A stretch of DNA of 64,000 nt from Minisyncoccota bacterium. GTDB taxonomy: Bacteria; Patescibacteriota; Minisyncoccia; Phycocordibacterales; UBA918. The stretch is taken from the NCBI GenBank assembly GCA_022841645.1, contig JALHRC010000004.1, positions 4,078-68,077 of the forward strand, written 5' to 3'. The position numbers and the translations under genes were made by a program. The notes beneath the pieces were generated by a model. It ran no database searches. It was not told where the DNA came from and saw only the letters and a list, made by a program, of their open reading frames with translations. Position 1 is the stretch's first letter, and each line of letters starts with the position of its first letter. Of the stretch, positions 1 through 64,000 are shown piece after piece.

Positions 1-2
1 GG

Positions 3-98
3 GTGAGAAATGGGGTGGGACCCATTTCGCAAGACTCATTGAGAGTCTTTATGAGCTGGCGATATAAAGAATCCAATGAGTGGACAGAATCTGTAAGA
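3..98. repeat. Copy 1 of a ~95-nt structured repeat (cut by the window start): GTGAGAA + 7-bp hairpin + CGCAAGACTCATTGAGA ... TCCAATGAGTGGACAG ... CTGTAAGA
   Basis: Near-identical to 61513-61606. Internal 8-nt inverted repeat ACTCATTG/CAATGAGT. The 5' hairpin (AAATGGG/CCCATTT) occupies the same position as the GAAGTGAC/GTCACTTC hairpin in copy 2. Confidence 0.5.
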
Positions 99-260
99 TT
101 CGCGAGCACTTAGCGGATTTAAGCGAAGCGTAAAATCTGCTTAGTGACTCGTGTGGACAAGGCGTGCCTTAATACTAGCCGCGTCCAACGTTCTTATAAG
201 CGTAGCGAGTTAGCACCACAAGAGTATTTCCATTTTCATAGTCGTTTCACTCCTTGAAAA

Positions 261-695
261 TTGGTCAAAAAGCGGGACGATTCTGGGCTGGGTCGTAACA
301 ATGACTGCTATACTAACCTCATCATGCTCGACCACCTCACCCTCCGCGTTCCAAACATTGAAAAAACCATCACTTTTTACTCGGCCACCCTAGCCCCACT
401 TAGGTATACCCTCTCCTTCGATCAAACATTTGATGGTGTCCGCGTGGTTGGTTTTGGTAAGGATGGAAAAGTTGATACCTGGTTTACCACCGACACTCCT
501 GTAAGTGCACACTGCCATATTGCCTTTAAAGCAGACTCACCTGACGCCGTTGACACGTTTTACAAAGCTGCGCTAGCAGCCGGTGGCAAGGATAACGGTG
601 CACCTGGACTACGACCGGAATATCACGAGAGGTATTATGGTGCTTTTATTTTTGACCCCGACGGTCACAATATTGAAGCCGTGTACGGAAACTAG
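261..695 (+). CDS. VOC-family (glyoxalase/bleomycin-resistance fold) protein; the true start may be the internal Met near 324
   Basis: 144-aa ORF with a VOC-like beta-alpha-beta-beta-beta pattern (HLTLRVPNIEKTITFY ... GAFIFDPDGHNIEAV). Confidence 0.55.
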   Translation: MVKKRDDSGLGRNNDCYTNLIMLDHLTLRVPNIEKTITFYSATLAPLRYTLSFDQTFDGVRVVGFGKDGKVDTWFTTDTPVSAHCHIAFKADSPDAVDTFYKAALAAGGKDNGAPGLRPEYHERYYGAFIFDPDGHNIEAVYGN

Positions 696-802
696 CGTGG
701 GTTGATTAGAGCAGTATTGAGTTATGCTGAAGTAAGTCTATTTGAGGATGGTCAGTCAGTATTGTCTCGCCACCTCTCTAAAAATCCCTTACAATTACCC
801 TG

Positions 803-1564
803 ATGAATCTCATTACTCTTAACACCTGGGGTGGTCGTGGCGGGCATGCCGGCCTCATGAGGTTTTTTCACGATCACTCTGGTACTGATGTTTTCTGTCT
901 GCAAGAAATCTGGGCTGGGGGCAACAACGAAATGGTGGGTGTTGTGGCTGGGGGGCAGCCGCTTATTGGTGTCACCACCACACTTCTGGAAGACATCCAG
1001 GCTGTCCTAACTGAGCATCACGTTGTATTTCATCCACATTTCCGTGACTACTACGGACTAGCTGTTTTTGTAAAAAATAAGTACTCCCTTCTGGCTGAAG
1101 GAGAAGTGTTTGTGTATCAAAAAAAGGGTTACGAGTCGACTGATGAGCCAGGCAATCATGCTCGAAACCTTCAGTACGTTACCCTAGAAACAACATCCGG
1201 ACCGCTGACTATCATCAATTTTCACGGGCTTTGGAACGGTCAGGGTAAAACCGATACCCCCGAGCGAATACAACAATCCGTTAACATCTTTGAATTTACT
1301 AAGACACTCACCACTCCCTTTATCATAGCTGGTGACTTCAATCTGCGCCCCGACACTGAAAGTCTTGCTCTCTTAGAGCGCGCTGGTATGAGAAACTTAA
1401 TCACCGAATATAACATCACATCGACCCGCACGAGCTTGTACCAAAAAGACGAACGGTATGCTGATTATGTACTTGTGAGCGAAGGTATTTCGGTAACTGA
1501 CTTTGCGATTCTCCCAGAAGAAGTATCTGACCACGCTGCTCTCTCGCTGACTTTTACACTCTAA
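803..1564 (+). CDS. Endonuclease/exonuclease/phosphatase (EEP) family protein
   Basis: 253-aa ORF. Start MNLITLNTWGG, later FCLQE and a C-terminal SDHAALS motif, typical of the EEP fold. Confidence 0.55.
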   Translation: MNLITLNTWGGRGGHAGLMRFFHDHSGTDVFCLQEIWAGGNNEMVGVVAGGQPLIGVTTTLLEDIQAVLTEHHVVFHPHFRDYYGLAVFVKNKYSLLAEGEVFVYQKKGYESTDEPGNHARNLQYVTLETTSGPLTIINFHGLWNGQGKTDTPERIQQSVNIFEFTKTLTTPFIIAGDFNLRPDTESLALLERAGMRNLITEYNITSTRTSLYQKDERYADYVLVSEGISVTDFAILPEEVSDHAALSLTFTL

Positions 1565-2255
1565 GCACCCACCGTTCCAACCCCACCGCCATCTCCCTCT
1601 TCCCAGCGTGCGCGTCGTGGTAGAGCGTAAGGAGTTCACTCGAGAGCTGCTCCACTTCCTCAAGGGAATATTTCCGTAGCGCCGCTTTCGCCTTTTTATA
1701 GGGAAACTCCTTCATTCCGGCTTCCTCAGCGCTTTTCGTAATCGCGGCGAGGCGCATAGCCTTAAGCTGATACCACAAAGACCCGACAATTGCCTCGGCC
1801 GCCATCCCACCCTGAAGTTCCTGTACCAGCACGATCCATAATGTCTTTTTATCACGCACCGCAAACGCGTTTCCGAGCGCAAACGGGTCGCTTTTTTCTT
1901 TGGCGCCAGCTTTGTATTCGTTGAAAGAGGCTGCGTGTTTTTCCAGCTGCTTGCGGTAGGCGGCAAGGGGCGCCTCGTCGATGAGAATGAACGTGTTGGA
2001 CGAGGCGGCTAGTTCTGGCAGGGCGTCTGCTACGGTAGTAGCAAAAAGCTCGTCGACTGACGGGGTGTCGAGAAGACAGACCATTGCCTCACCAAACAGT
2101 GAGACGCCGCTAAGGAGCTGCCCGAGTGCCCCCTCTTCATACTGCTCTGCCTCTAAACGAACGGGTGCGACGCCGGCTTCTTCAAAAGGCGCGAGTGCAG
2201 CGAGCGCCTTTGTACGGACAGTGACTGTATCGCTACCACAAAAAACGTGAAGCAT
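1554..2255 (-). CDS. holA: DNA polymerase III delta subunit-like (HolA-like)
   Basis: 233-aa ORF with a HolA-like pattern (LFGE..VCLLD, LW.QLKAMRL, C-terminal LLTLYHDAHAGK). Lies next to polA. Confidence 0.45.
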   Translation of the reverse strand: MLHVFCGSDTVTVRTKALAALAPFEEAGVAPVRLEAEQYEEGALGQLLSGVSLFGEAMVCLLDTPSVDELFATTVADALPELAASSNTFILIDEAPLAAYRKQLEKHAASFNEYKAGAKEKSDPFALGNAFAVRDKKTLWIVLVQELQGGMAAEAIVGSLWYQLKAMRLAAITKSAEEAGMKEFPYKKAKAALRKYSLEEVEQLSSELLTLYHDAHAGKREMAVGLERWVLRV

Positions 2256-2262
2256 AGGATAT

Positions 2263-4671
2263 TTAGGAGCGGGAAATCTCGTAATTGGTCAGCTCCGCCC
2301 AATTATTCCCCACCGCCGCTTCAACCCTTAGTGGCACGCCATAGGTCTCCCGGTCACGCAGTACCCCTTCCATAACTGCGACTAGGTGCGGGAGTTCAGC
2401 CGCCACAACGTCCTCCTTCACTTCAAATACTAATTCGTCGTGTACTTGAAGAAGCATCCGCACCACGTCTGTCTTGTTGTTTTTTTTGAGATAATCGTAC
2501 ACTTCGTTCATGGCAACACGCATGACATCGGCAGCCGTACCTTGGACCGGCGCATTGATTGCCATGCGTTCGGCACTGGCTCGAATGAAGGGCTGGCTGG
2601 AAGTAATGCCCGGAAACTGCCGGCGGCGACCAAACAACGTTTCGGTGTACCCATGTTTGCGCGCGTATTCCTTGGTCTCTTCAAGATACTCCGCCAGGCG
2701 CGTGAAGGTATTGAAGTAGGCATTGAGGAACTCTTGTGCTTCTTCGCGACTGGTCCCTTCGCCTAAGTTGCCCCGCAGTGCCACTACCCCCATACCATAG
2801 AGAATGCCAAAGTTGATCACCTTGGCCTTGCGGCGCATTTCCTTAGTAACCTCGGTGGCGTCCACGCCAAACACGCGAATGGCCACCCCGGTATGAACAT
2901 CCTCGCCGCGGCGGAAGATGTCGATGAGTTTCATATCGTGGGATAGAATGGCCGCAATCCGTAGCTCGATCTGCGAGTAGTCGATCGAGACGATGCGGTA
3001 GCCGGGCGCCGCCACAAAAGCCTGACGGATAGCGCGACTTTCAGTTGTACGAATGGGGATGTTCTGTAAGCCAGGATTTTGCGTGGCCATACGACCTGTT
3101 GCCGCCCCGGTTTGAATGAAGGTGGTATGAAGACGGCCATCGGGTGCGACAAAGCCGGGGAGGTTGTCGACGTAGGTAGAGACGAGCTTTTGGAGTTCGC
3201 GGTAGCGCAAAATCTGTTCGATGACCGGGTGTTCGCCCTTCAACTTTTCAAGCTCCGATTCCTTCGTCGAGCGCTGTCCACCGGCCGTCTTTTTTTGGTT
3301 TTTTGGTTTGAGACCAAGGGTATCAAACAGAATGTCGCCAAGCTGCTTAGGGGAATTGAGATTAAACACCACTCCCGCATGACCATAAATGGCGGTTTCG
3401 AGAGTTTCAAGTTCAGCATGCATAGTGACCGATAAGGTCTTTAGATAATCAGTGTCGAGGAGAATGCCATTCTCTTGCATGTGGTCAAGAACCGTCATTA
3501 ACGGTTCCTCAATATCGAGGAACAACTGCCATAACCCCACACTTTTAAGTCGCTCTTCTAAGAGCGCAATGATTTGTGACACATCCATGGTGTCGAGAAA
3601 CGCCCGACCGTATTCCATAATATCTTCGACTGAGGCGTTGGTGCGCTCACTTTCAAGGAGCCAAAGAAGGACGGCGGCGCGACGCACGAGTGTGGGACTA
3701 ATCTCACCCGCACTATGCCGCGCTGCCTCTGCCTCCATAACACCAAACAAAGTCTTCACTCTCCCGGTAAGGGAGCGGAACCCAAGCTCGGTAAAAAGTG
3801 CCAGTATAGCTGGTGGGTCGGCGTGGGTGCGCCAGGCAGTTTTTTCAAGCTCGAAGTTAATCGGCGCGTCGGTACGAATCGTCGCCAGCATTTTGGAAAA
3901 CCGCGCCTCTTCTTCTCCGTTTTTGAGGAGCTCGATAATGCGTGGCTTGATACCGGCCGCCAGAAAGGCTTCGTCACCCTTCTTTAATTTTTTATAAATA
4001 GTGTCAAGGTCGCCAAAATGCGTAAGGAGGTCGGTGGCAGTTTTCTCACCAATCCCGACAATACCAGGAATGTTGTCACTCGTGTCGCCACGCAGACCTT
4101 TGTAGTCGGGTACGTGTTTGGGCGGAAATCCAAAGCGTTCTTTAACGGCCACTTCATCATACAAAATAGTGTCCTTAATTCCCTTCTTGAGGGTATAAAC
4201 CGCCACCCGCTTACCGTCAACACACTGCAGTGTATCCATATCTCCCGACGCAATAATAACGCGGATTTCTTTTTGGGTGCGCAATTCGTGGGCGATGGTC
4301 CCAAGAGCGTCGTCGGCTTCAAAGCCCGGGTGTTCGTAGATAGGAATGCCGAAGCAAGCAAAAATAGCGCGCGATCGCTCAATCTGCGCAACCAGTCCAT
4401 CGTCGGTTTTCTCCCGTTTTCCTTTATAGGCCGCAAAGGCAGTGTGACGATAGGTGGGCTCGGGTAGGTCGTAACAGGCGGCGATATAGTCGGGCTTAAA
4501 TTCCTCGATGATGCGCAAGAGCATAGTTACTACACCATAGAGCGCCCCTGAAGGTTCGCCGGCCGGCGTCGTAAAGTCCGGAAGGGCGTGAAATGCCCGA
4601 TGTAAAATAGCGTGAGCATCTAGGAGCACTAGGGTCTTTTGGTCATTCCCTTTCCCGGCGGATTTTGCCAT
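2263..4671 (-). CDS. polA: DNA polymerase I (5'-3' exonuclease + polymerase domains)
   Basis: 802-aa ORF. N-terminal FEN/5'-nuclease motifs (LLDAHAILHRAFHA, GIPGI.GIGEKTA). Family A polymerase motifs (RRxAKxxNFGxxYG; VHDELVFE). Confidence 0.9.
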   Translation of the reverse strand: MAKSAGKGNDQKTLVLLDAHAILHRAFHALPDFTTPAGEPSGALYGVVTMLLRIIEEFKPDYIAACYDLPEPTYRHTAFAAYKGKREKTDDGLVAQIERSRAIFACFGIPIYEHPGFEADDALGTIAHELRTQKEIRVIIASGDMDTLQCVDGKRVAVYTLKKGIKDTILYDEVAVKERFGFPPKHVPDYKGLRGDTSDNIPGIVGIGEKTATDLLTHFGDLDTIYKKLKKGDEAFLAAGIKPRIIELLKNGEEEARFSKMLATIRTDAPINFELEKTAWRTHADPPAILALFTELGFRSLTGRVKTLFGVMEAEAARHSAGEISPTLVRRAAVLLWLLESERTNASVEDIMEYGRAFLDTMDVSQIIALLEERLKSVGLWQLFLDIEEPLMTVLDHMQENGILLDTDYLKTLSVTMHAELETLETAIYGHAGVVFNLNSPKQLGDILFDTLGLKPKNQKKTAGGQRSTKESELEKLKGEHPVIEQILRYRELQKLVSTYVDNLPGFVAPDGRLHTTFIQTGAATGRMATQNPGLQNIPIRTTESRAIRQAFVAAPGYRIVSIDYSQIELRIAAILSHDMKLIDIFRRGEDVHTGVAIRVFGVDATEVTKEMRRKAKVINFGILYGMGVVALRGNLGEGTSREEAQEFLNAYFNTFTRLAEYLEETKEYARKHGYTETLFGRRRQFPGITSSQPFIRASAERMAINAPVQGTAADVMRVAMNEVYDYLKKNNKTDVVRMLLQVHDELVFEVKEDVVAAELPHLVAVMEGVLRDRETYGVPLRVEAAVGNNWAELTNYEISRS

Positions 4672-4745
4672 GCCACCAGTATACTCGTTCGCACTATAAG
4701 CGGCCAGGAGAGGGCTTATGACCTATACCATAACGCCACCCTGCG

Positions 4746-5186
4746 CTATTCGCTTGAGCTAATCGTCCTCGTGCCGTCAGGCCGGAGCGTTAATTCAAAG
4801 TAGCGTGTATGAGGAGGCAAAACATCTTTGATACGATCGGCCCACTCGATACACACCAAGGTGCGGGACTGGCCAAGGACTTCGGAGAAACGTAAGGGGG
4901 CGAGCTCGGCAAGCGATTCAATCCGATAGGCATCAATATGCACGAGAGTAGCAAACTGGTCGTGTGTTGTAGCGTACGAGCGCATGATGAGATAAGTAGG
5001 GCTCGTCACGACGTCTGTCACGCCCAAAAGTTTTGCCACGCTCTGCGTGAAGGTAGTTTTGCCAACCCCCAAATCGCCGATAAGCGCCACTACCGTAGCG
5101 CCCTGTGGGTGTGGTGAAAGACTCGCGAGCGTCGCCTCTACGTAGTCAGCGAGGGCGGCAAGCGTCGGTAGTTGAGTAGTCGACAT
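4746..5186 (-). CDS. tsaE: tRNA t6A biosynthesis ATPase TsaE (YjeE). Start placed at the internal Met to avoid overlap with divergent pilB
   Basis: P-loop GDLGVGKTTFTQ followed by SPTYLI, diagnostic of TsaE. The ORF track runs to 5309. Confidence 0.65.
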   Translation of the reverse strand: MSTTQLPTLAALADYVEATLASLSPHPQGATVVALIGDLGVGKTTFTQSVAKLLGVTDVVTSPTYLIMRSYATTHDQFATLVHIDAYRIESLAELAPLRFSEVLGQSRTLVCIEWADRIKDVLPPHTRYFELTLRPDGTRTISSSE

Positions 5187-5255
5187 TGGTACCATAACAG
5201 TACTATCGGCACCAGCATCTGTCACGTCGCGCATGCTACAATTTTTTATATCATC

Positions 5256-6944
5256 ATGGTGCAATTTAACGACCATCTCGCGAACGAACGTCTCTCCGAA
5301 CTTCGTCATGAGGAAGAGGAGCGGGTAATCGCTACCCAGGCAGCCCAGTACGGTTACCCGTATATCAACTTAAACGGCTACACGATTAATCCCAATGCCC
5401 TCTCCGAAATCCCGGAGGCCGTAGCGCGGGGAGCTAGCGCAGTAGCCTTTGAGCGCGCTGGCGCCCAGATCAAGGTGGCAGTGAAGAATCCCAGCCTACC
5501 TGAGGTGGCTACCATGCTGACGCAGCTCCAAAATAAGAAACTCGTTCCAGCCATCTATATGTGTTCGAGCAAGAGCCTCGATCACGCCTGGGAGCGGTAC
5601 CGTGACCTTTCTATAACCAGTGCTAAAAAACGTGGGGTGTTTGACTTTGACCCTGAGAACATCGCTCGCTTCTCTACAGCCGTACGGGCGGCTACCGATG
5701 TCGCAGACATCATGAAAAGCATCGGCACCATCAACAATGCTCGCCGTATCACCGAAACCCTCGAGCTCACGTTCGCCGGAGCACTTTCACTCGGCGCTTC
5801 TGACATCCATATCGAACCCGAGGACGGCGGCATTCGCCTCCGCTACCGCCTTAATGGCGTGTTGCGTGACATAGTTGACATCGACGCCGGGCTCTATAGC
5901 CGCCTCATGTCGCGCCTCAAACTGCTGGCGGGGATGACCCTCAATAAAAAACTGGGGGCGCAAGACGGTCGCTTTACTTTCTCAATGGGCGAACATGAAA
6001 TTGAGGTGCGCGTCTCAGTGATTCCCGCCGCCCTTGGCGAATCGGTGGTGATGCGTCTTCTCGATCCTTCCGTGGCGAGCTTTAGCCTCGATAAACTACA
6101 GCTCTCCGACATCATGCTACGCGTGATGAAAGTGGAACTCAAGAAAAAAACCGGCATGATCATCACTTCTGGTCCTACTGGTTCGGGCAAGACCACTGCC
6201 CTTTATGCCTTTTTGCGCGAGAAGCACACCGAGAACACCAAAATTATTACCATCGAAAATCCGATCGAGTACAAGCTCGACGGTATCGTACAAACACAAG
6301 TAAGCGAGGACTACACCTTCGCCTCGGGTCTCCGCTCGATCCTCCGCCAAGACCCGAACGTCATTATGGTGGGCGAGATCCGCGATAGCGAAGTGGCTGA
6401 AACGGCAGTGCGGGCTGCGCAGACAGGTCACCTCGTGTTCACTACCCTGCACACCAATAACGCAGTGGGTGGGTTTGCCCGCCTCACCAACTTGGGTGTC
6501 GACCCCCGTATTTTTAAAAGCGCAATCAATATCATGCTTGGGCAGCGCCTCATCCGTCTTTTGTGCCCGCAGTGCAAAACGACGAAACCAGCGAGCGAAA
6601 ATGAACGAACGATTGTCGAACGTGTGCTCTCCGACCATCCGGAACCACCGACTATTCCCTCGCCGCTTACGCTTCACATTCCTGGCCCGGGTTGTGCGCT
6701 CTGTAGCATGAGCGGTTATAAGGGCCGCATCGGTATTTTTGAGGCTATCCTGATGGACGACGCCGTCGAGGAAGCGATTTTGCGTGACCCACGCGAGCAA
6801 GTTATTTTAGAAGCCGCCATGCCACAAAAAATTCCCTCCATGACGCACGATGGAATGGTGAAAGTACTTTGTGGCGATACCTCATTTGAAGAGCTCGAGC
6901 GCGTGGTCGAACTTCCAAGGCGCGCTGATGACCCACTGCCGTAA
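5256..6944 (+). CDS. pilB: Type IV pilus / type II secretion ATPase, PilB/GspE family
   Basis: Walker A SGPTGSGKTT, Asp/His boxes, C-terminal tetracysteine CPQC...CALC. The ORF track begins at 5172; 5256 is the first Met after the tsaE start. Confidence 0.85.
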   Translation: MVQFNDHLANERLSELRHEEEERVIATQAAQYGYPYINLNGYTINPNALSEIPEAVARGASAVAFERAGAQIKVAVKNPSLPEVATMLTQLQNKKLVPAIYMCSSKSLDHAWERYRDLSITSAKKRGVFDFDPENIARFSTAVRAATDVADIMKSIGTINNARRITETLELTFAGALSLGASDIHIEPEDGGIRLRYRLNGVLRDIVDIDAGLYSRLMSRLKLLAGMTLNKKLGAQDGRFTFSMGEHEIEVRVSVIPAALGESVVMRLLDPSVASFSLDKLQLSDIMLRVMKVELKKKTGMIITSGPTGSGKTTALYAFLREKHTENTKIITIENPIEYKLDGIVQTQVSEDYTFASGLRSILRQDPNVIMVGEIRDSEVAETAVRAAQTGHLVFTTLHTNNAVGGFARLTNLGVDPRIFKSAINIMLGQRLIRLLCPQCKTTKPASENERTIVERVLSDHPEPPTIPSPLTLHIPGPGCALCSMSGYKGRIGIFEAILMDDAVEEAILRDPREQVILEAAMPQKIPSMTHDGMVKVLCGDTSFEELERVVELPRRADDPLP

Positions 6945-7056
6945 TGGTAACGGGTACACTACTGCTTTGGAGATAGAAACTTCGTATGGTCAAGGCGACA
7001 GGCAGCACGGCTGTGCTATAGTCGGCTCGTACCGATGTTCTTCTCACTTCCAGAAT

Positions 7057-7179
7057 ATAACTCTCTAAGCAAAACTTCGGAGAGAAGGTGAATGCCGCGC
7101 TAAGAAAATTGGTCGCACTCTCACTCGAGGTGAGCGCCACCAGTCCCTCGCAACGCACTCGCGTTGCTTAGAGAGTTAT
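7057..7179. repeat. Perfect 16-bp inverted repeat (ATAACTCTCTAAGCAA / TTGCTTAGAGAGTTAT) enclosing ~91 nt with internal hairpins
   Basis: Arms at 7057-7072 and 7164-7179. Interior has CTCAC-TCGAG-GTGAG and other stems. Lies downstream of pilB in a 580-bp ORF-poor interval. Confidence 0.6.
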
Positions 7180-7525
7180 CGTCTGGAAGAAATATAAAGC
7201 TTTCGTGTCGTTCTCCTGGTTACAGAAGAGGAGCACGCGAGCGCGCTAAAAAGAGCAATAAAAAGTCGTGTCGAGTCCGACACGTGAGAACAGCTATTTA
7301 CCTATCTATCTTAGCATACTCTTAATAAATTGTCAATGCCTCGGCTTTTTACCCTCCCTTCACAACACCCTACGCTATTCCTTCAGCCCCCCCACCCCAA
7401 CATTACGCCCTCCAGGAACAGCGCAGTGTGTCGTTTTGGGATAACATCAGCTCAACTTTGCTGCTTACTCACAGCATGAGACAGCGCCCCGGCGTAGGCC
7501 GGTTTTTGTTATACTAAGGCCACTT

Positions 7526-8518
7526 ATGGAGCCTTCCACCACCCCCATCACTCGCGAGGATGCCGGCAGCCTCGACCGCACGCTGCGGCCGGAGCGCTGG
7601 GAAGAATATGTCGGTCAAGCCAAGATTAAAGAAAATCTGCGGATTTTGCTTACCGCTGCTAAAGGTCGCGGCCACGCCGCGGAGCACATTCTCCTCTACG
7701 GCCCGCCGGGTCTCGGGAAGACCACCTTGGCGCACCTAATCGCGCGCACACTTGGCACCACCATGCGCACCACCTCGGGCCCCGCGATCGAACGGGTGGG
7801 CGACTTGGCGGCTATCCTCACCAACCTCTCCCCGGGCGATGTTCTTTTTATCGACGAGATCCATCGGCTTTCAAAAACCATCGAGGAAGTGCTCTACCCT
7901 GCCATGGAATCGGGTGTGCTCGACATCATTATTGGTAAAGGGCCATCGGCCCGTACCGTGCAGCTCGATCTACCACCCTTTACACTAGTGGCGGCCACCA
8001 CGCGTATCTCTCTCCTCTCCGCCCCTTTGCGTTCACGCTTCTCCGGCGGTACGTTTCGACTAGAGTTTTATACTGATGAAGAGATCGGGCAGATTCTCAG
8101 TCGTTCCGCCGGTCTTTTGGGTGTCGAGGTGCCGGCGCCGGTCGTTGCCGACATCGCAACACGTGCACGGGCCACGCCGCGAACAGCAAACTACCTCCTC
8201 AAGCGCTGTCGGGACTTGGCCCAACTTGAAGGTGGAGCTTTGAATGAAACAATTGTTGAGCGTACCTTTACCCTACTTGAAGTCGACCGTTTGGGCCTCG
8301 GGGCTCCCGACCGTGCAGTGCTCGATGTCATCATCAATAAATTTAACGGCGGGCCAGTGGGCCTTACCACCATCGCGGCCGCCACCGGTGAAGAACAATC
8401 AACCATCGAAGACGTGATTGAGCCCTATCTCATCCGTCAGGGCCTTATCGAGCGCACCCCGCGTGGTCGCGTGGCGAGCCCCGCTGCCTACAGTCACTTA
8501 CAAAGCTTTTCAAAATAG
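7526..8518 (+). CDS. ruvB: Holliday junction branch migration helicase RuvB
   Basis: AAA+ Walker [10 protein letters not shown], Walker [10 protein letters not shown], sensor motifs. 330 aa. Confidence 0.92.
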
Positions 8519-8524
8519 ATCGCC

Positions 8525-9061
8525 ATGTCCGGACACAACAAATGGTCAAAGATCAAACGCAAGAAAGCCACTGGCGACGCTCACAAGAGTCGGCTCTTTA
8601 CCAAGCACGCCGCAGTGATTGCGATGGAATCACGTAAAGCCGGCGGCAACCTCGCCTCACCCGGACTTGCTGCCGCCATCACCCGCGCCAAAGCCGACGC
8701 AATGCCCAAAGATAATATCGACCGAGCAGTGGCTAAAGGCAAAGGTGCCGACGGAGCAGCGCTTGAGGCAGTGTTGTTTGAAACGTTTGGTCCTGGTGGT
8801 ACCGCCATCCTCATCACGGCGGTTACCGACAACAACAATCGGACCAGTCAGGAGATCAGACACCTTCTCACCAAGGCTGGCTACAGCCTTGGTGCACCAG
8901 GCTCGGCGGCATGGGCCTTCCAGAAATCTAGTGAGGGTTACACACCCACCTCGCCACTCACCCTTTCCGACAGTGACGGTGAAGCGCTCGCGGGGCTTAT
9001 TGAAGCACTGGAAGAACACGACGACGTGCAGGATATTTACACCACTGCCGATGGCGACTAA
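8525..9061 (+). CDS. yebC: YebC/PmpR-family transcriptional regulator
   Basis: Starts MSGHNKWSKIKRKKA, the canonical YebC N-terminus. Confidence 0.85.
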   Translation: MSGHNKWSKIKRKKATGDAHKSRLFTKHAAVIAMESRKAGGNLASPGLAAAITRAKADAMPKDNIDRAVAKGKGADGAALEAVLFETFGPGGTAILITAVTDNNNRTSQEIRHLLTKAGYSLGAPGSAAWAFQKSSEGYTPTSPLTLSDSDGEALAGLIEALEEHDDVQDIYTTADGD

Positions 9062-9069
9062 TCCTTCCT

Positions 9070-9549
9070 ATGCGTGTTTTAGCAATTGACCCTGGGTTCG
9101 ATCGACTCGGCGTGGCGGTACTTGAGCGTGGGGAGGGCCGCGAGCGCCTCATGTATTCGGCCTGTCTCGGGAGTCAGCGCGGCACCCCACTACCCGAGCG
9201 CCTCCACGAACTCGGCGTGGCGCTCGCGGCCCTTTTCAAAACACACCAGCCCACCCACCTCGCGATCGAAACTCTGTTTTTTAACAAAAATGTTAAAACT
9301 GCCATCGATGTAGCGCAGGCACGCGGCATGGTGCTCTATTTGGCCCGGGCGGCGGGCGCGATAGTCTGCGAGTACAGTCCCCAAGCAGTAAAGATTGCGG
9401 TTACCGGCTACGGCAAAAGTGACAAAGCCTCTATGACCGCTATGGTACGTCGGCTTCTGCCTGAAGCGCCCACCTTGGCACAGGATGATGAATACGACGC
9501 CATCGCTGTCGGGATTACCTGCCTTGCACATGTGGGCCGAGGTAGGTAA
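9070..9549 (+). CDS. ruvC: Holliday junction resolvase RuvC
   Basis: MRVLAIDPG...; catalytic Asp/Glu pattern (IETLFF; DAIAVGI). Confidence 0.85.
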   Translation: MRVLAIDPGFDRLGVAVLERGEGRERLMYSACLGSQRGTPLPERLHELGVALAALFKTHQPTHLAIETLFFNKNVKTAIDVAQARGMVLYLARAAGAIVCEYSPQAVKIAVTGYGKSDKASMTAMVRRLLPEAPTLAQDDEYDAIAVGITCLAHVGRGR

Positions 9550-9616
9550 AATCCTCGGGACCTCGCTGGTTGCCCGGTGAGTTATTTCTACCAACGCTAA
9601 CCTTCACTATTCATAT

Positions 9617-9892
9617 ATGGTATTTCGCGCAGATGAGGATGTTCTCGCCGAGGATGAGGAAATGGACGACGAGGAAGCCACCCTCGCCGACGATATTCTC
9701 GATGAAGTGGGCGAAACCGAAGATGATGCGGGGCCTGAGGATATGGAAGGCTTTGGTCACCTCTCGGACGACGCCGCTGAAGAGCCTGAGGAAGAGACTC
9801 CCGCTGAAAAAGCTGAAGACGAGGCCACGCCTTTAGAAGAAGATGCTGAGGACGTAGACTTTGACACCTTTGACGACGTAGACGAACTCTAG
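9617..9892 (+). CDS. Highly acidic low-complexity 91-aa protein
   Basis: About 45% Asp/Glu. Followed directly by a strong terminator. Function unknown. Confidence 0.35.
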   Translation: MVFRADEDVLAEDEEMDDEEATLADDILDEVGETEDDAGPEDMEGFGHLSDDAAEEPEEETPAEKAEDEATPLEEDAEDVDFDTFDDVDEL

Positions 9893-9913
9893 ACGGGAGT
9901 GGGTAGTAATAAA

Positions 9914-9950
9914 CAGCAAAAGGGCACGCGATACGCGTGCCCTTTTGCTG
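9914..9950. terminator. Bidirectional intrinsic terminator between convergent genes (17-bp perfect stem)
   Basis: CAGCAAAAGGGCACGCG-ATAC-CGCGTGCCCTTTTGCTG. Confidence 0.75.
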
Positions 9951-9964
9951 ACCTGGGTTTTTAT

Positions 9965-11203
9965 TTAGGTCAGTGCAATCAGTGCCACTTGCTTCTTGCC
10001 CCGACGGATATGCACCACCTCTCCGTGTGTCTCACGATCAAAAGCCACTTCGAGGTCGGTTACTCGCTCTCCATTTAAGGCAATGGCTCCACTTTCAATA
10101 AAGGTTCGGGCTTCACGCTTACTTTGCGCGAGTCCCGAGGTTACGAGCGCCTCAACAAGTGGAGTGCCCGACGGCACAGTAGTCACAGGCGCGTTCTGTA
10201 GTAGGAGCGCCTTTTCTTCGCTTGAGAGACTACTGAGTGTCGCCACCCCAAAAAGCACGTCGGACACCGCACTGGCCTGGGCAGCTGGCCCCTCACCATG
10301 CACGAGCGTTGTTACCGCCTCGGCCAAGCGTCGCTGGGCCGTCCGCTCTTCAGGCGCTTTATAATGGTAGGTAATGATGTCATCGATCTCTGCAAGCGGC
10401 AACAACGTAAACAACTTGAGGTAATCGAGGACGTTTTCGTCCGCGACGTTGTACCAAAATTGATAGAAGGCATAGGGCGATGTTTTCTCTTCATTAAGCC
10501 ACACCGCATTACCTTCACTTTTACCGAACTTTTTGCCGGTAACTTTGTCGATGATGAGGGGGACAGTGAGAGCGTGAACAGCCTTGCTTTCAAGACGGCG
10601 CACTAGATCAACTCCGGCCACCATATTTCCCCATTGATCAGAGCCACCGACCTGGAGGGTGCAGCCGTGCGTGCGGTAAAGCGTGAGGTAGTCGTAGGCT
10701 TGGAGAAGTGGGTAGGCAAATTCGGTATAGGAAAGGCCTATTTCACTCTGGAGCCTCGTCGCTATCGCGTCTTTCTTTATAAGTTCGTTGACCGTGAAGT
10801 GCTTGCCGATATCACGCAAAAAGGTAATGAGGTCGAGGTTATGGAGCCAGTCGTAGTTATCAACAAACTCTACCGCTCCCCCCAATATGCGCTCTGCCTG
10901 AGCGCGCAGCTTTACGACCCGCGCCGCCACTTCTTCACGGCTTGTGAGCACGCGCTCGATCTCTGGCTTGGGGTCACCAATCATCCCGGTGCCTCCCCCT
11001 ATCAAAAAGACGACTCGGTGCCCCGCCTGTGACAGGTGCCGCAGGAGCACCCAATTAACAAAATTACCCGCATGGGCCGAGTCGTCGGTCGGATCAATCC
11101 CGTGGTAGACCACGAGCGGCGGACCATCCAGCACCTCGGCTGGATTATCGGCCGTACAATGCTGGATAAAGCCTCGGGCGGCTAGTTCGGTAGCAAGCGA
11201 CAT
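9965..11203 (-). CDS. tyrS: Tyrosyl-tRNA synthetase
   Basis: HIGH-type motif (YHGIDPTDDSAHAGN), KMSKS-type KFGKS, C-terminal S4 domain. Confidence 0.9.
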   Translation of the reverse strand: MSLATELAARGFIQHCTADNPAEVLDGPPLVVYHGIDPTDDSAHAGNFVNWVLLRHLSQAGHRVVFLIGGGTGMIGDPKPEIERVLTSREEVAARVVKLRAQAERILGGAVEFVDNYDWLHNLDLITFLRDIGKHFTVNELIKKDAIATRLQSEIGLSYTEFAYPLLQAYDYLTLYRTHGCTLQVGGSDQWGNMVAGVDLVRRLESKAVHALTVPLIIDKVTGKKFGKSEGNAVWLNEEKTSPYAFYQFWYNVADENVLDYLKLFTLLPLAEIDDIITYHYKAPEERTAQRRLAEAVTTLVHGEGPAAQASAVSDVLFGVATLSSLSSEEKALLLQNAPVTTVPSGTPLVEALVTSGLAQSKREARTFIESGAIALNGERVTDLEVAFDRETHGEVVHIRRGKKQVALIALT

Positions 11204-11256
11204 GAAATAACTCTAGCACAGATGCGTACTCATACGACTAGACAATTTGTGCTACC

Positions 11257-13554
11257 ATGGGCTATACGGTAAGAGCTATGACCCGAGTAAAAAAGTGGGT
11301 GCGGAGCCTTAAACGGCTGCCAATGAAAGAGATTCTTATCGATATCAGTATCGTGCTATTTGCCGTGGGAGTACTCGGTACAGCCGGCCTACTGATCTGG
11401 ATTTCAACTCTCGACATTCCCGACCTTTCCGCTTTCGAAGAGCGGCGAGTACTCCAGTCCACCAAGCTCTACGACCGGACCGGCGAAATTCTCCTCTACG
11501 ACCTTGGTAAGGACGTACGACGCACGGTGGTTCCTATTGATGCCATTTCCCACCACCTTAAAAACGCGACCATCGCTATCGAAGACGACCAGTTTTACAA
11601 CCACTTTGGCGTACAACCAAAAGCCATTCTCCGCGCCGGCTGGGCCAACTTTACCGACGGTGACCTCCTCGGTGGCCAGGGTGGTTCAACTATCACGCAG
11701 CAGGTAATAAAGAACTCCGTTCTCCAGCGCGACAAAACGCTCACGCGAAAAATTAAAGAAGCCATTCTCGCCATCAAGCTTGAGCGGGTGCTTTCTAAAG
11801 ACGAAATTCTTTCAATTTACCTCAACGAATCACCCTATGGCGGCACCATTTACGGTGTAGAGGAGGCAGCGCAGGCATTTTTTGGCAAGAAAGCCACCGA
11901 CCTAACTCTTAACGAGGCAGCATACCTCGCTGCCCTTCCCCAGGCCCCCACCTATCTCTCCCCTTATGGAAACAATCGCGAGCGACTCGATGCGCGGCAA
12001 CGACTCGTCCTTGAGCGGATGAAGATAAACGATTTTATTACCGAAGAGGAATATAACGCCGCCATTTCCACCACCACAGAATTCTTGCCCCAAGCAGTGT
12101 CTGGTATTCGTGCACCCCACTTTGTCATGTACGTACGTGAGCAGCTCGTCGAAAAATTTGGCGAGGAGGCACTCTCTGAGCGCGGACTACGTGTCATCAC
12201 GACACTCGACGCTGAGCTGCAAGAGGAAGCTGAGCGAATTGTGGCTGAGCATGGTGCGACCAACGTCGAGCGCTTCAAGGCTGATAACGCTGGCATGGTA
12301 GCCACCGACCCACAAACCGGTGACCTCCTCGTTATGGTGGGATCGCGTGACTATTTTAGTGAGGAGATCGACGGTAACTTCAATATTACAACCGCCGATC
12401 GACAACCAGGCTCTGCCATCAAGCCTTTTATCTACGCGGCTGCATTTAGTAAAGGCTACTTACCAGACACCACTGTTTTTGATCTGCGCACACAGTTTTC
12501 TCCTAGCTGTCCACCCGATAGTCAGAGTTCAGAATCTCCCTGTTATTCACCCAACAACTACAACAATAAATTCCTCGGCCCTATTAATTTGCGCAATGCC
12601 CTCGCTCAGTCACTCAATATCCCAGCGGTAAAGGTATTGTATCTGGCTGGACTACGTGATTCACTGAAGCTCGCAGCTGACATGGGTCTCACCACCCTCA
12701 ACGACCCCGATCGTTACGGACTAACGCTTGTTCTCGGTGGTGGCGAAGTTAAGTTGGTCGACATGACCTATGCCTACGGTGTCTTTGCAAACGAAGGGGT
12801 GCGTGTAAAACCGCGTACTATTTTACGCATCGAAGACAGCCGTGGTCTGATTGTCGAAGAAGCACCCATTGAAGAGACGCGAGTACTTGATCGCAACGTT
12901 ACCCTCATGATTAGTGACGTTCTTTCCGACAACGTCGCTCGTACACCACTATGGGGAGCCAACTCACTGGTTAACTTTCCCAATCGTTCGGTAGCCTCTA
13001 AAACCGGTAGCACTAACAATCTCCGCGACGCTTGGCTTATGGGGTATGCGCCCAATCTCGCCGTTGGTACCTGGGTAGGTAACAACGATAACTCACCGAT
13101 GGGTGGTGGTCTTTCGGGTCTCATCGTCACCCCGATGTGGCGTGACTTTATGGATTTTGCCTTGGAGCGACGCGATGAGCAAAGCTTTGCTCAACCCGAA
13201 GTTAATTTGAGTAACGTAAAACCCGTGCTGCGTGGCGACTACATCGACCTCACCCAATTGCAGGTAGCTGCCTCGAGCTCCAATGCCACCGCGGTGTCTC
13301 TCATCTACGACAACATCCACACCATTCTCCACTACGTTAATAAAAACGACCCACAAGGACCCTACCCAACGAATCCAGGAAACGACCCACAATATGAGAA
13401 TTGGGAATGGGCAGTGACACGCTGGAAGGAAGAAGCGCTTGGTCCGATAGTCGCAGCTGCCGCCGCGGCAGCTGCGGCCGAGGCCGATCTTGAGGAAGAA
13501 GAGGAGGAGGCAGAGGACGAAGAGGACACTCCACGTCGGCGCCCACGACGATAG
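11257..13554 (+). CDS. Class A penicillin-binding protein (transglycosylase + transpeptidase) with an acidic/poly-Ala C-terminal tail
   Basis: GT51 motifs (EDDQFYNHFG, GGSTITQQ), transpeptidase SxxK/KTG (SKTGST), N-terminal TM anchor. The true start may be the Met near 11323. Confidence 0.85.
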   Translation: MGYTVRAMTRVKKWVRSLKRLPMKEILIDISIVLFAVGVLGTAGLLIWISTLDIPDLSAFEERRVLQSTKLYDRTGEILLYDLGKDVRRTVVPIDAISHHLKNATIAIEDDQFYNHFGVQPKAILRAGWANFTDGDLLGGQGGSTITQQVIKNSVLQRDKTLTRKIKEAILAIKLERVLSKDEILSIYLNESPYGGTIYGVEEAAQAFFGKKATDLTLNEAAYLAALPQAPTYLSPYGNNRERLDARQRLVLERMKINDFITEEEYNAAISTTTEFLPQAVSGIRAPHFVMYVREQLVEKFGEEALSERGLRVITTLDAELQEEAERIVAEHGATNVERFKADNAGMVATDPQTGDLLVMVGSRDYFSEEIDGNFNITTADRQPGSAIKPFIYAAAFSKGYLPDTTVFDLRTQFSPSCPPDSQSSESPCYSPNNYNNKFLGPINLRNALAQSLNIPAVKVLYLAGLRDSLKLAADMGLTTLNDPDRYGLTLVLGGGEVKLVDMTYAYGVFANEGVRVKPRTILRIEDSRGLIVEEAPIEETRVLDRNVTLMISDVLSDNVARTPLWGANSLVNFPNRSVASKTGSTNNLRDAWLMGYAPNLAVGTWVGNNDNSPMGGGLSGLIVTPMWRDFMDFALERRDEQSFAQPEVNLSNVKPVLRGDYIDLTQLQVAASSSNATAVSLIYDNIHTILHYVNKNDPQGPYPTNPGNDPQYENWEWAVTRWKEEALGPIVAAAAAAAAAEADLEEEEEEAEDEEDTPRRRPRR

Positions 13555-13557
13555 CCT

Positions 13558-13854
13558 TTAAAGAAGGGTGGTGGGACTTTCGTTCGTTCCTAGACGATCT
13601 TTAATGGCCGACAGTATCTCTTCTCGGCGGAGTAGTATTTCGCTCCGGAGCGCCGCCGGTGCTTTTATATAAATAGCTCGAGTGGATGGGGTGTACGCGA
13701 AATACTCGACCCGAACCGGAAAGGGTACCAGTTCCTCCACTACCCGGCAGACCTCTTTTTCTACTGATTTCTGTGGTGGTTTAAGGAGTGTCGCATATTT
13801 AGAGAATAGCGAGCTTACCTTCATGAGCTCCCCTCGTCGCTTGGCCATGATCAC
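13558..13854 (-). CDS. DUF721/DciA-like small protein; its start overlaps the dnaN stop by 4 nt
   Basis: 98 aa. The pattern VCRVVEEL..VRVEY.AYTPSTRAIYIKAPAALRSEILLRREEIL resembles the DUF721 family commonly found beside dnaN/recF. Confidence 0.4.
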   Translation of the reverse strand: MIMAKRRGELMKVSSLFSKYATLLKPPQKSVEKEVCRVVEELVPFPVRVEYFAYTPSTRAIYIKAPAALRSEILLRREEILSAIKDRLGTNESPTTLL

Positions 13855-14945
13855 TTATTCATCGGCATTACCAAATATCGCAGTGAGCTATCGCTGCCGC
13901 CGCTCATAACCAGTGGTCGACCAATACCAGCAAATTTCATCGTTAGACTTTCATCGGACATGTGCGGTAATGGCTCTACTACGTATTGCTGATTAAAATT
14001 GAGTCGTAGTTCTTCACCTGTCACTTGGGCTTTTAGAGTATCGGTAGTGTGTCCCACATCATTGTTGGTAGCTGAGACAGTGAGGTGCCCTTCGGTAATC
14101 GTAACGGTTACTTGGAGGAATTTATTGAGAAACACGTTCGTCTTTTTGAGAGCTTTCTGAAGATCATCCTTAAGTACCACCACCGTCGTAACATATTCTT
14201 TCGGAATAATCTGCTCATAATCAGGAAACGACCCCGTAACGAGACGTGACGTGATATAGACTCCAGAACTGAAAGCGAGGCTACACTGGTTTTCGGTAAT
14301 TAGGAGCGTTGGTGAGCCTCCTACGAGCTCACAAACCCGTGCGAGTTCAAGAGCGTTGCGGTGAGGCACTAAAAACGAATGATCAAGTGCAACGCCTTTT
14401 TGGGGAACGGTTTTTTCCATCAAACGAAATGAGTCGGTCGCCACAAACGTGAGTGAATGCTCACGTTTTTGCTGTACAAACACGCTCCCCAGCTCTGGCT
14501 TTATTGATGTGTGTGAAGCCGCGAGCGCTACTGTCTTGATACCAAACGCAAACATCTCAGCATTTACCACTACCCCCGTGCTCGTCACTCGCGCAATCGT
14601 GGGAAATTCGTCGTGGGGAATAGCTTTGATTGAAGTTTCTGTGTGAGCCCCTTCGATAGTCACCACTCCCTCATCTACTCGCAATACCACTTCTCCAGTG
14701 GCCAAAAACTGTACCGTCTGAAGGAGGGTCTGCGCCGGCACCGCTACCACCCCCACTTCCTCAACCTTTCCCTCAAGAATAATTTCGACACTAATCTCGA
14801 GGTTGGTGGCACGAAGAATAATTTGGTCCTTCGTTACTTCTATCAGCACACACTGCAGTACGGGCAGCGTGACGTGTTTGGTACTTATGCGACTAACGAT
14901 CTCGAGTGCGCTTAGCAGTTTCTGGTGGGGAGTAGTTATTTTCAT
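13851..14945 (-). CDS. dnaN: DNA polymerase III beta sliding clamp
   Basis: Three-domain beta-clamp length. Begins MKITTPHQKLLSAL at the internal Met; the ORF track runs to 14990. Adjacent to dnaA. Confidence 0.85.
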   Translation of the reverse strand: MKITTPHQKLLSALEIVSRISTKHVTLPVLQCVLIEVTKDQIILRATNLEISVEIILEGKVEEVGVVAVPAQTLLQTVQFLATGEVVLRVDEGVVTIEGAHTETSIKAIPHDEFPTIARVTSTGVVVNAEMFAFGIKTVALAASHTSIKPELGSVFVQQKREHSLTFVATDSFRLMEKTVPQKGVALDHSFLVPHRNALELARVCELVGGSPTLLITENQCSLAFSSGVYITSRLVTGSFPDYEQIIPKEYVTTVVVLKDDLQKALKKTNVFLNKFLQVTVTITEGHLTVSATNNDVGHTTDTLKAQVTGEELRLNFNQQYVVEPLPHMSDESLTMKFAGIGRPLVMSGGSDSSLRYLVMPMNK

Positions 14946-15228
14946 TATCAACATTTTACTCCTTATTATTAGTGCTGTGGAAGTGTGCACAACTGAAATC
15001 CATGTTGTACTTCAAGGATCTTTTTTTGGGTCATTCTTGTGTGTAATAGGTAACAGGGTGTGTTTAGCTGGGGACGGTGTTGTTTATAAGTGGAATGGAT
15101 TATTCCGTGGGGAAAAACTGCCTGGTTATACTCCTCCCTTAAGTTACTGTACGTGGTTTTGTGGGGTGCTTATCGGGTGGCTTACACAACGTTTTCCCCA
15201 GTGTTTTTGACAGTCTCGTCGCGCTGAT

Positions 15229-15264
15229 AAAAACAAAACCCTCTCTTTTGAGAGGGTTTTGTTT
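15229..15264 (-). terminator. Intrinsic terminator downstream of dnaA; the hairpin overlaps the dnaA stop codon
   Basis: AAAACAAAACCCTCTC-TTTTG-AGAGGGTTTTGTTT. Confidence 0.6.
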
Positions 15265-16648
15265 ATTTGAGTAGAAGACGAATTTGGGTGATCTCTTCTT
15301 CTAATTCGGGGTTGTCCTTGATTTCTCCCTTTATTTTTTCGCAGGAGTGGATGACAGTGGTGTGATCGCGTCCGCCCAGCTTCTTGCCGATGGCGGGATA
15401 GGATACTTGGAAGTCCTCGCGCAGGATGTACATAATGATCTGTCGGGGGCGGACGACTTCCTTGCGGCGGGTCTTTTCGTAAATACTAGCCTGATCAATG
15501 TCGTAATAGCGGGCTACCTTATCGACAACGTCTGAAATAGCCAAGGTTTTTCGTGGTCGGGAGTTGTTTTTAATGATCGACTTTACTTCATCAAGGGCGA
15601 GCGTGCGGCCAAGCAGCTGAGTCTGACACATGATGGTGTTGAGAGCTCCTTCAAGTTCGCGAATGTTTCCTTCAATCGTGTGAGCGAGGTGCTCAACCAC
15701 GTCATCAGATAAGGTAATACTGTTTTGGGCCGCCTTGGCACGCAAAATTGCTACCCGTGACTCGGGATCGGGACTCGGAATGTCAACAATCATTCCTTGG
15801 ACAAAACGTGACCGCACGCGCTCCTCGAGGCCTTGGAGCAAAGCGGGGTGTTGATCGCTTGAAAAAACGATCTGCTTATTGGTGTCGTGGAGTGTGTTGA
15901 AGAGGTGAAAGAGTTCCTCTTGCGTCTTTTCTTTGGTAGCCAAAAACTGCACGTCGTCCATGATAAGTACATCGTACTGACGGTATTTATCCTTAAAACT
16001 ATTGGCAGTACCACTCTGCAGCGAGTTCATATAATCAACCGCAAAGCGCTCGCTCGTAACGTAGAAGACCTTTTTCCCGGTCTTTTTGATTTGGTTCCCT
16101 ACCGCTTGAATCAGGTGAGTTTTGCCGTGACCGGTCTTGCCATAAATAAAGAGCGGGTTGTAGGCAATACCAGGGCGTTCGGTAACTGTTTTGGCAGCAG
16201 CGTGTGCTAGGGCATTGTACGGCCCTACGACAAAGGTTTCAAAGGAGTAGCGGGGGTTTAGATTGTCGCTTTTATTGATGTAGTACTCCTCAAGGGGCAG
16301 CGCAGCATTAACAGTTTGGGTTTTAGAACCCTCGTGTTTGCGTTCTGAGCGCTGTACCACAGCGTATTCAACGCTACGTACAAAGGGGGAGAGATCACGC
16401 AGTGTCTTAAGGATCATGGAATGAAACTTATCCGACAGCCAATCGCGCACAAACACACTCGGTACTCCTACCGTCACGGTGCTGTCTTCGATAGTAACGA
16501 TGTGTGTGTCACGGAACCACGTCTTAAAGTTGGCCGGAGTGATGGCGAGTTCAATCTTTACGAGCGCATCATCCCATAACTTCTTAACATCAATATGTTC
16601 AGTGCGAACAATGCTACTAGTAGGAGTGGGATGAGAAAGTGGATTCAT
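15263..16648 (-). CDS. dnaA: Chromosomal replication initiator DnaA
   Basis: AAA+ Walker A GKTGHGKTHL, Walker B VLIMDDVQFL, C-terminal DNA-binding helix (GGRDHTTVIH). Confidence 0.95.
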   Translation of the reverse strand: MNPLSHPTPTSSIVRTEHIDVKKLWDDALVKIELAITPANFKTWFRDTHIVTIEDSTVTVGVPSVFVRDWLSDKFHSMILKTLRDLSPFVRSVEYAVVQRSERKHEGSKTQTVNAALPLEEYYINKSDNLNPRYSFETFVVGPYNALAHAAAKTVTERPGIAYNPLFIYGKTGHGKTHLIQAVGNQIKKTGKKVFYVTSERFAVDYMNSLQSGTANSFKDKYRQYDVLIMDDVQFLATKEKTQEELFHLFNTLHDTNKQIVFSSDQHPALLQGLEERVRSRFVQGMIVDIPSPDPESRVAILRAKAAQNSITLSDDVVEHLAHTIEGNIRELEGALNTIMCQTQLLGRTLALDEVKSIIKNNSRPRKTLAISDVVDKVARYYDIDQASIYEKTRRKEVVRPRQIIMYILREDFQVSYPAIGKKLGGRDHTTVIHSCEKIKGEIKDNPELEEEITQIRLLLK

Positions 16649-16995
16649 GAGTACAATATCCAGCTACAGGTACAGAGCATTATACTGGCAAGTAGTGGAC
16701 TGTAAACTCGTGCACCAATTTTAAAAAATAATGAGAGAGATTTTTCAACAAAGCGTGCAACTGTGCATAACGTGTGAATAAGTGGCAAGGCTCTAAGCAC
16801 TTTTGTACTGAAAAGGTAACAACGAGTGTCGTTGTGTTGTGCGCTCCACTATTTCCTCCTTTGCGACATCGTGTAGTGTTGTTTTAGACTCCGCCCCAGC
16901 AGATACGACACGGCATAGTGTTATAGAGCCCATCAGTAAATGAAGGCTTGAACTACTGGTTATTTCCTGTATAGTGTGGCAACTAACCAATAGTC
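16649..16995. promoter_or_regulatory. Putative oriC / dnaA promoter region between dnaA and rpmH
   Basis: Classic rpmH<>dnaA divergent organisation. AT-rich stretches and DnaA-box-like 9-mers (e.g. TGTGAATAA around 16768). Boxes were not mapped exhaustively. Confidence 0.4.
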
Positions 16996-17148
16996 ATGTC
17001 AAAACGAACCTATCAGCCGAAGAAGCGTAAGCGCGCCACTACCCACGGCTTTCTTGTGCGCAGTGCGACCACGAGCGGCCGCAAGATCTTGCGCGAACGC
17101 CGCCGCAAGGGCCGTGCCCAACTTACCGTTAAGAAGAAGGTCCGGTAG
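16996..17148 (+). CDS. rpmH: 50S ribosomal protein L34
   Basis: Hand translation gives [50 protein letters not shown]. Not in the ORF track (below 60 aa). Confidence 0.9.
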
Positions 17149-17155
17149 TTGTTTC

Positions 17156-17181
17156 CAAAAAAGCTCGCGAGAGCTTTTTTT
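17156..17181 (+). terminator. Hairpin plus T-run between rpmH and rnpA (possible attenuator)
   Basis: AAAAAGCTC-GCGA-GAGCTTTTTTT. Confidence 0.55.
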
Positions 17182-17199
17182 GCTCTATACTGAGTAGGT

Positions 17200-17529
17200 A
17201 TGCTTCCAAAGTCGCTGCGGCTATCGCGGACAGAATTTACGCAGGTTTTTGGAGTGGGTCGACGTATTCATAGCCCCGAACTAACCTTGATTTATAAGCC
17301 CCAGGCCACCTTTAAGGCCGCTGTGGTAGTAAGCAAAAAGGTAGGTAAGCGTGCCCATGAACGGGCGACCATTCGCCGCCGTCTCTATACGGAGCTTGCC
17401 GAGGTCGCCAGGACTGGCGCCACCAGTGCTTATATTGTACTTACGAAGCCCCCGTTGGTGGCCCTAAGCCGCGCCGCTCAGCGCTCAGCCCTCCGTAGCC
17501 TCCTTGGCCGTACCACAAAAGAACGATAG
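17200..17529 (+). CDS. rnpA: RNase P protein component
   Basis: 109 aa, basic. LRLSRTEFTQVF ... position downstream of rpmH. Confidence 0.85.
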   Translation: MLPKSLRLSRTEFTQVFGVGRRIHSPELTLIYKPQATFKAAVVVSKKVGKRAHERATIRRRLYTELAEVARTGATSAYIVLTKPPLVALSRAAQRSALRSLLGRTTKER

Positions 17530-17538
17530 AATACGCCC

Positions 17539-18267
17539 ATGTTTTCTTATCTGTGGCACACTTTCTTTTTTGATCCGGTCTATAACGGACTGGTTTTTTT
17601 TATCGATATTCTTCCCGGCGGTGACGTCGGTTTTGCCATTATTGCGCTCGTGGTGGTGGTAAAAACCATCCTCCTCCCGCTGTCCATTAAAGCGGTAAAA
17701 ACCCAGCGCATCATGCGCGAAATTGGTCCAAAGTTAAATGAAATTAAGGAAGCGCATAAGGATAACCGTGAAGAACAGGCGAAGGCGATGATGGCGGTCT
17801 ATCGTGACGCCGGCCTTAATCCGTTTGCGGGTATATTTGTGGTACTCCTTCAAATTCCCATCCTCATTGCCCTTTATTTTGCTGTTTATAGCGGTGGTGG
17901 TGTGGCGCTGCCGGCGATTAATGTTGAACTCCTGTATGGTTTTATCCCAGTGCCACAGATAGTGAATATGAACTTCCTTGGCCTCCTTGATATTACGGAG
18001 GCTAGTGTGCTCCTGGCCGTCCTTGCCGCCGCGACGCAGTTTCTCCAGGTAAAGTTTGCTATGCCACCCTTGCCTGCCCCCGAGCCAGGTAAAACCCCCG
18101 ACATGAAAGACGACATCATGCGCATGATGCAAGTGCAAATGAAATACCTCCTTCCACCACTGATTTTCTTTGTTAGTTACACCACTTCAGCGGCTATTGC
18201 GCTCTACTTTGTAGTGAGCAACCTGGTGGCAATTGTGCAGGAATTAATCATTAAGCAGCACCGGTAA
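17539..18267 (+). CDS. yidC: Membrane protein insertase YidC (short Oxa1-like form)
   Basis: 242 aa, 5 TM. Conserved position after rnpA. YidC/Oxa1 core motifs. Confidence 0.8.
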   Translation: MFSYLWHTFFFDPVYNGLVFFIDILPGGDVGFAIIALVVVVKTILLPLSIKAVKTQRIMREIGPKLNEIKEAHKDNREEQAKAMMAVYRDAGLNPFAGIFVVLLQIPILIALYFAVYSGGGVALPAINVELLYGFIPVPQIVNMNFLGLLDITEASVLLAVLAAATQFLQVKFAMPPLPAPEPGKTPDMKDDIMRMMQVQMKYLLPPLIFFVSYTTSAAIALYFVVSNLVAIVQELIIKQHR

Positions 18268-18270
18268 ATC

Positions 18271-18810
18271 TTAAGTTGGAGGTTGAGTTGGTGTTATACA
18301 GCGCCCACCTCCAGCATTTACCTCCCATGTCCCCCCACCTCGAGCACATGCCTCAGCTCTTGGACGTTGTCCTAAAGGTATAGGGTTGCCCCGAGGTTGC
18401 TGGGGTGGTGGCGCAGGCGCAGCCACTGGTCGAATTATTGGCTGGCTCTCAAAAATGCGCAGACGGGTTAAGTTTGGGTTGATGGTCTGTAGGATGATAA
18501 ATGTTGAAACAATCAGCAGTAAACCCAAAAGCGCCCCCCAAATATCCTTCTTAGCGTCAGCTTTGCTGGTCACTATGTCAGTGAGCATCCACTTCACCCC
18601 TGCCAAAATAATCTTTATAACTGCCAGGAGGGCAGCGATGCTGATAGAAAGAAAGTAGAGTTGGTTGATATAGTCACCAAAGTTTTGGGCGGCGTTACTC
18701 ACCCCAGGAATACCTACCAGCGGCTGATACTGCAGTACGGTCGGTTGTTGCGCCAACACATCGAGTGGTACAGCAATAATGAGGACCACGACAAGTGGCA
18801 GGAGAAACAT
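18271..18810 (-). CDS. VirB2/TrbC-like pilin candidate (signal peptide + two hydrophobic helices)
   Basis: Signal peptide MFLLPLVVVLIIAVPLDVLAQ, then two TM segments separated by a short loop (FLSISIAALLAVIKIILAGVKWM ... ALLGLLLIVSTFIIL). Last gene of the T4SS-like operon. Start set at the internal Met to avoid overlap. Confidence 0.4.
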   Translation of the reverse strand: MFLLPLVVVLIIAVPLDVLAQQPTVLQYQPLVGIPGVSNAAQNFGDYINQLYFLSISIAALLAVIKIILAGVKWMLTDIVTSKADAKKDIWGALLGLLLIVSTFIILQTINPNLTRLRIFESQPIIRPVAAPAPPPQQPRGNPIPLGQRPRAEACARGGGTWEVNAGGGRCITPTQPPT

Positions 18811-18823
18811 CCGCCCACGTTGG

Positions 18824-20026
18824 TTATTCGTTAAGTGCATACATCCACAAAGTACCATCATAACGATTTTTAAAATAGAAGCGGTCTTCCGAAGAGTTTA
18901 TGAGAACATCAACAGCATCCACAAGACGGCCGCTATAGGCCAAGAGGTCAAGTACGTAACTTGTTTCATACGCTGTCTCAGTCACTTCTATTTTTACCAA
19001 GCTGTCACTGTCTTTAAGATCACCCCGATACCAGCTATCGGGGAAACCAAAAGCCACCTCCTGATTAGAAACGGCGCACCAGAGTGTGTCGGTAGTGAGT
19101 GCAGCAGCACACTTCTCAGGCAGAAAAACAGCTGGCACCACTCCGGTGGTTTGGCGGGCCGTATCAAATATAAGTGACTCGTACGGAACTTGGTCAAATT
19201 GACCACTGGCAGCCACTCGACTCCCAGCCAGTACTGCCGTCAGCCCGTATCCCTCTAAAGGTAACCGCTTGAGGCGACCATTAGTGAGCTCATAGAGATA
19301 GCCTTCTAGCAAGTACGATGGCTTTGGGTAGACAAGGTGTGGCCCAGACGCGGTATCACCCCACACGACCACGACGTCTCTAAATGGTAGAGTGTACAGT
19401 ATGCGCGACGCGCCTCGGGGCAAAGTCATGGCGTGGAGGGAAGTGGTCTGTCCGCGAACGGCATAGAGAAGCTCGCCACCAGTGGTCACTTGAAAATCAG
19501 TAACTGGGCCACTAAGGGTAAACTGTCGCAACGGTTCACTAGCTTCACCTAAAGTACCAATGGTGGTTGTTTTGGTAGTACCGTAGCCAGACTGAATAAC
19601 CACGTACTGCCCGTCAGCTGAAAAGTCGGCTCGAAAGGCTTCAAATACTGTCGTTCCGGAGAGTCGCTCCTCGATAGCGTTGTCTAGGTTAATCTCATAG
19701 ATGTGGCCCGTTCCCGCCTCTACGTAGCGTACTCGGGAACCAGTGCTTGTACCGGTACCTGCGGGCACTAGTTCACGGAACCCTACCACAGGACGAGTTG
19801 TGAGTTGTCGTAAACGATTGGGCGTCGAAGTGGCGGTGCTAACACCAGCACCAGTGTCAGGTGGTACTGGTGCCAGGGAATTTGTTGGTGAGCCGTCACC
19901 AAAGTTAAAATCAGTGAGAAGTTCATCAACTGATTCGGGAGTCCCAAAAAACATAACGTACGCCCACACTACAACCAAAAGAATGAGAATGATTATTGAT
20001 CCGAGTAGGATAAGTAGTCTTTTCAT
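18824..20026 (-). CDS. Secreted or membrane-anchored protein of the T4SS-like operon
   Basis: N-terminal TM. 400 aa with repetitive beta-rich composition. Confidence 0.5.
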   Translation of the reverse strand: MKRLLILLGSIIILILLVVVWAYVMFFGTPESVDELLTDFNFGDGSPTNSLAPVPPDTGAGVSTATSTPNRLRQLTTRPVVGFRELVPAGTGTSTGSRVRYVEAGTGHIYEINLDNAIEERLSGTTVFEAFRADFSADGQYVVIQSGYGTTKTTTIGTLGEASEPLRQFTLSGPVTDFQVTTGGELLYAVRGQTTSLHAMTLPRGASRILYTLPFRDVVVVWGDTASGPHLVYPKPSYLLEGYLYELTNGRLKRLPLEGYGLTAVLAGSRVAASGQFDQVPYESLIFDTARQTTGVVPAVFLPEKCAAALTTDTLWCAVSNQEVAFGFPDSWYRGDLKDSDSLVKIEVTETAYETSYVLDLLAYSGRLVDAVDVLINSSEDRFYFKNRYDGTLWMYALNE

Positions 20027-20028
20027 AC

Positions 20029-21000
20029 CTAGAAACTGACGACCACATCAGATTGTGCGCCCTGCAAGACATTTGTGGTATTACGAACATGGAATGATAC
20101 ATTACTAGAGCCCTCTACATTGCTGCGACTGATTGTTATCGCGTAAGGGTTGTTATCACTACCAATACTAGGTATGCCACCGATACTCCACTCAGCTATA
20201 TCAGGTTCGTTAAAAGTTAAGATATCTAGATAGTAGGGGTGGGCAGTAATAGTGGTGCTTTGCGAGATCAAATTGAGATCAGTGATCGGCCACGGACTAA
20301 GGCCAAGCAAACTGCTCTCCTCATGGAAACGTAGTTCAGGATCACTATTTGTAAGATAGATTGTTCGTTCTGCAATGACCCCTACACCAATTTTTTCAAC
20401 CTCAAGTTCGACATAGGCATCCCCCCACGGCATAACAAATGACACCATTGATCGCCCACGTACTGGGCCGTCAAACAGTATTTTGTTGTTGACACGCCAG
20501 GTATAGACCAGTTCAGCTAGATCGCCACCACTTTCCATGCGTGCAGTAACATTGACTTGGCTGCCGTGGCTCGGAACAGCTCGCGCCCCATAAAACGAGG
20601 GGACGTATGTTTGTGGTTCAACAATTAAGTCGAGATAGCGAGGCGTGATAGTTTGTCGGGCCTCATTGATAAGACCGTTACCGTTTTCAGTATAGCTTAC
20701 TATCTGAAGCGACTGACCGTCGTCGGGCGCCGTGAGTGTTATTTTCCGTTCGTTCTGCCATTCGCGGCGTTCAACGCTGTTAACAAACCAACGAATACCC
20801 CCACCGCTTCCACCAGCAGCATAGTCATCAATCTGGGCAGTGAAAGCAGTATGCGGCGGCGGAAGTGCAGGTGAAATGATAATTTTTGGTGCACCGTCAT
20901 TTACTTGCTGCGTCAATTGCGCAACCACAGATTGATGGGGGAGAAATATGCCACTAACAACAAGGTAGAGAATACCTAAGCGTTTCATTGGTCTAATCAT
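20029..21000 (-). CDS. Secreted protein of the T4SS-like operon
   Basis: Signal peptide. 323 aa. Confidence 0.5.
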   Translation of the reverse strand: MIRPMKRLGILYLVVSGIFLPHQSVVAQLTQQVNDGAPKIIISPALPPPHTAFTAQIDDYAAGGSGGGIRWFVNSVERREWQNERKITLTAPDDGQSLQIVSYTENGNGLINEARQTITPRYLDLIVEPQTYVPSFYGARAVPSHGSQVNVTARMESGGDLAELVYTWRVNNKILFDGPVRGRSMVSFVMPWGDAYVELEVEKIGVGVIAERTIYLTNSDPELRFHEESSLLGLSPWPITDLNLISQSTTITAHPYYLDILTFNEPDIAEWSIGGIPSIGSDNNPYAITISRSNVEGSSNVSFHVRNTTNVLQGAQSDVVVSF

Positions 21001-21040
21001 AGCAAAGTCAGGGGGCTAAGTGTGCAGTACTTACCCCCTA

Positions 21041-21856
21041 CTACCGCGGATAGCGTAGCATCGCAAGAAGATAAAAAATGAGCCAGGGAAACAGATTTGC
21101 TATAGGCACCGCGTACCCCACGATGCTAAGTAGCAGTAAACCGATTTTTAAACTACTCTTCTCACCAAATAGCGGCCGCTGGTGGCATAAAATATAAACG
21201 ACCACTACAGTAAATAGTATAAACAAAAATATACCTAATAAAACAATCTGGACTGCCATTGCAGCGCCCAGAAACCCACCAGTAAAGTTGGTTCCAAAGA
21301 TACCATTAAACAGGCTGGTCGCGGAACCAAGGACACTGAGCGTTAGCCGTCCGAGCCACGAGGCATTGAGTGATATTTCAAGTGCCAGAAACGCAAGAGC
21401 AATTCCCGCGATTGTTATCTGTACACTTGCCCAAAACGACAAATAGAGCGTTATTATAAGGCGTGTCAGGCTTTGATAGTGGAGTCGATTGAGGGCAACA
21501 GTTCGCGGAACAACACCCTGACTGTACTCGTGGGTAGTCAGGTCCGCAATCAGCGCCGCCTCTTCTTGTTGACGTAAGGCAGCCTTCCGCGCCTCTAGGT
21601 GGGCGCGCTCCTGCGCCAGCTCGATCTGGTAGCGTCTGCGTTCCTCCACTTCCGCTTCTGCTACCGTTTGTGCGTAAACATTTTGTTCACTGCTTAGTAA
21701 ACGTTCCCCCGTGAGGCGTTTGCTCTGGTCCTCAGTAAAACGCTTGTTCGTAGGTGTACCAGTGGGGGCACGTTTTCCGCGATCAACCGTTACCGTATTT
21801 TGCCAATCAGGCACGGCCTTTTTTTCTAGCTCTGCTTTGGAGAGTGGCCTAGCCAT
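21041..21856 (-). CDS. Coiled-coil + 4-TM membrane protein of the T4SS-like operon
   Basis: N-terminal charged coiled coil (ELAQERAHLEARKAALRQQEEAA), then four hydrophobic helices. Confidence 0.5.
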   Translation of the reverse strand: MARPLSKAELEKKAVPDWQNTVTVDRGKRAPTGTPTNKRFTEDQSKRLTGERLLSSEQNVYAQTVAEAEVEERRRYQIELAQERAHLEARKAALRQQEEAALIADLTTHEYSQGVVPRTVALNRLHYQSLTRLIITLYLSFWASVQITIAGIALAFLALEISLNASWLGRLTLSVLGSATSLFNGIFGTNFTGGFLGAAMAVQIVLLGIFLFILFTVVVVYILCHQRPLFGEKSSLKIGLLLLSIVGYAVPIANLFPWLIFYLLAMLRYPR

Positions 21857-21881
21857 GTCCTCATTGTACTACGAACGACTC

Positions 21882-23678
21882 TTAGCCCCGACTAGCGCGT
21901 AGCTCGTCACGCGATTTGCGGATCTGGAGGAGTTGTGAGGGGTCAGAGGTGATGATTTGATCCTCGGTATAAGAAGCTTCGATCTTGATCGCAATGTGTT
22001 TGAGGCCAGCAAAAAAGATGCCCTCCCCCACACCACTTTCAAGGAGCAAGTACTTCTCTTCGTCCGTCAGATTAAAGGTTTTTTGAATGTTATCAATCGC
22101 TGTCGGGGATTGTTTCATGAGAAGCTGGAGGCTCGAGTTTGTAATCATCGGGACCCCGTAAGGTGAGCGCAAGAAATCGTCCACGTCCTGAGTAATGGTT
22201 GCTATACCAAGGTAGTATTTACGGCCGCGCTTCGCGAGACTAAAAAGGAACGAAGCTGTATCTTCAGATTTCATCATCCACCATGCCTCGTCGATAACGA
22301 GAAGACGTTTGGTGAGTCGGCGGCGCACTGCGCTCCAAATGAAGTTCGTCACGATATACATGGCGATGGTTTTAAGCTCGTCCTCCATGTCGCGGAGCGA
22401 GAACACCACAAACTTTTGGTTGATGTCGACGTTGGTAGGTTGATTCATAAAGCCCGACCAGGTGCCTGAGGTGTATTTTTGTAGTCGTGAAATGAGTGAA
22501 GCGCTTCCTTCCATGCCAGCCAGTACCATTTCAAAATCGGAAAGGAGAGGTGGTTCTTGTCCCGCAAAGTCAGCGTCACCCGTGATGTCCTTAAGGGCGT
22601 AGGTTTCGTTAATAGCGAGGTCAACAATCGTTTCCTCTTCCGGCGAAAGACCGCCAAGCATGAGACGGAAGAGACCAATGAGTTCAATCACATGGCTACG
22701 CAATACGTCTTTAGGGTTTTCATCGGCCTGGGGTGCTGGCAGGTCAAACGGATTGATATGGTGGTCAGAGGAAAGCGAGATGTTGAAAAAGCGTCCGCCA
22801 GTCGCTTCGGCCAGATACTCATACTCGCGCTCGGGGTCAAGCACAATCACTTCGGTGCCGAACATAAGAGAGCGGAGAATTTCGAGCTTGAGTGCATACG
22901 ACTTCCCTGCCCCTGAGGTAGCAAACGTAACCGAATTGTAATTGGTAAGGCTAAAGCGATCAAAAATAACCAGCGAGGAGTTGTGACGATTGATCCCGTA
23001 CATAATGCCGGTGTCGGAGGTGAGGTCAAATGAGGTAAAGGGAAAGAAGCTTGATAGCGGTGAAGAATTGAACTTGTTGTGAACAAGCAGCCCGTCGCTG
23101 GCTAAGGGAACAATACTCTGCATACCTTTTTCTTGTTCAAAATAGCCTGGTTTAACGTAAATAAGGCGGGAATCCAAGAGACCCTTGAGGTCATTTTCGG
23201 CGATATTGAGTGCTGCTTCGTCAGTGCCATAGAGGCAAATGTACAGGCCGACGTCAAAGATTCTTTCTTCCGATTGTTGCAATCGGTCACGCATATCTTC
23301 GATATTTTGGTAGGCGGCTTCGAGTTGGGGGTCACGCACTTCCCCCCGCTCGGCCTTGATGCTGATTTGACTCTGCACCTCGGCTACTTTCTTTTGGAGC
23401 TTCTTCAGCATGTCGGCGGTATTGATGGGGTGAATGAAGATCGAGATGTCGAGCTCGCGTTCGAGGTTGGTGACGGGCTGTAGCCAACCATCGGTAAGGG
23501 TGCGCGGGTAGGAAATGGTGTAAAACACCCGAGCGCTGACACCACCCAAATTGATGTTGCGGGGACTAATCTCCACCACTGATGGAGCAATAACGTCGGT
23601 AATTGTAAGGAGGTGGCCAGCTGGGTCAGTAATACCCTCGCTGATCTTTTTGCTTCTGAAGATGTCAAAGAGTCCCAT
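21882..23678 (-). CDS. virB4: VirB4/TrbE-family type IV secretion ATPase (C-terminal 598 aa)
   Basis: Walker A TSGAGKSY, Walker B LLVIDEAWWMM, VirB4-like flanking motifs. Confidence 0.8.
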   Translation of the reverse strand: MGLFDIFRSKKISEGITDPAGHLLTITDVIAPSVVEISPRNINLGGVSARVFYTISYPRTLTDGWLQPVTNLERELDISIFIHPINTADMLKKLQKKVAEVQSQISIKAERGEVRDPQLEAAYQNIEDMRDRLQQSEERIFDVGLYICLYGTDEAALNIAENDLKGLLDSRLIYVKPGYFEQEKGMQSIVPLASDGLLVHNKFNSSPLSSFFPFTSFDLTSDTGIMYGINRHNSSLVIFDRFSLTNYNSVTFATSGAGKSYALKLEILRSLMFGTEVIVLDPEREYEYLAEATGGRFFNISLSSDHHINPFDLPAPQADENPKDVLRSHVIELIGLFRLMLGGLSPEEETIVDLAINETYALKDITGDADFAGQEPPLLSDFEMVLAGMEGSASLISRLQKYTSGTWSGFMNQPTNVDINQKFVVFSLRDMEDELKTIAMYIVTNFIWSAVRRRLTKRLLVIDEAWWMMKSEDTASFLFSLAKRGRKYYLGIATITQDVDDFLRSPYGVPMITNSSLQLLMKQSPTAIDNIQKTFNLTDEEKYLLLESGVGEGIFFAGLKHIAIKIEASYTEDQIITSDPSQLLQIRKSRDELRASRG

Positions 23679-23686
23679 ACAAATAA

Positions 23687-24319
23687 TTAACGATCAGCCA
23701 CTGGGGCGTGGGCGGTTGGCTCCCCTGGGTTGTAGACGTGGAAAAAGAACTCCACCAACTCGTCGTTACCGAGCGCAATCGTACGGATGCCCATTTGTAG
23801 CAATCCTTGCTCGATAATGGCAGTTCGTTGGTCGAGTTGCAGTCGCTGCTCTTCAAAACGCAGTTCGCCGGTTACCGCGCCCTTTCCTTTGGAAAGGATG
23901 GCACCAAAATTTTTAGAAATATTGAGGGGAGCAGCTGTATAAGGTACCACCACAAAAAAGCTTTTTGCCATCACGTTGTTGTCAGTGGTAAATTTTTTGA
24001 TGTACAAAAGATATTCACGTAGCTGCACGCGCATGAGGTCGTTGTCTTGCTTCTCCTCAAGCGCCCGTAGAGTATCAAGGTAGGGATCAATATTCATGCG
24101 TCGCGATTGAATGTAAATCTGGAGGCTAAAGTCGAGGGTATTAAGAAAGTTTTGAAACTGGAGCAGAAGCGCTTGTTGTTCGTCCTGCGATTTTAGGGCA
24201 AAGTTGACCGAAGAGGCTAATAAAATGCGACACAACTGCCCGCTTTTTAGGATCACTACCCCATCACGAATATCGCGAATGGTGACAAAGTCTTGGCTGG
24301 CGGGAGTAGCTTTTGGCAT
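23687..24319 (-). CDS. 210-aa protein that may be the N-terminal domain of a split VirB4, or a separate T4SS subunit
   Basis: Ends 8 nt before the VirB4 ATG. 210 + 598 aa is roughly canonical VirB4 length. Confidence 0.45.
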   Translation of the reverse strand: MPKATPASQDFVTIRDIRDGVVILKSGQLCRILLASSVNFALKSQDEQQALLLQFQNFLNTLDFSLQIYIQSRRMNIDPYLDTLRALEEKQDNDLMRVQLREYLLYIKKFTTDNNVMAKSFFVVVPYTAAPLNISKNFGAILSKGKGAVTGELRFEEQRLQLDQRTAIIEQGLLQMGIRTIALGNDELVEFFFHVYNPGEPTAHAPVADR

Positions 24320-24321
24320 GG

Positions 24322-24741
24322 TTATTCTTTTTTCTGGAGCGCTTGCATTTCAAGCGAGCGGGCAAGTGAGGTGATAGAGAGTCGTGGTCGGTGTGATGCC
24401 GGTATATCTTTAAGGAGGAGATCTTCCTCGCTGTGGTTTGGTGCAGCGGTGTACATCACTTCACCACGGCGTCGCCAGAGGTAGAGACGGGCTTGGCTGA
24501 AATAGAGGAACATTGCTTCGAGGAAATATTCTAAACGACGATTATTGACTTGGTAAAAGGCTAAAGCTAGGGCAAAGCTTCCAAGCGGTATGCCTAAAAG
24601 TACGAACACCCAAAAGGGGGTAGTAAGAAAGAGTACTACTCCCATCCCTATTCCGCCACCTAGATAGATAAACTGCCGCCAGGTGAAGGGGCCAAAGACC
24701 TTGTCTTCGATTTCAATGAACTGTGGCACGTCAAAACGCAT
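24322..24741 (-). CDS. VirB3/PrgI-like small membrane protein
   Basis: 139 aa with a hydrophobic hairpin (GGGIGMGVVLFLTTPFWVFVLLGIPLGSFALALAFY), immediately upstream of VirB4 as in other T4SS. Confidence 0.4.
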   Translation of the reverse strand: MRFDVPQFIEIEDKVFGPFTWRQFIYLGGGIGMGVVLFLTTPFWVFVLLGIPLGSFALALAFYQVNNRRLEYFLEAMFLYFSQARLYLWRRRGEVMYTAAPNHSEEDLLLKDIPASHRPRLSITSLARSLEMQALQKKE

Positions 24742-24821
24742 ACGACTACATTATACACGGGCGGCAGTGAGGTATCTGCCTCACCGTCGCCCGTGTATCC
24801 CCAACCACGTAGCTTTGTTAC

Positions 24822-25424
24822 CTATTTTCGTTCAGCACTTTCCCACTGTGGTACGTCGCCTCCCTTACGTGGTGTCCCTGGGCGCAGCAGGGTTGGCTGT
24901 TCTGAAACATGTACCGATGCGTCGTGGTGCTCTTGGCTCTGGAGATCCTCCATGTCCCGCGCCATGGTGCGGGATGGTGCAATGCGTGCCAGTGCTTCTT
25001 CAGCCTCAGCTATATCATTTTCCATTACGGTAGTGGTCGCCACGGGAGTGGATGGTATCGGCGGTACCGCAGTCACTGTAACCGATGCCTTATTATCAGC
25101 AGTTCTCTCTTCTTGCGGCGGTTGCCAATTAGAATCATTGAGGGGCTCCAAAGAATCCAGTAAGTCGGCAGTTATACGCAAAGCTTGTACATCAGAAATA
25201 GCCAGACTTTCCTTCAGAAGTCGAGGCAAATCCGTTTGAGGATAAAAGCCTAGAATAACGTCACCGATAATTAAGGCGTATGAGCTATATTGATCTTCAG
25301 TCAATCCGTTTTTTACAAAAATTTCTCGTAGTTTTTTTCCAGCACCAACATGCCCATACAAATATTTTTGTGCGGGTGTTCCATTTGTGTGGCGTTTATG
25401 GCGCTCTTGTTCTGTTGGTGACAT
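24822..25424 (-). CDS. Hypothetical soluble protein of the T4SS-like operon
   Basis: 200-aa ORF, no recognisable motif. Confidence 0.45.
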   Translation of the reverse strand: MSPTEQERHKRHTNGTPAQKYLYGHVGAGKKLREIFVKNGLTEDQYSSYALIIGDVILGFYPQTDLPRLLKESLAISDVQALRITADLLDSLEPLNDSNWQPPQEERTADNKASVTVTAVPPIPSTPVATTTVMENDIAEAEEALARIAPSRTMARDMEDLQSQEHHDASVHVSEQPTLLRPGTPRKGGDVPQWESAERK

Positions 25425-25429
25425 AAGAG

Positions 25430-27634
25430 CTAGAAGCTACGGCCTTGAGGAGTGTTAGTAAGCCAGTCATGTGCAATGTGTCCCGCAGGTGTGGCGGCCG
25501 CCGCTATAATATGGTCCCTTATTTCCTTTCTTTCTTTAGCATTAAGTACTTTGGCAATTTCGCCCAGTGCCCCACCAGTCAAGTGATTACGAATTTCAGC
25601 ACGATTGAGGATGGATTTTGGTAATTTAGCAATTTCTTCATTGTTTTTAAATTTGTTTAAGAAGGCCGGTATGCCACCCATACTGGCAGCTGTGTTGAAT
25701 GCGCTTACTAAGCCGGCAGTGTGAATATTAATAATTCGTTCCTTCTCAGTTTCAGTAAAGTCGTTACTCTTTTTAATGTCGTCAATTTGGCTAAAGGTGA
25801 GTTCGGTGGCGAGTGGTAACATGCCTGCGGCGCGGTCCTCTGTAAGTTTCCGTTCCCCAAGAACTTTAAGTTGACTAGAACTGGCCTTCTTAAGTCCTTT
25901 ATCAAGCGCAGCGTCGTCGCTCATGCCAGTGCGTGCAGCTGCCGCCGCAGCTTCCGCAGCGGCAGCTGTACCACCAGCAGCAATAACAGTATCTCGAGCC
26001 TTGTTGGCTTCTTCTGTACGAGCCCGCTCCTGCAGGGAGCCTGTAATAGATTCCTGGCGGGCAGTAGTTATGGCTGCCTTTTGTCCATCATTTAGATCCT
26101 CGTCCTTTGCTTTCATTAGAGCGTCATACTGGGGGGCAGAGAGACTAGCAATAAAAGCTTTGTATTCCGGAGAGCCTTCCTTCATGCCACCAAGCACTTT
26201 AAGGACCTGTTCGTTAGAGGCACTAGAGATTGCCCGTTCCATGGCAACTTTCTGATCAGGGGTAGCTCCGCTTGCTGAACCTGCTGTAACGGCACTTGAA
26301 ATAGTGCCGACTGCCTTCTTCCGGGCCATAAATCTATCGCGTTCATCGGAAGCATCACTAGCAGATTTCCAGGATGTAGATCCACCAAACTTTGCTTCTT
26401 TGGCAGATTTGGCAATACCTCGAAGGGAGCTGTCGCTTCGTACGCCCCAACCCTCAAGTTTTCCGTCAGCATATTTTCCAAACCGACCGACGCTATTTCT
26501 TCCCACAAAACTTTGTGCACTACCACGCATTTTATTCCCAAGATTAATCGCAGTACTCGCGCCGGCAATACTGAGCTTATTTGCAAATATCACCGAAGCC
26601 AGTAGGAAACCGCAGGCAATGAAGAATGTGGCAAATGCTTGAATGCCCCCAGCCGCCGCCGGGTCGCCACTGATTCCCGCCGAGCCGGTGATAGCGTCAA
26701 ACAGGCTGCTACGATTGGCTCCTTGTTGCGTGTTCTGGGCAGCCTGCATGGCTTGCATGACGCGCAAGGCCATATAGATCATCAGCAAAAAAACCGGTGC
26801 GAAAAAAATGTACGAAAAAAGCTGCTTGACGTATTTATCGGTCATCCCGCCCAGGCTGGGGAGCACTAATTTGAGGAACAAGAGCGGCGAGAGAATCATA
26901 AAAATATTGAGGGCAATAAAGCGTACAAGCAGGAGCACTCCGCCGACCGCAAAGCTGAAAGCTGCAATAATAAAAAGAATCAGCACGAGAAAAACGTACG
27001 AGAAGTGAGGAGTGTCGCGCTGCCAAAAGTTACCCCCCTGCCACACTGTCTGTAGCCCCATGCTGTCAAGAAACGCCAGCGACACGTTGGCGCGCCCAGC
27101 ACTGTCTACGAGGCCCAGCTGGGCTATTTGGACAGCGGCAATATTGGTGAAGTCAATGGCTGCCTTGACAAAAAAGAGGCTAAAATTTACCAGGAGGGCT
27201 GCAATCACTAGGTTGATCAAGGCTTTCTTAGCCGAGGCACTCTCCGCATCCCAAATGAGGCGCAACGCAATGTAAACGAGCCCAAAAATAAACGTTAGGT
27301 TGAAGATATCACGAACAAATTCCCATAGATTATTGACCGCTATGCCAAGTCCGCCGCCGGAGAAGCTTCGCCCAAAATCGACGATGTAGTTGGTAATTGA
27401 CCAATCCAAGAAGCTGCCCGTGATCCAAACAAGCAGGCCGAAGACTTGCACTACGAGTGACCACAAAAGGGCAGCAATGAAGTCATAGGCGACACCAAGA
27501 GGGTTCGGGGTGCCGGTACCCTGCGCAAATACCTCAACGGGCAGTAAGGACAGTACCACAGCAGCCGCAAGCAAATACGCCACAGAGCCGATACTGCCAA
27601 AAAAGAAGCGGCGGCGATGGAAACGTGTAACCAT
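25430..27634 (-). CDS. VirB6/TrbL-like polytopic membrane protein with a ~400-aa hydrophilic Ala-rich C-terminal extension
   Basis: Signal peptide plus at least 6 TM helices in residues 1-340. C-terminal half is charged and coiled-coil. Confidence 0.5.
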   Translation of the reverse strand: MVTRFHRRRFFFGSIGSVAYLLAAAVVLSLLPVEVFAQGTGTPNPLGVAYDFIAALLWSLVVQVFGLLVWITGSFLDWSITNYIVDFGRSFSGGGLGIAVNNLWEFVRDIFNLTFIFGLVYIALRLIWDAESASAKKALINLVIAALLVNFSLFFVKAAIDFTNIAAVQIAQLGLVDSAGRANVSLAFLDSMGLQTVWQGGNFWQRDTPHFSYVFLVLILFIIAAFSFAVGGVLLLVRFIALNIFMILSPLLFLKLVLPSLGGMTDKYVKQLFSYIFFAPVFLLMIYMALRVMQAMQAAQNTQQGANRSSLFDAITGSAGISGDPAAAGGIQAFATFFIACGFLLASVIFANKLSIAGASTAINLGNKMRGSAQSFVGRNSVGRFGKYADGKLEGWGVRSDSSLRGIAKSAKEAKFGGSTSWKSASDASDERDRFMARKKAVGTISSAVTAGSASGATPDQKVAMERAISSASNEQVLKVLGGMKEGSPEYKAFIASLSAPQYDALMKAKDEDLNDGQKAAITTARQESITGSLQERARTEEANKARDTVIAAGGTAAAAEAAAAAARTGMSDDAALDKGLKKASSSQLKVLGERKLTEDRAAGMLPLATELTFSQIDDIKKSNDFTETEKERIINIHTAGLVSAFNTAASMGGIPAFLNKFKNNEEIAKLPKSILNRAEIRNHLTGGALGEIAKVLNAKERKEIRDHIIAAAATPAGHIAHDWLTNTPQGRSF

Positions 27635-27636
27635 AC

Positions 27637-29385
27637 CTAATTTGAATAGAGCGGTGTTTGGTTAGTTTTCTTGCTCAAACTGTCAAGTGGTATGCCCCAG
27701 CGGTCGGCGGCGGCCTGTACTTCGTTTGGGGTGTGCAAGTCCGCCTTAATCTCAGGGTACTCTTCCATTAGCACAGCCTCGCGCTCGGCTCGCGTTGTAG
27801 CCTCATCGTAGTCTAGAATTAGATTTTGGAGATCAATGACATTATTTTGGATATCCGGTCGTAGTTCGCGAGCTTCAGCATAGGCCGCTCCGCTGCTACC
27901 TCCTTGGTCGTTCGTATAGCGCGCAATAACGGCGTTCGTGAGTTCAAGGTAGCTTTTTTCATTTTCAAGAGCAGTCATGAGCGTGCCGCGGTGGGAACCG
28001 CCGTCACTTTTTAGACGCATACCTTCAAGACCATATGACCAACGAATGGCCTGTGTCTCAACCTCGTCATCGCTTGGTAACTCGGCTGCCTTAGCAGCGA
28101 GATCTTTTAAGATGGTCACCCGTTGTTCGTCGGTCTTTGCATCTTGCAGCGCGAGGCTGACTTCCTCTAGTGCTAAAGCAATTTTTTCTAGTTCGAGGAC
28201 CTTTTCAGCAGCTTCTTTAAAGGTCGCATCAGCCCGTTTTTGCACCTCGGGATCATTGGTGTACGAGTCGAGATAGCGGTCAATAGTAGTTTCCGCCAGA
28301 TCAAGATAGCGTTTTGTTGCACGTAGTGATTCGTCGAGTAGTTGGACCGCTTGATTGATATTGACTGCCCCATAGAGTTCGTCTTGGAACATATCAATGT
28401 TAAACGATGGATTTTTATACCGACTGTTACCGCCGAGACCCAAAAGCCCGCGCACGCCACTTAGTGCTTGGAGAGCCACTTGACTCATAAAAGCACCAAT
28501 GAGTTCATTGATTTCATCAGCCTCTACCAACGACTCATTACCCAGCTGTAGCGTCTGATTGATTTGGCTGCTAATTACCTGCCCGGGGGTAACAATGCGG
28601 CAGACTTGTGGAGCTACACCCCCGCCGGGCACTGTGCGCGGTGGATCGCAAACTCGTGATGACAAGAAGCCTGCTCCCCACCCGCCGATTGTTAGTTGTT
28701 GTCCACGGGCATTTACAATTCGTGCGTGCAACCCTACGGTTGCTGAAATGCCGGCTCCGTACGGCGTATACACACTGGGGTTAAGAACCACACTGCGCCA
28801 GGCGGGCCACCCACCGGCATTAACATCCCCCCGGATGAAACCCTCTAAATTTTGGAGCATACCACTTAACGTACAGCGCCGCTGTCCTTTGTATCCCCGC
28901 TGGTAAGCAATCGAAACAGCCATTTGCACATCGAGTCGGAAAGGCGAGCAAATAATGGAAAGTTCACCATTCCATAGACTGGTTAGATAAGCAGCTGCTT
29001 CTTCATCGGCCACATCAACTAAAAACTGCCCGAGGTCCTGAATATAGGCGGGGCTGCCTTGAAATCCCGTATTCACCCAGCGAATGGTTTCTCGCATGAT
29101 CTGGGAAATCACAGCCTTAGCAAGGTGCCAGCCAACCGGTCGAATAACGGTGTCCCACCACCACTGCCGAGACGTGAGTGCCAACTGGGCGACGCCGGTG
29201 TAGGCACTGATAGTGCTCTCGATGGAGGTTCTGACCGACGCTAGCCAGGTCATTAAGTCGAACGTCGGCAGCTGCGCCAGTGCGACTTTTGGCTGTAGGC
29301 GTTCGACGGGTTGAGGCACGTACACTGCTACCGTGACAAACACGAAGGTGAGCAACGCAATGAGTGATGTGCTAAGTATCTTCAT
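27637..29385 (-). CDS. Large secreted protein of the T4SS-like operon
   Basis: N-terminal TM/signal. 582 aa. 4-nt overlap with the upstream gene. Confidence 0.5.
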   Translation of the reverse strand: MKILSTSLIALLTFVFVTVAVYVPQPVERLQPKVALAQLPTFDLMTWLASVRTSIESTISAYTGVAQLALTSRQWWWDTVIRPVGWHLAKAVISQIMRETIRWVNTGFQGSPAYIQDLGQFLVDVADEEAAAYLTSLWNGELSIICSPFRLDVQMAVSIAYQRGYKGQRRCTLSGMLQNLEGFIRGDVNAGGWPAWRSVVLNPSVYTPYGAGISATVGLHARIVNARGQQLTIGGWGAGFLSSRVCDPPRTVPGGGVAPQVCRIVTPGQVISSQINQTLQLGNESLVEADEINELIGAFMSQVALQALSGVRGLLGLGGNSRYKNPSFNIDMFQDELYGAVNINQAVQLLDESLRATKRYLDLAETTIDRYLDSYTNDPEVQKRADATFKEAAEKVLELEKIALALEEVSLALQDAKTDEQRVTILKDLAAKAAELPSDDEVETQAIRWSYGLEGMRLKSDGGSHRGTLMTALENEKSYLELTNAVIARYTNDQGGSSGAAYAEARELRPDIQNNVIDLQNLILDYDEATTRAEREAVLMEEYPEIKADLHTPNEVQAAADRWGIPLDSLSKKTNQTPLYSN

Positions 29386-30305
29386 GGTGTAGGTGTCGCC
29401 ACGGGCATTTGAATGTCACTAAAATTAGCAAAATACAAACCAGGGTCGTTGGCGCTAAAGCTCGGCGCATTATCTTCAAGTGCGTCGTACATTGCCTTCA
29501 TTCCCTGAGCGAGAGCCTCGACACTCACCTCGTAGCGATTGAGGTGAATGAGTGACCGAATCGGGTCGGCCTCGACCATCGTAAAGGCATCAATGTCGTT
29601 AGCCAGCACGTTGAAAACATTAACAAGCTGCAGGTGCTCATCTGCCAGCGATGCTGGTACCGGCAAGGCCAAAAACTGGTCACGATAGCGACGATAAATA
29701 TCGGCTTTAGCACGCAGCGCCGCTGCATCATCGGGGCTACTAGTTTGAACAAATTTTTGTAGTAAGAGTAACTCGTGTGTCATCTGGCTACCTTCACTTG
29801 AAGTGATAGCCAGAGCAGCTGCGTTGGCGTAGTCGCGGATACTGGCGGGGGTTTCAATGGTGGACACTATAACATCAAAACGGTCATACGGTTGCTCTTG
29901 TATCTGAGCTGCCAGTTCTGATGACACACTACCAACCAGCGCTTCGTCTGATTCACCGAGAGAGCCCGAGGCACGTGATAGTAAGTAGCGCTCCATCAGA
30001 CTAATTCCCGCTCGCTCAGTCAGCGTACCACTGCGGGAACTTGAGCCCACATCGTCACTCAAAATAACCGGTGAGGCCGTCAAAAAAGGCTCTTTCCAGT
30101 CTTCGATACCGTCGCGATTGCGGTCTGTTACAGTAATACCGGATCGAGTAGCCACAATGCCAGTTGCGACCGCTGGGTTGTTTTGGGCGGTAGCGTTTAA
30201 GGTGTTGAGCCACCAAGCGGCACAGACAAGTCCAACGCCGACTACAGTCGCACCGAGCACACGGACGTTGATGCCGCGTAGCATGTGTGTAGTATAGCAG
30301 CTCAC
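29382..30305 (-). CDS. Membrane-anchored protein; first gene of the T4SS-like operon
   Basis: N-terminal hydrophobic segment. 307 aa. Confidence 0.5.
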   Translation of the reverse strand: MSCYTTHMLRGINVRVLGATVVGVGLVCAAWWLNTLNATAQNNPAVATGIVATRSGITVTDRNRDGIEDWKEPFLTASPVILSDDVGSSSRSGTLTERAGISLMERYLLSRASGSLGESDEALVGSVSSELAAQIQEQPYDRFDVIVSTIETPASIRDYANAAALAITSSEGSQMTHELLLLQKFVQTSSPDDAAALRAKADIYRRYRDQFLALPVPASLADEHLQLVNVFNVLANDIDAFTMVEADPIRSLIHLNRYEVSVEALAQGMKAMYDALEDNAPSFSANDPGLYFANFSDIQMPVATPTP

Positions 30306-30342
30306 GCTAAGTGCAAGACAGACTCTCCCCCAGGACCGTGTA

Positions 30343-31197
30343 TTAAGGGCCTAAAAGTGTTGTAGCGAGCGCATGCCACGCCTGAAATGATAGATCTTCA
30401 GCACGAATGGTGAGCGATAGGTGAAGGGCAGAAAAAATCTGCTCTAGCTCACTGCGCTCGTAGTGTTTGGCTAGGTTGCCAAGCAGCTGCTTGCGTTTTT
30501 GTCCGAAACCGAGATGAAGCAGGGTAAAAAACTCTTTTGAAGAAAGGCCGGCGAGTCGTTCGCGCGAAATATTCCTGACGGCAATGATCGCCGAATCGAC
30601 CTTAGGTGGCGGGCTAAAGTTGCCTCGCTTTACCGTACATATATATGAAGGGTCACCATAGGCAGCTACTCCAAGCGATAGGAGGGATGATTTAGGGTCG
30701 CGGGCAATGCGCTCTGCTACCTCTCGTTGTACGAGAAAAACCAAGGTCGCGGGCTGAAGAGCGTGCTCGAGGAAGGTGCGAAAGAGTAGTCCGGAGAGAT
30801 AATACGGAATATTAGCAACTACCTTATACCTGTGGTCCGTAAGGCCAAGACCCTGGAGGTCCAGTTCCCGGGCGTCTTGTTCCGATATAACTAGCTTTTC
30901 GGCTCTAATTTCACCAGAAAAGCGTTCTTTAAGGTGGGTGATAGCGCGCTCATCAGTCTCGATGGCGACCACCTTGGCGCCCCTGGCTAAGAGTACTTCG
31001 GTGAGTACGCCTGTACCCGGGCCAATTTCAACCACAAGATCGCCCTCCCCCACCGCAGCCGCGGCGCACATCCGTTCGGGAATGACGGGACTCGTCAAAA
31101 AATGCTGCCCCAGGGACTTTTTCGTGATAAAGCGCTCGGCTGCCATATTCCTCATACTACACGTACTGCCGGTGTCGTGCGAGGAGTGGAAATGCAA
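30343..31197 (-). CDS. rsmA: 16S rRNA (adenine1518/1519-N6) dimethyltransferase
   Basis: SAM motif VVEIGPGTGVLT; KsgA signature NIPYYLS. Confidence 0.85.
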   Translation of the reverse strand: MHFHSSHDTGSTCSMRNMAAERFITKKSLGQHFLTSPVIPERMCAAAAVGEGDLVVEIGPGTGVLTEVLLARGAKVVAIETDERAITHLKERFSGEIRAEKLVISEQDARELDLQGLGLTDHRYKVVANIPYYLSGLLFRTFLEHALQPATLVFLVQREVAERIARDPKSSLLSLGVAAYGDPSYICTVKRGNFSPPPKVDSAIIAVRNISRERLAGLSSKEFFTLLHLGFGQKRKQLLGNLAKHYERSELEQIFSALHLSLTIRAEDLSFQAWHALATTLLGP

Positions 31198-31209
31198 ATA
31201 ATTTGCATT

Positions 31210-33177
31210 TTAGTCAAGATAAATGGTGGTTTCGTAACCTGAGCTATTCCCCCACCGCCTACCCTCATCAAGCTGTACATGCTCGGGGCTAATATCCGAA
31301 AGAAACGATGAGGGCACGTTTACGCGCTGTGACCCATAGACAGTGCGTAGGTGGGCGTAGGTGAGGTGGAGTTGGTGCTTGGCGCGGGTGAGAGCAACAT
31401 AAAAGAGACGACGTTCCTCCTCGCGGTCGATACGAGCGTCGTCGAGCCGTTCGTGCGGAAAAAGCCCTTCTTCGAGGCCGGTGATGTAGACATGTTCGAA
31501 CTCGAGCCCTTTGGCGGCGTGGACGGTCATGAGGCGCACCGCGTCGGCTTCACTCTTGTCTTTCAGTTCATCTTGATCACTCTCAAGCGCCGCGCGCTCA
31601 AGGAGCGCCGTCACCGCCTCCTCTACCGGTAGACCATCGTAACGGGTAGCCACCGACACGAGCTCGCGCAGGTTCTCGAGCCGTTCGAGGCTTTCCTCGG
31701 TCCCCTCGTCTTTGAGCATGCCTTCAATGCCCGAGCGCTTCATAATAAATTTTATTACTTCCGATGGCCGCTCGCTTTTTGCCGCTTCAGTGATGCTCTG
31801 CATGATGGTGTAAAAGCTTTCGACCTTCTCACGCACTGAGCCCGAGAGTTCCTCACGTCGTCCCTCGAGGAGTTTAAGGAGCGTCACTTTACCAATGCCG
31901 CGGGCGGGTTCATTCACCACCCGACCCAAATCCCCTTGGCTGTCGGGGTTGAGGGAGAGACGCAAATACGACAGCACATCCTTCACCTCCTTCCGTTCAA
32001 AGAATTTGGTCCCCAAGAGTTGATACGGGATGGCGTTACGCAGAAAGGCTTCCTCGAGCACACGTGACTGAAAGTTGGTGCGGTAGAGCACAGCTATTTC
32101 CGAGGGAGCAGTACCAACTTTGATGAGGTCGGCGGCACTACGCGCTACGTAGTCGGCCTCGTCCCCTCCCCCCATCGCGGCAAAGAGACTAATTTTCTCC
32201 CCGATCTTGTTGTTAGTAAACACTTCTTTTTCAATGCGATTTTTGTTCTTGGCGATAATTTCATTGGAGGCCGCAATAATGATTCCCGTAGAGCGATAAT
32301 TTTCAGCCAAAATAATGGTGCGCGCGCCCGGAAATTCCCGTTCGAAAGTGAGCACGTTTTTGATGTCGGCTCCGCGCCAGGAATAAATGTTTTGATCGAT
32401 GTCACCGACCACGCAGATATTATTACGTTCGCCCGCAAGCAGACGCATGATGTCAAACTGCAGCCGGTTGGTGTCTTGATACTCGTCGACATGAAGATAG
32501 CGGTAACGGGCAGTCAGGGCGTCGCGGACGGGTGGATGTTCGCTAAGGAGACGATAGGTCTTCCCTAAAAGATCGTCGAAGTCGAGTGCGTGTTCGCTCG
32601 CAAGAATGGCATCGTATTTCTCCCACACGGTCGCCGCCACTTCTTCGGGGTACGAGCTCGCCGCATCTTTAAAACGAAGTGCCGTGAAGCCATCTCCCTT
32701 GGCGCGTGAGATCATGCCGAGAATACGGCGTGGTTCAAATTCTTTAGGGTTATACTGGGCAGCTTCGAGTGCCTGTTTGATGGCGCGTAAACTGTCACTA
32801 CGATCGAGGATGGTGAAGTGTCGGCGCAGCCCCATGACGTCGTGAAATTCCCTAAGTAGCCGTACTCCAAGGGCGTGGAAGGTGGTCACTACCGGCGCGC
32901 TATCGAGGAGAGCCCGATCACTTGGAGGGTACTTCGCTAGGAGTGCCGTGGCTCGCTCACGCATTTCACTGGCCGCTTTGTTAGTAAACGTGACGGCCAA
33001 GATAGCATGGGGTGGCACGCCGCGGTGTACGAGGTGCACGATGCGGTGCGTGATAACGCGGGTCTTTCCAGAGCCAGCACCAGCCAGGACCAAGACCGGT
33101 CCTTCCATCGCTAAGACCGCCGCTTTTTGTGCGTCATTAAGACCCGTGAGGTATGGTGCTTCGCCAGGCTCGCTCAT
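31210..33177 (-). CDS. pcrA: UvrD/PcrA-family ATP-dependent DNA helicase
   Basis: Motif I AGAGSGKTRV, motif II VDEYQDTN, the other SF1 motifs and a C-terminal extension. Confidence 0.85.
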   Translation of the reverse strand: MSEPGEAPYLTGLNDAQKAAVLAMEGPVLVLAGAGSGKTRVITHRIVHLVHRGVPPHAILAVTFTNKAASEMRERATALLAKYPPSDRALLDSAPVVTTFHALGVRLLREFHDVMGLRRHFTILDRSDSLRAIKQALEAAQYNPKEFEPRRILGMISRAKGDGFTALRFKDAASSYPEEVAATVWEKYDAILASEHALDFDDLLGKTYRLLSEHPPVRDALTARYRYLHVDEYQDTNRLQFDIMRLLAGERNNICVVGDIDQNIYSWRGADIKNVLTFEREFPGARTIILAENYRSTGIIIAASNEIIAKNKNRIEKEVFTNNKIGEKISLFAAMGGGDEADYVARSAADLIKVGTAPSEIAVLYRTNFQSRVLEEAFLRNAIPYQLLGTKFFERKEVKDVLSYLRLSLNPDSQGDLGRVVNEPARGIGKVTLLKLLEGRREELSGSVREKVESFYTIMQSITEAAKSERPSEVIKFIMKRSGIEGMLKDEGTEESLERLENLRELVSVATRYDGLPVEEAVTALLERAALESDQDELKDKSEADAVRLMTVHAAKGLEFEHVYITGLEEGLFPHERLDDARIDREEERRLFYVALTRAKHQLHLTYAHLRTVYGSQRVNVPSSFLSDISPEHVQLDEGRRWGNSSGYETTIYLD

Positions 33178-33560
33178 AGTGCGGCCACTATAGCATATGC
33201 ACCTTTGTAGCCTGAGTTAGGAAGGCCCAGTATATCCCGATACTATTTTGAAGTAATGTCAATAGAGTAAAAGAGCCCGCATCGTAAGGCTTTAAAGTCG
33301 TCGTGAGGGATGCAGTGGAAAAGTCGCTCCTCGTCAATTGCCCCCCTCTGTGGGTGCGGTAAAATTACCGCGTACCAATAGACGGTATCGAAATGAGCGT
33401 TCGCGCTCTTTTTGTTTCTGACATTTCCGTAGCGGTTGAGTGGCAGTGAGTCCATAAAGCATTTCGTATTCAACCTAGTTTTCAAGAGTCAGAACCCGTA
33501 CCTCCCGCTCCATCGGCACATCTGACGTCATATATCCCCGATCACCGGGCCGCGCCAGCG

Positions 33561-34535
33561 GTGTTACCGCTTATGGTGATGCTGAGTATCGCGATTCCAC
33601 TGACCGTCCAGGCCGGTGTGCTGTCCTCTTTTTTTACTGAAGTGCGCCACGTTCAACCACCTGACCCTTCCCCGCAAACGGCTGCCGTTGATCTCCCGCT
33701 TCTCTCAGCCGAACCCAACCCAAACCCCGTCGGTCCCTTCGGCGGAGCAGAAATCATGGTTGATAACGGAGCGCTCGTAGCATCGGGCCCGGTAGGTGAA
33801 GACGAGGTGTCTTCCCTTTCGCTTACGAGCGGTGAGATCAGTGTCTACACTGTACGCGAGGGCGATAGTCTTTCGATGGTGGCCGAAATGTTTGGCGTGA
33901 CCACCAACACCATTTTGTGGGCCAATGATTTAGCGAGCGCCAAGTCTATCAAGGCCGGTGACACGCTTATTATCCTGCCGATTCCTGGTGTGCAGTACAA
34001 GATTAAGAAGGGCGACACCATTGCTTCGATTGCTAAAACGTACAGTGGGGATGCCGATGAGATCCTCGCTTACAACCAGCTTACGGCCGCAGAGCTCCAG
34101 TCAGGTCTTACGATCATCATTCCAGGTGGTACCGTGCCAGCTCCTAAGACAGTGGCGAGTGCTGGTGGTAAAGCCGCGTCGGGCGGTAGTAGCGCGGGCT
34201 TTGTGCACCCCCTTCCTGGTGCGCTACGTACCCAAGGCATCCACGGCTTTAATGCAGTAGATTTGGCTGCTTCCGCGGGCGCCGCTATCCGCGCTGCCGC
34301 TGCCGGTGAAGTAATTGTTTCAAAGACTGGTGGTTGGAATGGTGGCTACGGTAACTACATTGTGGTGAAGCACAGTAACGGTACCCAGACGCTCTACGCA
34401 CACAATAGTAGCAATGCCGTTGGTGTGGGTGCCTATGTCGCCGCCGGTGAAACTATTGGCTACGTCGGTAACACCGGTCGATCGACTGGCAGTCATCTCC
34501 ACTTTGAGGTGCGTGGAGCCAAGAATCCGTTCTAA
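33561..34535 (+). CDS. LysM-domain M23 (lysostaphin-like) peptidase
   Basis: Two LysM repeats (YTVREGDSLSMVA; YKIKKGDTIASIA). M23 motifs HxxxD and C-terminal HLHFEVR. Confidence 0.8.
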   Translation: MLPLMVMLSIAIPLTVQAGVLSSFFTEVRHVQPPDPSPQTAAVDLPLLSAEPNPNPVGPFGGAEIMVDNGALVASGPVGEDEVSSLSLTSGEISVYTVREGDSLSMVAEMFGVTTNTILWANDLASAKSIKAGDTLIILPIPGVQYKIKKGDTIASIAKTYSGDADEILAYNQLTAAELQSGLTIIIPGGTVPAPKTVASAGGKAASGGSSAGFVHPLPGALRTQGIHGFNAVDLAASAGAAIRAAAAGEVIVSKTGGWNGGYGNYIVVKHSNGTQTLYAHNSSNAVGVGAYVAAGETIGYVGNTGRSTGSHLHFEVRGAKNPF

Positions 34536-34587
34536 CCGGCTTGCATCTCATCGCTTTTAACCAAGCCTTCTTTACATAAAGAGACAT

Positions 34588-34619
34588 GAACAACGCGGCC
34601 CTAAAAGGGGCCGCGTTGT
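34588..34619. terminator. Bidirectional terminator (13-bp stem) between convergent genes
   Basis: AACAACGCGGCCC-TAAAAG-GGGCCGCGTTGTT. Confidence 0.7.
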
Positions 34620-34637
34620 TTTCAACATTATTACCAC

Positions 34638-36152
34638 CTATGTCCTCACCCGATACTGCAAAGCCTCAAGGAGATGTGGCACTTCGACATCGTCTTTATC
34701 GTCGAGATCAGCAATCGTGCGGGCCACTTTAATAACGCGGTGGAAACTGCGGGGTGAGAGATTGAGTTTTCCGGCGGAGGTGACGAGAAGGTCTTTGACT
34801 GCCGCACTGAGTGGTACGGTCTCCTCAATGTCGCGTACGGACATGGCGTGATTGGTGCTGATACCACGGCCGGCGAGGCGCTTCCCCTGCCGCTCTCGCG
34901 CTGCACGGATGTTTTCGCGCAGGGCTGCGGTGTTGTCCTCTCCGGCAATGCTCTTCTCAGTCAGGGCAGTGTGGCTTACGTGAAGGACGGGCAACCACAA
35001 ATCGATGCGGTCGAGAATTGGCCCGCTCACCTTCCCTTTGTAGGTGTCTGTCATGGCGCGCGCGAGGTCCTTCGTACCGTCTTCGCTGCCGCGGTAAGGA
35101 TTGAGTGCCGCGATGAGAATAAAGTCGGCGGGAAATACCGCGGTACCGTTGACGCGGGAGACAGTAACAACACGATCTTCGAGCGGTTGGCGCAGGGCAT
35201 CGAGCGCCTGCCGTTGAAATTCTGGAAACTCGTCCATGAAAAGCACACCACGATGAGCGAGGGTGACTTCGCCCGGGCGTGGATTAGTGCCACCACCGAC
35301 GAGCGCCGTGTGTGAGGCGGTGTGATGGGGGCTGCGGAAGGGCGGCACGGTGGTCGGGGCAGTCAGTGGCGCCACGAGCGAATGAATCGCTAGCACTTCG
35401 AGTGCTTCGTCGCGCGAAAGGGGCGGCAGAAGGCCGCGCATGGCGCGGGCCAGCATCGTCTTCCCCGTGCCGGGTGGCCCAACGAGGAGCGCATTGTGTC
35501 GGCCCGCGGCAGCAATGAGGAGTCCGCGTTTGGCACTTTCTTGACCACGGACGTCAGCAAAGGTGACAGCAGTTTCAAACCATTCTTCCCCGAGAGTTGT
35601 TGGAGGTGTGGTAGGTAGTGGGTGCGCCGCAGGGTCAAGCAAAAAATTCACCACTGCTTCAAGAGTACTCGCCGAGAGTACGGTGAGGTCATCAACGAGC
35701 GCCGCCTCGGCAGCATTCTCCTTTGGGACGACGAGCGTGCGGTAGCCTGCTGCGCGCGTTGTGAGCGCCACCTGCAACACGCCACGTACTGGTCGAAGCG
35801 TACCGTCGAGTCCAAGTTCTCCGACAAAAAGCGGCGCCTCCTTGGGGAGCGTGAGTACTTCGCTCGCCGCTAGATAGGCAATCGCGATCGGTAAATCAAA
35901 CAGCGGCCCCTCCTTCTTCAGGTCAGCCGGTGAGAGCGAAATAGTAATCTTTTGATTTTGGCTTTTTGGTGAAGTGTGCCCGCTGTGCTTTAGTGCCGCA
36001 CTCACACGATCGCGCGATTCTTCTATCGCCTTCCCAGCCAAGCCCACCACCGAAAAAGCGTGGAGCCCCGGAGCAATGTCTGCCTCTACCGTGACGATGG
36101 TCCCACCGAGCACACTTGGTTGAACTGTCAGTGTGTGGGCAATCGTCGACAT
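34638..36152 (-). CDS. comM: YifB/ComM-family Mg-chelatase-like AAA+ protein
   Basis: N-terminal Lon-like domain, Walker A GPPGTGKT, C-terminal Mg-chelatase ChlI-like region. Confidence 0.85.
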   Translation of the reverse strand: MSTIAHTLTVQPSVLGGTIVTVEADIAPGLHAFSVVGLAGKAIEESRDRVSAALKHSGHTSPKSQNQKITISLSPADLKKEGPLFDLPIAIAYLAASEVLTLPKEAPLFVGELGLDGTLRPVRGVLQVALTTRAAGYRTLVVPKENAAEAALVDDLTVLSASTLEAVVNFLLDPAAHPLPTTPPTTLGEEWFETAVTFADVRGQESAKRGLLIAAAGRHNALLVGPPGTGKTMLARAMRGLLPPLSRDEALEVLAIHSLVAPLTAPTTVPPFRSPHHTASHTALVGGGTNPRPGEVTLAHRGVLFMDEFPEFQRQALDALRQPLEDRVVTVSRVNGTAVFPADFILIAALNPYRGSEDGTKDLARAMTDTYKGKVSGPILDRIDLWLPVLHVSHTALTEKSIAGEDNTAALRENIRAARERQGKRLAGRGISTNHAMSVRDIEETVPLSAAVKDLLVTSAGKLNLSPRSFHRVIKVARTIADLDDKDDVEVPHLLEALQYRVRT

Positions 36153-36162
36153 AGGCTATTGA

Positions 36163-36537
36163 TTACAGTGAAAGGAGATCTTCCTCTTCACGATGAGCAG
36201 TACACGTGCGGGCGGCCGGACTTGCGAGGAGACGCGCCTCTTCAATCGGTTCGCCAGAAACTTCGCAAATACCGTAGGTACCGATTTTGATTTTACTCAG
36301 TGCACGCTTCACGTTACGGTATTCGGTTTCGAGGACGGCCACTGTAGCGCGTCGCTCATTCCAATCCTCTACCACGTCCGCTCCGTCGTTGTGGTCTGGT
36401 TCAGAAGTCTCTCCCCCTACCGGAGCTGCTTCCCAATTGTCCGTGGCGTGATCGTAAGTGGCGATCCCTCGTAGCTCGTCCTCTAAGCGGGCAAGTTCGG
36501 CCTGAAGTGTGGCAGTTTGTGTGGCGATGTCTATCAT
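36163..36537 (-). CDS. DksA/TraR-family C4 zinc-finger protein
   Basis: C-terminal CEVSGEPIEEARLLASPAARTC, an acidic coiled-coil N-terminus. Confidence 0.6.
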   Translation of the reverse strand: MIDIATQTATLQAELARLEDELRGIATYDHATDNWEAAPVGGETSEPDHNDGADVVEDWNERRATVAVLETEYRNVKRALSKIKIGTYGICEVSGEPIEEARLLASPAARTCTAHREEEDLLSL

Positions 36538-38324
36538 ATGTCAGTAGTATACGGCGTTTCAGTACTTACGACGAGTGCGCGCAGCGCAGCAAAGGTAGCT
36601 TGATTGGTCGTGATAACAATGGTCGTGTCATTGGCAAAGCCGTACACCATTGTTGTCACCTCATCATCGTTTGAAAAGAGTCGTAAGTCTCGCCCATCCA
36701 GGGTTACATCGCGCCAACTTTGGCGGGCGGTGGGCTCGGAAACTATAAACGGAGAAAGCGCCGAAGGCAGCGTGGTTTCCCAGCGCAGCATGCCACCAAG
36801 TGCCGCCCGCGCGTCACTCACGCGCACCACGACAAACGGTGTTCGTCCTTCGTACCAACCAAAGGCAATAGCGGTGGCAGTTTGGGCCAGGTTTTGATCG
36901 ATGCCGCGATCGAGGAGGGTGAGGAGGCTGGGTGCTACTAGGGCGCCGGTAGGAGTGGTGACGGAAAGTTCGGTAGTGCTCTCTCCCGTATCGGCAGCGG
37001 TGAGAGCATTCATAAGCGCGTCGCGCTCAAGGACGGAGAGCGCGACCACACCCTGCGGTACGTTAAGTAGACCGTTACTTGTGTTCGTAAGAGCTGGTTC
37101 AGTATCTCCTTGCCACAGCGGCAGGAGATAGAACGTTGCGGTCCCAATTATAATGACGATGACAATTGCGGCAGCAATGTGCGAGGTAGTGAAAAATGTT
37201 CGCCAACTGCGTGCGGGCTCGGCCGCTGCGTAGCGACGTGGAGGAAACTCTACTGGTGCTATCTCAGGCTCAGGTAGTGCTTCTTCCTCTACAGCACTCG
37301 TCACTGGTATAGGTTCCGGAGTTACTTCTTCGCGGACGTACTCGACGGGCACGGGCGTAGCAACTGGCGGACTGACCGGTGGTTCTTCTACATAGACTGC
37401 GACCGGTTCTGGCTCAGGCTCTGGTGTTGGGGCAGGGGCGGGAGCTGGTGGTGTCTTCTCGACTTCTTCTACCACGGGAGAGGTTTCACTTTCATCCTCT
37501 TCACTTTCCCAACGCGGCGTCGGCGAGAGGCCACGACGTGGACGCGTGGTGACCTGCACATTGCTAAAGCCAGTCGTGGAAGTACCAGGCAGCAAAGGAA
37601 AAACACTTTCGGTATTCGGCGTCCAGGTGGTGTGCAGTTCTTCCTCGGGGGGTGGGTCAACCCGTCGTTGAATTTCACCACGGAGGTCGGACTCGTCTTC
37701 AGTTACTTCGCGGCCCGTCTGTGAGGTAGCTCGCTGAATAATGTCGCGCCGTGTCTCGGCGGCGGGCACTACCTTGGTGGTGGCCGTTTTGGCAATCTTC
37801 GCTTCGCGACGGCGCTTCCGCCACTTGCGCAGACCCTCGCGTACGCGGGCAAAAAACGACAAGCCACTTTTTTTGGTGTCAGTAATGATAGTTCCAGCAC
37901 TGTCGTCCTCTTCAATCACGACACGCGATTCGCTTGGGGGTGAGGGCGAACGATTCACTGTCGTGATGCCCTTTCGTAGTTCATGAAAGGGCAGTACAAC
38001 GGTGGGCATCGCACTCAGGTGTTCCGTGAGCGCCTCTTGGGCCGAGGCAGCGCGCTCTTCTGGTGGGTCGTCGCGCACCACTGCCCGTGGTGTCACGGTG
38101 CGCGGTCTTTCCTCCACTTCCTGCGGTGGCGGAAGTGTCTTCGGACGCGCTGCAACTACCCGTGACGGCACCACAATCGGCGCAGTCGAAAGGGGTGGCG
38201 TGGGTGTGGTGGGCTCATCGCTCACGGGTGCCGGCGCTAGCCCACGACGGGCACGCTCGGTTTCCAAATCACGAGCGTAGGTGCGCAGAGCGGGCAGCGA
38301 ATTTGGAGTTGGAGTATCCATCAT
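36534..38324 (-). CDS. Pro-rich, disordered membrane protein with a single TM near residue 370
   Basis: 596 aa. Long PxP-rich N-terminus, TM AAIVIVIIIGTATFYLL, C-terminal extracytoplasmic domain. 4-nt overlap with the DksA-like gene. Confidence 0.5.
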   Translation of the reverse strand: MMDTPTPNSLPALRTYARDLETERARRGLAPAPVSDEPTTPTPPLSTAPIVVPSRVVAARPKTLPPPQEVEERPRTVTPRAVVRDDPPEERAASAQEALTEHLSAMPTVVLPFHELRKGITTVNRSPSPPSESRVVIEEDDSAGTIITDTKKSGLSFFARVREGLRKWRKRRREAKIAKTATTKVVPAAETRRDIIQRATSQTGREVTEDESDLRGEIQRRVDPPPEEELHTTWTPNTESVFPLLPGTSTTGFSNVQVTTRPRRGLSPTPRWESEEDESETSPVVEEVEKTPPAPAPAPTPEPEPEPVAVYVEEPPVSPPVATPVPVEYVREEVTPEPIPVTSAVEEEALPEPEIAPVEFPPRRYAAAEPARSWRTFFTTSHIAAAIVIVIIIGTATFYLLPLWQGDTEPALTNTSNGLLNVPQGVVALSVLERDALMNALTAADTGESTTELSVTTPTGALVAPSLLTLLDRGIDQNLAQTATAIAFGWYEGRTPFVVVRVSDARAALGGMLRWETTLPSALSPFIVSEPTARQSWRDVTLDGRDLRLFSNDDEVTTMVYGFANDTTIVITTNQATFAALRALVVSTETPYTTDI

Positions 38325-38381
38325 CTACTAGTATCGCATGGTTTACGGAGAGCCTTCCCACTCCTCGTTAATAAAGTTTTG

Positions 38382-40499
38382 TTACATGTTTCCAGTGCGA
38401 CGAGTGTAGAAATCGGGGTCGGCTTGCTTGATAGAGAGACCAATTTTTCCATCTTCCACTTTGCTTACCACGACTGGCAGTACTTCACCGACGGTAAGGA
38501 GTCCCTCAACTGTTTCAATACGCACGTTCGCGATTTCAGAGATGTGAATGAGTCCCTCGTTGTAGGCGTCGAGTTTTGCAAATGCCCCAAAAGGAGCGAG
38601 GCGGGTGATGGTGGCCTCTACACGCTCGCCAATTTCATAGCGTTTGGTGAGGGTGGTAATACGCAGGGCCGCCGCGCTCGCGGTACCCCCTTTCCCGGTG
38701 ATGAAGACTTGGCCATTTTCTTCGATAGTGATTTCATCGACACCAGTGTCGGCTTTAATGCCGTTGATGGTCTTGCCACCACCACCGATCACGAGGCCAA
38801 TTTGTTCAGGCAAAATGGTGAGCGTAACAATCTCGGGGGCGCGCGGGGAAATGTGTGCGCGCGGCGCGGCGATTGCCTTCTCCATGGCGCCGAGGATAGT
38901 GTGCCGCGCCGCGCGCGCCTTCTCGAGCGCTTCACCCAAGACTGCGACCGGGATGCCGCCGACCTTCACGTCCATCTGAATGGCGGTGACCCCTTCGCTC
39001 GTGCCGGCTACTTTAAAGTCCATGTCGCCAAACTCGTCTTCGGGACCTTGGATATCGGTAAGGAGCGCGTACTTCCCTTCGTGGAACATAACACCTGAAG
39101 CGATGCCGGCGACGGCCCGTGTGATGGGTACGCCACCATCCATAAGTGCGAGACTCGAGGCACACACTGAGCCCATTGAACTCGAACCGTTGCTCGAGAG
39201 TGTCTCTGACACGAGGCGAATGGTGTAGGGAAATTGTTCGACGGGAGGAATGACGGGAACGAGCGCTTTTTCGGCGAGTGCTCCGTGCCCTACCATGCGC
39301 CGGTTTTGTCCACCAACTCGCCCCACCTCACCAACGGAAAACGGTGGGAAATTGTAGTGGTGCATGAAACGCTTTTTGACCGCTCGCTCTTCCATGGTGT
39401 CGACAAGTTGCGCGGCGTCCGGGCCGCCGAGGGTCAGGGCAGAGAAGATGTGCGTCTCTCCACGATAGAAGATGCCGCTGCCGTGTAAGACCGGCGAGAT
39501 TCCCCCGGCCTGTGTGTAGAGGGAGCGCACCTCGTCGAGTCCTCGTCCGTCTGGTCGCCTGCCTTCTACCACTGCCCCGTAGTGAATGAGTTCGTCGATC
39601 TTGCCTTCAAAAAAATCAGCGGCCACCGAGGGAGGGACGTCAGGCAGGTTGGCCGTAGTGGCAGCGAGGAACGCTTCTTTGACTGCGTAGAGATGCTGCT
39701 TCCCGGGCGTACCGGAGAAGAGCGCCTCATGCAGACGGGTGTGAAACTCTGAGGTAAAGAGTTCGCTCAGCGCTGGCAAAATGCTGGGCGCAGTGGTGGC
39801 ACGTTTGGAAACTCCGCGTTCAGCGATAATCTGCTTCTGCCAGGCCTCGAGGGTGGCGTGTACCGTGCGGGCTTCCTCAAGCAGAGCGACAATGGTGGCC
39901 TCGCTCACTTCAAAGGCAGCCGTCTCTATCATATTAATGGTGCCGTCTTTACCGCATGCCAAGAGCTCGACATCGTTACGCTCGTCACCTCGTTCACTGT
40001 AGGGAGGATTTACGAGAGGTGCGCCATCACTCCGCCTGCGCCCGATACGCGCTACGCCAACTGGACCATCCCACGGAATGTCCGAGACTCCGAGCGCGAG
40101 TGAGGCGCCGATCACTCCAAGAATATCTGGGTCTTCGTCGCCGATCGCTAATACAGTCACAACCACTTGTACCTCTTGGCGAAGGTGCTGGGCAAAGAGC
40201 GGGCGAATAGTGCGGTCGACAATGCGCGCCGAGAGAATCGCCTCGTCGCTTGGTCGTCCTTCGCGGCGTACAAATCGACTACCCAAGATAGCGCCAGCGG
40301 CATAAAACTTCTCTTCAAATTCTACTGACAACGGGAAGTATGGCAGTGAAACAGATTTCTCGCTCATCACCGCGGTCACCAGCACGACCGTCTCGCCGTA
40401 GCGGAGCATCACGGAGCCATTGGCCTTGGGTACTAGATCATTAAACTCAGCTGTCAGTACTTTCCCTCCGACCTCTACCTCGTAGGTTTTTTTCTGCAT
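38382..40499 (-). CDS. pnp: Polyribonucleotide nucleotidyltransferase (PNPase)
   Basis: Two RNase PH domains plus KH and S1 domains (C-terminal GLIHISE). 705 aa. Confidence 0.92.
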   Translation of the reverse strand: MQKKTYEVEVGGKVLTAEFNDLVPKANGSVMLRYGETVVLVTAVMSEKSVSLPYFPLSVEFEEKFYAAGAILGSRFVRREGRPSDEAILSARIVDRTIRPLFAQHLRQEVQVVVTVLAIGDEDPDILGVIGASLALGVSDIPWDGPVGVARIGRRRSDGAPLVNPPYSERGDERNDVELLACGKDGTINMIETAAFEVSEATIVALLEEARTVHATLEAWQKQIIAERGVSKRATTAPSILPALSELFTSEFHTRLHEALFSGTPGKQHLYAVKEAFLAATTANLPDVPPSVAADFFEGKIDELIHYGAVVEGRRPDGRGLDEVRSLYTQAGGISPVLHGSGIFYRGETHIFSALTLGGPDAAQLVDTMEERAVKKRFMHHYNFPPFSVGEVGRVGGQNRRMVGHGALAEKALVPVIPPVEQFPYTIRLVSETLSSNGSSSMGSVCASSLALMDGGVPITRAVAGIASGVMFHEGKYALLTDIQGPEDEFGDMDFKVAGTSEGVTAIQMDVKVGGIPVAVLGEALEKARAARHTILGAMEKAIAAPRAHISPRAPEIVTLTILPEQIGLVIGGGGKTINGIKADTGVDEITIEENGQVFITGKGGTASAAALRITTLTKRYEIGERVEATITRLAPFGAFAKLDAYNEGLIHISEIANVRIETVEGLLTVGEVLPVVVSKVEDGKIGLSIKQADPDFYTRRTGNM

Positions 40500-40508
40500 A
40501 GGGTGTGT

Positions 40509-40570
40509 GGGAGGCGCGCGCGTATAAAAGCGCGAATCATTTCGGCGCTCTCTCTACGCGCGCGCCTCCC
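40509..40570 (-). promoter_or_regulatory. pnp leader: 16-bp GC-rich stem (GGGAGGCGCGCGCGTA / TACGCGCGCGCCTCCC) with an inner hairpin
   Basis: Immediately 5' of the pnp start on the transcribed strand. Analogous in position to the RNase III-processed pnp leader of E. coli. Confidence 0.5.
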
Positions 40571-40674
40571 CGTCAAACATTAAATTAATAACTCTCCGAG
40601 CATAACAAACTCGCTGCCGACCGCAAGGCGGTCGGCAGCTTTGGGGACTCCTGAACATGCGAGTGTAAAGAAAC

Positions 40675-40716
40675 GTACACGCGCGGCGGCACCAGAGGTG
40701 CCGCCGCGCGTGTACA
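40675..40716 (-). terminator. 19-bp perfect hairpin downstream of the NYN gene
   Basis: GTACACGCGCGGCGGCACC-AGAG-GGTGCCGCCGCGCGTGTAC, followed on the - strand by GTTTCTTT. Confidence 0.5.
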
Positions 40717-40735
40717 CTACTTTCTCTACCACCCG

Positions 40736-41374
40736 CTATTCCAGATAATCGGTATCAGTACCCACTACCTTTTTAATTTGTGAGCGCAGTTCAGCCTTGG
40801 CGCCGCGCGTCGTACTTCCGGTGGCTGATGAGGCGCGACGCGTTCCACCACCGCCACCACCTCCACCGCGGTAGCTAATCAAAAACTCGTTGGGTGATTC
40901 GTCCATATCAATAAAGTCGTCGACCACTTCACGCAGCTTACCTGAAGAGGAGCGGCCAAACGAAATTGCTTCTACCTGACAGCCTTGGCTCTTTACGTAC
41001 TCCACCATCGGGACAAAGTCGCCGTCGCCAGAGGCGAGGACAATAGCATCAACTTTTTGTGCGAGCTTGATGGCGTCGATCGCGAGCCCTACGTCCCAGT
41101 CGGCTTTCTTGGCGCCGCCGTAGAAAATTTGCAGGTCCTTGGTTTTAATTTCGATACCAACTTTTTCCAGGGCTTCAAAGAATGGCTGCTCCTCGCCACT
41201 TTCAGTGTTTACCACGTACGACAAGGCACGAATAAGTTTGCGTCCCCCGAGGGCACGCTTCACAACATTGCCAAAGTTTACCTTCGACTTGTAGAGATTC
41301 TTCCCGCTGTGATAGAGGTTTTGCGTGTCAATTAAAATGGCGACGCGTTGGTCGGGGTGTCTGATGACTCCCAT
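40736..41374 (-). CDS. NYN/LabA-like domain protein with a Gly-rich C-terminal tail
   Basis: NYN-like pattern (VAILIDTQNLYHS ... VDAIVLASGDGDF) and a G8 tract. Located between rpsO and pnp. Confidence 0.55.
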   Translation of the reverse strand: MGVIRHPDQRVAILIDTQNLYHSGKNLYKSKVNFGNVVKRALGGRKLIRALSYVVNTESGEEQPFFEALEKVGIEIKTKDLQIFYGGAKKADWDVGLAIDAIKLAQKVDAIVLASGDGDFVPMVEYVKSQGCQVEAISFGRSSSGKLREVVDDFIDMDESPNEFLISYRGGGGGGGGTRRASSATGSTTRGAKAELRSQIKKVVGTDTDYLE

Positions 41375-41446
41375 ATTTTATGAAAATAAATTACGTCAGT
41401 ACTTTTAAAAATCATCCCCTGCCTAGTACTATACCCCACTAGCAAA

Positions 41447-41471
41447 CATCGCTCCAGAGACTGGAGCGATG
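41447..41471 (-). terminator. Hairpin immediately downstream of rpsO
   Basis: CATCGCTCCAG-AGAC-TGGAGCGATG. Confidence 0.55.
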
Positions 41472-41479
41472 TAAGTGGT

Positions 41480-41746
41480 TTACTTCTTGAGGCCCAACTT
41501 CTTCACGACTGCCTGGTACTTCTTAGGGTCCTTCCCTTCGAGGTACTTTAGGTGTGTGCGTCGGTCGGCGACGAGCTGCAGAAGTCCACGGCGTGAGTGA
41601 AAATCTTTCGCATGCTTTTTTAGGTGCGTCGAAAGCTCTTCGATCTGACGGGTGAGAAGTGCAACCTGTGCTTCAGGCGATCCGGTATCACTGTCGTGAC
41701 GGCGAACACCCTTAAGGACGTTCTCTTTAACTCGTTTTGTTAACAT
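41480..41746 (-). CDS. rpsO: 30S ribosomal protein S15
   Basis: 88 aa. HSRRGLLQLVADRRTHLKYL is an S15 signature. Confidence 0.9.
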   Translation of the reverse strand: MLTKRVKENVLKGVRRHDSDTGSPEAQVALLTRQIEELSTHLKKHAKDFHSRRGLLQLVADRRTHLKYLEGKDPKKYQAVVKKLGLKK

Positions 41747-41845
41747 AGAAATGAAAGTAAGTGCTGCGTTCTGCCCCGTAGATACGCACCCTACATGGGT
41801 GAGGCAAGGAGAACGGCAGCGGTATAACCAGCGAAGGTTGTTTCT

Positions 41846-41874
41846 ACTATAGCATATATTAATAAAAAAAGCAA
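41846..41874 (-). promoter_or_regulatory. Putative sigma-70-type rpsO promoter (TTGCTT -17 nt- TATAGT on the - strand)
   Basis: Read from the reverse complement. 17-nt spacer. About 100-nt leader to rpsO. Confidence 0.35.
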
Positions 41875-42097
41875 GTCACACCCAGGTTTCGACGACCTGT
41901 CAAACCCGTGGGCTGTTATGTTACTCCCGTGGGCTTGACCCCTTCCCTCTAAGGCCAAAACTCGGGCCAGTGGCGTAGTGGTGAGTTCGGCTTTCATCAC
42001 TCATATCTATTACAGTCACCGCCGCAGTGAAACACTCCGTCGCCGTCCGTATTCTCCTCCGCCCTGCTTTGCTGCAGGGATAATGTGGCGGATGATT

Positions 42098-43228
42098 TTA
42101 CCGCGAACCCACCTTGATCGTGATGGTGCCGATGACTTCCTCGCGCGAATACCAGGCGGCACAGACCGTTTCTTCGGTGGGCTCGCAGGTATTGAAGACA
42201 GTTTCGGTGAGTGTCGCAGTATAGGTACCAGTACGTCGGTAGGTGTGTGGCACCGACTTCACTGGTGTCGTACAGGGGGTGGTGATGCAGCGAATGCCTG
42301 GGACAACTACGCGCTTGGTTTGTCCGTCACCAAAGTCGAGGGTAAATTCACCTTCTTTGCCAATGAGGAATTCTGTGACGAGTGGAGCGGTGCCGGTAGC
42401 GCGCGTGACGGTAAACTCATCGCCTACTGTTCCCACCATATGAAACGTACTACTCATCGCCTTGGCAACAATGGTGGTTGTAGTGGTAGTCGGGGCGCAG
42501 AAGCCAAAGCAGGTATCTTTGGGAGTGAAGAGCGCAGCATACATTTTCATCGGACGTTTGCCGTCTACAAGGAGCTCGTCAAGATTTTCGCAGTTCCCGA
42601 AAATGGCGTCAGAAAAGTTGCCGTTACAAAACTCATCAGTAGTGAGCGTGGCGGTGCCACTGGCGTAATTTACAAACTCCGACTTCACAACTTCTTTGGT
42701 GTCGGCGGTAACAAGTTGTACAAACATACCGAGTGTCGGCGCGGTACTCGCCACATTCCAATTCACCACAATGTCATCGCCGGCGGCAAAGACTGCTGTG
42801 CCGTGGGGACTACTAATCGAGAGAGTTGGTCCGACGGGTAAAGTGGCACAGACCTTTTCAATAACACTGCGGGTGAGCGGTCCCACGAGACCAAGTGCTG
42901 GCACGCCGTGCTCGGTTTGAAATCGCTTCACGAGACTTTCGGTAACAGGCCCAAAGTAGCCGGTCACGAGATCACTCTCGGCGTAAGTGTAGTGACGCGC
43001 GAGAAATGATTGCAGTGCGCGCACCTGGGCCTCTTCGCGCATACCGCGGGAGAGCCCGCGTGTCAGTTGGGGGCACATACGGCTACTGGAAGAAGTGCTC
43101 TCACTAATATCGGTAATGACGGGCGGGGCGTTTTTTGCTTCAGCCGGTGAAGGTATACTAAAAACTCCTAATAATAAGAGTGCGGCGACAAAAGCGCAGC
43201 CAATACTATGCTTGATGGTGGTAGTCAT
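42098..43228 (-). CDS. Secreted protein with a PG_binding_1 peptidoglycan-binding domain
   Basis: Signal/TM. Motif ALQSFLARHYTYAESDLVTGYFGPVTESLVKRFQTEHGVPALGLVGPLT. 376 aa. Confidence 0.6.
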   Translation of the reverse strand: MTTTIKHSIGCAFVAALLLLGVFSIPSPAEAKNAPPVITDISESTSSSSRMCPQLTRGLSRGMREEAQVRALQSFLARHYTYAESDLVTGYFGPVTESLVKRFQTEHGVPALGLVGPLTRSVIEKVCATLPVGPTLSISSPHGTAVFAAGDDIVVNWNVASTAPTLGMFVQLVTADTKEVVKSEFVNYASGTATLTTDEFCNGNFSDAIFGNCENLDELLVDGKRPMKMYAALFTPKDTCFGFCAPTTTTTTIVAKAMSSTFHMVGTVGDEFTVTRATGTAPLVTEFLIGKEGEFTLDFGDGQTKRVVVPGIRCITTPCTTPVKSVPHTYRRTGTYTATLTETVFNTCEPTEETVCAAWYSREEVIGTITIKVGSR

Positions 43229-43271
43229 AGTAGTTATGACGGATTCGAGCCGACTTTATTACTAGTTTGTC

Positions 43272-43311
43272 CACTAACCCCCGTCCCGTTAGGACGGGGG
43301 TTAGTGGACGC
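43272..43311. terminator. 18-bp perfect hairpin between the PG-binding gene and the PEP-utiliser gene
   Basis: GTCCACTAACCCCCGTCC-CGTTA-GGACGGGGGTTAGTGGAC. Confidence 0.5.
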
Positions 43312-43391
43312 ATAATTAGTAACGGCGGATCGCCCTGCTTTGTTGCGGGGTGAGCCGGGCGGATTTTTACTTGCTGTCGTGGAGGGGTAGT

Positions 43392-44939
43392 TCAGGATGC
43401 TTTGGCAACCGTGCCGGCTGCCAGATCCAGTATCACTCTATCCCCCGTTACAAACACCTTGCTGCCGAGTCGCGTACCAATCACACAGGGTTTTTTAAGT
43501 TCGCGCGAAACAATAGCAGCATGGCAGGTGATGCCGCCTTCGTCGGTTACGATGGCCGCCGCTTTTTTCATGTAGGGCACGAGATGTGGATGGGTTTGGG
43601 TAGCGATAAGTATGTCACCTTCAGCAAAACCCAGCAGCTCGTGGTCGTTATTAAAGGCGCTCGTAAGAACAAAGACTCGACCGGCTACTGTGGACGTGGT
43701 GCGGTCGGGCCACGAGGCCACTGCTCCACTAACAGACTGTGTGCTTTTTATTTCTCCAGCGCGCGCTTCAAGTACAGCAGCGATGCGTCCCGTCGCCTCG
43801 CCCCCGGTGTAGTGGGTGACCCCGTCACGTTGGTAGATGGTAAGTAAGCCACGTTGGCGGTCACGCAGGAGTGCTGTGGGAACGGTTGTTCCGGTTTCAA
43901 TTAATGAGAGTAGCTCGTCGGCCGTGTACGACTTCATGTCGACGTCACTTACCCCGTAGTGCGACTTCATGGCGACGATGATAGTGTCGACATATTTTAG
44001 GAGGCACAGCATATAGGTCTGTAGGTCAAAACGCATCACCGACACGTGACCCATGATGTCAGCATGGCGGTAGACCTCCGAGGTTTCTTTCTCCAGCAGA
44101 AGAGTGCGTGCTTCGATGCGTTCTTCAAGTTCGATGAACTTGGTTCGTTCGCTTTGCAGGAACTCGGGATTATTGAGTAATACAGCAATCCGAGACTGGG
44201 CGTGTGCGTGGTCGATGTAGTCGCCACCAATTAATCCCCAAAATAAAAACCCGTAGCGCTCGACCGCATCCCTCAAAGTCGTTTCAAACACTGTGCTGTC
44301 GGAAAAGAGTGTCTCGGGTGGGCGGCACTGTTCGGCAAAGTCGTGAGCGCAATGGGCGAGACGACTGTCGATGGTGCCTAGATACGTGAGGCGTCGACCG
44401 GTCGAGGAGAGAAGTTCGAGATCGGCGTGCGGGAGGTGGTCGGCCAACAGTCGTTCAAATTGCCAAAAGCGCTGTGGCTGGGTCTGCAGGTAGTACGACA
44501 TAATAAATGTCGTGAGTGTACGAACATCCCGTATGAATTTTGCGAGTGTTGACGGGTTTTCTATGAGCAGTAATGACTCCCGAGTAGCGATTTCGGCAAA
44601 GTAGCGGTCGTGCAAGCCTTTCGTTTGTTCATAGGCGTGGTCAATGGCGTCTTCAAATCGAGCAACAAATGTTGGGTCACTGAACGTAGCAAATCCCACC
44701 CCCGCTTCTTCTTCTAAGCTGTCTTCGGGAAACGCGCCAAAGAAACATGAGGTCGGACTGTTTTGTGTGTAGGTGATCCAACCCTCAGGGGCGTAGCCAG
44801 AGAGGTCGCGCATGGCAAAGTAGCTGGCTTCATTGATCCACAACCCAGCACGATCTTGAAACCATACCGGACTGTACTGTGTCTGGTCGTACATAATCCG
44901 CACGTCAGCGGAGAGGGCTTGTGGGTGTCGTGCATTCAT
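43392..44939 (-). CDS. PEP-utilising-enzyme mobile (phosphohistidine swivel) domain protein with an unrecognised ~400-aa N-terminal region
   Basis: C-terminal GGITCHAAIVSRELKKPCVIGT (PEP-utilisers phospho-His motif). N-terminus lacks the PPDK_N ATP-grasp RSS..ED signature. Confidence 0.6.
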   Translation of the reverse strand: MNARHPQALSADVRIMYDQTQYSPVWFQDRAGLWINEASYFAMRDLSGYAPEGWITYTQNSPTSCFFGAFPEDSLEEEAGVGFATFSDPTFVARFEDAIDHAYEQTKGLHDRYFAEIATRESLLLIENPSTLAKFIRDVRTLTTFIMSYYLQTQPQRFWQFERLLADHLPHADLELLSSTGRRLTYLGTIDSRLAHCAHDFAEQCRPPETLFSDSTVFETTLRDAVERYGFLFWGLIGGDYIDHAHAQSRIAVLLNNPEFLQSERTKFIELEERIEARTLLLEKETSEVYRHADIMGHVSVMRFDLQTYMLCLLKYVDTIIVAMKSHYGVSDVDMKSYTADELLSLIETGTTVPTALLRDRQRGLLTIYQRDGVTHYTGGEATGRIAAVLEARAGEIKSTQSVSGAVASWPDRTTSTVAGRVFVLTSAFNNDHELLGFAEGDILIATQTHPHLVPYMKKAAAIVTDEGGITCHAAIVSRELKKPCVIGTRLGSKVFVTGDRVILDLAAGTVAKAS

Positions 44940-44981
44940 AAGAAAAGTATACGCGTTCTGATAAAAGTATAAATAATTTGA

Positions 44982-45010
44982 GGGGCGGCGATCCAGAGAC
45001 CGCCACCCCC
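44982..45010 (-). terminator. Terminator hairpin of histidine-phosphatase-like copy A (GGTGGCGGTCTCTGGATCGCCGCC on the - strand, with a U-G wobble)
   Basis: Paralogous to the hairpin at 45834-45860. A complete stem forms only on the minus-strand RNA. Confidence 0.5.
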
Positions 45011-45020
45011 CGATCGTTCG

Positions 45021-45710
45021 TCAGTCGAGTTTGATATGCGACCACCAGAGGTGGTTGCCGCTCGGGATGCTGGCGATGATCCCAGCGTCCAAGTAGTTGA
45101 TCATGATGGTGGGACCTCCGCAGAAATCCACCAGCCCGCCGATCTCCTCGACCCCCACCTTGGTCTGGTCCGGAATCCAGGTCCGGCATGCCAGGTAGTA
45201 GAGCTTGAGGAGGTACTCGATCACGCCCGAGTGGCTGATTGCCACCACGAGCGGCCGCTCATCCGCCGGACGATTGGCAGCGATTGCTCGGATGAACTTG
45301 TTGACCTCAAGCGCGTGGTCACGGCCCGTGAAGAGAGCGCCCGGCAGGAGCTGCTCGAAGTGCTCCTCGACGAGCAAACTCGTGGCGGCCGCCTCGGTGT
45401 ACCCGCTCCCGAGTCGCTCCCTGAGGAAATCCCCCATCACGTCTCCGTCGATGTGGTTCATCAGTCCGACGAGGTGCGGATTGGTCTTGACCTCGCAATC
45501 GACGCCGATGGTCTGCGCAAAGCGCTGGAGCGCCGGGATGCACTGCTCCCCGCGCTTGTGGCCGCTGACGAAGAGACGGAGCGAGGTGAATTCACCGCTT
45601 CGCCACTCCTTCACGAGCTGGTCGTGGAGGGCCTGCAGACCCTCTTCCGTGACGTCGCCGTCCCGGTCCTTCGGCGGGTGACGACGTAAAAGAACTTTGA
45701 TCAATCCCAT
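45021..45710 (-). CDS. Histidine-phosphatase-superfamily-like protein, paralog A
   Basis: N-terminal LLRRHPPKD (RHG-like) and C-terminal VVAISHSGVIE (the hSHg motif of PGAM/SixA-like enzymes). Clearly homologous to 45884-46630. Confidence 0.4.
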   Translation of the reverse strand: MGLIKVLLRRHPPKDRDGDVTEEGLQALHDQLVKEWRSGEFTSLRLFVSGHKRGEQCIPALQRFAQTIGVDCEVKTNPHLVGLMNHIDGDVMGDFLRERLGSGYTEAAATSLLVEEHFEQLLPGALFTGRDHALEVNKFIRAIAANRPADERPLVVAISHSGVIEYLLKLYYLACRTWIPDQTKVGVEEIGGLVDFCGGPTIMINYLDAGIIASIPSGNHLWWSHIKLD

Positions 45711-45747
45711 GACCGTCTGGCCCTCCTTTGCTTGGGATAGCGCAACT

Positions 45748-45766
45748 ACTATACACTTCTGTCAAT
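45748..45766 (-). promoter_or_regulatory. Conserved 19-nt motif ACTATACA-N4-TGTCAAT upstream of paralog A (duplicated with the gene)
   Basis: Same 8+4+7 motif sits at 46670-46688 upstream of paralog B. Confidence 0.4.
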
Positions 45767-45833
45767 TATTTACAAGGCCAGAGATAATCCCGTCGATGTT
45801 TGGAAGATAGCTGTGTTGTGCAAATAAAAGAAG

Positions 45834-45860
45834 GGTGGCAGTCCGGAGACCGCCACCCCC
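45834..45860 (-). terminator. Terminator hairpin of histidine-phosphatase-like copy B, followed by a T-run on the - strand
   Basis: GGTGGC-A-GTC-CGGA-GAC-C-GCCACC. Minus strand continues CTTCTTTTATTTG. Confidence 0.55.
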
Positions 45861-45883
45861 CCTCGTCTGCCTCTGCCCGCTCG

Positions 45884-46630
45884 TCAGTCGAGCGAGACCT
45901 TGAGGCCCCGCAAGTGCCGGCGGTCGAGTATCGCACTCGCTTCCCCGTCACTGTCGTAGGTGATGGTGATCATCGGCCCCTCGCAGAAGCCCAGGAGCCC
46001 GCCGAGCTCCTTGGCGCCCACCTTCGTGGCGTCGGTGATGTTGGGGTGGTTCTCGAGGTAGACGGTCTTGAGCCAGTCCTCGACGACCCCGGAGTGGCTG
46101 ATCGCCACCACGAGTGTCTTCTCGCCGATCGGCTCTTCCCGCGCGACGGTGCGTACCATTTCACCGATCTGCGCTCCGTGCTCCCGCCGCGTGAACGGGC
46201 AGCCGGGAAACTCCTGGTCGTAGTACTCCTTGATGAGCAGGTGGTTGCCTTGCTTTTCAAAGTCGGCACTCGGCGGTTCGTACTTTGGACGACCGTCAGT
46301 GACCGCCGTCACCGCGGTTCCCAGCTGCTGGTTCAGCTCCGCGATCATCGCCTCCCCGTCGATCCGATCGGCCAACCCCTGGAGGAGCGGGCTCGTGCTC
46401 ACCGTACACGTGATGACGATCGTCCGCGTGAAGCGCTCGAGTACCGAAATGCTCTGCTGACCACGCGGCAAAGGGCTCACGAGGAGCTTGAGCGAATCGA
46501 AGCCGCCGATCCGCCACAGGGTGGTGAGGAAGTCGTGCAAGGTGTTCTTGCCGCTCCCCTTCAAGTTGCCGGTCGCCGGATCCTTCTCCGGATGCCGGAG
46601 GAGGAGAATCGTCGTCGTGCGTGTGGCCAT
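45884..46630 (-). CDS. Histidine-phosphatase-superfamily-like protein, paralog B
   Basis: LLLRHPEKD ... LVVAISHSGVVED. Shares extended blocks with paralog A (TKVG..ELGGL..FC.GP.I.I.Y ... LD end). Confidence 0.4.
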   Translation of the reverse strand: MATRTTTILLLRHPEKDPATGNLKGSGKNTLHDFLTTLWRIGGFDSLKLLVSPLPRGQQSISVLERFTRTIVITCTVSTSPLLQGLADRIDGEAMIAELNQQLGTAVTAVTDGRPKYEPPSADFEKQGNHLLIKEYYDQEFPGCPFTRREHGAQIGEMVRTVAREEPIGEKTLVVAISHSGVVEDWLKTVYLENHPNITDATKVGAKELGGLLGFCEGPMITITYDSDGEASAILDRRHLRGLKVSLD

Positions 46631-46669
46631 CTGGCCCTCCCGTTGTTGCCGTCAAAGAACGACGCAATC

Positions 46670-46688
46670 ACTATACAAAACTGTCAAT
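46670..46688 (-). promoter_or_regulatory. Conserved ACTATACA-N4-TGTCAAT motif upstream of paralog B
   Basis: See 45748-45766. Confidence 0.4.
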
Positions 46689-46718
46689 CGTACGCATGTT
46701 TTTTAGGCAACTACCTAC

Positions 46719-46778
46719 AGTAACGTTACTGTAAGCCATGTTGTTAAGGTTTATATAACGAGAGAATTCGTTATATGG
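46719..46778. promoter_or_regulatory. Two palindromes in the divergent promoter region: AGTAACGTTACT (perfect 12-mer) and TTATATAACGA-GAGAAT-TCGTTATATGG
   Basis: Both lie just upstream of the 46791 regulator gene and are candidate operator sites. Confidence 0.4.
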
Positions 46779-46790
46779 TATGGTGAGAGT

Positions 46791-47570
46791 GTGAAAGTCA
46801 GTCGCCATGAGATAAAGTTGCTCGATCTGTCTCCACGCGAAGTGGTGGTTTTGCGCGCACTGGAGGAGTGTGATGATGACGGCCTACAAATCTACGAACT
46901 CTCTGACGTGCTCTCGCTTCCCCACTCGAGTCTCACCTACACCCTTGGTCAATTGTATGAACGCAACCTGGTGGCGTATGAGCTTCGCGGTCGACGCAAG
47001 ATCTGGCAGTCGCGCCTGGGTGACGTAGCCTTTCGCAAGCGCCTCGGGTCACTGGAAAGTGTGGCGGGTGACATGCGGATTGTCGAAGGAACCGAAGCTA
47101 TCAAGGCCCTCTACCTTTCGGCACTTGAACTTCATCCGCACGAACGACTCACTATCCTCGAAGGCAACGCGGCGGTTCACACACTGCGCGTGAAGGTGGG
47201 GCATGAGTTTATGCGGGAGTGGCACACGCTGGCTATCAAGCGCGAGATTATCGCCGAAAGTATTTTAGGGGAGTCGGGCTTTGCAGATATCCGCGCGGCA
47301 CGTATTCACCCTGCGGTGGTCGAAAGTCTCACCCGTTTCAAGCTCTGGGTAGGGTACGTCGTACCCGATGCGTTTATGAAAATAGATGTGGCCGTCATTG
47401 CTTTCCGCGAAGTGATTATTATTGTTGATTGGGCAAGCGAACGCGCGGTCGTGATCAATACCCCCGAGCCGGTACGCCTCATTCGTGGTTTCCTCGACGC
47501 ACTCGTGATGACCGGCAGAAAAGTAGATCTGGTAAAGGAAGTGAAACTGGCGGCAGACAAACTGAAATAG
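46791..47570 (+). CDS. Winged-helix transcriptional regulator, TrmB-like architecture (GTG start)
   Basis: N-terminal wHTH (VVVLRALEECDDDGLQIYELSDVLSLPHSSLTYTLGQLYERNLV). C-terminal domain resembles that of 47638-48396. Confidence 0.5.
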   Translation: MKVSRHEIKLLDLSPREVVVLRALEECDDDGLQIYELSDVLSLPHSSLTYTLGQLYERNLVAYELRGRRKIWQSRLGDVAFRKRLGSLESVAGDMRIVEGTEAIKALYLSALELHPHERLTILEGNAAVHTLRVKVGHEFMREWHTLAIKREIIAESILGESGFADIRAARIHPAVVESLTRFKLWVGYVVPDAFMKIDVAVIAFREVIIIVDWASERAVVINTPEPVRLIRGFLDALVMTGRKVDLVKEVKLAADKLK

Positions 47571-47637
47571 TTTCACTATGGGAAAATGAAAACGGCGACT
47601 CTGGGAAGATGCTGTCGCCAACTGGTGAGCTAGTTCC

Positions 47638-48396
47638 CTATCCGCTCGCCAGGCGCCAAAGAGTGTCGAAGTAGTGGGCTTGGCTTTTAGCTACGGCGCT
47701 GTTTTTGATACTGAAGGTGAGGTGTGGTTCGCCGTAGATATAGAAGGCGACCGTGTCGTCGTAGATGACGGTGTTAACCAGATTGTTTTCGAGGCCCGGA
47801 AGGACGCGGTAGGTGGTGTCCTTACGTCGTTGCGCCGCATCCTTTAGTTGTGGGTAGAGGGTCTGAGGACCAACTAGTTTAAAGGCGATGTGTTTCTGGT
47901 TGCGAATACGTTCCCACTCTTCATGTACACTTTCTCCGACCCGACTAAAGTACTGTTGCCACTCGCCGCAGATCATCCGTACCACCGATTGTGCTGGAGT
48001 GGCACGAATATGATCGAGCATGGCTCCACGAAACGCCGCCTGCCCTTCCGCTACATCAAATTCTTGCGCTGCGGTGGTTTTGCGTAGTGGGGCGAGTAGT
48101 GCACTTAGGGTGCGGGCTTTTTCTTCGTGCGCTTCGGCGAGCGTGAGGAGGGTGCGGGGATGTTGGGCTTCCCAGAGGGGACGCTTTCCCGTTACGCGCA
48201 CCACCAACCCCTTTTCTTCTAAGGTGGCGAGAGCGTTGTAGACAAACTGGCGGTGCAGGTCGAGTCGCTTGCTGACGGTGATAGCGGTTGCGTTCCCGCC
48301 ACGTAGCAGGTCGATGTATACCTGCCCGGCCTTTTCATCAATACCAAAGGCCACCAGGTCGTTTGAAATACTTAAGAGGTCAATATTCTTTGACAC
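47638..48396 (-). CDS. TrmB-family transcriptional regulator
   Basis: N-terminal GIDEKAGQVYIDLLRGGNATAITVSKRLDLHRQFVYNALATLEEKGLV is the TrmB wHTH. 252 aa. Confidence 0.55.
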   Translation of the reverse strand: MSKNIDLLSISNDLVAFGIDEKAGQVYIDLLRGGNATAITVSKRLDLHRQFVYNALATLEEKGLVVRVTGKRPLWEAQHPRTLLTLAEAHEEKARTLSALLAPLRKTTAAQEFDVAEGQAAFRGAMLDHIRATPAQSVVRMICGEWQQYFSRVGESVHEEWERIRNQKHIAFKLVGPQTLYPQLKDAAQRRKDTTYRVLPGLENNLVNTVIYDDTVAFYIYGEPHLTFSIKNSAVAKSQAHYFDTLWRLASG

Positions 48397-48543
48397 GTGT
48401 ATATACTACACTTACTCAACAAATATATAGTGTCAGTATACTATGTCGTAACAGTATTGTCACTTTGTAAAGCTCGTGTCACTATTAATGACAGAAGAAC
48501 GTTAACAACGCAACCCGCGCCAGAGGGCGCATAGGAGAGAAAG

Positions 48544-49311
48544 ATGACCAAGAGCCACAAGGGCTGGAAGCAGTACGAGGGTGGTGTCGCCAAGACCTAC
48601 TGCGAGCTGCGCGATCGGCACGAGAACCCGGGCCGGCAATTGCTGCGGAAGTTCGTCGACTCCCTGATGCCCGATTGGCGTTATCGGGGATACGCACGTG
48701 AAGGACATTCTCTACTTGACGTGGGCTGTGGTGATGGGCTCGATCTTGTGTTCTATCACAAGGAACACAAGAGCCTGGATGCTCACGGTCTGTGGGTCTA
48801 TGGTATCGAGCCATGTCGTACCATGGCAAAGCTCGCCGAGCGGCGGCTTCAGAGTGAACGGATGCGTAACACGGTCTTCGAAGGATCATGGGATGATTTT
48901 TCACAGGTGCGTGAAGAAAAGAGGGGCTTCGACGTGGTGACGGCATGTTTCTCGCTTCACCATGCAACTGACCTAGTGGCTGCCTTTCGGAATGTCTACA
49001 GCTGTCTGCATCGCGGGGGTCATTTCGCCTTTGTTGTGCCGGCACTGGCACCGACCGTGGATCAGCGCGTGGTCAATGCGTCGCTGTTTGGGGGCGAACT
49101 GACCGTCCGGTACCCTGTCCGCACGGTCCAGGCGTGGTACGAGGCGATTGACCGCAGTGTTAGCGAACGTTGCGTTTGGAAGAGTGTGGATGAGATGGAG
49201 TCCCCTCCCGGTAAGTGGAAGTGGGTGCACCATACTACCTTCTCGATGTCGGGAGACGAGAATGGTGAGAAGGACGGCTGGTTCGTTGTCTTAAAGAAGT
49301 TGAGGTGGTAG
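48544..49311 (+). CDS. Class I SAM-dependent methyltransferase
   Basis: Motif I LLDVGCGDGLDL. Good RBS (GGAGAG). A hairpin with T-run lies at about 49345-49390. Confidence 0.65.
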   Translation: MTKSHKGWKQYEGGVAKTYCELRDRHENPGRQLLRKFVDSLMPDWRYRGYAREGHSLLDVGCGDGLDLVFYHKEHKSLDAHGLWVYGIEPCRTMAKLAERRLQSERMRNTVFEGSWDDFSQVREEKRGFDVVTACFSLHHATDLVAAFRNVYSCLHRGGHFAFVVPALAPTVDQRVVNASLFGGELTVRYPVRTVQAWYEAIDRSVSERCVWKSVDEMESPPGKWKWVHHTTFSMSGDENGEKDGWFVVLKKLRW

Positions 49312-49442
49312 TGCTTCCCTACTGCCACCAGCAATACGTGCCGCCCCCAACGAAAACCGTTGGAGGGCGGTTTTCTGTTGGATTGAATAAGTGTGTGTTT
49401 GGTGCGCACTTCGTAGAAATGTTTTAGTATAAATTCACCCCA

Positions 49443-50455
49443 GAGTTAGGACACCACCACTTTAAATACTGTCCATCATACCACTTCGCTGCGCCACCTC
49501 CCGCGCACTGCGATAGCCCAGGATCTTCCTGGGCTTTTCGTTTATTAAGTGGACCGCCAGGTCCACCGCTGCCTGAGTCACCGTACTGAAGTCGGTCCCC
49601 TTGGGAAAGTAGCGTCTCAGCATCTTGTTGGCATTCTCCACCCCACCTTTCTGCCACGAGGCATAGGGATGACAGAAGAAGGCAGGTATACCAACGCGCG
49701 CATGGTCACGATTTTCAATACCGTTATCTCTCGTGATGGAACGAGCCTTGAGGGTGCTCGTGAGGGTCACTTCAACGGCCGCGTGCTCGGCTGGTTTCAT
49801 ACTTCTGACTTTCTTCGCTCCGATCAGTCGACTCTTGCGTTCTGAGACGACTTTAAGGCCACCCTTAGTACCCCACCGTCCCACGATAGTGTCACTTTCA
49901 AGGTGACCGTACCGTGTGCGGTGGTTAGCCCCCTTGGAGCGCTTAGATATATCAATGCGGTGTGGGATCACTGACCGTTTGGCTTTGGGGCGATGCTTCT
50001 TCACGCGTTTTCGACCAGAATAGAGGTGAGCGCAGTACCGCTCACCTCGTGCCGTACGCAGCCACTCATAGATGGCGGTCTTGGAGACGTAGCCGGGACA
50101 CCGTCTCGGGTGTTGCTCCATGTACCCAGCAATCTCGTCAGGGTTCCAGTGGCTTTGGAGCTTAGCAATGATAAAGGCTTTGAGTGCTGGGGTGGCTTCA
50201 ATCTTGGCGTACTGGAAACGCCGCAGTCGTTTGCGTACCCGTACCTTAGCGTCGGCTTTAAGTGGCTGGTACACACCAGCCACACTGTTCTTGGTGATTT
50301 CATAGGCGATGGTGCTTTTGCCCCGTCCAAGGGCCGTCGCAATAGCGCGACGGGAATAGCCCCGCGCGTGCAAGATCCCAATTTCTAAACGTTCCGCTCG
50401 ACTCAAATCCTTGATGCCTTTCATAGTACTGCTGATTATGCAGTGTCCTAACTCA
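49443..50455. mobile_element. IS30-family insertion sequence (~1.0 kb) with short 12-bp terminal inverted repeats GAGTTAGGACAC
   Basis: IR at 49443-49454 and its reverse complement at 50444-50455. Encloses a single transposase ORF. Confidence 0.55.
49462..50424 (-). CDS. IS30-family DDE transposase
   Basis: N-terminal HTH (LSRAERLEIGILHARGYSRRAIATALGRGKSTIAYEI). Catalytic region with HLESDT and further acidic residues. 320 aa. Confidence 0.8.
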   Translation of the reverse strand: MKGIKDLSRAERLEIGILHARGYSRRAIATALGRGKSTIAYEITKNSVAGVYQPLKADAKVRVRKRLRRFQYAKIEATPALKAFIIAKLQSHWNPDEIAGYMEQHPRRCPGYVSKTAIYEWLRTARGERYCAHLYSGRKRVKKHRPKAKRSVIPHRIDISKRSKGANHRTRYGHLESDTIVGRWGTKGGLKVVSERKSRLIGAKKVRSMKPAEHAAVEVTLTSTLKARSITRDNGIENRDHARVGIPAFFCHPYASWQKGGVENANKMLRRYFPKGTDFSTVTQAAVDLAVHLINEKPRKILGYRSAREVAQRSGMMDSI

Positions 50456-50488
50456 TTACGGAATTTTTCTAGGGTCTATCTTCAATCC

Positions 50489-50767
50489 CTACTCAAACAA
50501 ATCAGAGTGGCTTCCAATATCAACGAGGAGTAACACGAGCTCGTTTTGGAATATCTGATATACAAGCAGGATGTCACTTTTGATATGGCACTCACGGTAG
50601 TTTTTCATTGAGCCAATAAGTTGGTGGTCACGGAACTGCGGGGGCAGAGGCTGTCCTTTGGAAAGTAGGTCTACTACTTGTTCTAGGCGAGATTGATCAA
50701 AATCTTTGTGACGACATACGCGCTTGAGTGAGGACTTGTACTTTCGTGATAGAACAACGTCGTACAT
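50489..50767 (-). CDS. yafQ: Type II toxin, YafQ/RelE family
   Basis: DHQLIGSMKNYRECHIKSDILLVYQI is the YafQ signature. Confidence 0.75.
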   Translation of the reverse strand: MYDVVLSRKYKSSLKRVCRHKDFDQSRLEQVVDLLSKGQPLPPQFRDHQLIGSMKNYRECHIKSDILLVYQIFQNELVLLLVDIGSHSDLFE

Positions 50768-50770
50768 AGT

Positions 50771-51043
50771 TTATTCACTGAGAATATCGCGGTGCGCCTC
50801 TTGAATCGTCTTATAGCGTTTGCCATGCTTGAGTGCGTGTTTAGCGTCGCGAATGAGCGCCTGTTTCTTTTTTTCTGAAACGTTGTCGTAGGTAAAGAGC
50901 TCAAACGGGATTGACTGCGTGCGCACGACTTGGGTGAGAAAGAGTTTTACCCCCGTCGAAAGATCAAGCCCCATTCGCTCGAGGGTCTTTTTAGCATCTT
51001 TTTTTAGCTTTGCATCAATGCGTGTTTGCAGGGTGGTGTTCAT
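50771..51043 (-). CDS. dinJ: Type II antitoxin, DinJ/RelB family
   Basis: MNTTLQTRIDAKLKKDAKKTLERMGLDLSTGVKLFLTQVV. Positioned immediately upstream of the toxin. Confidence 0.75.
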   Translation of the reverse strand: MNTTLQTRIDAKLKKDAKKTLERMGLDLSTGVKLFLTQVVRTQSIPFELFTYDNVSEKKKQALIRDAKHALKHGKRYKTIQEAHRDILSE

Positions 51044-51087
51044 AGCACTAGTATAGACAACGTCATTACGTTGTCAATCCTAGTGCT
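51044..51087 (-). promoter_or_regulatory. Palindromic operator-like site upstream of dinJ
   Basis: AGCACTAG-TATAGACAACGTCATTACGTTGTCAATC-CTAGTGCT, with the nested palindrome GACAACGT/ACGTTGTC. Confidence 0.45.
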
Positions 51088-51092
51088 CGTTA

Positions 51093-51129
51093 AGAAAACA
51101 GCGAGGTGGCGTAACCACCTCGCTGTTTT
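51093..51129 (-). terminator. Intrinsic terminator downstream of the cold-shock gene
   Basis: GAAAACAGCGAGGTGG-CGTAA-CCACCTCGCTGTTTTC. Confidence 0.65.
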
Positions 51130-51145
51130 CTTTTAGGATTGGCAA

Positions 51146-51349
51146 TTAGCCAATGATGCGAACGTTCGCTGCAGCTGGACCCTTAGGACCCTGCTCTACA
51201 TCGAAGCTCACCTTAGCACCGTCTGGCAGGTCGTCAAAGGCGACACCGTCAGCGAGGGCCTGAGCGTGGAAGAAGACATCCTTACTTCCATCGTCTGGCT
51301 TGATAAATCCGTAGCCATTTGGCTGCTTGCGTACTACTGTACCGGTCAT
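51146..51349 (-). CDS. cspA: Cold-shock protein (CspA family)
   Basis: RNP motifs NGYGFI and VFFHAQAL. 67 aa. Confidence 0.85.
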   Translation of the reverse strand: MTGTVVRKQPNGYGFIKPDDGSKDVFFHAQALADGVAFDDLPDGAKVSFDVEQGPKGPAAANVRIIG

Positions 51350-51589
51350 GTTTGAAACTGACTTAATTTTTTTAACAACAAAACGTTCCTACACCTCTTC
51401 AATATTTACTTGCTTCAAGGGAGTTAGTTTCGCTACTTCTATTAAAGCATAGTTTGGGGAAAACACAATGCATCTCCACAGGGGTGGGGAAAGGGCTGGA
51501 GGGAGGCAAGTGGTGGCCGGTTTTTGAAAAAGAGAAGCACCGTCCCGTCAGGCGGCGGGACGGTGCTTCTTCTTCCATCAAAATGCTCC

Positions 51590-51976
51590 TTAAATAGGAA
51601 GATGCTGGGCCAAGCCTCCTACCAGCGGCAGTTCCTTCTCCTGCTTTTTCACTGCGTTTACGATACCGATGATGGCGAGTACCAAGATACCAAGATTAAT
51701 GAGATTAAGGAGTGGGTAGAACATACCGAGAAACATCCAGGCGTAGTTACCAATGGCCCATAGTCCTACCTGCATAATGAAGAGCACGAGACCCTGGCGG
51801 ATGTGGAATTTGACTACCGGATCATCCTTGGCGGCAAGGAGGGGGATGAGCACGAGAATACTAATATACGCAAGCACGCTCATCACAACGGTATTTGACG
51901 GCTGGTTTGGTGGGGTCGGTGCACTGTTAGTGGGCTGCGGCATGGGAATCGGGGCCTGCGGTGTCATATCGTTCAT
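51590..51976 (-). CDS. DUF4870-family membrane protein (start placed at the internal Met)
   Basis: Pro-rich N-terminus, then AYISILVLIPLLAAKDDPVVKFHIRQGLVLFI. ORF track starts at 52270; that start would overlap the divergent gene. Confidence 0.5.
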   Translation of the reverse strand: MNDMTPQAPIPMPQPTNSAPTPPNQPSNTVVMSVLAYISILVLIPLLAAKDDPVVKFHIRQGLVLFIMQVGLWAIGNYAWMFLGMFYPLLNLINLGILVLAIIGIVNAVKKQEKELPLVGGLAQHLPI

Positions 51977-52128
51977 GGTGAAAATAATTGAGTGGTTAAA
52001 CCAAAGAGTAATCACCAATAATTGTATGCCGTTTCTCTGGAGGAACAACTGTGAGCGGCGGATAAGTGTTGACGTAGCTAGGCGGGCGCGGTAGGGTGAG
52101 GGTCGCAATTTGTTCGGGAGGAGAAAGT

Positions 52129-52608
52129 ATGTCGTCTGATAACGGCTTTCTGCAGGTAGACATCTCGGCGATTCCGAGCGTGCCAGAGACAAGCTTGGCG
52201 AAAATGTTCGGAGTACAAGTCGAACAGCAGACCAACGACGCCATCTGTGTCCGCGTGACGCTGACGGCACCAGCCCTCAATTACCTCTGCCAGTTTTCCA
52301 GCGATGCGAATGCTGGATTTCATGCGGAGACGGGGTTGGTGCAAGGGAGTCTGTGGATGTTGCTGATTCAGCTGGTGGTGTCCGAATGGATTCCACGGCA
52401 TGGCCCGCATACGTTCAAGGGGGAGTTCCCCGCGGCATCTGTTATCCCCTCTGGCGAACAGCGGGGATTTAGAATCACCATCACAAAGACCGGGAAGCGT
52501 TCCCTGTGTTGCGTGGTGGGAGGGCCGTTTGGGGGCGAAAGTCCACCCGAAGTCTTTCGCTTCGACTGCCAGATTTTTCCGATGGTGGCAGCGTTGCGTG
52601 GACGGTAG
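52129..52608 (+). CDS. Hypothetical protein (start at the Met preceded by a GGAGGAGA RBS)
   Basis: Followed by an intrinsic terminator at 52624-52660, which supports + strand expression over the antisense ORF. Confidence 0.45.
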   Translation: MSSDNGFLQVDISAIPSVPETSLAKMFGVQVEQQTNDAICVRVTLTAPALNYLCQFSSDANAGFHAETGLVQGSLWMLLIQLVVSEWIPRHGPHTFKGEFPAASVIPSGEQRGFRITITKTGKRSLCCVVGGPFGGESPPEVFRFDCQIFPMVAALRGR

Positions 52609-52623
52609 TACTGCGATGTGCTT

Positions 52624-52660
52624 TGCTCGGCGGCCACTTTGGCCCGCCGAGCAGTTTTTG
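52624..52660 (+). terminator. Intrinsic terminator (TGCTCGGCGGCC-ACTTT-GGCCCGCCGAGCA + GTTTTTGTTT)
   Basis: Stem and T-run read on the + strand. Confidence 0.6.
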
Positions 52661-52722
52661 TTTACTAGTCCGTCCATAAACATACTTCTGGCTTTGCCGC
52701 GTGTGATCCGGGCGGATGTTTT

Positions 52723-53634
52723 TTACTGCGCTTCCGAATAAAGTGAAAAGAGCGCCGTCACTGCTGGCCAATTGCGTTCCCATTCAGTACTTTGCCAGCC
52801 CTCGAGCTCGACCGTCACAGCGGGAATACCGATAGATGCAAGCCAGCCTTCAGCATCACCAGTAACAGGATAGGCGTCAAAGCTTTCTACCGCACCATAC
52901 TTCCCTGCTGCAGCGTAGGTGCGCATCAGGGAAAGGGTCTCAGGCAATACGCCATTCTCGCACTCAGAAGCATACACATTATTCGCTTGGCTATGCCAGA
53001 AGACCACTCCTTGTGGACGGGTCGCGAGCACGTAGTCGCGCAACGAGGCCGCCTCAGGTTCGGAGAACGGTGCACTGCCAGCACTCACCGCTGCACCACG
53101 CCAGGTGGAGGTTGATTGCCACTTACAGTCGAAGTTGCGGTTGAGGTCAACCTCGCGCGCGTTGAAGCGGCCCTCCGCCACACGCTCGCTTTGTATGGTG
53201 ACATCGTCGATGGTAAAGCGACCAGAGGAGGCGACTACCGTAGAGAGGCCGTCGGGGTTAAGTACAGGAATGATGTGGATGGTAAGGTCGGGTGGAACGA
53301 GTGTGGGGTCGGCAGCCAGTATGTCCATCACTTGGTAGGCGAGTAATGAACTGTTCCACTCATAGCCGCCATGAATACCACCGACAAACAGAAGTGAGGT
53401 AGAACCGTTCCCAAACGTGTGTGCTTCAATCGCTCGTCCTTCGACTGAGGAACCGATGACGCGCATGGTTTGCCACGGTAACGCTGGCGGTGCTTCGGGT
53501 AGGGTGGGTACAGAGGGAGTCTCTACAACCGGCGCCGGCCGTAGCAGGAGGAAGAGGCCCGCGGCGACGGCGAGACAGGCGATAAAGAAAAGTACCGAGA
53601 AAGCCTTAAGAGAAGACTGAGGGCGAGGCGGCAT
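52723..53634 (-). CDS. Membrane-anchored M14-family zinc carboxypeptidase-like protein, paralog 1
   Basis: N-terminal TM. GGIHGGYEWNS (compare the M14 HxxE zinc motif) and VFWHSQ (compare M14 HSYSQ). Confidence 0.5.
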   Translation of the reverse strand: MPPRPQSSLKAFSVLFFIACLAVAAGLFLLLRPAPVVETPSVPTLPEAPPALPWQTMRVIGSSVEGRAIEAHTFGNGSTSLLFVGGIHGGYEWNSSLLAYQVMDILAADPTLVPPDLTIHIIPVLNPDGLSTVVASSGRFTIDDVTIQSERVAEGRFNAREVDLNRNFDCKWQSTSTWRGAAVSAGSAPFSEPEAASLRDYVLATRPQGVVFWHSQANNVYASECENGVLPETLSLMRTYAAAGKYGAVESFDAYPVTGDAEGWLASIGIPAVTVELEGWQSTEWERNWPAVTALFSLYSEAQ

Positions 53635-53647
53635 GGGGGTCGGCTAG

Positions 53648-54586
53648 CTACTGCGCTGCCACTGCCTTCATAGCAGCTTCAAGGCCGCGGCGATTCTTTT
53701 CCCACTCAGTTGACTGGTGGTCGGTAAGGAGGATGCTGATGGCGGGGATGTCCTGCTTAGCAAACCAGTTCATCATGTCGCCAGTAATTTCATAGTAATT
53801 AAACTCATCATGGGCGGTGTATCCCGAGGCGGTCGCGAAGGTCTGCATCAGGGCCCTCGTCTCGGCAGAAACGCCATCGCCACAGTTGGAAGCGTAGACG
53901 CCGCCGGCGGCACTGTACCAGCCAATGACAGCTGTTGGTGGGTAATCGGCTACATAGTCACGGAGCGCGGCTGCCTCAGGCTCTGAGAAAGGTGCACTAC
54001 CGCCACTTACATTGCGACTCCGCCAGGTGCCCTGTGCTTCCCACTCACAATCGAAGTTGCGGTTGAGGTCGACGGTGTTGGCGTTAAAGCGGCCGGCGAT
54101 ACGAGCGGCTTCGCTCGTGGGGACTGCCGCCGTGGTAAAGCGGCCAGTGGTCTTTACTGTTTCCATAAGTCCGTCAGCGTTAAAGGCTGGGATAACGGTT
54201 ACCATCACTCCTTCCGGTATAACGTCTGGGTTGTCACCTAGGTAGTCGACAATGTCGTGACCAAGGAGCGCGGTGTTCCATGAGTAGCCGCCGTGGATGC
54301 CGCCTACGAGTAGAATTTCTTTGGTACCCGTACCGAAGTGGTAGGCGGTGATCGCTTCCCCACCGGCCGAAGTGCCGATGACCGTACTCTCACCACGGAC
54401 GGCGGGAGTGACGTCAGTCGTCGTGGTAGCTACTGGCTCGGGAGTAACCACTGGTGTCGAAGGTGTGTCAGAAGGGTCTGGTGTATCGGTAGTGAGTTCG
54501 GTCGAACGACTCATAAATAGATAAAGACCACCAATAACTACGATAATCAAAGCTCCGATAAGCAACAGCGGGGTTTTTGTTTGCAT
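53648..54586 (-). CDS. Membrane-anchored M14-family zinc carboxypeptidase-like protein, paralog 2
   Basis: Same motifs (GGIHGGYSWNT; GWYSAAG) and same architecture as the adjacent paralog. Confidence 0.5.
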   Translation of the reverse strand: MQTKTPLLLIGALIIVVIGGLYLFMSRSTELTTDTPDPSDTPSTPVVTPEPVATTTTDVTPAVRGESTVIGTSAGGEAITAYHFGTGTKEILLVGGIHGGYSWNTALLGHDIVDYLGDNPDVIPEGVMVTVIPAFNADGLMETVKTTGRFTTAAVPTSEAARIAGRFNANTVDLNRNFDCEWEAQGTWRSRNVSGGSAPFSEPEAAALRDYVADYPPTAVIGWYSAAGGVYASNCGDGVSAETRALMQTFATASGYTAHDEFNYYEITGDMMNWFAKQDIPAISILLTDHQSTEWEKNRRGLEAAMKAVAAQ

Positions 54587-54637
54587 ATACTAATTATACG
54601 CCACTTGGGATGGCTTAGCGAGGAGTGCGAGTATCGT

Positions 54638-54862
54638 CTACAGTTTCTCGATTTCTTTGAGGTCGTGGTCGGGCAAGTACAGAATGAGGAAGCCCACCAC
54701 GATGCCAGCCAGTGCCGTATAGAGATGGCTACCACCGAACAATAGTATGTCGAGCTCATCAAGGACATACCAAATACCCCGCCAAATAAGCACTATGCCG
54801 ACGATAATCCCGAGGTTTTTAGCAAAATAGCGCAGAATGTGATGACGGTGGGTGGTTTTCAT
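54638..54862 (-). CDS. Small two-TM membrane protein
   Basis: 74-aa hydrophobic ORF. Confidence 0.4.
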   Translation of the reverse strand: MKTTHRHHILRYFAKNLGIIVGIVLIWRGIWYVLDELDILLFGGSHLYTALAGIVVGFLILYLPDHDLKEIEKL

Positions 54863-55034
54863 AAATTGAACGTAGAAGAGGTGTTTTGTGCGGTCATCGT
54901 CCCACGATGACCGCAGGACTGGCCTAGCGGCCCTGGAGCGCGGTCGGCAAGCGATGTGGCAGCGCGAGAAATGGCTCGAGCGACAACGGTAATTCTAGCA
55001 CGTGGCATTTGCCCACGGTATACTAGCTCTGCGT

Positions 55035-55826
55035 ATGAAAATCTACTCATGGAACGTCAACGGCCTGCGGGCGGTGCAGAAAAAGGGTGCTCTGCAAGAC
55101 TTTATCGAGCGGCACCAGCCTGATATCATCTGTTTCCAAGAAACCAAGGCCCAACGGGAGCAAGTAGAGGTAGATTTGCCTGAGTATGAAGAATATTGGT
55201 ACTCGGCTGAGCGTAAAGGCTATTCGGGCACGGCCATTTTTACCAAAGAAAGCCCAGTGGATGTTGTCTACGGTCTCCCTGAGGATATTGTGGAACAGTA
55301 CGAACTTACCGACAGCTACGGTGACACCACCCGCGAAGGGCGGGTAACCACCGTTGAGTTCGAAGGGTTTTTTGTGAGCACGGTGTATACCCCGAACGCC
55401 AAAGACGATCTCTCACGCATTCCGATGCGCCAGCACTGGGACCCGGCGTACGTGGCGTACATGAAACGTCTTGAGGAGCAAAAACCGGTTATTTTTTGTG
55501 GTGATTTCAACGTGGCACACACGGAACTCGATTTAGCCCGACCCAAGGAGAATGTCGGGAAGAAAGGCTTTACGGCCGAAGAACGGGCTGGATTTGATGC
55601 GTTCATCAAAGCGGGCTTTGTAGACACGTTTCGACTGTTTGAGAAACGCGATGGTTTCTATACTTGGTGGTCTCACTTTGGCGGCGCGCGTGAGCGCAAT
55701 GTCGGCTGGCGTATCGACTACATTATGGCCTCCCCTACCCTCATGCCACTTATCAGGTCGGCCCGCATTCACCCTGAAGTGATGGGCTCCGACCACTGCC
55801 CGGTTTCAATTGAGATTTCCTTGTAG
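55035..55826 (+). CDS. xth: Exodeoxyribonuclease III (AP endonuclease)
   Basis: MKIYSWNVNGLRA start, QETK, and a C-terminal SDHCPV. Confidence 0.88.
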   Translation: MKIYSWNVNGLRAVQKKGALQDFIERHQPDIICFQETKAQREQVEVDLPEYEEYWYSAERKGYSGTAIFTKESPVDVVYGLPEDIVEQYELTDSYGDTTREGRVTTVEFEGFFVSTVYTPNAKDDLSRIPMRQHWDPAYVAYMKRLEEQKPVIFCGDFNVAHTELDLARPKENVGKKGFTAEERAGFDAFIKAGFVDTFRLFEKRDGFYTWWSHFGGARERNVGWRIDYIMASPTLMPLIRSARIHPEVMGSDHCPVSIEISL

Positions 55827-55886
55827 AAAGGGCTCTCTGCAAGCAGCGAGTGGACAGGTGTTACCTAAAAACGTAGGAAATAGAAA

Positions 55887-55908
55887 GTTGTCCTTTATAA
55901 AGGACAAC
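55887..55908. repeat. Perfect 22-bp palindrome GTTGTCCTTTATAAAGGACAAC
   Basis: Located 60 nt after the xth stop. Confidence 0.6.
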
Positions 55909-56273
55909 TATCCCCAGCTATCCACACACTTGTCCTTTACACACTACTATAAAAGACATACTATCTATGCAGGCCCAGAAAGGGCGCGCAGTCATTCCAT
56001 AGTTCTCGGCTGAAGCAACTTGAGCCAAGAACCGTGGAATGAACCGTAAAGAGTTCGTTCCACAATCCAACTAGTTTATTACCTCCAACTAGTACGTTCA
56101 CACACCACCCACAAAAGTAGCGAAGCAATGGAAGTATCCATACAAGGCCTGATAAAAAAGCCCTTGCATGAGAAATCTACTTCCAACAACGTGGAGAGCA
56201 TATAGGTCGGTTAGCTCACGTAGCGCCACCTCGGGTCAAAAGACCCTAACAAAAAAGCTCTCACCCACCCTAA

Positions 56274-56332
56274 GAGCCTGGGGAATCGGCAGACAAGCAC
56301 CACTTGCCTCTCGATTCCCCAGGCTCTTTTTT
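56274..56332 (+). terminator. Strong intrinsic terminator: 15-bp perfect stem (GAGCCTGGGGAATCG / CGATTCCCCAGGCTC) + TTTTTT
   Basis: Ends a ~500-nt ORF-free + strand interval downstream of xth. Confidence 0.7.
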
Positions 56333-56634
56333 AAACATAAATAACGAGCCACAAAGTGGCGACTATATTTTGTTTATGCAGGCGCCTCGCTACTTTTGCG
56401 CCTCAAAGTGCTTAAAGTAGCGGCGGCGAGCTGCAAAGGAAGATCATTTGCAACATGTGCCCTATTTTGACCTACCGATGGGATAAGCAGAAACAAAGAG
56501 GGACGGAGTAACGACTATGTTTTGCTTAGACAAACACTTCACCAGGTTTGACCTATAGAGGGAGAACATGGTGGTAGTGTTTGAGAAAATAGTGGCAGCG
56601 CTCCGCCAAGGCACACAAAAGTGTTCAAAAGCTA

Positions 56635-58107
56635 CTACCCTACCTTATGCTCCCGCGCGATTTCTTTCAGCGCCGCGGCCTCTTCCTCGGCCTGTTTCTC
56701 TTTGCCGGCTTCACCAAGCGCCAAAAGTTCCGTCTCGGACATGGCAAATAACTCTATTACACGGCCTTCTAGATAGGCTTCGGTGTTTTTCCCCGGGTCT
56801 ACCAACACCTCTTCGAGCAGTGCATGCAGTGCATATCCTAACTTTCTCCCCGGCTTTTCCCCAGTAATGGCCATGATGCGATCGCCATTGATCTTCAGCA
56901 TTTTAACAGAAATAGGGTCGCGTAACGCCTCGTCCACCATCGCCTTATATTTACGGAAGCGAAATGGCTGTTCTTTGGGCCGTCCTGTACCAATACGATC
57001 GCAGACCCGCAAATTAAGGAGGCTTTCGATCTGGTCCTCCCCTACCCGCACGATAGTCCGGCGGACAGCCGCCAGGGTGATGAGATCGGGATCAGAGAAA
57101 AACATGTGCCAGCGCACCAAGTTAACCACCGTGTCGATGAGTTCTCGGGGCAATTTAAGCCGTTCCAGGATGGTTTTGGTCATGCGCGCCCCTACTACTT
57201 CGTGTCCAAAGAAGGTGTAATGCTTGTTTTTTCCGCCCGTGCGACGGGTGGCCGGCTTTCCAATATCATGAAACAGGGCCGCCAGACGCAGTTCGGTACT
57301 GAAGTCTTTATCGGCAGCGGCTTGGAGGGTGCGCAAGAGATGCTCAAAGACATCAAAGGCGTGAATACCTCCCTGTTCGCAACCAACGGCCGCCACAAAT
57401 TCTGGAATGATCTCCTCGAGGAGACCGAGCTTGTGAAGGAGAGCGATGCCGTGCATCGGGGCACTTGAATCGATAAGGCGAATGAATTCGGCTGCTACAC
57501 GCTCGATCGCGATACGAGAAATAAGCTTGCTGTTTCTAGTGATTCCAGCCATGGTGGCGCTCTCGATGACAAAGTCGAGTTCGGCAGCCAGGCGCACGGC
57601 CCGCATCATGCGCAGCGCATCTTCCCCAAAGCGTTCGTCGGGGTCCCGGACGGCCCGCAGGCGCTTTTCGTGTAGGTCGGCCATTCCTTCGTAGAGGTCG
57701 ACCATAGAACCGTCCTTAGGCCGAAAAGCGATAGCATTAATCGTAAAGTCACGACGGGCGAGGTCTTCCTCGAGACTTACGCCAAATTGGACGGCATCGG
57801 GCCGTCTAGCGTCACTGTAGCCGCTTTCAGTGCGGTACGGAGTGACTTCTACGACCGCAAGGCGCAGATCGTCTTCCTCGCCGGTCTTTACGCCTACCGT
57901 GCCGTAGTCGTTATTACAAAAACTGTCTGGAAATAAGGCTTGAATCTGGTCGGGGTGGGCACTCGTCGTATAGTCCCAGTCCTTAGGGGTTTTGCCCAAA
58001 AGAAGGTCGCGCACGCAGCCACCCACGAGGTAGGCGGTAAAACCGGCATTCTCTAGCGTCTCCCCCACGACGCGGACCGGGAGTGGGATTTTGGTTAGTG
58101 GGATCAT
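56635..58107 (-). CDS. cca: CCA-adding enzyme / poly(A) polymerase family protein with an HD domain
   Basis: N-terminal nucleotidyltransferase GGCVRD...DxD. HD motif FHDIGK. 490 aa. Confidence 0.8.
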   Translation of the reverse strand: MIPLTKIPLPVRVVGETLENAGFTAYLVGGCVRDLLLGKTPKDWDYTTSAHPDQIQALFPDSFCNNDYGTVGVKTGEEDDLRLAVVEVTPYRTESGYSDARRPDAVQFGVSLEEDLARRDFTINAIAFRPKDGSMVDLYEGMADLHEKRLRAVRDPDERFGEDALRMMRAVRLAAELDFVIESATMAGITRNSKLISRIAIERVAAEFIRLIDSSAPMHGIALLHKLGLLEEIIPEFVAAVGCEQGGIHAFDVFEHLLRTLQAAADKDFSTELRLAALFHDIGKPATRRTGGKNKHYTFFGHEVVGARMTKTILERLKLPRELIDTVVNLVRWHMFFSDPDLITLAAVRRTIVRVGEDQIESLLNLRVCDRIGTGRPKEQPFRFRKYKAMVDEALRDPISVKMLKINGDRIMAITGEKPGRKLGYALHALLEEVLVDPGKNTEAYLEGRVIELFAMSETELLALGEAGKEKQAEEEAAALKEIAREHKVG

Positions 58108-58174
58108 ATCGGGGCTATTGTAGCAGAATTGCTTTGCTTTTTGCGCGCCGCCACCGTATCATGCACAGGCAATT

Positions 58175-58246
58175 GCACCCGTGGTGAAGTGGATATCATT
58201 ACTGTCTTCGGAACAGTCGTCCCAGGTTCGAGTCCTGGCGGGTGCA
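58175..58246 (+). tRNA. tRNA-Arg (anticodon TCG), no encoded CCA
   Basis: Hand-folded cloverleaf: acceptor GCACCCG/CGGGTGC, anticodon loop CTTCGGA, T-loop TTCGAGT. 72 nt. Confidence 0.75.
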
Positions 58247-58254
58247 CAAACAGC

Positions 58255-58282
58255 CGATGCCGACACGAAAGTGTCGGCATCG
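58255..58282 (+). terminator. Hairpin (12-bp stem, GAAA loop) followed by a T-rich run after tRNA-Arg(TCG)
   Basis: CGATGCCGACAC-GAAA-GTGTCGGCATCG + TTGCTGTTT. Confidence 0.6.
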
Positions 58283-58292
58283 TTGCTGTTTG

Positions 58293-58313
58293 GCACCCGC
58301 CAGGACTCGAACC
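58293..58313 (-). repeat. Perfect inverted copy of the 3'-terminal 21 nt of tRNA-Arg(TCG)
   Basis: GCACCCGCCAGGACTCGAACC is the reverse complement of tRNA positions 58225-58245. Upstream tRNA-like structure is absent. Confidence 0.7.
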
Positions 58314-58504
58314 CCTCCACCGGGACCCAACATGTAGCGAAAGCGTAGTGGTGGTGATGGAGGGGCGGGGTCGCGACAGCGAGCCGAAATGGAGCAAAGT
58401 GAACATTTTGGCCGCTGTGGTGACCGAGTATTTCCATAGCGAAGAAATATGGTTAGTAACTCGTGACCACTGCGTTCATGATTTTTTGCTACAATCCTTG
58501 CGTC

Positions 58505-58576
58505 GCTCCCATAGTTTAATGGATAGAATGCAGGTTTCCGGTACCTGCGATCCAGGTTCGATTCCTGGTGGGAGCA
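58505..58576 (+). tRNA. tRNA-Arg (anticodon CCG), no encoded CCA
   Basis: Acceptor GCTCCCA/TGGGAGC, anticodon loop TTCCGGT, T-loop TTCGATT. 72 nt. Confidence 0.75.
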
Positions 58577-58587
58577 CAAATCGGCCC

Positions 58588-58611
58588 ACTGAAATGCGAA
58601 GGCATTTCGGT
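58588..58611 (+). terminator. Hairpin (GAAATGC-GAAG-GCATTTC) after tRNA-Arg(CCG)
   Basis: Sits in the same position as the hairpin after the first tRNA-Arg. Confidence 0.5.
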
Positions 58612-58625
58612 CGTTGTCGTTTGTA

Positions 58626-58646
58626 GCTCCCACCAGGAATCGAACC
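58626..58646 (-). repeat. Perfect inverted copy of the 3'-terminal 21 nt of tRNA-Arg(CCG)
   Basis: GCTCCCACCAGGAATCGAACC is the reverse complement of tRNA positions 58555-58575. Confidence 0.7.
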
Positions 58647-58765
58647 GAGGCGCGGCGAAGCCCGCAGGCGAAATGAAATGGAGCCGAGGAACGCGCCGAG
58701 TGGGGGTCGAGCGAGTGCGGTAGTTTATGAGCGGAGCGAAGTAAACTACCCACGAGAGTGACCGG

Positions 58766-58783
58766 TTCCTGGTGGGAGCACCA
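58766..58783 (+). repeat. Direct partial copy of the tRNA-Arg(CCG) 3' end (TTCCTGGTGGGAGCA + CCA)
   Basis: 15-nt identity with the tRNA acceptor/T-stem 3' strand, about 190 bp downstream of the tRNA and just upstream of the HAD gene. Confidence 0.6.
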
Positions 58784-58807
58784 GTTTATGATTATTTTAC
58801 GGCGTAA

Positions 58808-59404
58808 ATGACCCACCCCACTCTCTTTATCGACTTTGATGGCACCCTCTGTCATGGGCGGTTTTGGCAAAGTCTGCCGGAGGACGCATATAAAAAAGTA
58901 CAAACAGCCTTGTTTCTCGAGCGAAAGGAGGTAGTGAAGAATTGGATGCGTGGCTTGCATACAGCAGAGGCCGTTACAGAAGTGGTGGCGGAGGCAACTG
59001 GACTCTCCTATTCCCTTCTCTGGTCTATCCTCGTGCGTGACTCACAGTCGTTCACCATAGCGGAAGAATTACTAGAACTAGTTGATGAGCTTCGCCAGCA
59101 CCACCACACTGTTCTTATGACTGACAATATGGATACATTTACGCGCTTTACCGTGCCAGCACTGCATCTCGAGCAGCATTTTGATGTTATTGTGAATTCC
59201 TTTGACCAGAAGCGCTGCAAAAAAGACGAAAATGGCCAAATATTTCGTGATTTCTGCGTCGGACCACTTGAACAAGCGGTTCTAATTGACGATAGCGAAA
59301 ATGGCTGCCAACTATTTACTGAGCTAGGCGGCACTGCATACATGGTAACGAACGAAGAGCCCACGCTAGGTCACCTAAAAAACCTGTTACATAGCGTAGT
59401 ATAG
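58808..59404 (+). CDS. HAD-superfamily hydrolase
   Basis: Motif I FIDFDGTL. 198 aa. Confidence 0.6.
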   Translation: MTHPTLFIDFDGTLCHGRFWQSLPEDAYKKVQTALFLERKEVVKNWMRGLHTAEAVTEVVAEATGLSYSLLWSILVRDSQSFTIAEELLELVDELRQHHHTVLMTDNMDTFTRFTVPALHLEQHFDVIVNSFDQKRCKKDENGQIFRDFCVGPLEQAVLIDDSENGCQLFTELGGTAYMVTNEEPTLGHLKNLLHSVV

Positions 59405-59408
59405 ATAT

Positions 59409-59693
59409 ATGGAACTCTCCGAACGTTGCATTCAAACCCTAGAAAAAGAAGGTTGGCCACACATTTACGAGTGGTCTGACGCCCCTGGTACGACCTACCC
59501 CGAACACCAACATCAAGACAAAGTAGTGCTATTTATCACCGAAGGCTCGCTAGAGCTAACAATGGGTGGCCAAACCCACGAACTTCGCCCGGGAGATCGT
59601 TTAGATATTCCACCAGAGACTCCCCACCTAGCCACGGTGGGACCTGAAGGCTGCCAATATGTGGTCGGAGAGATGGTCGAAGGTGATTCGTAA
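59409..59693 (+). CDS. Small cupin-domain protein
   Basis: 94 aa. Conserved His/Glu pattern (YPEHQHQDKVVLFITEG ... GDRLDIPPETPH). Confidence 0.5.
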   Translation: MELSERCIQTLEKEGWPHIYEWSDAPGTTYPEHQHQDKVVLFITEGSLELTMGGQTHELRPGDRLDIPPETPHLATVGPEGCQYVVGEMVEGDS

Positions 59694-59792
59694 TTGATTT
59701 ATTTTAGATGGTATTGTACGGTACTGACAGTTTCAGTTCTGGCTCTGGTCCGACATGGGCCTAGTTGCACTCCAAAAAGAAGGAACTGCAAG

Positions 59793-60347
59793 ATGAAACC
59801 GACCGAAATGCTACGCAATGGCATGTGGGGTGATAAGTTTGTCATTACCTACAGCGACCCGGAGCTGCCTTCCGACGATCTCGTTAGTCTGGCGGGAGGA
59901 TCGGTCTTTCTCGCCGGCCCGACGTCACGAGAGCAGGCGATTAATGATATGTGGCGGTGTGTGGCGGTACGCCAGCTCCGCGCCGCAAGCTTTAATGGTT
60001 ACATCGTCATACCGGAACCACGAGGCCTCACCGAAGACGTTTCGGCCATCATTGCCAATCGTCCTAGGTGGGAGGGTGATCGCCTCGTCTGGGTGCAGCG
60101 AGTGCTCTTCTGGATACCGCGCTCGAAAACCCTGCCTGGTAGCAACACCAACACTGAAATCGGGATGCACCTCGGTCCCCCGGGCCAGCCGTTGCCCGAG
60201 GGGATGAGTAAACGCCTTTTTGTTGGTTGGCCGCCGGGCACGCCCGATATGGGTATTTTGAGGCATCACTGCGAGAAGAAGCGGGTGGAGGTGTTCTCGG
60301 ACTTGCAGACACTGTGCGGTGTAGTGGCGGCCAGTTTCCGACGTTGA
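59793..60347 (+). CDS. Hypothetical protein (start at the Met after an AAGGAA RBS). Weak FLAGP...IPEP pattern
   Basis: ORF track begins at 59694. Function unknown. Confidence 0.4.
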   Translation: MKPTEMLRNGMWGDKFVITYSDPELPSDDLVSLAGGSVFLAGPTSREQAINDMWRCVAVRQLRAASFNGYIVIPEPRGLTEDVSAIIANRPRWEGDRLVWVQRVLFWIPRSKTLPGSNTNTEIGMHLGPPGQPLPEGMSKRLFVGWPPGTPDMGILRHHCEKKRVEVFSDLQTLCGVVAASFRR

Positions 60348-60437
60348 TCGAAGGACCCCGGCATGGCGACATGCCGGGGCTTATCGGGGATAAAATCGAA
60401 TAGATGTCAGTGTATATAATATATACTCCTTACAATT

Positions 60438-61118
60438 ATGACTTCACGCCAGCGGTATAAGGAAGCGCAGTACGAAGAGGCAAAAAGCCTTCGTTTGCGA
60501 GGTTTTTCCTACGCTGCTATTGCTAAGATCTGTGCTATCGCGCCCTCTACCGTACACGCCTGGTTCGCAAAGGATACTTTTTCTCAAGCGGTGACCGCCA
60601 GTAACCGGAAGCGCGCCGCCAAGGAAAATAAGGTACGTATTGGCGTTATCAACCAGGCAAGAAAGAAAGAACGGGCGGTGCAGTACGCGGCAGTAGTAAA
60701 GCTGGCAGAAACTGAATACAAGCACTACCGGACTTCCCCGTTATTTATGGCGGGGCTCATGGTGTACGTGAGCGAGGGTGACACTCAGCATCCACGACTG
60801 ATTCGTATGGCAAACAGTCGTCCAGAGCTCCACCGGGTGTTCATTCGCTTCTTGCATGAGTTTATGGGGGTGGAACGCAACCAGGTGCGGTTTTGGCTGC
60901 TCCTCTACCCCGACCTTGATGAAACCACCTGTATGAAGCACTGGATTAAAAAAATTGGCGTTTCTGCCGGACAATTTTATAAAAACCAGTATATCCAGGG
61001 TCGTAGCCAGAAACGTACGTTGCATTTTGGGGTTGGCAATACTATAATCGGCAGTACTCTTTTGAAAAAGAAGCTGGTTCGCTGGATTGAATTGGCCCTC
61101 AAAGAGCTACAAAAATGA
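60438..61118 (+). CDS. HTH + possible single-motif LAGLIDADG-like domain protein
   Basis: N-terminal HTH (GFSYAAIAKICAIAPSTVHAWF). Later FMAGLMVYVSEGD...ELHRVFIRFLHEFMGVERNQV resembles the LAGLIDADG dodecapeptide plus the following ..LL..I...FG.G.I block. Ends 5 nt before tRNA-Gly. Confidence 0.3.
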   Translation: MTSRQRYKEAQYEEAKSLRLRGFSYAAIAKICAIAPSTVHAWFAKDTFSQAVTASNRKRAAKENKVRIGVINQARKKERAVQYAAVVKLAETEYKHYRTSPLFMAGLMVYVSEGDTQHPRLIRMANSRPELHRVFIRFLHEFMGVERNQVRFWLLLYPDLDETTCMKHWIKKIGVSAGQFYKNQYIQGRSQKRTLHFGVGNTIIGSTLLKKKLVRWIELALKELQK

Positions 61119-61123
61119 CGTTG

Positions 61124-61194
61124 CGGCCATGGTTAAGTGGTATAACATATCGTTGCCAACGATAGGTCGGGAGTTCGATTCTCCCTGGCCGCAC
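61124..61194 (+). tRNA. tRNA-Gly (anticodon GCC)
   Basis: Acceptor GCGGCCA/TGGCCGC, anticodon loop TTGCCAA, T-loop TTCGATT. 71 nt. Confidence 0.75.
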
Positions 61195-61241
61195 AAACGC
61201 GTTTAAATCCCTGCCCTGCGGCAGGGATTTAGCGTTTGTGA
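61195..61241 (+). terminator. Long imperfect hairpin immediately after tRNA-Gly
   Basis: CAAACGC-GTTTAAATCCCTGCC-CTGC-GGCAGGGATTTAG-CGTTTGTG. Confidence 0.5.
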
Positions 61242-61391
61242 ACCGCAGCGATGTTTCTGGCTTAACAAAAAGCCAGAAACTGCGAGGTGGGGCCGAGAAC
61301 ACTTAGTAGATTTGGAGTAAAACGAACAAATATACTTAGTGATTCGTGGCCAAGTACAAAAATGAGCGCCTCCGGGCGCCATTTTTGTTCG

Positions 61392-61437
61392 TGCGGCCAG
61401 AGCACTGCCTTTGCAGGCAGTGCGTGGAGAATCGAAC
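61392..61437 (-). repeat. Inverted copy of the tRNA-Gly 3'-terminal 21 nt, split by a 25-nt hairpin insertion (TGCGGCCAG / hairpin / GGAGAATCGAAC)
   Basis: Reverse complements match tRNA-Gly 61186-61194 and 61174-61185. Between them lies GCACTGCC-TTTGCA-GGCAGTGC. Confidence 0.55.
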
Positions 61438-61512
61438 GGCGGAGCGTTGCTAAACGCGCCTTTCCTAGCGCGTTTAGCCGCGAGCCGCGGCCGGCGTTCT
61501 TATGAGCGAAGT

Positions 61513-61606
61513 GTGAGAAGTGACTAAATGTCACTTCGCAAGACTCATTGAGAACTTTTGTGAGTTTACGAACAAAAGATCCAATGAGTGGACAGTTTCT
61601 GTAAGA
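61513..61606. repeat. Copy 2 of the ~95-nt structured repeat (see feature 3-98)
   Basis: GTGAGAA + GAAGTGAC-TAAAT-GTCACTTC + GCAAGACTCATTGAGA ... TCCAATGAGTGGACAG-TTT-CTGTAAGA. Confidence 0.5.
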
Positions 61607-61623
61607 AATTAGAAAAAGCGGGC

Positions 61624-61638
61624 CGATTCTCCCTGGCC
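61624..61638 (+). repeat. Direct partial copy of the tRNA-Gly 3' end (CGATTCTCCCTGGCC)
   Basis: 15-nt identity with tRNA-Gly 61178-61192, about 430 bp downstream of the tRNA. Confidence 0.55.
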
Positions 61639-61894
61639 ATATACAGAACAAGCACCCCTCCGGGCGCTTGTTCTGTGCCTAAGGGTAACTAGGGTAAGTT
61701 TGTCTGAGGAGGCCCTGAGCATGTTAAAATGGTAAAGACAGCTGTGGATAACTAAGTGAATAGGTGGATAAAGGACAACTGTCTTTTAAAACTATGGCTC
61801 AACATATAGAATCTTGCCCAGAGCTTTCGGTAAGTGCCGAGTCCAACGTGTTTGATTTTACTGTGCTTAGAAACTGCCACGTGGAACATTTCAC

Positions 61895-62308
61895 ATGAAA
61901 CAAGCCGATAAGCTGGGAAAGCGTAATCAAATTGGTGCCTGGGGAGAGGAGATTGCGGCCGGTGCCATTATTCGAAGAGGAATGACCATTTTGGAAACCA
62001 ACTACCTTAAAAAGTGGGGTGAAATCGATATTGTTGCACGTGAAAAGGATATTTTGCACTTTGTCGAGGTAAAAACAGTTTCATATGAAACAAAACCTCG
62101 ATTACAGTGGGCAATTTCACATGAAACCTGGCGTCCCGAGGATAATGTCCACCGGGCCAAGCTCCTCCGTCTCTCAAGGACAATCGCCACCTGGATTGCT
62201 GAGCATCGTTACACGGGAAACTGGCAGATTGATGTGGCGGTTGTGCGGCTAGTTGAAATTGAAAAATACGCAACGGTTAATTTTATTTGGAATGTGATTA
62301 TGGACTAA
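61895..62308 (+). CDS. yraN: YraN-family (UPF0102) endonuclease-like protein
   Basis: GAWGEEIAAGAIIRRGMTILETNYLKKWGEIDIVAREKDILHFVEVKT matches the YraN core. Confidence 0.6.
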   Translation: MKQADKLGKRNQIGAWGEEIAAGAIIRRGMTILETNYLKKWGEIDIVAREKDILHFVEVKTVSYETKPRLQWAISHETWRPEDNVHRAKLLRLSRTIATWIAEHRYTGNWQIDVAVVRLVEIEKYATVNFIWNVIMD

Positions 62309-62435
62309 GGTTCCATGGGAAACACCCTTAGTAGTGTTTCACGTGAAACACTGATTAAGTGTTAGTAAATGGTCTTTTTTTTATCCTTATGGTACTATCA
62401 TCGAGCTAAAAGTAATACGAAGGCAAAATATATTT

Positions 62436-62506
62436 CGGGGCGTAGCATAATGGTAGTGTACGCGGTTTGGGACCGCGTGGCCCGGGTTCGATTCCCGGCG
62501 CCCCGA
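62436..62506 (+). tRNA. tRNA-Pro (anticodon TGG)
   Basis: Acceptor CGGGGCG/CGCCCCG, anticodon stem CGCGG/CCGCG with loop TTTGGGA, T-loop TTCGATT. Confidence 0.7.
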
Positions 62507-62541
62507 CAGGCAAGGTAAAGACATAGTAACCACGTTATTCC

Positions 62542-62964
62542 ATGGCAAAAGAAGAGCATTTTGTTGGAAAGGTGGCCCAAAAAGCCCTTATTAGGCGTGG
62601 TGATGAGGTGTTAATTGTGCGTGACATTGGTGATGTAGATACGTGGGAACTGCCAGGTGGTAGGCTCAACGTGGGTGAGGACCCCAGGAGTGGTTTGGCA
62701 AGGGAAATGCGTGAAGAGTTAGGAATCGAGATAGAGGTGGGAAATGTGATTTTTCTTGAGCAGTTTATCCAGCTGCGTTCAGGTGAGCCTCACTTGGCAC
62801 TAATCTACGAAGCTGCACTGCGGAGTCCTCACGCTGATCTTTTTTTGCAACCGGATGAGGTGGCAGAGATAGCCTGGGTAAATGCAGAAAATTGGCAAGA
62901 ATATCGTTACTTTGCTGAGTACAAGCGTGCTTTAGCAAGTTATTTTGCCAAAACGACAGCGTGA
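62542..62964 (+). CDS. NUDIX hydrolase
   Basis: NUDIX box GGRLNVGEDPRSGLAREMREELGIE. Confidence 0.8.
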   Translation: MAKEEHFVGKVAQKALIRRGDEVLIVRDIGDVDTWELPGGRLNVGEDPRSGLAREMREELGIEIEVGNVIFLEQFIQLRSGEPHLALIYEAALRSPHADLFLQPDEVAEIAWVNAENWQEYRYFAEYKRALASYFAKTTA

Positions 62965-63569
62965 AAAAACAAGTATTTTACATCCACGGTGGGGAAGCCT
63001 TCTCAAACTACGAGGCATTTTTAGCGTCTTTGCGCACCAAACCAGTGCGTGACCTGCCCGGGCAGGAGCGTACCTCAATCTGGACTGATACGCTGCGGGC
63101 TGACCTGGGTGACGACTTTGAGGTGTTTATGCCATCGATGCCGAATAAACAAAACTCAAAGTATCTTGAGTGGAAGCTTTGGTTTGAGCGCTATTTTCCC
63201 CATCTGCGCGACGGAGTACACCTCGTCGGCTGGTCGCAAGGAGGCTATTTTCTGGCCAAGTACCTCACCGAGGAAACCCCGCCGTGGCGGATTGGCACGC
63301 TTATTCTCATTGCTGCCCCCATTGGCCCGGATGAGTTTGGTGGGGAAGACGGCGGAGACTTTAATTTTGACGTCACAAAACTTTCGCTTTTGGCAGAAAA
63401 GGCTGAAAATATAGCTTTATTTCACTCTACGGATGACCCTGTCGTCCCTTTTTCTCATGCCGAGCGCTATAAAGAGGCATTGCCACTGGCTCACCTGGTC
63501 CGCTTCTCGGATAAAGGACACTTCATAGTGGAGACCTTGCCAGAATTAATTGAACAGTTGCGCGGGTAG
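62961..63569 (+). CDS. RBBP9/YdeN-like alpha/beta serine hydrolase
   Basis: Nucleophile elbow GWSQGG. 202 aa. 4-nt overlap with the NUDIX gene. Confidence 0.6.
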   Translation: MKKQVFYIHGGEAFSNYEAFLASLRTKPVRDLPGQERTSIWTDTLRADLGDDFEVFMPSMPNKQNSKYLEWKLWFERYFPHLRDGVHLVGWSQGGYFLAKYLTEETPPWRIGTLILIAAPIGPDEFGGEDGGDFNFDVTKLSLLAEKAENIALFHSTDDPVVPFSHAERYKEALPLAHLVRFSDKGHFIVETLPELIEQLRG

Positions 63570-63675
63570 GGAGGTGGGGCGCCGGCTGCTCTTCCGGCGG
63601 CCTCCCGCCACCAGGGCGGGCATCCCCGCGTAAGAAGTCGGTATTTTGAGCGTCTACGTATATAATGGTGTCCAC

Positions 63676-64000
63676 ATGGCGGGTCCTAATAAGACAACAC
63701 GGCAGGTGGAGGACCAGGAAGTTCGCTTCACTGCCGCCTTCGACGAGTATAGTGACGCTTTGTTTCGTCACGCTTCTTTACGTATCGGCAGCCGCGAGCA
63801 AGCCATTGATCTTGTTCATGACGCGTTCGCCAAAGTCTGGACCTATGTCCGCTCGGGACACGAGGTCGACAATTTTCGCCCCTTTTTATATAAAGTGCTC
63901 AATAACTTGATCATCGACGAGTATCGTAAGTCGCGCGAGGTATCACTCGACGCGCTCTTGGAGAAAGACGGCGTTGATGAAGGAGATTTTGAGGGACTGT
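63676..64000 (+). CDS. ECF-type sigma-70 family sigma factor, 5'-partial (runs off the window end)
   Basis: Region 2 motifs (FDEYSDALFRHA...DLVHDAFAKVW; FRPFLYKVLNNLIIDEYRK). A TATAAT lies at 63661. Confidence 0.6.
   Translation, partial: MAGPNKTTRQVEDQEVRFTAAFDEYSDALFRHASLRIGSREQAIDLVHDAFAKVWTYVRSGHEVDNFRPFLYKVLNNLIIDEYRKSREVSLDALLEKDGVDEGDFEGL

Follow-up and report, generated by a model that had tools for sequence, protein, structure and literature searches.

The gene described here lies on the minus strand of a 64,000-nt stretch of DNA (the window, analyzed at its full length of 64 kb). It begins with an ATG codon, encodes a protein of 515 aa and follows two paralogous genes on the same strand. 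The window also carries dnaA-dnaN, PolA, PBP1 and a type IV secretion-like block, a gene content consistent with a small bacterial genome. The features recognized at the locus are listed below.

43269..43309, minus strand: perfect 19-bp hairpin, 83 nt past the stop codon, with no T-tract after it (dG -39.9 kcal/mol, z -9.7)
43392..44939, minus strand: coding sequence of the 515-aa protein, a putative substrate-binding and phosphohistidine-swivel subunit (ORF, 53-sequence family alignment, AF2 model)
43413..43625, minus strand: PEP-utiliser mobile (swivel) domain, residues 439-509 (PF00391, E 2.2e-22; PEP synthase 8a8e, E 5e-20)
43521..43523, minus strand: codon of His473, the predicted phosphoryl carrier, in T465-DEGG-I-T471-C472-H473 (translation, alignment, published motif)
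43740..44939, minus strand: mostly helical N-terminal domain, residues 1-400, probable homologue of the rifampin-binding (acceptor-binding) domain of rifampin phosphotransferase (RPH)
44946..44973, minus strand: promoter-like TTTATA-16-TATACT, ending 7 nt before the ATG (consensus match only)
44980..45011, minus strand: GC-rich hairpin (stem of 14 bp) that separates the 229-aa gene from the target gene (dG -28.7 kcal/mol, z -5.4)
45021..45710, minus strand: upstream hpl gene, 229 aa, divergent histidine-phosphatase-superfamily protein with the R-H-P, R-G and H-S-G motifs kept (hpl profile, E 1.6e-94)
45884..46630, minus strand: further paralogue upstream, 248 aa, with a fold of the histidine-phosphatase superfamily; R12 H13, R56, E125 and H179 are invariant

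The 515-aa protein has approximately 57 full-length homologues of about 500 aa (36-73% identity), whose labels name Saccharibacteria, Patescibacteria and Woesearchaeota. Comparison with its closest relatives gave dN values of 0.19-0.24 and dS values above 2, that is, a dN/dS of roughly 0.07-0.11, which is approximate because dS is saturated. Among 113 positions that are at least 90% conserved in the rest of the family, 107 are kept by the window protein, the six departures being F65C, Y70F, K413R, I486V/L, K497V/T and D500Q/E. These homologues, the low dN/dS and the conserved positions indicate a real gene rather than a chance ORF, and the substitution pattern argues that it is under purifying selection. 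The hairpin past the stop codon is likely the transcript end, the hairpin upstream of the gene is a possible terminator or attenuator, and the promoter-like site, being 7 nt from the ATG, may give rise to a leaderless transcript. With two strong hairpins bracketing the gene and a promoter-like site before its ATG, the target gene is suggested to form its own transcription unit.

A single Pfam domain, PF00391 (PEP-utilizers; PEP-utilising enzyme, mobile domain), was found in the protein. This bears out the C-terminal PEP-utiliser His domain of the original prediction, as motif scans do for its statement that neither an RSS..ED signature nor a Walker motif precedes this domain: the 515-aa protein contains no Walker A motif and is matched neither by PF01326 nor by our ATP-grasp profile. 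The segment 43497-43547 (minus strand) translates to TDEGGITCHAAIVSREL, and both H473 and T471 are invariant in the family alignment (n = 53 sequences). All NCBIfam and PDB sequence matches of the protein, which include PEP synthase, PPDK, pyruvate kinase, Enzyme I, RPH and PigC/RedH, are confined to residues ~395-513. A further swivel-like match in the window at 213-389 (minus strand) was dismissed as chance (8.8 bits, antisense to a real ORF). Elsewhere in the family, one locus (L033) carries four swivel ORFs in a row.

The N-terminal region proved more difficult to place. Residues 1-400 had no match in Pfam, NCBIfam or phmmer searches, nor when a 53-sequence profile was searched against PDB sequences, where only the swivel was matched; at these levels the region is indeed unrecognized, as had been claimed, whereas at the level of fold it is not. 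Predicted from the family alignment, the AF2 model has high confidence along its whole length (mean pLDDT 93.5, pTM 0.91); residues ~1-400 form a largely helical domain, and the beta-rich swivel comes after it. When this model was searched against the PDB with Foldseek, the best six matches were all Listeria RPH (E 4e-11 to 2e-9, ~600 columns aligned), with TMq values of 0.45-0.48 for four wild-type entries and 0.30-0.32 for two G527Y mutants. All other PDB matches (PPDK, pyruvate kinase, Enzyme I) covered the swivel only, with a TMq of ~0.18.

Homologues bridging the two architectures point the same way. A swivel-free profile of residues 1-400 matches a 790-aa protein (P0095) at 349-639, between its PPDK_N and PEP-utilizers domains, and matches the same inter-domain region of a second protein (P0081). 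Such a family profile is needed for this result, since phmmer with the single sequence of residues 1-400 did not reach P0095. Moreover, some members of the N-domain family are themselves fused in-frame behind an ATP-grasp, among them P0138 and an 835-aa ORF (L015/L037) with the grasp at 6-317, the N-domain at 329-720 and the swivel at 722-826. On the basis of the Foldseek matches together with the profile homology to grasp-fused relatives, residues 1-400 appear to correspond to the rifampin-binding (acceptor-binding) domain in the center of RPH, a known fold without a Pfam model, and the proposed equivalence with the RPH acceptor site rests on the predicted fold and these bridging homologues. 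The invariant polar residues of the domain are Y17 D18 Q19, Q59, Q154-P155-Q156, R303, R361 and R393.

A swivel fused to a truly novel partner domain, which the original prediction had raised and which a confident match of residues 1-400 to a known fold was to decide, can now be given next to no probability. What might still speak for it is the silence of Pfam, NCBIfam and PDB sequence searches, even with the 53-sequence profile, and the rarity of the N-domain family (24 representative clusters among 1.84 billion proteins). Against these stand the homology that profiles reveal with the central part of relatives fused to a grasp, and the confident match to the RPH central domain, which refutes novelty at the fold level. 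Of the profile and structure searches that had been proposed, the library profiles remained silent and the structure search returned the RPH fold, which by the criterion of the original prediction speaks against a novel domain. A 709-aa relative (P0047) that resembled a phosphatase-carrier fusion was also rejected; no match was found for its 220 additional residues, after which the usual N-terminus of the family picks up at residue ~221, and we attribute it to a mis-called start.

The ATP-grasp that is missing from the polypeptide was looked for in the neighborhoods of 44 loci representing 28 distinct family members, which were collected by exact-protein look-ups and by scanning genomes and metagenomes with the N-domain alone as the query. 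Home-made profiles were used to score N-domains, swivels, partner ATP-grasps and two types of phosphatase in them. Of the 21 loci with sufficiently long flanks, 14 have a PPDK_N ATP-grasp, whether as an adjacent gene, as part of a neighboring fusion protein or through in-frame fusion. Eleven of these 14 carry a standalone grasp gene of ~315 aa, in nine cases overlapping or ≤36 bp downstream; in L004 and L006 it lies one gene upstream of the family member. The grasp resides inside a larger neighboring fusion protein in L005, L008 (which has a standalone copy too) and L011/L033, and is fused in-frame with the family member in L015. An RSSAT[A/S]ED signature is present in all partner grasps.

No ATP-grasp was detected in the window by tblastn with three grasp queries, by regex or by a grasp HMM (7 sequences, filters off) run on six-frame ORFs (best E = 3), and the RSS(2-3)ED / RSSxxxED signature occurs neither in the 515-aa protein nor in any of the six frames of the 64 kb. 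The gene therefore has no detectable grasp on either side, over 43 kb downstream and 19 kb upstream. The same holds for the flanks of its three closest relatives, including 1.6 kb downstream of P0002. The window clade (the window, P0002/L016, P0003/L017 and L021; 68-100% identical) shares the order hpl then target, without a grasp, and the ORF is intact in all members. The next clade, represented by P0005 (49% identical, same sample series), has a complete overlapping hpl-target-grasp operon. In a midpoint-rooted NJ tree the window clade forms a separate deep branch, so that the direction of grasp loss is not readable from the tree alone.

Standalone ATP-grasp homologues are very common: at least 7,970 clusters were retrieved at E ≤ 1e-20, the best 120 of which are all 65-99% identical. 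They are mostly ~315 aa in length (range 297-473), and their source names point to Patescibacteria lineages, in which they rank among the most conserved and abundant proteins of their type, while their swivel partners are very diverse. In one locus (L046) a grasp, a His_Phos_1 protein and a swivel protein form a trio, and in another (L044) one grasp is found 4.7 and 7.7 kb from two swivel-only proteins; the N-domains of the L046 swivel protein (L046_483) and of the 434-aa swivel-only protein of L044 are unmatched by the N-domain family profile of the target. Two 'ncbi,lgn' grasp candidates, homologues of the grasp of the nearest clade, were considered as partners from the same organism and discarded, as both come from unrelated samples. 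Because standalone grasps are so common and so highly conserved in Patescibacteria, a grasp that is encoded elsewhere, and is possibly shared, could plausibly charge the window protein in trans. The original prediction had offered a standalone carrier charged in trans. That layout is a known one and is supported by the adjoining PPDK_N genes of relatives; on the other hand, the protein would also bind the acceptor, and the 64-kb window holds no partner.

Two alternatives bear on the missing grasp. The protein might be a decaying, non-functional remnant left by loss of its partner, as the lack of an adjacent grasp in the window clade could imply. This is very improbable given the ORF intact in every clade member, the dN/dS of the gene, the retention of nearly all conserved positions including the whole carrier motif, and the conservation of the partner hpl genes in the clade. 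Alternatively, the clade may have lost the grasp and become an ATP-independent phosphotransferase, with His473 shuttling phosphate from a phosphorylated donor to an acceptor in the N-domain, maybe together with the two adjacent histidine-phosphatase-type paralogues. Histidine-phosphatase-type enzymes work via phospho-His intermediates. The absence of a grasp from 64 kb and from beside the gene in the three closest relatives, the persistence of purifying selection without one and the duplication of the phosphatase-like gene in the window are all in keeping with such a role, and HpeH alone is reported to move phosphate from phospho-product to substrate (PMC12167813). We nevertheless regard it as unlikely, since most family members keep a dedicated grasp and standalone grasps are near-ubiquitous in related lineages, where they can sit kilobases from swivel proteins. 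The swivel residues are, moreover, almost unchanged in the window clade, which would fit continued use of the same charging partner.

A histidine-phosphatase-type gene is adjacent in 22 of the 28 family members, its place being taken in L005 by an LMW phosphatase (LMW-PTP). Two types were distinguished. The first is a bona fide His_Phos_1 protein of 191-199 aa encoded on the opposite strand (L004, L007), with related hp1-type ORFs at the same position in four further loci (L010, L012, L029 and L040); the second is the divergent hpl protein of ~230-285 aa, encoded on the same strand directly upstream. The 229-aa hpl protein of the window is 41% identical to its 248-aa paralogue and homologous to L006_284 and L008_283, each of which lies between a PPDK_N gene and a family member. 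Neither window paralogue is matched by PF00300 in Pfam, and the orthologue L006_284 reaches 20.1 bits against a cut-off of 21.7. An hhalign comparison of the small hpl and hp1 alignments gave a probability of 9%, and a fold search then settled the question: both paralogues have the PGM-like alpha/beta fold of histidine phosphatase branch 1, including its catalytic R-H, R, E and H. A homologue search with the 248-aa paralogue returned one other cluster only, so the partner model was built on a 3-sequence alignment. Beyond the trio of grasp, carrier and phosphatase, no metabolic context conserved across the family loci was seen.

The phosphatase partners raise the possibility of a protein kinase or phospho-relay, in which the acceptor would be a protein side chain, for instance on the adjacent histidine-phosphatase-like protein, and the phosphatase would reset it, much as SixA acts on NPr~P downstream of Enzyme I-Ntr. 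Three interchangeable phosphatase types occur beside family members (hpl, SixA-sized His_Phos_1 of 191-199 aa, and LMW-PTP), and these kinds include protein phosphatases. SixA, a His_Phos_1 protein, takes phosphate off a phosphocarrier that a swivel-domain enzyme has charged (PMC7948535), and the PEP-synthase-like T-C-H is kept, its Thr being a regulatory phosphosite in PEPS and PPDK (PMC12167813). We consider this reading quite improbable, and a small molecule the most likely acceptor.

Taken together, we think it likely that the 515-aa protein belongs to a split RPH-family dikinase as its HpeH/PpsA/CreH-type subunit, which binds the acceptor and carries the phosphohistidine; in this genome it would be charged in trans. 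It would be more than a carrier, because the acceptor-binding domain is also on it. By homology with RPH and with HpeHI/PpsAB (PMC4844700, PMC12167813), a separate PPDK_N ATP-grasp protein of ~315 aa would bind ATP, His473 of the swivel would attack the beta-phosphate and become pyrophosphorylated, and the gamma-phosphate would be hydrolysed off as Pi, with AMP leaving. The swivel would then return to its own helical N-domain and hand the phosphate to a hydroxyl of the bound acceptor; D18, Q19, Q59, Q154, Q156, R303, R361 and R393 are candidate residues of the acceptor site. The third partner, of histidine-phosphatase type, most likely strips phosphate; its target would be the product, a later intermediate or the phospho-carrier itself. 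In the last case, the reset of the phosphohistidine would resemble the action of SixA on NPr (PMC7948535).

More speculatively, Patescibacteria and some DPANN-labelled archaea might operate a modular network of ATP-driven phosphoryl transfer in which one highly conserved standalone ATP-grasp charges many swivel carriers, each with its own acceptor domain and typically paired with a histidine-phosphatase-type enzyme; we offer this as a tentative and rather doubtful extension. If true, it would constitute a three-component kinase/phosphatase module without a characterized counterpart, and the window clade would be a carrier and a duplicated phosphatase uncoupled from a dedicated charger. Such uncoupling would imply promiscuous trans-charging or an ATP-independent role in phosphotransfer.

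Split RPH-type dikinases have been recognized as a subfamily only recently, and to our knowledge all characterized two-component members act on phenolic substrates in free-living bacteria. The locus would extend the same split enzyme to lineages that are ultra-small and depend on hosts, where its acceptor-binding domain is a different and rare one and a phosphatase is its conserved partner; our literature search found no paper describing this system in Patescibacteria or DPANN lineages. Once identified, the acceptors would explain what thousands of proteins annotated as 'PEP-utilizing enzyme' do in reduced genomes and could reveal the trapping or activation of scavenged metabolites, or the inactivation of host-made antibiotics. 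As a lesson for annotation, the labels 'PEP-utilizing enzyme' and 'PEP synthase' are wrong for such proteins.

Several known systems share parts of this architecture. In RPH, an ATP-grasp (1-314) is followed by the RIF-BD and then by the swivel (767-865), as in the RPH-Lm structures (PDB 5HV1, 5FBS, 5FBT and 5FBU; PMC4844700). The acceptor site of RPH includes R666, E667 and K670. The 515-aa polypeptide lacks the counterpart of RPH 1-314 and shows an identity of 13-16% to RPH-Lm; the RPH model NF041857 of NCBIfam scores 33.2 bits, over residues 395-509 only, against a cut-off of 999, which falls short of that family, and we found no evidence for rifamycin as a substrate. PEP synthase provides the closest swivel sequence (8a8e), including the G-G-x-T-C-H-A-A-I motif. 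In contrast to PEP synthase and PPDK, however, the protein has neither an ATP-grasp nor a PEP/pyruvate TIM-barrel, its swivel is C-terminal rather than central, and the PEPS equivalog models score 92 and 83 bits, where their cut-offs are 598 and 740. Enzyme I of the PTS has an HPr-binding helical subdomain inserted in the swivel and a PEP-binding C-terminal domain. This architecture is absent from the target, which gives weak swivel-only matches to Enzyme I (E 6e-5 to 2e-2) and no PEP-utilizers_C match. The window paralogues share their fold and the catalytic R-H ... R ... E ... H with histidine phosphatases of the SixA/PhoE/CobC type, bona fide His_Phos_1 proteins holding the equivalent position in other family loci; they differ in a C-terminal beta extension and, for the 248-aa paralogue, an insert of ~35-45 residues.

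The closest counterparts are the two-component RPH-family dikinases, a class described between 2004 and 2025. The split dikinases HpeHI, CreHI and PpsAB (PMC12167813) had been left out of the list of known architectures in the original prediction. In these two-component RPH homologues, HpeI, CreI and PpsB are the ATP-grasp subunits, whereas HpeH, CreH and PpsA, with ~45% identity among themselves, combine a RIF-binding-like domain with a C-terminal swivel bearing the motif T/SxxGGxxxH; the subunits form a transient complex only (Dexter et al. 2025, PMC12167813). As judged from this described layout, the target has the same order of a probable RPH-type acceptor domain and a C-terminal T/SxxGGxxxH swivel, with no ATP-grasp in the polypeptide. 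Its relatives likewise have an adjoining separate PPDK_N gene of ~315-340 aa, and ping-pong dikinase chemistry via phospho-His is presumably common to both. The differences are also considerable. The window protein is shorter than HpeH (515 versus ~640 aa), no similarity between its N-domain sequence and known models was detectable, and the PRK08296-type models of NCBIfam align to its swivel only, which suggests a subfamily separate from HpeH/CreH/PpsA. HpeH, CreH, PpsA and RPH all have Met at -2 from the catalytic His and no regulatory Thr (PMC12167813), whereas the target has Thr471 at -2 and Cys at -1 (T-C-H as in PEP synthase); the Met is common to the characterized members but does not strictly define the class. 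No grasp partner adjoins the gene in this window, and the hosts of the target family are Patescibacteria or DPANN-labelled MAGs without an aromatic-catabolism gene context. Finally, the target family has a conserved partner gene of histidine-phosphatase type, a kinase-phosphatase pairing absent from the characterized trio. The locus probably represents a rare acceptor-domain subfamily of two-component RPH-type dikinases, distributed in Patescibacteria and DPANN-labelled MAGs, with no adjacent grasp in its own clade and with a conserved histidine-phosphatase partner.

The standalone ATP-grasp (PPDK_N) protein, the putative charging partner of the 515-aa target, is strikingly conserved (65-70% identity) in many Patescibacteria lineages and very abundant, with at least 7,970 clusters, whereas its swivel partners are much more diverse. 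It was located in a relative's contig, with homologues P0139-P0258, as follows:

L019, 6473-7417: standalone PPDK_N protein, about 315 aa

Several swivel-only proteins per ATP-grasp, arranged in clusters, were observed in the relatives' contigs L033 (1-7503), L044 (8001-16948) and L046 (327-3467). L033 has a row of four consecutive swivel ORFs. L044 contains a single standalone grasp, with two swivel proteins at distances of 4.7 and 7.7 kb and G6PD, 6PGD, PfkB and AdoHcyase genes in the surroundings, and the gene order in L046 is HTH, grasp, His_Phos_1 and swivel protein. The N-domains of the swivel proteins tested, one of 434 aa from L044 and one of 483 aa from L046, gave no match to the N-domain profile of the target family. 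The canonical trio of phosphatase, target family member and grasp is also present in L010 (contig CAZQXB010000001.1, 913,817 bp). The title of this record reads 'uncultured Gammaproteobacteria bacterium'; this label may be wrong, since the 914-kb size and the gene content are nearer those of a near-complete Patescibacteria genome.

Directly upstream of the target gene lie two His-phosphatase-like partner genes:

45021-45710 (-): His-phosphatase-like partner, 229 aa
45884-46630 (-): His-phosphatase-like partner, 248 aa

This tandem duplication was observed only in the window's own lineage, and the gene is single-copy in the close relatives L016 and L017. Compared with the 248-aa copy, the 229-aa one lacks a low-confidence insert of ~36 residues (roughly positions 108-145 in the longer protein) and carries SGHKRG instead of SPLPRG.

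The target gene is flanked on both sides by unusually stable hairpins, neither of which is followed by a clear T-tract, and a promoter-like site (a consensus match only) ends just 7 nt upstream of its ATG at 44939:

43269-43309 (-): hairpin, dG -39.9 kcal/mol, z -9.7
44946-44973 (-): promoter-like site, TTTATA-16-TATACT
44980-45011 (-): hairpin, dG -28.7 kcal/mol, z -5.4

Because of this short distance, and with no Shine-Dalgarno sequence visible, the mRNA from which the target is translated may be leaderless.

Several other genes in the window were annotated, the Peptidase_M14 paralogues (side by side) via the identical contig L002, from whose gene calls the coordinates of the toxin-antitoxin region were also transferred:

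36534-38324 (-): 596-aa protein
49462-50424: HTH_38 protein
about 50489-51043 (-): RelB/YafQ-type toxin-antitoxin pair, adjoining the HTH_38 protein
52723-53634 (-): Peptidase_M14 (carboxypeptidase), paralogue 1
53648-54586 (-): Peptidase_M14 (carboxypeptidase), paralogue 2

The 596-aa protein, which had zero matches in Pfam and NCBIfam, is located between PNPase on one side and a DksA/TraR-type zinc finger and a Lon_C/Mg-chelatase-like ATPase on the other.

The chromosomal replication origin probably lies within the window, as dnaA and dnaN occur together and the cumulative GC skew reaches its minimum (~12-14 kb) right beside this pair (13851-16648):

13851-14990 (-): dnaN
15263-16648 (-): dnaA

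Further along, a TraG/VirB4-like ATPase is flanked by large ORFs, for which the Pfam search returned zero matches:

18824-20026 (-): large ORF, 400 aa
21882-23678 (-): TraG/VirB4-like P-loop ATPase
25430-27634 (-): large ORF, 734 aa
27637-29385 (-): large ORF, 582 aa

T4SS_pilin genes are present in the relative locus L007, and the block at 18824-29385 (-) may represent a type IV secretion system or a pilus-like one, such as is known from Saccharibacteria relatives.

Follow-up and report, generated by a model that had tools for sequence, protein, structure and literature searches.

The closest described counterparts of the repeats that we analyze here are RtT/RttR, 178-bp repeats of the tyrT-tyrV operon of Escherichia coli that constitute Rfam family RF00391 (Bosl and Kersten, 1991, as cited in PMC3318445), and the function of RtT is still unclear (bioRxiv 10.1101/2024.07.17.603846; PMC3318445). 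Downstream of E. coli tyrT/tyrV lie units of 178 nt, and in each of them an inverted segment is accompanied by a direct repeat of the last 19 nt of the tRNA, CCA included. In the Rfam consensus structure, RtT is closed by a helix of the inverted segment with the copied tRNA 3' end, and the annotated sRNA RttR has its 3' limit exactly at the end of this copy. In a 64,000-nucleotide stretch from a Minisyncoccota bacterium (contig JALHRC010000004.1; the window), tRNA genes are likewise followed by inverted and direct copies of their own 3' ends, and the inverted and the direct copies supply one strand each to the helix that closes small, conserved, structured non-coding modules. We assign a probability of roughly 0.55 to the reading that the inverted 21-mers (X') are the 5' strand of the closing helix in RtT-like modules attached to tRNA genes, and the same to the view of tRNA-trailer RNA modules with a tRNA-like 3' strand at their end that have become dispersed among tRNA genes.

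The copies that the initial annotation had reported are real: of the inverted copies, two are perfect over 21 nt and one is split, and direct copies of 15 nt occur twice. Arm 58225-58245 of tRNA-Arg(TCG) is 100% complementary to 58293-58313 over 21 nt, and so is arm 58555-58575 of tRNA-Arg(CCG) to 58626-58646. The inverted copy of the tRNA-Gly end is split into two pieces by a 25-nt hairpin, the first piece lying inside a 14-nt arm (61387-61400), and the direct copy is identical to 61176-61190. The tRNA-Gly gene itself stands as called, with a start that was off by one (61123 by ARAGORN and Rfam). The hairpins that had been noted between tRNA and inverted copy exist and score as terminator-like, but their T tails are interrupted. 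It also holds that the inverted copies are not minus-strand tRNA genes; neither extra genes nor pseudogenes come into consideration, as ARAGORN and Rfam gave no minus-strand cloverleaf and the Rfam tRNA matches are on the plus strand only. An assembly artefact is excluded for 58100-58540, because the independent assembly SRR28154530 is identical there. The direct copy X2 is a displaced or duplicated tRNA 3' end. A 16-bp X'/X helix closes the core of module E2 in the predicted fold. Module E1 has no direct copy after its core, and E3a lacks X and, apart from the short helix around R3, also X'. The array at the window edge includes an A' match at 24-108 (type A covariance model R1, E = 3e-14) and terminates in the tRNA-3'-end-like GATTCTGGGCTGGGTCGTA; its tRNA presumably lies just beyond the window. 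The tRNA-Pro gene has no copy of its own 3' end.

Table 1. tRNA genes and module features in the window (R, hairpin between tRNA and core; X', inverted copy; X, direct copy of the tRNA 3' end; E, module).
Feature	Position	Strand	Basis or detail
Module array at window edge: A' in type C core, then type B core	1-296	+	nhmmer
tRNA-Arg(TCG), no encoded CCA	58175-58246/7	+	ARAGORN; Rfam 59.9 bits
Hairpin R1, CAAACAGC..GCTGTTTG; terminator-like, part of module	58247-58292	+	inner stem-loop 58255-58282, GAAA loop
X'1, perfect antisense of tRNA-Arg(TCG) positions 52-72	58293-58313	+	repeat search
Module E1, type C core, ends in CTCGTGACC	58314-58468	+	nhmmer match 58340-58469; consensus structure; fold z = -13
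tRNA-Arg(CCG), no encoded CCA	58505-58576/7	+	ARAGORN; Rfam
Hairpin R2	58577-58625	+	inner stem-loop 58588-58611; 3' half homologous to 3' half of R1
X'2, perfect antisense of tRNA-Arg(CCG) positions 52-72	58626-58646	+	repeat search
Module E2, type C core	58647-58765	+	nhmmer 58689-58763; in type C alignment
X2, last 15 nt of tRNA-Arg(CCG) (TTCCTGGTGGGAGCA), then CCA	58766-58783	+	repeat search
tRNA-Gly(GCC), no encoded CCA	61123-61193/4	+	ARAGORN; Rfam
Hairpin R3, within short helix CACAAACG/CGTTTGTG	61194-61240	+	helix takes in last 3 nt of tRNA-Gly
Module E3a, type C core	61241-61351	+	nhmmer 61242-61351, E = 3e-23; consensus structure
Terminator-like hairpin ahead of second tRNA-Gly module	61352-61391	+	hairpin 61366-61379
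Split X'3	61392-61437	+	anti-acceptor strand 61392-61400; conserved small hairpin 61401-61425; anti-T-arm 61426-61437
Type B core	61438-61623	+	nhmmer 61434-61613, E = 4e-40; predicted fold
Type A' three-hairpin module nested in type B core	61540-61610	+	type A covariance model R1, E = 8e-12
X3, direct 15-nt copy of tRNA-Gly positions 56-70; module E3b	61624-61638	+	100% identity
Hairpin downstream of X3	61643-61676	+	inverted-repeat search
tRNA-Pro	62436-62506	+	ARAGORN; Rfam

The comparison with relatives that had been proposed as a check showed the same arrangement at orthologous loci and at other tRNAs. In 80 genomes of related Patescibacteria, a group of ultra-small bacteria, with direct copies of at least 11 nt or inverted copies of at least 9 nt counted within 450 nt, own-3'-end copies were present downstream of 96/196 tRNAs versus upstream of 10/206, and the copies are therefore not due to chance; a shared mechanism, as postulated in the initial annotation, does exist. 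Module features occur in 48/74 genomes and at 40/66 orthologous tRNA-Arg(TCG) loci, and the recurrent order is tRNA, hairpin R, X', structured core, X, and another hairpin. X' is antisense to tRNA positions 54 to about 72, and X repeats about 54-73 in direct orientation and in some cases includes CCA. The exact length of 21 nt holds for the two Arg cases but is not a constant of the system, as X' measures 8-22 nt in relatives; it is the end of X' that almost always corresponds to the complement of T54, a boundary that the two Arg X' of the window exceed by 2 nt. A split at the acceptor/T-stem boundary, as in X'3, recurs in many relatives. The X' sequences are specific for their cognate tRNA, with at least 6 of 8 variable positions matched in 50/97 cases versus 10/97 for non-cognate tRNAs. 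Host tRNAs are Arg, Gly, Pro, and Ala, and near-identical cores or R hairpins can be found at different tRNAs with X' re-specified, as at the Pro and Arg tRNAs of L028 and the Pro, Arg, and Gly tRNAs of L051; the inner hairpin of R1, GCCGACACGAAAGTGTCGGC, also follows tRNA-Gly(TCC) in L063, where X' is re-specified relative to the Arg(TCG) copy of the window. Module arrays, tandem units, and nested units are all present, and A' variants also occur behind protein genes in 3'-UTR-like positions. The direct copies enclose only 130-450 nt of non-coding DNA without ORFs, and all those detected lie within 700 nt of their tRNA. X is lacking from two of the four window modules (E1 and E3a) and from the common tRNA-Arg type C modules of relatives. 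The only long inverted tRNA copy was seen at the end of a contig (L013) and probably reflects a fold-back artefact.

The cores belong to at least three families, A, B, and C, with type A forming a three-way junction and types B and C being multi-branched. In type A, 92% of cells are paired and 25 of 29 pairs covary by double changes, values that were matched by 0/500 shuffles, and a U.G pair is conserved; its helix 1 is 86.8% paired, with 5/6 pairs covarying, and many junction and loop nucleotides are conserved. Type C shows compensatory covariation at 19/26 pairs and a conserved G.U pair. Cores lie on the same strand as their tRNA in 126 cases and on the opposite strand in 2, and this co-orientation is kept even where neighbouring tRNAs are on opposite strands; those A' variants that follow protein genes likewise point in the direction of the gene. 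The ratio of G.U to A.C pairs (36:6 in type A, 15:5 in type C) favours the tRNA-sense strand, and predicted folding is better on the plus than on the minus strand. Folded single-stranded DNA would account for the wobble bias and the covariation as well as RNA does. The Rfam 15 covariance models matched only tRNAs in window positions 57000-64000, which leaves the cores without an Rfam family, and six related loci likewise gave tRNAs only, with no RtT match at the gathering score. Self-cleaving ribozymes, group I introns, and other known Rfam families were accordingly rejected, and a hammerhead-like UGAG..CGAA motif is just a tandem G.A loop motif whose flanks pair with each other.

With RtT, the modules share the position directly 3' of tRNA genes in the same orientation, the occurrence of tandem units, and a direct repeat of the tRNA 3' end as the last part of the unit, which E2 and E3b have and E1 and E3a do not. 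In E. coli, base pairing between the inverted segment GGGGAAGG and the 3' T-stem strand within the copy closes the RNA, and the modules have the corresponding X'/X closing helix in predicted folds, with helix 1 of type A covarying. In contrast to RtT, the cores are of three or more unrelated kinds, tRNA and X' are separated by a module-borne hairpin, X' can span the whole 54-72 stretch including the T-loop and is often split by a small hairpin, there are many host tRNAs, nesting is possible, variants occur behind protein genes, and some modules have no X. There is no sequence or covariance-model similarity in either direction: RF00391 had no match at E <= 1 in window positions 57000-64000, and the type A covariance model R1 had none at the E. 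coli locus L104. The parallel may be one of convergence.

The initial annotation, which our data support in part, had read X' as a sequence that, in the primary transcript, binds the genuine 3' end of the tRNA; the resulting long duplex would be cleaved by RNase III or would compete with tRNA folding, in the sense of read-through processing or quality control. For both Arg tRNAs, tRNA 3' end, R, and X' are indeed predicted to come together in a hairpin of about 45 bp that is nearly perfect, the tRNA-plus-trailer folds reach z-scores of -9.5 and -13, and a helix of the tRNA end and its flank with the segment before the core is kept even where just the last 3-6 tRNA nucleotides are used. Because such a hairpin would form in a read-through transcript, a role for RNase III or processing is possible in these two cases. 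However, in most orthologues the helix hardly involves the tRNA, so that the conserved function cannot lie in sequestering the tRNA. Pairing of X' with the downstream X is just as good, and the conserved cores, direct copies, arrays, and A' variants behind protein genes would be left unexplained, so that we regard this as an improbable general explanation. What had been taken for a free-standing anti-tRNA site at a fixed offset is instead the 5' helix strand of a larger conserved module, and there is no support for the idea of an invertible DNA module.

Explanations at the DNA level must also be weighed. Direct repeats from T-loop to 3' end make up the identity block classically seen with tRNA-targeting integrases, and the modules resemble the attL/attR of T-loop class tyrosine integrases in having this repeat and a working tRNA restored at the left junction. 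They might thus be scars of ordinary integrase islands or prophages in tRNA genes, with the inverted copies as by-products of palindrome-perfecting template switching at the adjacent hairpin; palindromes do continue seamlessly from R into the tRNA, and the tRNA-Arg to tRNA-Gly interval varies in relatives from about 40 nt to 8.7 kb with variable gene content. We nevertheless consider this very improbable, and the statement that simple attL/attR formation does not account for the copies is confirmed: the repeats bracket short DNA without island genes, Pfam scans of window ORFs found no integrase nearby, the segment carries an inverted copy of the same site and consists of covarying structured families rather than decayed island DNA, and random template switching would not give an X' boundary fixed at T54. 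A somewhat better, although still doubtful, candidate is a miniature mobile element whose folded tRNA-sense strand rebuilds, by pairing of X' with X or the tRNA 3' end, a double-stranded T-loop-to-3'-end attachment site at which a recombinase in trans exchanges one strand with the tRNA gene, modelled on integron attC cassettes or CTX-phi and Xer. Such a single-strand exchange of a folded hairpin would yield tRNA(new 3' end)-R-X'-loop-X(old 3' end), the order that is observed, and it would agree with the arrays, tandem, and nested units, with R and core being common to different tRNAs, and with the resemblance of types A and A' to circular permutations of one three-helix junction. Displaced X copies sometimes encode a CCA that the working tRNA gene lacks (e.g., 58781-58783), which is kept at 4/32 CCA-less tRNA genes with a displaced copy (34 such cases in all), and loops contain C-GNA-G mini-hairpins, a kind known to be very stable in DNA. 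The likeness to attC and CTX-phi attP extends to imperfect palindromes conserved in structure rather than sequence, strand-specific folding, arrays growing at one fixed site, and the order new end, cargo, inverted box, loop, old end. However, the boxes are T-loop sequences, GANTCGAA / TTCGANTC, and not RYYYAAC / GTTRRRY, R''/R' GTTRRRY boxes and a dif site are absent, no integron integrase or other recombinase was among the ORFs scanned, and the cargo is merely a hairpin, so that integron attC was rejected. Pfam scans of 29 window ORFs gave no integrase, HUH transposase, TnpB, or reverse transcriptase, the tRNA-end repeats bracket no element-sized cargo, and pattern matches on viral contigs are at chance level. 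A transferred element that brings along a tRNA 3' end would disrupt a different tRNA, but all hosts are intact, and the highly conserved junction and loop nucleotides, as in functional RNAs, and the 3'-UTR-like A' copies also speak against it. REP/BIME and MITE-type repeats are similarly small, structured, multi-copy non-coding elements at gene 3' ends that spread within a genome and are sometimes nested, but the modules keep strictly to the orientation of the upstream gene, are overwhelmingly associated with tRNA 3' ends, and are flanked by copies of the host tRNA; no RAYT-type transposase was seen.

In the RtT-like reading that we favour, a module located 3' of a tRNA on the same strand comprises hairpin R, which belongs to the module, then X' running from T54 towards the 3' end, and a multi-helix core, and a complete module adds X and the further hairpin. 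On the tRNA-sense single strand, X' can pair forward with X, which closes the core, or backward across R with the real tRNA 3' end. The data demonstrate this architecture and its recurrence, the covariation, the strand, the match to the cognate tRNA, and the parallel with RtT; we infer how the modules may be transcribed, processed, and copied, and what role they may play. Terminator-like hairpins precede X' and core, for which no separate promoter was detected, so that their transcription would depend on read-through. By analogy with RttR, transcription past R would give an RNA whose 3' end is identical to the tRNA acceptor 3' strand and held in a helix, tRNA 3'-end trimming and finishing enzymes could release and stabilize the module RNA, and RNase P might act on its 5' side. 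A tRNA-like 3' end is not the whole story, because of the modules without X, and the RtT-like reading does not account for how X' is matched to a new tRNA. In conclusion, integrase islands or extra tRNA genes are not involved, and copies of the modules appear to have passed from one tRNA gene to another, with X' and X adapted each time to the tRNA concerned, and arrays may grow and shrink via recombination at the direct repeats.

The repeat finder confirmed the inverted and direct copies of tRNA 3' ends that the initial annotation had reported behind three tRNA genes. The length of exactly 21 nt that had been claimed for the inverted copies holds for both tRNA-Arg cases, in which tRNA positions 52-72 are copied; in relatives, the length varies between 8 and 22 nt, and the 21 nt of the window therefore mark the long end of the range. 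The inverted copies are indeed not minus-strand tRNA genes, as neither ARAGORN nor Rfam called any tRNA on the minus strand at these loci of the window, and the same calls ruled out split or intron-containing tRNAs. The tRNA introns published for Patescibacteria (PMC13011429) are of another kind, namely group I introns that interrupt the anticodon loop. None of these window tRNA genes encodes its CCA, and directly 3' of each there is an A-CAAA, a hairpin and a TTTG; the hairpins score as terminator-like, but their T tails are interrupted. The tRNA-Pro gene of the window has no such copies. Mis-assembly does not account for the repeats, since positions 58100-58540 are identical in an independent assembly from another sequencing run.

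tRNA genes, copied tRNA ends and structured elements in the window
Feature	Position	Strand	Description	Source
tRNA-Arg(TCG)	58175-58246	+		ARAGORN, Rfam
tRNA-Arg(CCG)	58505-58576	+		ARAGORN, Rfam
tRNA-Gly(GCC)	61123-61193	+		ARAGORN, Rfam
tRNA-Pro(TGG)	62436-62506	+		ARAGORN, Rfam
Inverted copy, tRNA-Arg(TCG)	58225-58245 / 58293-58313		21 nt, 100% complementary	repeat finder
Inverted copy, tRNA-Arg(CCG)	58555-58575 / 58626-58646		21 nt, 100% complementary	repeat finder
Inverted copy, tRNA-Gly	61392-61400 + 61426-61437		split by 25-nt hairpin	repeat finder
Direct copy, tRNA-Gly	61624-61638		identical to 61176-61190	repeat finder
Direct copy behind tRNA-Arg(CCG)	58766-58783		TTCCTGGTGGGAGCA then CCA	
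Type C core	58314-58468			
Type C core	58647-58765			
Type C core	61241-61351			
Type A' unit	61540-61610		nested inside type B core	
Further module array	1-296			

With the CCA-adding enzyme gene beside tRNA-Arg (56635-58107) as query, 80 loci (L001-L080) were retrieved from Patescibacteria MAGs labelled Kaiserbacteria, Paceibacteria or Parcubacteria, at 59-80% amino-acid identity, and the synteny of tRNA-Arg, tRNA-Gly and tRNA-Pro is kept across these relatives. A copy was counted when at least 11 nt (direct) or at least 9 nt (inverted) of a tRNA's own last 30 nt recurred within 450 nt. Such copies lie downstream of 96 of the 196 tRNAs with enough flanking sequence and upstream of only 10 of 206, with no direct copy among the latter; module features are present in 48 of 74 genomes and behind 40 of 66 orthologous tRNA-Arg(TCG) genes. 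The question raised in the initial annotation, whether the copies are general, is thereby answered in the affirmative. A look-up with the CCA enzyme for near-identical strains with filled and empty sites returned identical sequence only.

In the downstream regions of these relatives, the parts follow a recurrent order: the tRNA, a hairpin R of ~40 nt, a segment X' antisense to the 3' part of the tRNA, a structured core of 80-190 nt, a direct copy X of the tRNA 3' end, and a second hairpin. X extends from about position 54-56 to 73 and is occasionally followed by CCA, and X' terminates in nearly all cases at the complement of T54 (...NTCGAA). At many loci, including tRNA-Gly of the window, a small conserved hairpin splits X' exactly at the boundary between acceptor and T-stem. 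X' agrees with its cognate tRNA at six or more of 8 variable positions in 50 of 97 cases, compared with 10 of 97 for non-cognate tRNAs, and the mismatches between X' and X comprise 29 G.U, 17 A.C and 91 others. Units occur in tandem at L018, L022 and L028, and nested in the window. The modules have the orientation of their own tRNA even where neighbouring tRNAs lie on opposite strands, which links orientation to the gene instead of to the direction of replication. At L013 (1-162), an inverted copy after tRNA-Arg continues through the anticodon arm until the contig breaks off; rather than a real convergent tRNA, it most probably represents an artefact of assembly, folded back at the hairpin.

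Profile searches seeded with a few copies gave 146 core hits across 1.24 Mb, 126 of them on the same strand and at most 1.5 kb downstream of a tRNA, 2 on the opposite strand and 18 elsewhere. The type A core is a three-way junction in which X' and X form P1, P2 is long with a bulged A and a loop of the GAGC-GNA-GCGAA type, and P3 is short with a GUA loop, all connected by the conserved joiners (U)CGAAR and GUACUG. In 32 copies, RNAalifold detected compensatory changes in 20 of 23 pairs; for the full three-helix structure, 92.2% of the cells are paired and 25 of 29 pairs are changed on both sides, values that were reached by 0 of 500 shuffles, and slid controls drop to 32-52% paired. The P3 base is a U.G pair in 28 of the 32 copies, and a covariance model made from this alignment found 72 copies. 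Type C shows compensatory changes in 19 of 26 pairs and has a G.U pair in 15 of 16 copies. The ratios of G.U to A.C (36:6 in type A, 15:5 in type C) favour the tRNA-sense strand as the folded one, and the fold predicted for the tRNA-Gly module reaches -122.9 kcal/mol on the plus strand versus -113.1 kcal/mol on the minus strand. Type B counts are unreliable, as the type B nhmmer model drifted into type A because an A' module is nested within type B. Scanning window positions 57000-64000 and six related loci with Rfam 15 detected tRNAs and no other family. A hammerhead-like core was also considered and rejected: the UGAG..CGAA elements form a hairpin loop that contains tandem G.A pairs and differs from the three-stem core of a hammerhead.

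There are signs that the cores have spread. Within one genome, cores at different tRNAs are most closely related to one another (for example Pro/Arg at L028, Pro/Arg/Gly at L051), with X', P3 and X fitted to each host tRNA. The module at tRNA-Arg(TCG) of the window and the one at tRNA-Gly(TCC) of L063 have a common inner hairpin GCCGACACGAAAGTGTCGGC and a GTTG..TTTG tail, and their X' segments are wholly different, each matching its own tRNA perfectly; hairpin R thus belongs to the module. Variant A', which consists of GUGAG, a local hairpin, GCAAG, P2, GGACAG and P3, resembles type A in circularly permuted form; it sits directly behind protein-coding genes in co-orientation, and is also nested in B and C cores. 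At L055 (3075-3260, minus strand), a truncated tRNA-Gly pseudogene with shortened anticodon loop carries an A' module within its T-loop and lies immediately upstream of an intact tRNA-Gly(TCC) gene. At L008 (385-1262, minus strand), ~450 nt with a possible small opposite-strand ORF and two degenerate tRNA-3'-end-like repeats separate tRNA-Arg and its hairpin from an older module array, which suggests that gene-sized insertions also land at the tRNA-Arg site.

The RtT repeats of E. coli have been known since the late 1970s. Direct inspection of the MG1655 sequence shows two tRNA-Tyr genes followed by 178-nt units, each containing a direct copy AATCCTTCCCCCACCACCA of the tRNA-Tyr 3' end and, ~85 nt upstream of it, an inverted segment GGGGAAGGAT. 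In the Rfam consensus (RF00391), the closing helix consists of exactly the inverted segment and the copied T-stem, and the tail is the acceptor 3' strand plus CCA; the sRNA RttR, as annotated, has its 3' end on the final nucleotide of the copy, 178 nt past the tRNA end. According to PMC3318445, which cites Bosl & Kersten 1991, RttR corresponds to one repeat unit of the tyrT operon; how it acts is still given as unknown in bioRxiv 10.1101/2024.07.17.603846. RtT and the window modules are thus alike in design, as both combine an inverted segment with a copied tRNA 3' end. However, the Rfam model had no hit in the window and the type A model none in the E. coli locus, and the window modules are therefore not members of the RtT family. 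Unlike RtT, they have hairpin R, the X' of the Patescibacteria modules can span the whole stretch from T-loop to acceptor, and there are several core families with many host tRNAs. The RtT units of MG1655 (L104, 1286709-1287236) also contain a mini-hairpin motif GAGCGAAGCGAGA that is almost identical to the GAGCGNAGCGAA loop capping hairpins in type A, B and C cores.

We favour, with a probability of roughly 55%, the reading that the modules encode RtT-like RNAs. It builds on grounded observations: the parts and their order, the structure, the folding strand, the specificity for the cognate tRNA, the recurrence and the parallel to RtT. Transcription past R would yield an RNA whose core is closed by X' and X and whose 3' end would be a tRNA acceptor strand held in a helix, and tRNA end-processing enzymes could set and protect the RNA ends, as for RttR. 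Alternatively, X' may fold back onto the real tRNA 3' end, and the initial annotation had considered that this could create an RNase III site. That idea could apply to the two tRNA-Arg cases, where the predicted pairing is a near-perfect hairpin of ~45 bp; in most orthologues, the helix takes only the last few tRNA nucleotides. Candidate routes by which the modules may be copied, and X' and X fitted to a new tRNA, are recombination via a folded single-stranded site, which the order of the parts fits, template switching that perfects palindromes beside R, and gene conversion of cores between arrays.

A mobile element that acts at the DNA level through a folded site is unlikely, and narrower alternatives share the remaining probability. 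Among 29 window ORFs compared with Pfam (about half of the ORFs, some without match), there was no integrase, transposase, TnpB or reverse transcriptase. As the initial annotation had held, simple attL/attR formation does not explain the copies, and classical island scars are very unlikely: the tRNA-end repeats bracket just 130-450 nt without ORFs, not large islands, and no tRNA-end copy was found more than 700 nt from its own tRNA. Two scans of viral contigs for the pattern returned 21 loci, all of them chance hits with neither real modules nor associated tRNAs, which speaks against a phage origin. An omega-RNA-like arrangement, with the core as scaffold and X as guide, was considered as well; no nuclease gene was seen. 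The farthest-reaching proposal, which we regard as rather doubtful, is that the modules form a novel class of mobile structured nucleic-acid elements. They might be catalytic three-way-junction RNAs or might fold as single-stranded DNA, and would copy themselves behind tRNA genes, with the stretch from T-loop to 3' end as target and template, X' and X re-made for each host, and circular permutations (A versus A') possible. If this were true, a 'tRNA-tail hitchhiker' strategy would be widespread, and E. coli RtT would represent either an isolated, degenerate relative or an instance of convergence.

The surroundings of the modules showed further features. The interval between tRNA-Arg and tRNA-Gly is a variable hotspot: it measures from ~40 nt to 8.7 kb among L001-L080 with highly variable gene content, and contains a HAD hydrolase, a cupin, an unknown ORF and an HTH ORF in the window (58784-61122). 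The HTH ORF (226 aa; 60438-61118, plus strand) stops 5 nt before tRNA-Gly and has an N-terminal helix-turn-helix, with weak Pfam matches to Terminase_5 and HTH_23, and a LAGLIDADG-like stretch FMAGLMVYVSEGD recognized by eye; a free-standing gene similar to homing endonucleases may thus lie next to the tRNA. A 320-aa ORF (49462-50424, minus strand) carries an HTH_38 domain, known from the N-termini of IS30-type transposases, with no catalytic domain detected at E <= 1e-4. The palindromic motif GTTTCACATGAAAC, which may be a regulator-binding site, matches 8 times in the window (0.39 expected), and five distinct sites with 1-2 mismatches cluster at 61888-62349 in and around a UPF0102 (YraN-like) gene between the tRNA-Gly array and tRNA-Pro; similar motifs lie near tRNA loci of L017, L053 and L070. 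An extended -10 element TGCTACAAT occurs upstream of the CCA-adding enzyme gene (58117-58128, minus strand) and of tRNA-Arg(CCG) (58484-58495, plus strand), and these two copies account for one regional inverted repeat (I23). As dnaN and dnaA lie at 13851-16648, with the GC-skew minimum at ~13-15 kb and cumulative skew rising after ~15 kb, the window probably includes the origin of replication, and replication probably proceeds in the same direction as the tRNA genes at 58-62 kb.

In conclusion, the initial observation was correct and was the visible tip of a set of structured families that occur lineage-wide, are tied to tRNA 3' ends and have apparently not been described before; no earlier account of such modules in Patescibacteria was found in the literature. 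Given the RtT precedent for the design, they are not something categorically new, but the three candidate structured non-coding families are described in no RNA database. Although these ultra-small bacteria can spare little DNA in their genomes, about half of the sampled tRNA genes trail 130-600 nt of conserved, covarying non-coding structure. Assemblies break at tRNA genes because of the repeats, which can also be confused with integration scars. Their many diverged copies provide comparative data that were never available for RtT, and concrete RNAs can now be offered for work on processing, self-cleavage and protein binding. Because the design of the modules matches that of E. coli RtT, the findings suggest a general strategy by which an RNA or element attaches to tRNA genes: it copies the tRNA 3' end along with the antisense of that end, and perhaps borrows the tRNA-processing enzymes.

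Follow-up and report, generated by a model that had tools for sequence, protein, structure and literature searches.

A covarying 100-nt module and tRNA-derived trailer units as candidate ORF-less insertion elements of Patescibacteria

Patescibacteria have among the smallest and most streamlined of bacterial genomes. Small (~100–150 nt), ORF-less, structured repeats present in multiple copies are known in bacteria as RPEs, ERIC/IRU and REP/BIME elements. RPEs are found in reduced genomes, where they are tolerated inside functional genes, and BIMEs are mosaics of hairpin modules located in intergenic DNA, often behind genes. Insertions are also known within rRNA, both as 23S IVS and as a 108-nt insertion in the 5S rRNA of Halococcus. 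Small self-cleaving ribozymes (hammerhead, twister, hatchet, pistol and HDV-like) occur in many copies and in both orientations, often with selfish DNA. The T-loop is the classic crossover position of the tyrosine recombinases that integrate into tRNA genes. Within Patescibacteria, group I introns have been described in tRNA genes, where they are located at anticodon-loop position 35/36 and interrupt the gene (PMC13011429).

The element described here, named M1, is a folded element of about 100 nt (95–110 nt). It is similar to RPEs, and more loosely to ERIC/IRU and REP/BIME, in being small, ORF-less, multi-copy and structured. However, M1 is not a simple palindrome; it holds a three-helix junction with invariant unpaired nucleotides and is found in association with stable-RNA genes (tRNA and 5S) and with arms, both inverted and direct, that are specific to the tRNA. 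REP/BIME elements are imperfect palindromes of 20–40 nt with a RAYT transposase, whereas M1 has three helices and no RAYT-type partner was found near its loci. The larger units in which some M1 copies lie share with tRNA-gene integrative elements a direct repeat from the T-loop to the 3' end, a tRNA restored intact and accretion in tandem. Unlike those elements they contain neither integrase nor cargo genes nor a conserved ORF, measure only 0.15–0.45 kb, carry an extra inverted copy of the tRNA end, and can have one core with different tRNA arms in a single genome. Roughly a third of tRNA genes in the examined loci bear stacks of such conserved, highly structured non-coding inserts.

The stretch of DNA analysed (the window) comprises 64,000 nt of a Minisyncoccota bacterium (assembly GCA_022841645.1, contig JALHRC010000004.1, positions 4,078 to 68,077). 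Its features are collected in Table 1.

Table 1. Features of the window that relate to M1 and the trailer units
Feature	Position	Strand	Details
M1 copy 1, cut by the window start	1–106	+	covariance model 97.7 bits, 5' end missing
Unit without M1 behind tRNA-Arg(TCG) (gene at 58175)	58225–58313	+	tRNA 3' half, hairpin, inverted copy
Unit without M1 behind tRNA-Arg(CCG) (gene at 58505)	58555–58781	+	
tRNA-Gly(GCC), intact	61123–61194	+	ARAGORN; Rfam tRNA model 69 bits
Post-tRNA hairpin	61192–61240	+	61192–61200/61232–61240 around 61204–61215/61220–61231
Unit A core, without M1	61241–61351	+	AACCGCAGCGATG, hairpin 61253–61280, CTGCGAGGTGGGG, M2
Hairpin GTTTCTGGCTT/AAGCCAGAAAC	61253–61263/61270–61280		within unit A core
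Module M2 of unit A	61295–61351	+	GAGAACACTTAG...CTTAGTGATTCGTGGCC; near-identical in L085 and L015
Terminator-like hairpin after unit A	61351–61393	+	GCGCC tccg GGCGC core, A/T runs at flanks
Start of unit B: inverted tRNA-Gly 3'-end copy, two halves	61387–61437	+	
Unit B core upstream of M1	61439–61512	+	GCGGAGCGTTG, hairpin within 61439–61488, GTTCTTATGAGCGAAGTG
Hairpin GCTAAACGCGC/GCGCGTTTAGC	within 61439–61488		unit B core
M1 copy 2, the element originally flagged	61509–61614	+	inside unit B; covariance model 108.4 bits, E 1e-26
3' end of unit B core (TAGAAAAAGCGGGCC), conserved, then direct tRNA copy	61610–61638	+	
Direct tRNA-Gly copy CGATTCTCCCTGGCC	61624–61638		exact 15 nt, equal to 61176–61190, tRNA positions 56–70
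Hairpin after unit B	61643–61676	+	CCTCCGGGCGC in common with hairpin 61351–61393
yraN	61895–62308		downstream of tRNA-Gly(GCC) in the window

The original prediction treated 61195–61700 as a single mosaic of hairpins and tRNA-Gly fragments. All of the hairpins and tRNA-Gly copies that it listed are present in the sequence, arranged instead as two tandem trailer units (A and B), each with its own CCTCCGGGCGC hairpin after it. The sequence copied within these units is the stretch from the T-loop to the 3' end of tRNA-Gly(GCC). In the hairpin immediately behind the gene, GCGTTTGTG pairs with the final three tRNA bases plus trailer (CACAAACGC), with TAAATCCCTGCC/GGCAGGGATTTA inside. The hairpin between the two units fits the terminator pattern on both strands, and a homologue of it is located directly 3' of tRNA-Gly in L100/L101. 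Of the two halves of the inverted copy that begins unit B, 61387–61400 is complementary to 61185–61198 and 61426–61437 to 61173–61184; they are separated by a hairpin (61402–61423), and this split at the acceptor/T-stem junction recurs in other loci. The unit continues with the core, M1, the AAAAAGCGGGCC junction and the direct copy. The GTTCTTATGAGCGAAGTG motif is also found at 177–205 of the window (matching 61483–61511) and in L089, while the AAAAAGCGGGAC junction, as in unit B, precedes the copy of a different tRNA in L089, L041 and L066. Folding of 61123–61700 gave z = -16, with 0 of 100 shuffles as good, and unit B alone gave z = -10.3 for a closed multi-branch fold in which the inverted copy is paired to the direct copy.

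Elsewhere in the window, M1 copy 1 is followed by an M2-type module at ~107–160 and by a tRNA-3'-like fragment, GCGGGACGATTCTGGGCTGGGTCG, near 274–297, the parent tRNA being upstream of the window. The tRNA-Arg(TCG) unit holds a perfect 21-nt inverted copy (58293–58313) with an M2-like module after it (...TTAGTAACTCGTGACC near 58455–58472). The tRNA-Arg(CCG) unit likewise holds a perfect 21-nt inverted copy (58626–58646), then a core whose last bases are GAGAGTGACC, with a direct copy after it at 58763–58781. A weak partial match to the M1 model, consisting of the P3-type hairpin only, lies at 58715–58753.

That the window contains a second copy of the structured element held up, the two M1 copies being ~81% identical with stems that differ by compensatory changes. 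Copy 2 begins with GUGAGAA (61513–61519); P1 (61514–61524/61530–61540) is followed by UUCGCAAG, P2 (61543–61550/61582–61589) encloses P3 (61552–61561/61572–61581), and after GGACAG comes P4 (61595–61599/61605–61609), which has a UGUAA loop and covaries. The element had been placed at 61513–61606 and does lie there, yet P4 pairs three variable bases with three past 61606, so that the true end of M1 falls at about 61609–61614 and the earlier boundary cuts a covarying helix. The ACAG/CTGT (ACAG/CUGU) hairpin implied by the original prediction was set aside, P4 being the helix that covaries.

Folded alone, M1 gave z = -4.0 for the copy at 61509–61614 and -3.5 for the other. Paired cells amounted to 92.7% in the model alignment, against 69.1% in column shuffles and 37–45% when partners were slid. 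Double-change cells numbered 905 versus 241 expected, compensatory change was seen in 31 of 31 M1 pairs, and the covariation score was 0.529, compared with 0.144 in shuffles and at most 0.086 with partners slid. P2 and P4 were independently supported by RNAalifold on a plain MAFFT alignment. Compensatory changes beyond the controls, as in a conserved RNA or single-stranded DNA element, were thus found. The three-helix fold is strongly supported, and M1 is strongly constrained to keep this fold together with the unpaired GUGAGAA, UUCGCAAG and GGACAG segments and the CUGUAAG loop. In the model-fitted alignment G.U exceeded A.C by 106 to 44, a difference inflated by model bias and by a single weak pair that contributes 31 of the G.U; with MAFFT the numbers were ~19 to 14. 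Because this excess is modest, the plus strand as written is only tentatively the folded strand.

Reference genomes, one per species, were scanned with a pattern restricted to the unpaired segments (TTCGCAAG, a gap of 35–60 nt, and GGACAGNNNCTGTAAGA). The scan returned 98 stretches, nearly all labelled Patescibacteria, with several genomes containing multiple stretches; the labels included Kaiserbacteria, Paceibacteria, Parcubacteria, Nomurabacteria, Zambryskiibacteria, Gracilibacteria and MAGs labelled Saccharibacteria. A covariance model built from 64 M1 copies was then searched against the window and the 98 loci, giving 140 M1 copies in a continuum from 116 down to ~20 bits. Apart from the weak partial match at 58715–58753, matches within the window were found only at 61509–61614 and 1–106. 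When the window was searched with Rfam 15, tRNAs alone matched at gathering score, and no match at E <= 10 was obtained over M1 (61100–61900 and 1–400). Two pattern scans of viral contigs gave 0 matches. A full-text literature search yielded no earlier description of M1, the nearest report being that of the tRNA introns (PMC13011429). Clustering of the neighbouring proteins, up to 2.5 kb away in the 98 loci, revealed no recurrent family; what did recur was a spurious ORF that overlies M1. Genes for a nuclease or a reverse transcriptase were not linked to M1 among these neighbours, and no integrase was present in or near ~100 loci. M1 is a new, phylum-restricted, structurally constrained, multi-copy and optional module; with very strong covariation and copies in dozens of genera, this 100-nt sequence falls outside all Rfam families.

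With respect to tRNA genes, 45 of the 140 M1 copies are located within 600 nt of one, a position occupied by ~11% of bases. Most of these (38 of 45) are 3' of the tRNA, 29 of the 38 being on the tRNA strand, and nine tRNA-linked copies are antisense to the host transcript. M1 copies are over-represented on the 3' side of tRNA and 5S genes, and M1 is also dispersed in intergenic DNA in either orientation. Orientation relative to flanking ORFs showed no bias (four classes, 26/25/14/18), nor did orientation relative to local GC skew (73 to 58, p = 0.22). These results lend no support to a leader or riboswitch function or to a role that depends on the replication strand, and random orientation with respect to neighbouring genes argues against simple co-transcribed small RNAs as a general explanation, a cluster of small RNAs having been the other alternative in the original prediction. 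The original prediction, which saw the element in its tRNA setting, missed that M1 is separable from it: 95 of the 140 copies lie away from tRNAs, and M1 occurs even inside a second 5S copy.

That second 5S copy is found in L025, where an intact 5S gene is followed by another copy carrying two M1 insertions, one sense and one antisense. The three pieces of the interrupted copy are 100% identical to the intact gene, and the site reads ccgtg/ttcgg in the intact 5S versus ccgtg/M1/ttcgg in the second copy. In L091 the insertions are at the same two 5S sites. Like the 23S IVS and the Halococcus 5S insertion, these are hairpin insertions of ~100 nt at rRNA-gene loops; unlike rRNA IVS, an intact 5S gene lies just upstream, one insertion is sense and one antisense, and M1 is dispersed throughout the genome.

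Filled and empty sites can be compared in the trailer units as well. Unit A of the window reads ...GCGAGGTGGGG-CC-GAGAACACTTAG with no M1, and L015, L085 and M1 copy 1 are filled at exactly that junction; in other genomes M1 is located exactly between GAGGTGGG and GAGAACAC. At five loci (L098, L030, L009, L013 and L095) the antisense of the neighbouring tRNA 3' end immediately precedes M1, which in effect interrupts an additional tRNA 3' half within its T-loop. At two others (L075 and L014) a duplication of the tRNA-Asn 5' part flanks M1, with the tRNA 5' part before it, and at the 5S loci 5S sequence precedes it. M1 is found inserted at loop positions of hairpin-forming host sequences, namely the T-loop of tRNA 3'-half copies, the two sites of second 5S copies, and hairpins of the larger units. 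M1 is an optional, portable module for which both filled and empty sites exist.

The arrangement of unit B is general among tRNA-linked M1 copies elsewhere, in the order tRNA, trailer or terminator hairpin, inverted 3'-end copy, core and direct copy; in many cases a hairpin divides the inverted copy precisely where acceptor and T-stem meet. One type of core consists of GAAC-CGCAGCGATG, a hairpin, CGAGGYGGG, M1 or no M1, and then GAGAACACTTAG...CTTAGTGAYTCGTGACC; a second type ends AAAAAGCGGGAC. The direct copy spans the T-loop to the 3' end, each locus using the sequence of its own tRNA. Among the 81 distinct tRNA genes in the analysed loci, 24 are followed by an exact direct copy (11 nt or longer) and 28 by an inverted copy. 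In related genomes roughly one tRNA gene in three has this architecture. Of the 24 direct copies, 10 start at tRNA position 56 and three at position 57, and 11 of the 28 inverted copies extend to position 53 or 54. The tRNA-derived repeats range from 11 to 29 nt. Since copies of tRNA ends are about equally common at tRNAs without M1 nearby, the unit architecture is independent of M1.

Tandem stacking of units, with the tRNA tail and terminator duplicated, is evident in L028, L089 and L042. The arrays of L028 and L089 repeat a block of tRNA tail, terminator and inverted tail followed by a core, and in L042 the tail and terminator (~50 nt) are exactly duplicated on both sides of the inserted segment. 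L085 contains two cores, behind tRNA-Met and tRNA-Asp, that are near-identical over ~194 gap-free nt, with the arms of each matching its own tRNA. An extended hairpin pairing the tRNA 3' end with downstream sequence is present even at loci free of units (L100; L104 tRNA-Pro).

The original prediction had suggested comparative genomics of the tRNA-Gly to yraN interval, with identical content in orthologous loci counting against it. An exact-protein lookup of the YraN of the window returned no record, and five orthologous loci were reached by way of YraN homologues with 64–69% identity. All five conserve the order CCA-adding enzyme, tRNA-Arg, a 226-aa HTH protein, tRNA-Gly(GCC), yraN, tRNA-Pro, NUDIX, hydrolase and sigma factor. 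The interval measures 590–700 nt in each, and its unit content is completely different: a plain terminator without tRNA copies in L099, a terminator hairpin and GTGCGGCC only in L100 and L101, a unit without M1 but with inverted and direct copies in L102, and a unit with a decayed M1 in L104. Relative to L100, unit A is a clean addition of 157 nt between the tRNA end and the hairpin; in L100/L101 the whole of it is absent and the tRNA end runs directly into the next hairpin. The content of the interval turns over between lineages, the reverse of the outcome that would have counted against the prediction. Because all of these comparisons are between species (YraN at most 69% identical), deletion instead of insertion could explain the absences.

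Several known identities were considered for M1 and the units; each of the models of a classical MITE, an integrase island, a symmetric attP and a group I intron is contradicted by a feature that was tested. M1 lacks terminal inverted repeats (the first 14 nt and the reverse-complemented last 14 agree at 2 and 5 of 14 positions) and a target duplication of fixed length, the clean 5S site having at most 1 nt of ambiguity, which excludes a classical DDE transposon; nor is there a transposase-bearing relative among the neighbours up to 2.5 kb away in the 98 loci. By the test for a tRNA island, direct repeats of the attL/attR type are present and an integrase inside the element is not. A symmetric attP of a serine or tyrosine recombinase predicts the order core, inverted copy, direct copy, which differs from the order observed. 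A group I intron, an idea taken from the report on tRNA introns (PMC13011429), would share the phylum, the tRNA association and the ORF-less, structured nature; here, however, the tRNA is intact, an extra copy carries the junction, at its T-loop position 56, and no Intron_gpI match was obtained at E <= 10. A riboswitch or cis-regulatory leader was dismissed on the lack of bias among the four orientation classes and of a recurrent neighbour family. Retro-copying of a tRNA, suggested by the direct copy at 58763–58781 that ends GCACCA, is not general, as other direct copies carry the genomic trailer and not CCA.

The explanation that we prefer, with the chances of its being right or wrong about evenly balanced, is that M1 and the units form a new family of selfish insertion modules of Patescibacteria that lack ORFs and depend on their structure. 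Such modules would be non-autonomous and would rely for movement or copying on an enzyme that is encoded elsewhere and recognises their folded single strand, be it DNA or RNA. Their sites, in trailers and in redundant copies of stable-RNA genes, would explain why they are tolerated. Both renewed insertion at the site nearest the tRNA and recombination between the repeated tRNA-derived arms may add to their number. A tRNA 3' end followed by a hairpin, an inverted copy, cargo and a direct copy would, under this model, be the product expected from integrating a folded single-stranded hairpin attachment site, by analogy with CTX phage or integron attC. The units appear to share with attC and CTX attP a conserved structure with variable helix sequence and the order target, loop, inverted target, cargo, target. 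Unlike attC, however, they do not fit the R-box geometry on inspection, and M1 also occurs without tRNA arms.

In favour of selfish modules we count the lack of a recurrent neighbour family and of orientation bias, the continuum of scores that includes the decayed copy in L104 (19.8 bits), and the near-identical cores behind two tRNAs of one genome with tRNA-specific flanks. The strong covariation and the conservation of modules across genera indicate that the units are maintained and are not decaying debris. The original prediction of a tiny integrated element between direct tRNA repeats is borne out by the exact 15-nt repeat, by the recurrence of the layout at many tRNAs and by stacking. What does not fit is its term 'remnant', given internal modules that are conserved across genera with strong compensatory covariation. 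Against the selfish reading, L085 has the same core with different tRNA arms, which is not predicted if arms simply travel with the element, and no known mechanism fits all of the junction types. Neither a mobility enzyme nor an excised form nor an insertion that is polymorphic between strains was found, all comparisons being between species. That unpaired nucleotides are so highly conserved between distant lineages would be compatible with an RNA that serves the host as well, and the identity of the 5S pieces to the intact gene could mean that the interrupted copy is functional and not tolerated junk. If they are selfish, these modules offer a new route by which ORF-less DNA persists in reduced genomes, through stable-RNA trailers and spare copies, and they point to a mobility enzyme encoded elsewhere. 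A bolder form of this proposal, which we regard as possible but rather unlikely, places M1 and the trailer units in a class of their own among mobile elements, a new one without ORFs. Its mobility would act through a folded single strand, either by RNA chemistry of the ribozyme or guide type or by hairpin attachment-site integration, with homing to T-loop position 56 of tRNA genes and to 5S rRNA loops in Patescibacteria, the target gene regenerated intact and inverted and direct target copies left behind.

The main rival, which we consider unlikely overall, is that these RNA elements are useful to the host, with M1 and the units forming structured domains of tRNA and rRNA 3' trailers and of other intergenic transcripts. 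They might serve as signals for processing, termination or stability or as a protein-binding platform, as REP/BIME or ERIC elements do, and the inverted and direct tRNA copies would then form long stems as substrates of RNase III-type processing. Strong covariation and invariant junction nucleotides across many genera agree with usefulness to the host, as do the 29 of 38 tRNA-downstream copies on the tRNA strand, the terminator-like hairpin after each unit, the closed multi-branch fold of unit B (z = -10.3) and the extended tRNA-3'-end hairpin even at unit-free loci. However, orientation is random relative to flanking genes; nine of the tRNA-linked copies, like one 5S-linked insertion of the two, run antisense to the host transcript; orthologous loci differ in content and decayed copies exist; and copy number varies, with 95 of 140 copies not near a stable-RNA gene. 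A host-useful trailer role is weakened by these observations, and it is compatible with a domesticated parasite. Were it correct, the elements would represent a phylum-specific layer of tRNA and rRNA transcript processing. A resemblance to small ribozymes, in size, multi-helix junction, conserved unpaired nucleotides, many copies per genome and presence in both orientations, raises the quite improbable alternative that M1 is the catalytic or guide-type RNA of a new mobile element. As a catalyst it would be a small self-cleaving ribozyme that trims element RNA from host co-transcripts, and the resemblance is set against the lack of an Rfam match to any ribozyme or guide-RNA family and of an identified cleavage site. 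As a guide, M1 would be the scaffold and the adjacent host-derived segment, often tRNA-3'-end antisense abutting GUGAGAA, would direct homing to stable-RNA genes. The position of M1 directly after such antisense at the five loci named above, after a tRNA 5' part in L075 and L014 and after 5S sequence in 5S is consistent with guiding. However, the host segment next to M1 varies between sense and antisense, type A units, which are the commonest context, have a constant CGAGGTGGG there, and no nuclease or reverse transcriptase gene is linked.

It is very unlikely that the interval is the decayed attL/attR scar, or a cis-mobilisable remnant, of a conventional integrase-borne island or prophage once inserted in tRNA-Gly. 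The exact 15-nt direct repeat does begin in the T-loop and units have accreted in tandem, but no integrase lies in or near ~100 loci, the units measure only 0.15–0.45 kb and yet have modules that are conserved between genera with compensatory changes, the inverted copy is left unexplained, viral contigs gave no match, and roughly one tRNA gene in three is affected. If hairpins and repeat had arisen by chance in a spacer of mixed AT/GC composition, the general frequency of short inverted repeats would be all that speaks for it; with 0 of 100–200 shuffles folding as well and 140 covarying homologous copies, this notion is already refuted and we give it practically no credence.

The interval had also been described as ORF-free. 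It does contain mechanical ORFs, at 61262–61651 on the minus strand (129 aa) and at 61287–61505 on the plus strand (72 aa), both of which overlie conserved structured modules. In genome annotation M1 and the units yield spurious ORF calls and mimic attachment sites, and they deserve modelling in these genomes. Spurious ORFs overlap M1 in other genomes too.

M1, the folded non-coding element of about 100 nt with helices P1-P4, is found inside extra copies of the 5S rRNA gene. In stretches of two other genomes (L025 and L091), an extra 5S copy lies just 3' of the intact 5S gene and is interrupted twice by M1, once in sense and once in antisense orientation. In both genomes the 5S pieces of this split copy keep 98-100% identity with the intact gene; the copy may be functional, gene-converted or recent.

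Coordinates of the features (positions in the window unless a locus is named)
Feature	Position	Strand	Description
Second 5S rRNA gene copy	L025 3560-4012		two M1 insertions
Second 5S rRNA gene copy	L091 360-883		two M1 insertions
tRNA-Arg inverted 3'-end copy	58293-58313		perfect, 21 nt
tRNA-Arg inverted 3'-end copy	58626-58646		perfect, 21 nt
Mechanical ORF	61262-61651	minus	129 aa, across the hairpin-rich mosaic and M1
Direct repeat	53030-53172; 53952-54094		143 nt, 73% identity, 922 nt apart
Inverted repeat	43246-43332		41-nt arms, 78% complementarity
Inverted repeat	40667-40723		27-nt arms, 89% complementarity
Inverted repeat	7047-7189		26-nt arms, 92% complementarity, 91-nt spacer

Variation is also seen within M1 itself. 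In a variant found in L039, L076 and L043 (upstream of M1), a P4-like hairpin, GGUCAUGUAAUGACC, takes the place of the GUGAGAA-P1 part and has the same UGUAA loop as P4. Two different genomes among these loci share an identical 45-nt flank upstream but differ over the remainder of M1, which suggests module shuffling. The P1-type GAGAA-stem-UUCGC hairpin also occurs by itself within other units (inserts behind a tRNA gene with copies of its 3' end), for example in L089 and L075. In L043, downstream of the tRNA-Thr gene (304-379), a partial second tRNA-Thr copy at about 380-480 runs from the D-arm to the 3' end, with a P1-type hairpin, GUAAAAUUGGGAUGGGACCCAUUUUUAC, in place of part of the anticodon stem.

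Within the window (58175-58800), each of the two tRNA-Arg genes is followed by a hairpin and then by a perfect inverted copy of its own 3' end, after which come units lacking M1. The direct tRNA-Arg copy at 58763-58781 ends in GCACCA, and CCA is not encoded in the tRNA-Arg gene itself; this ending is probably due to chance, because other direct copies have the genomic trailer.

Open reading frames like the one crossing the mosaic overlie M1 in 13 other loci and cluster into a false 'protein family', making them a likely origin of spurious gene calls in genomes with M1. Directly 5' of tRNA-Gly, the ORF at 60438-61118 encodes a 226-aa protein with weak, N-terminal HTH/Terminase_5 matches and nothing else. 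Its synteny is kept in relatives, and in the orthologous locus L101 an rve-family integrase gene is found in its place.

Upstream of yraN, TTATCCACA (61743-61751, minus strand) is the sole perfect DnaA-box match within the window, and it is adjoined by a one-mismatch box at 61763-61771. The GTGGATAA...GGTGGATAAAGGACA block of this region is kept in the orthologous loci L099, L100, L102 and L104. Cumulative GC skew reaches its minimum at about 12000-14000, which may mark a switch of replication direction, and then rises steadily up to the window end.
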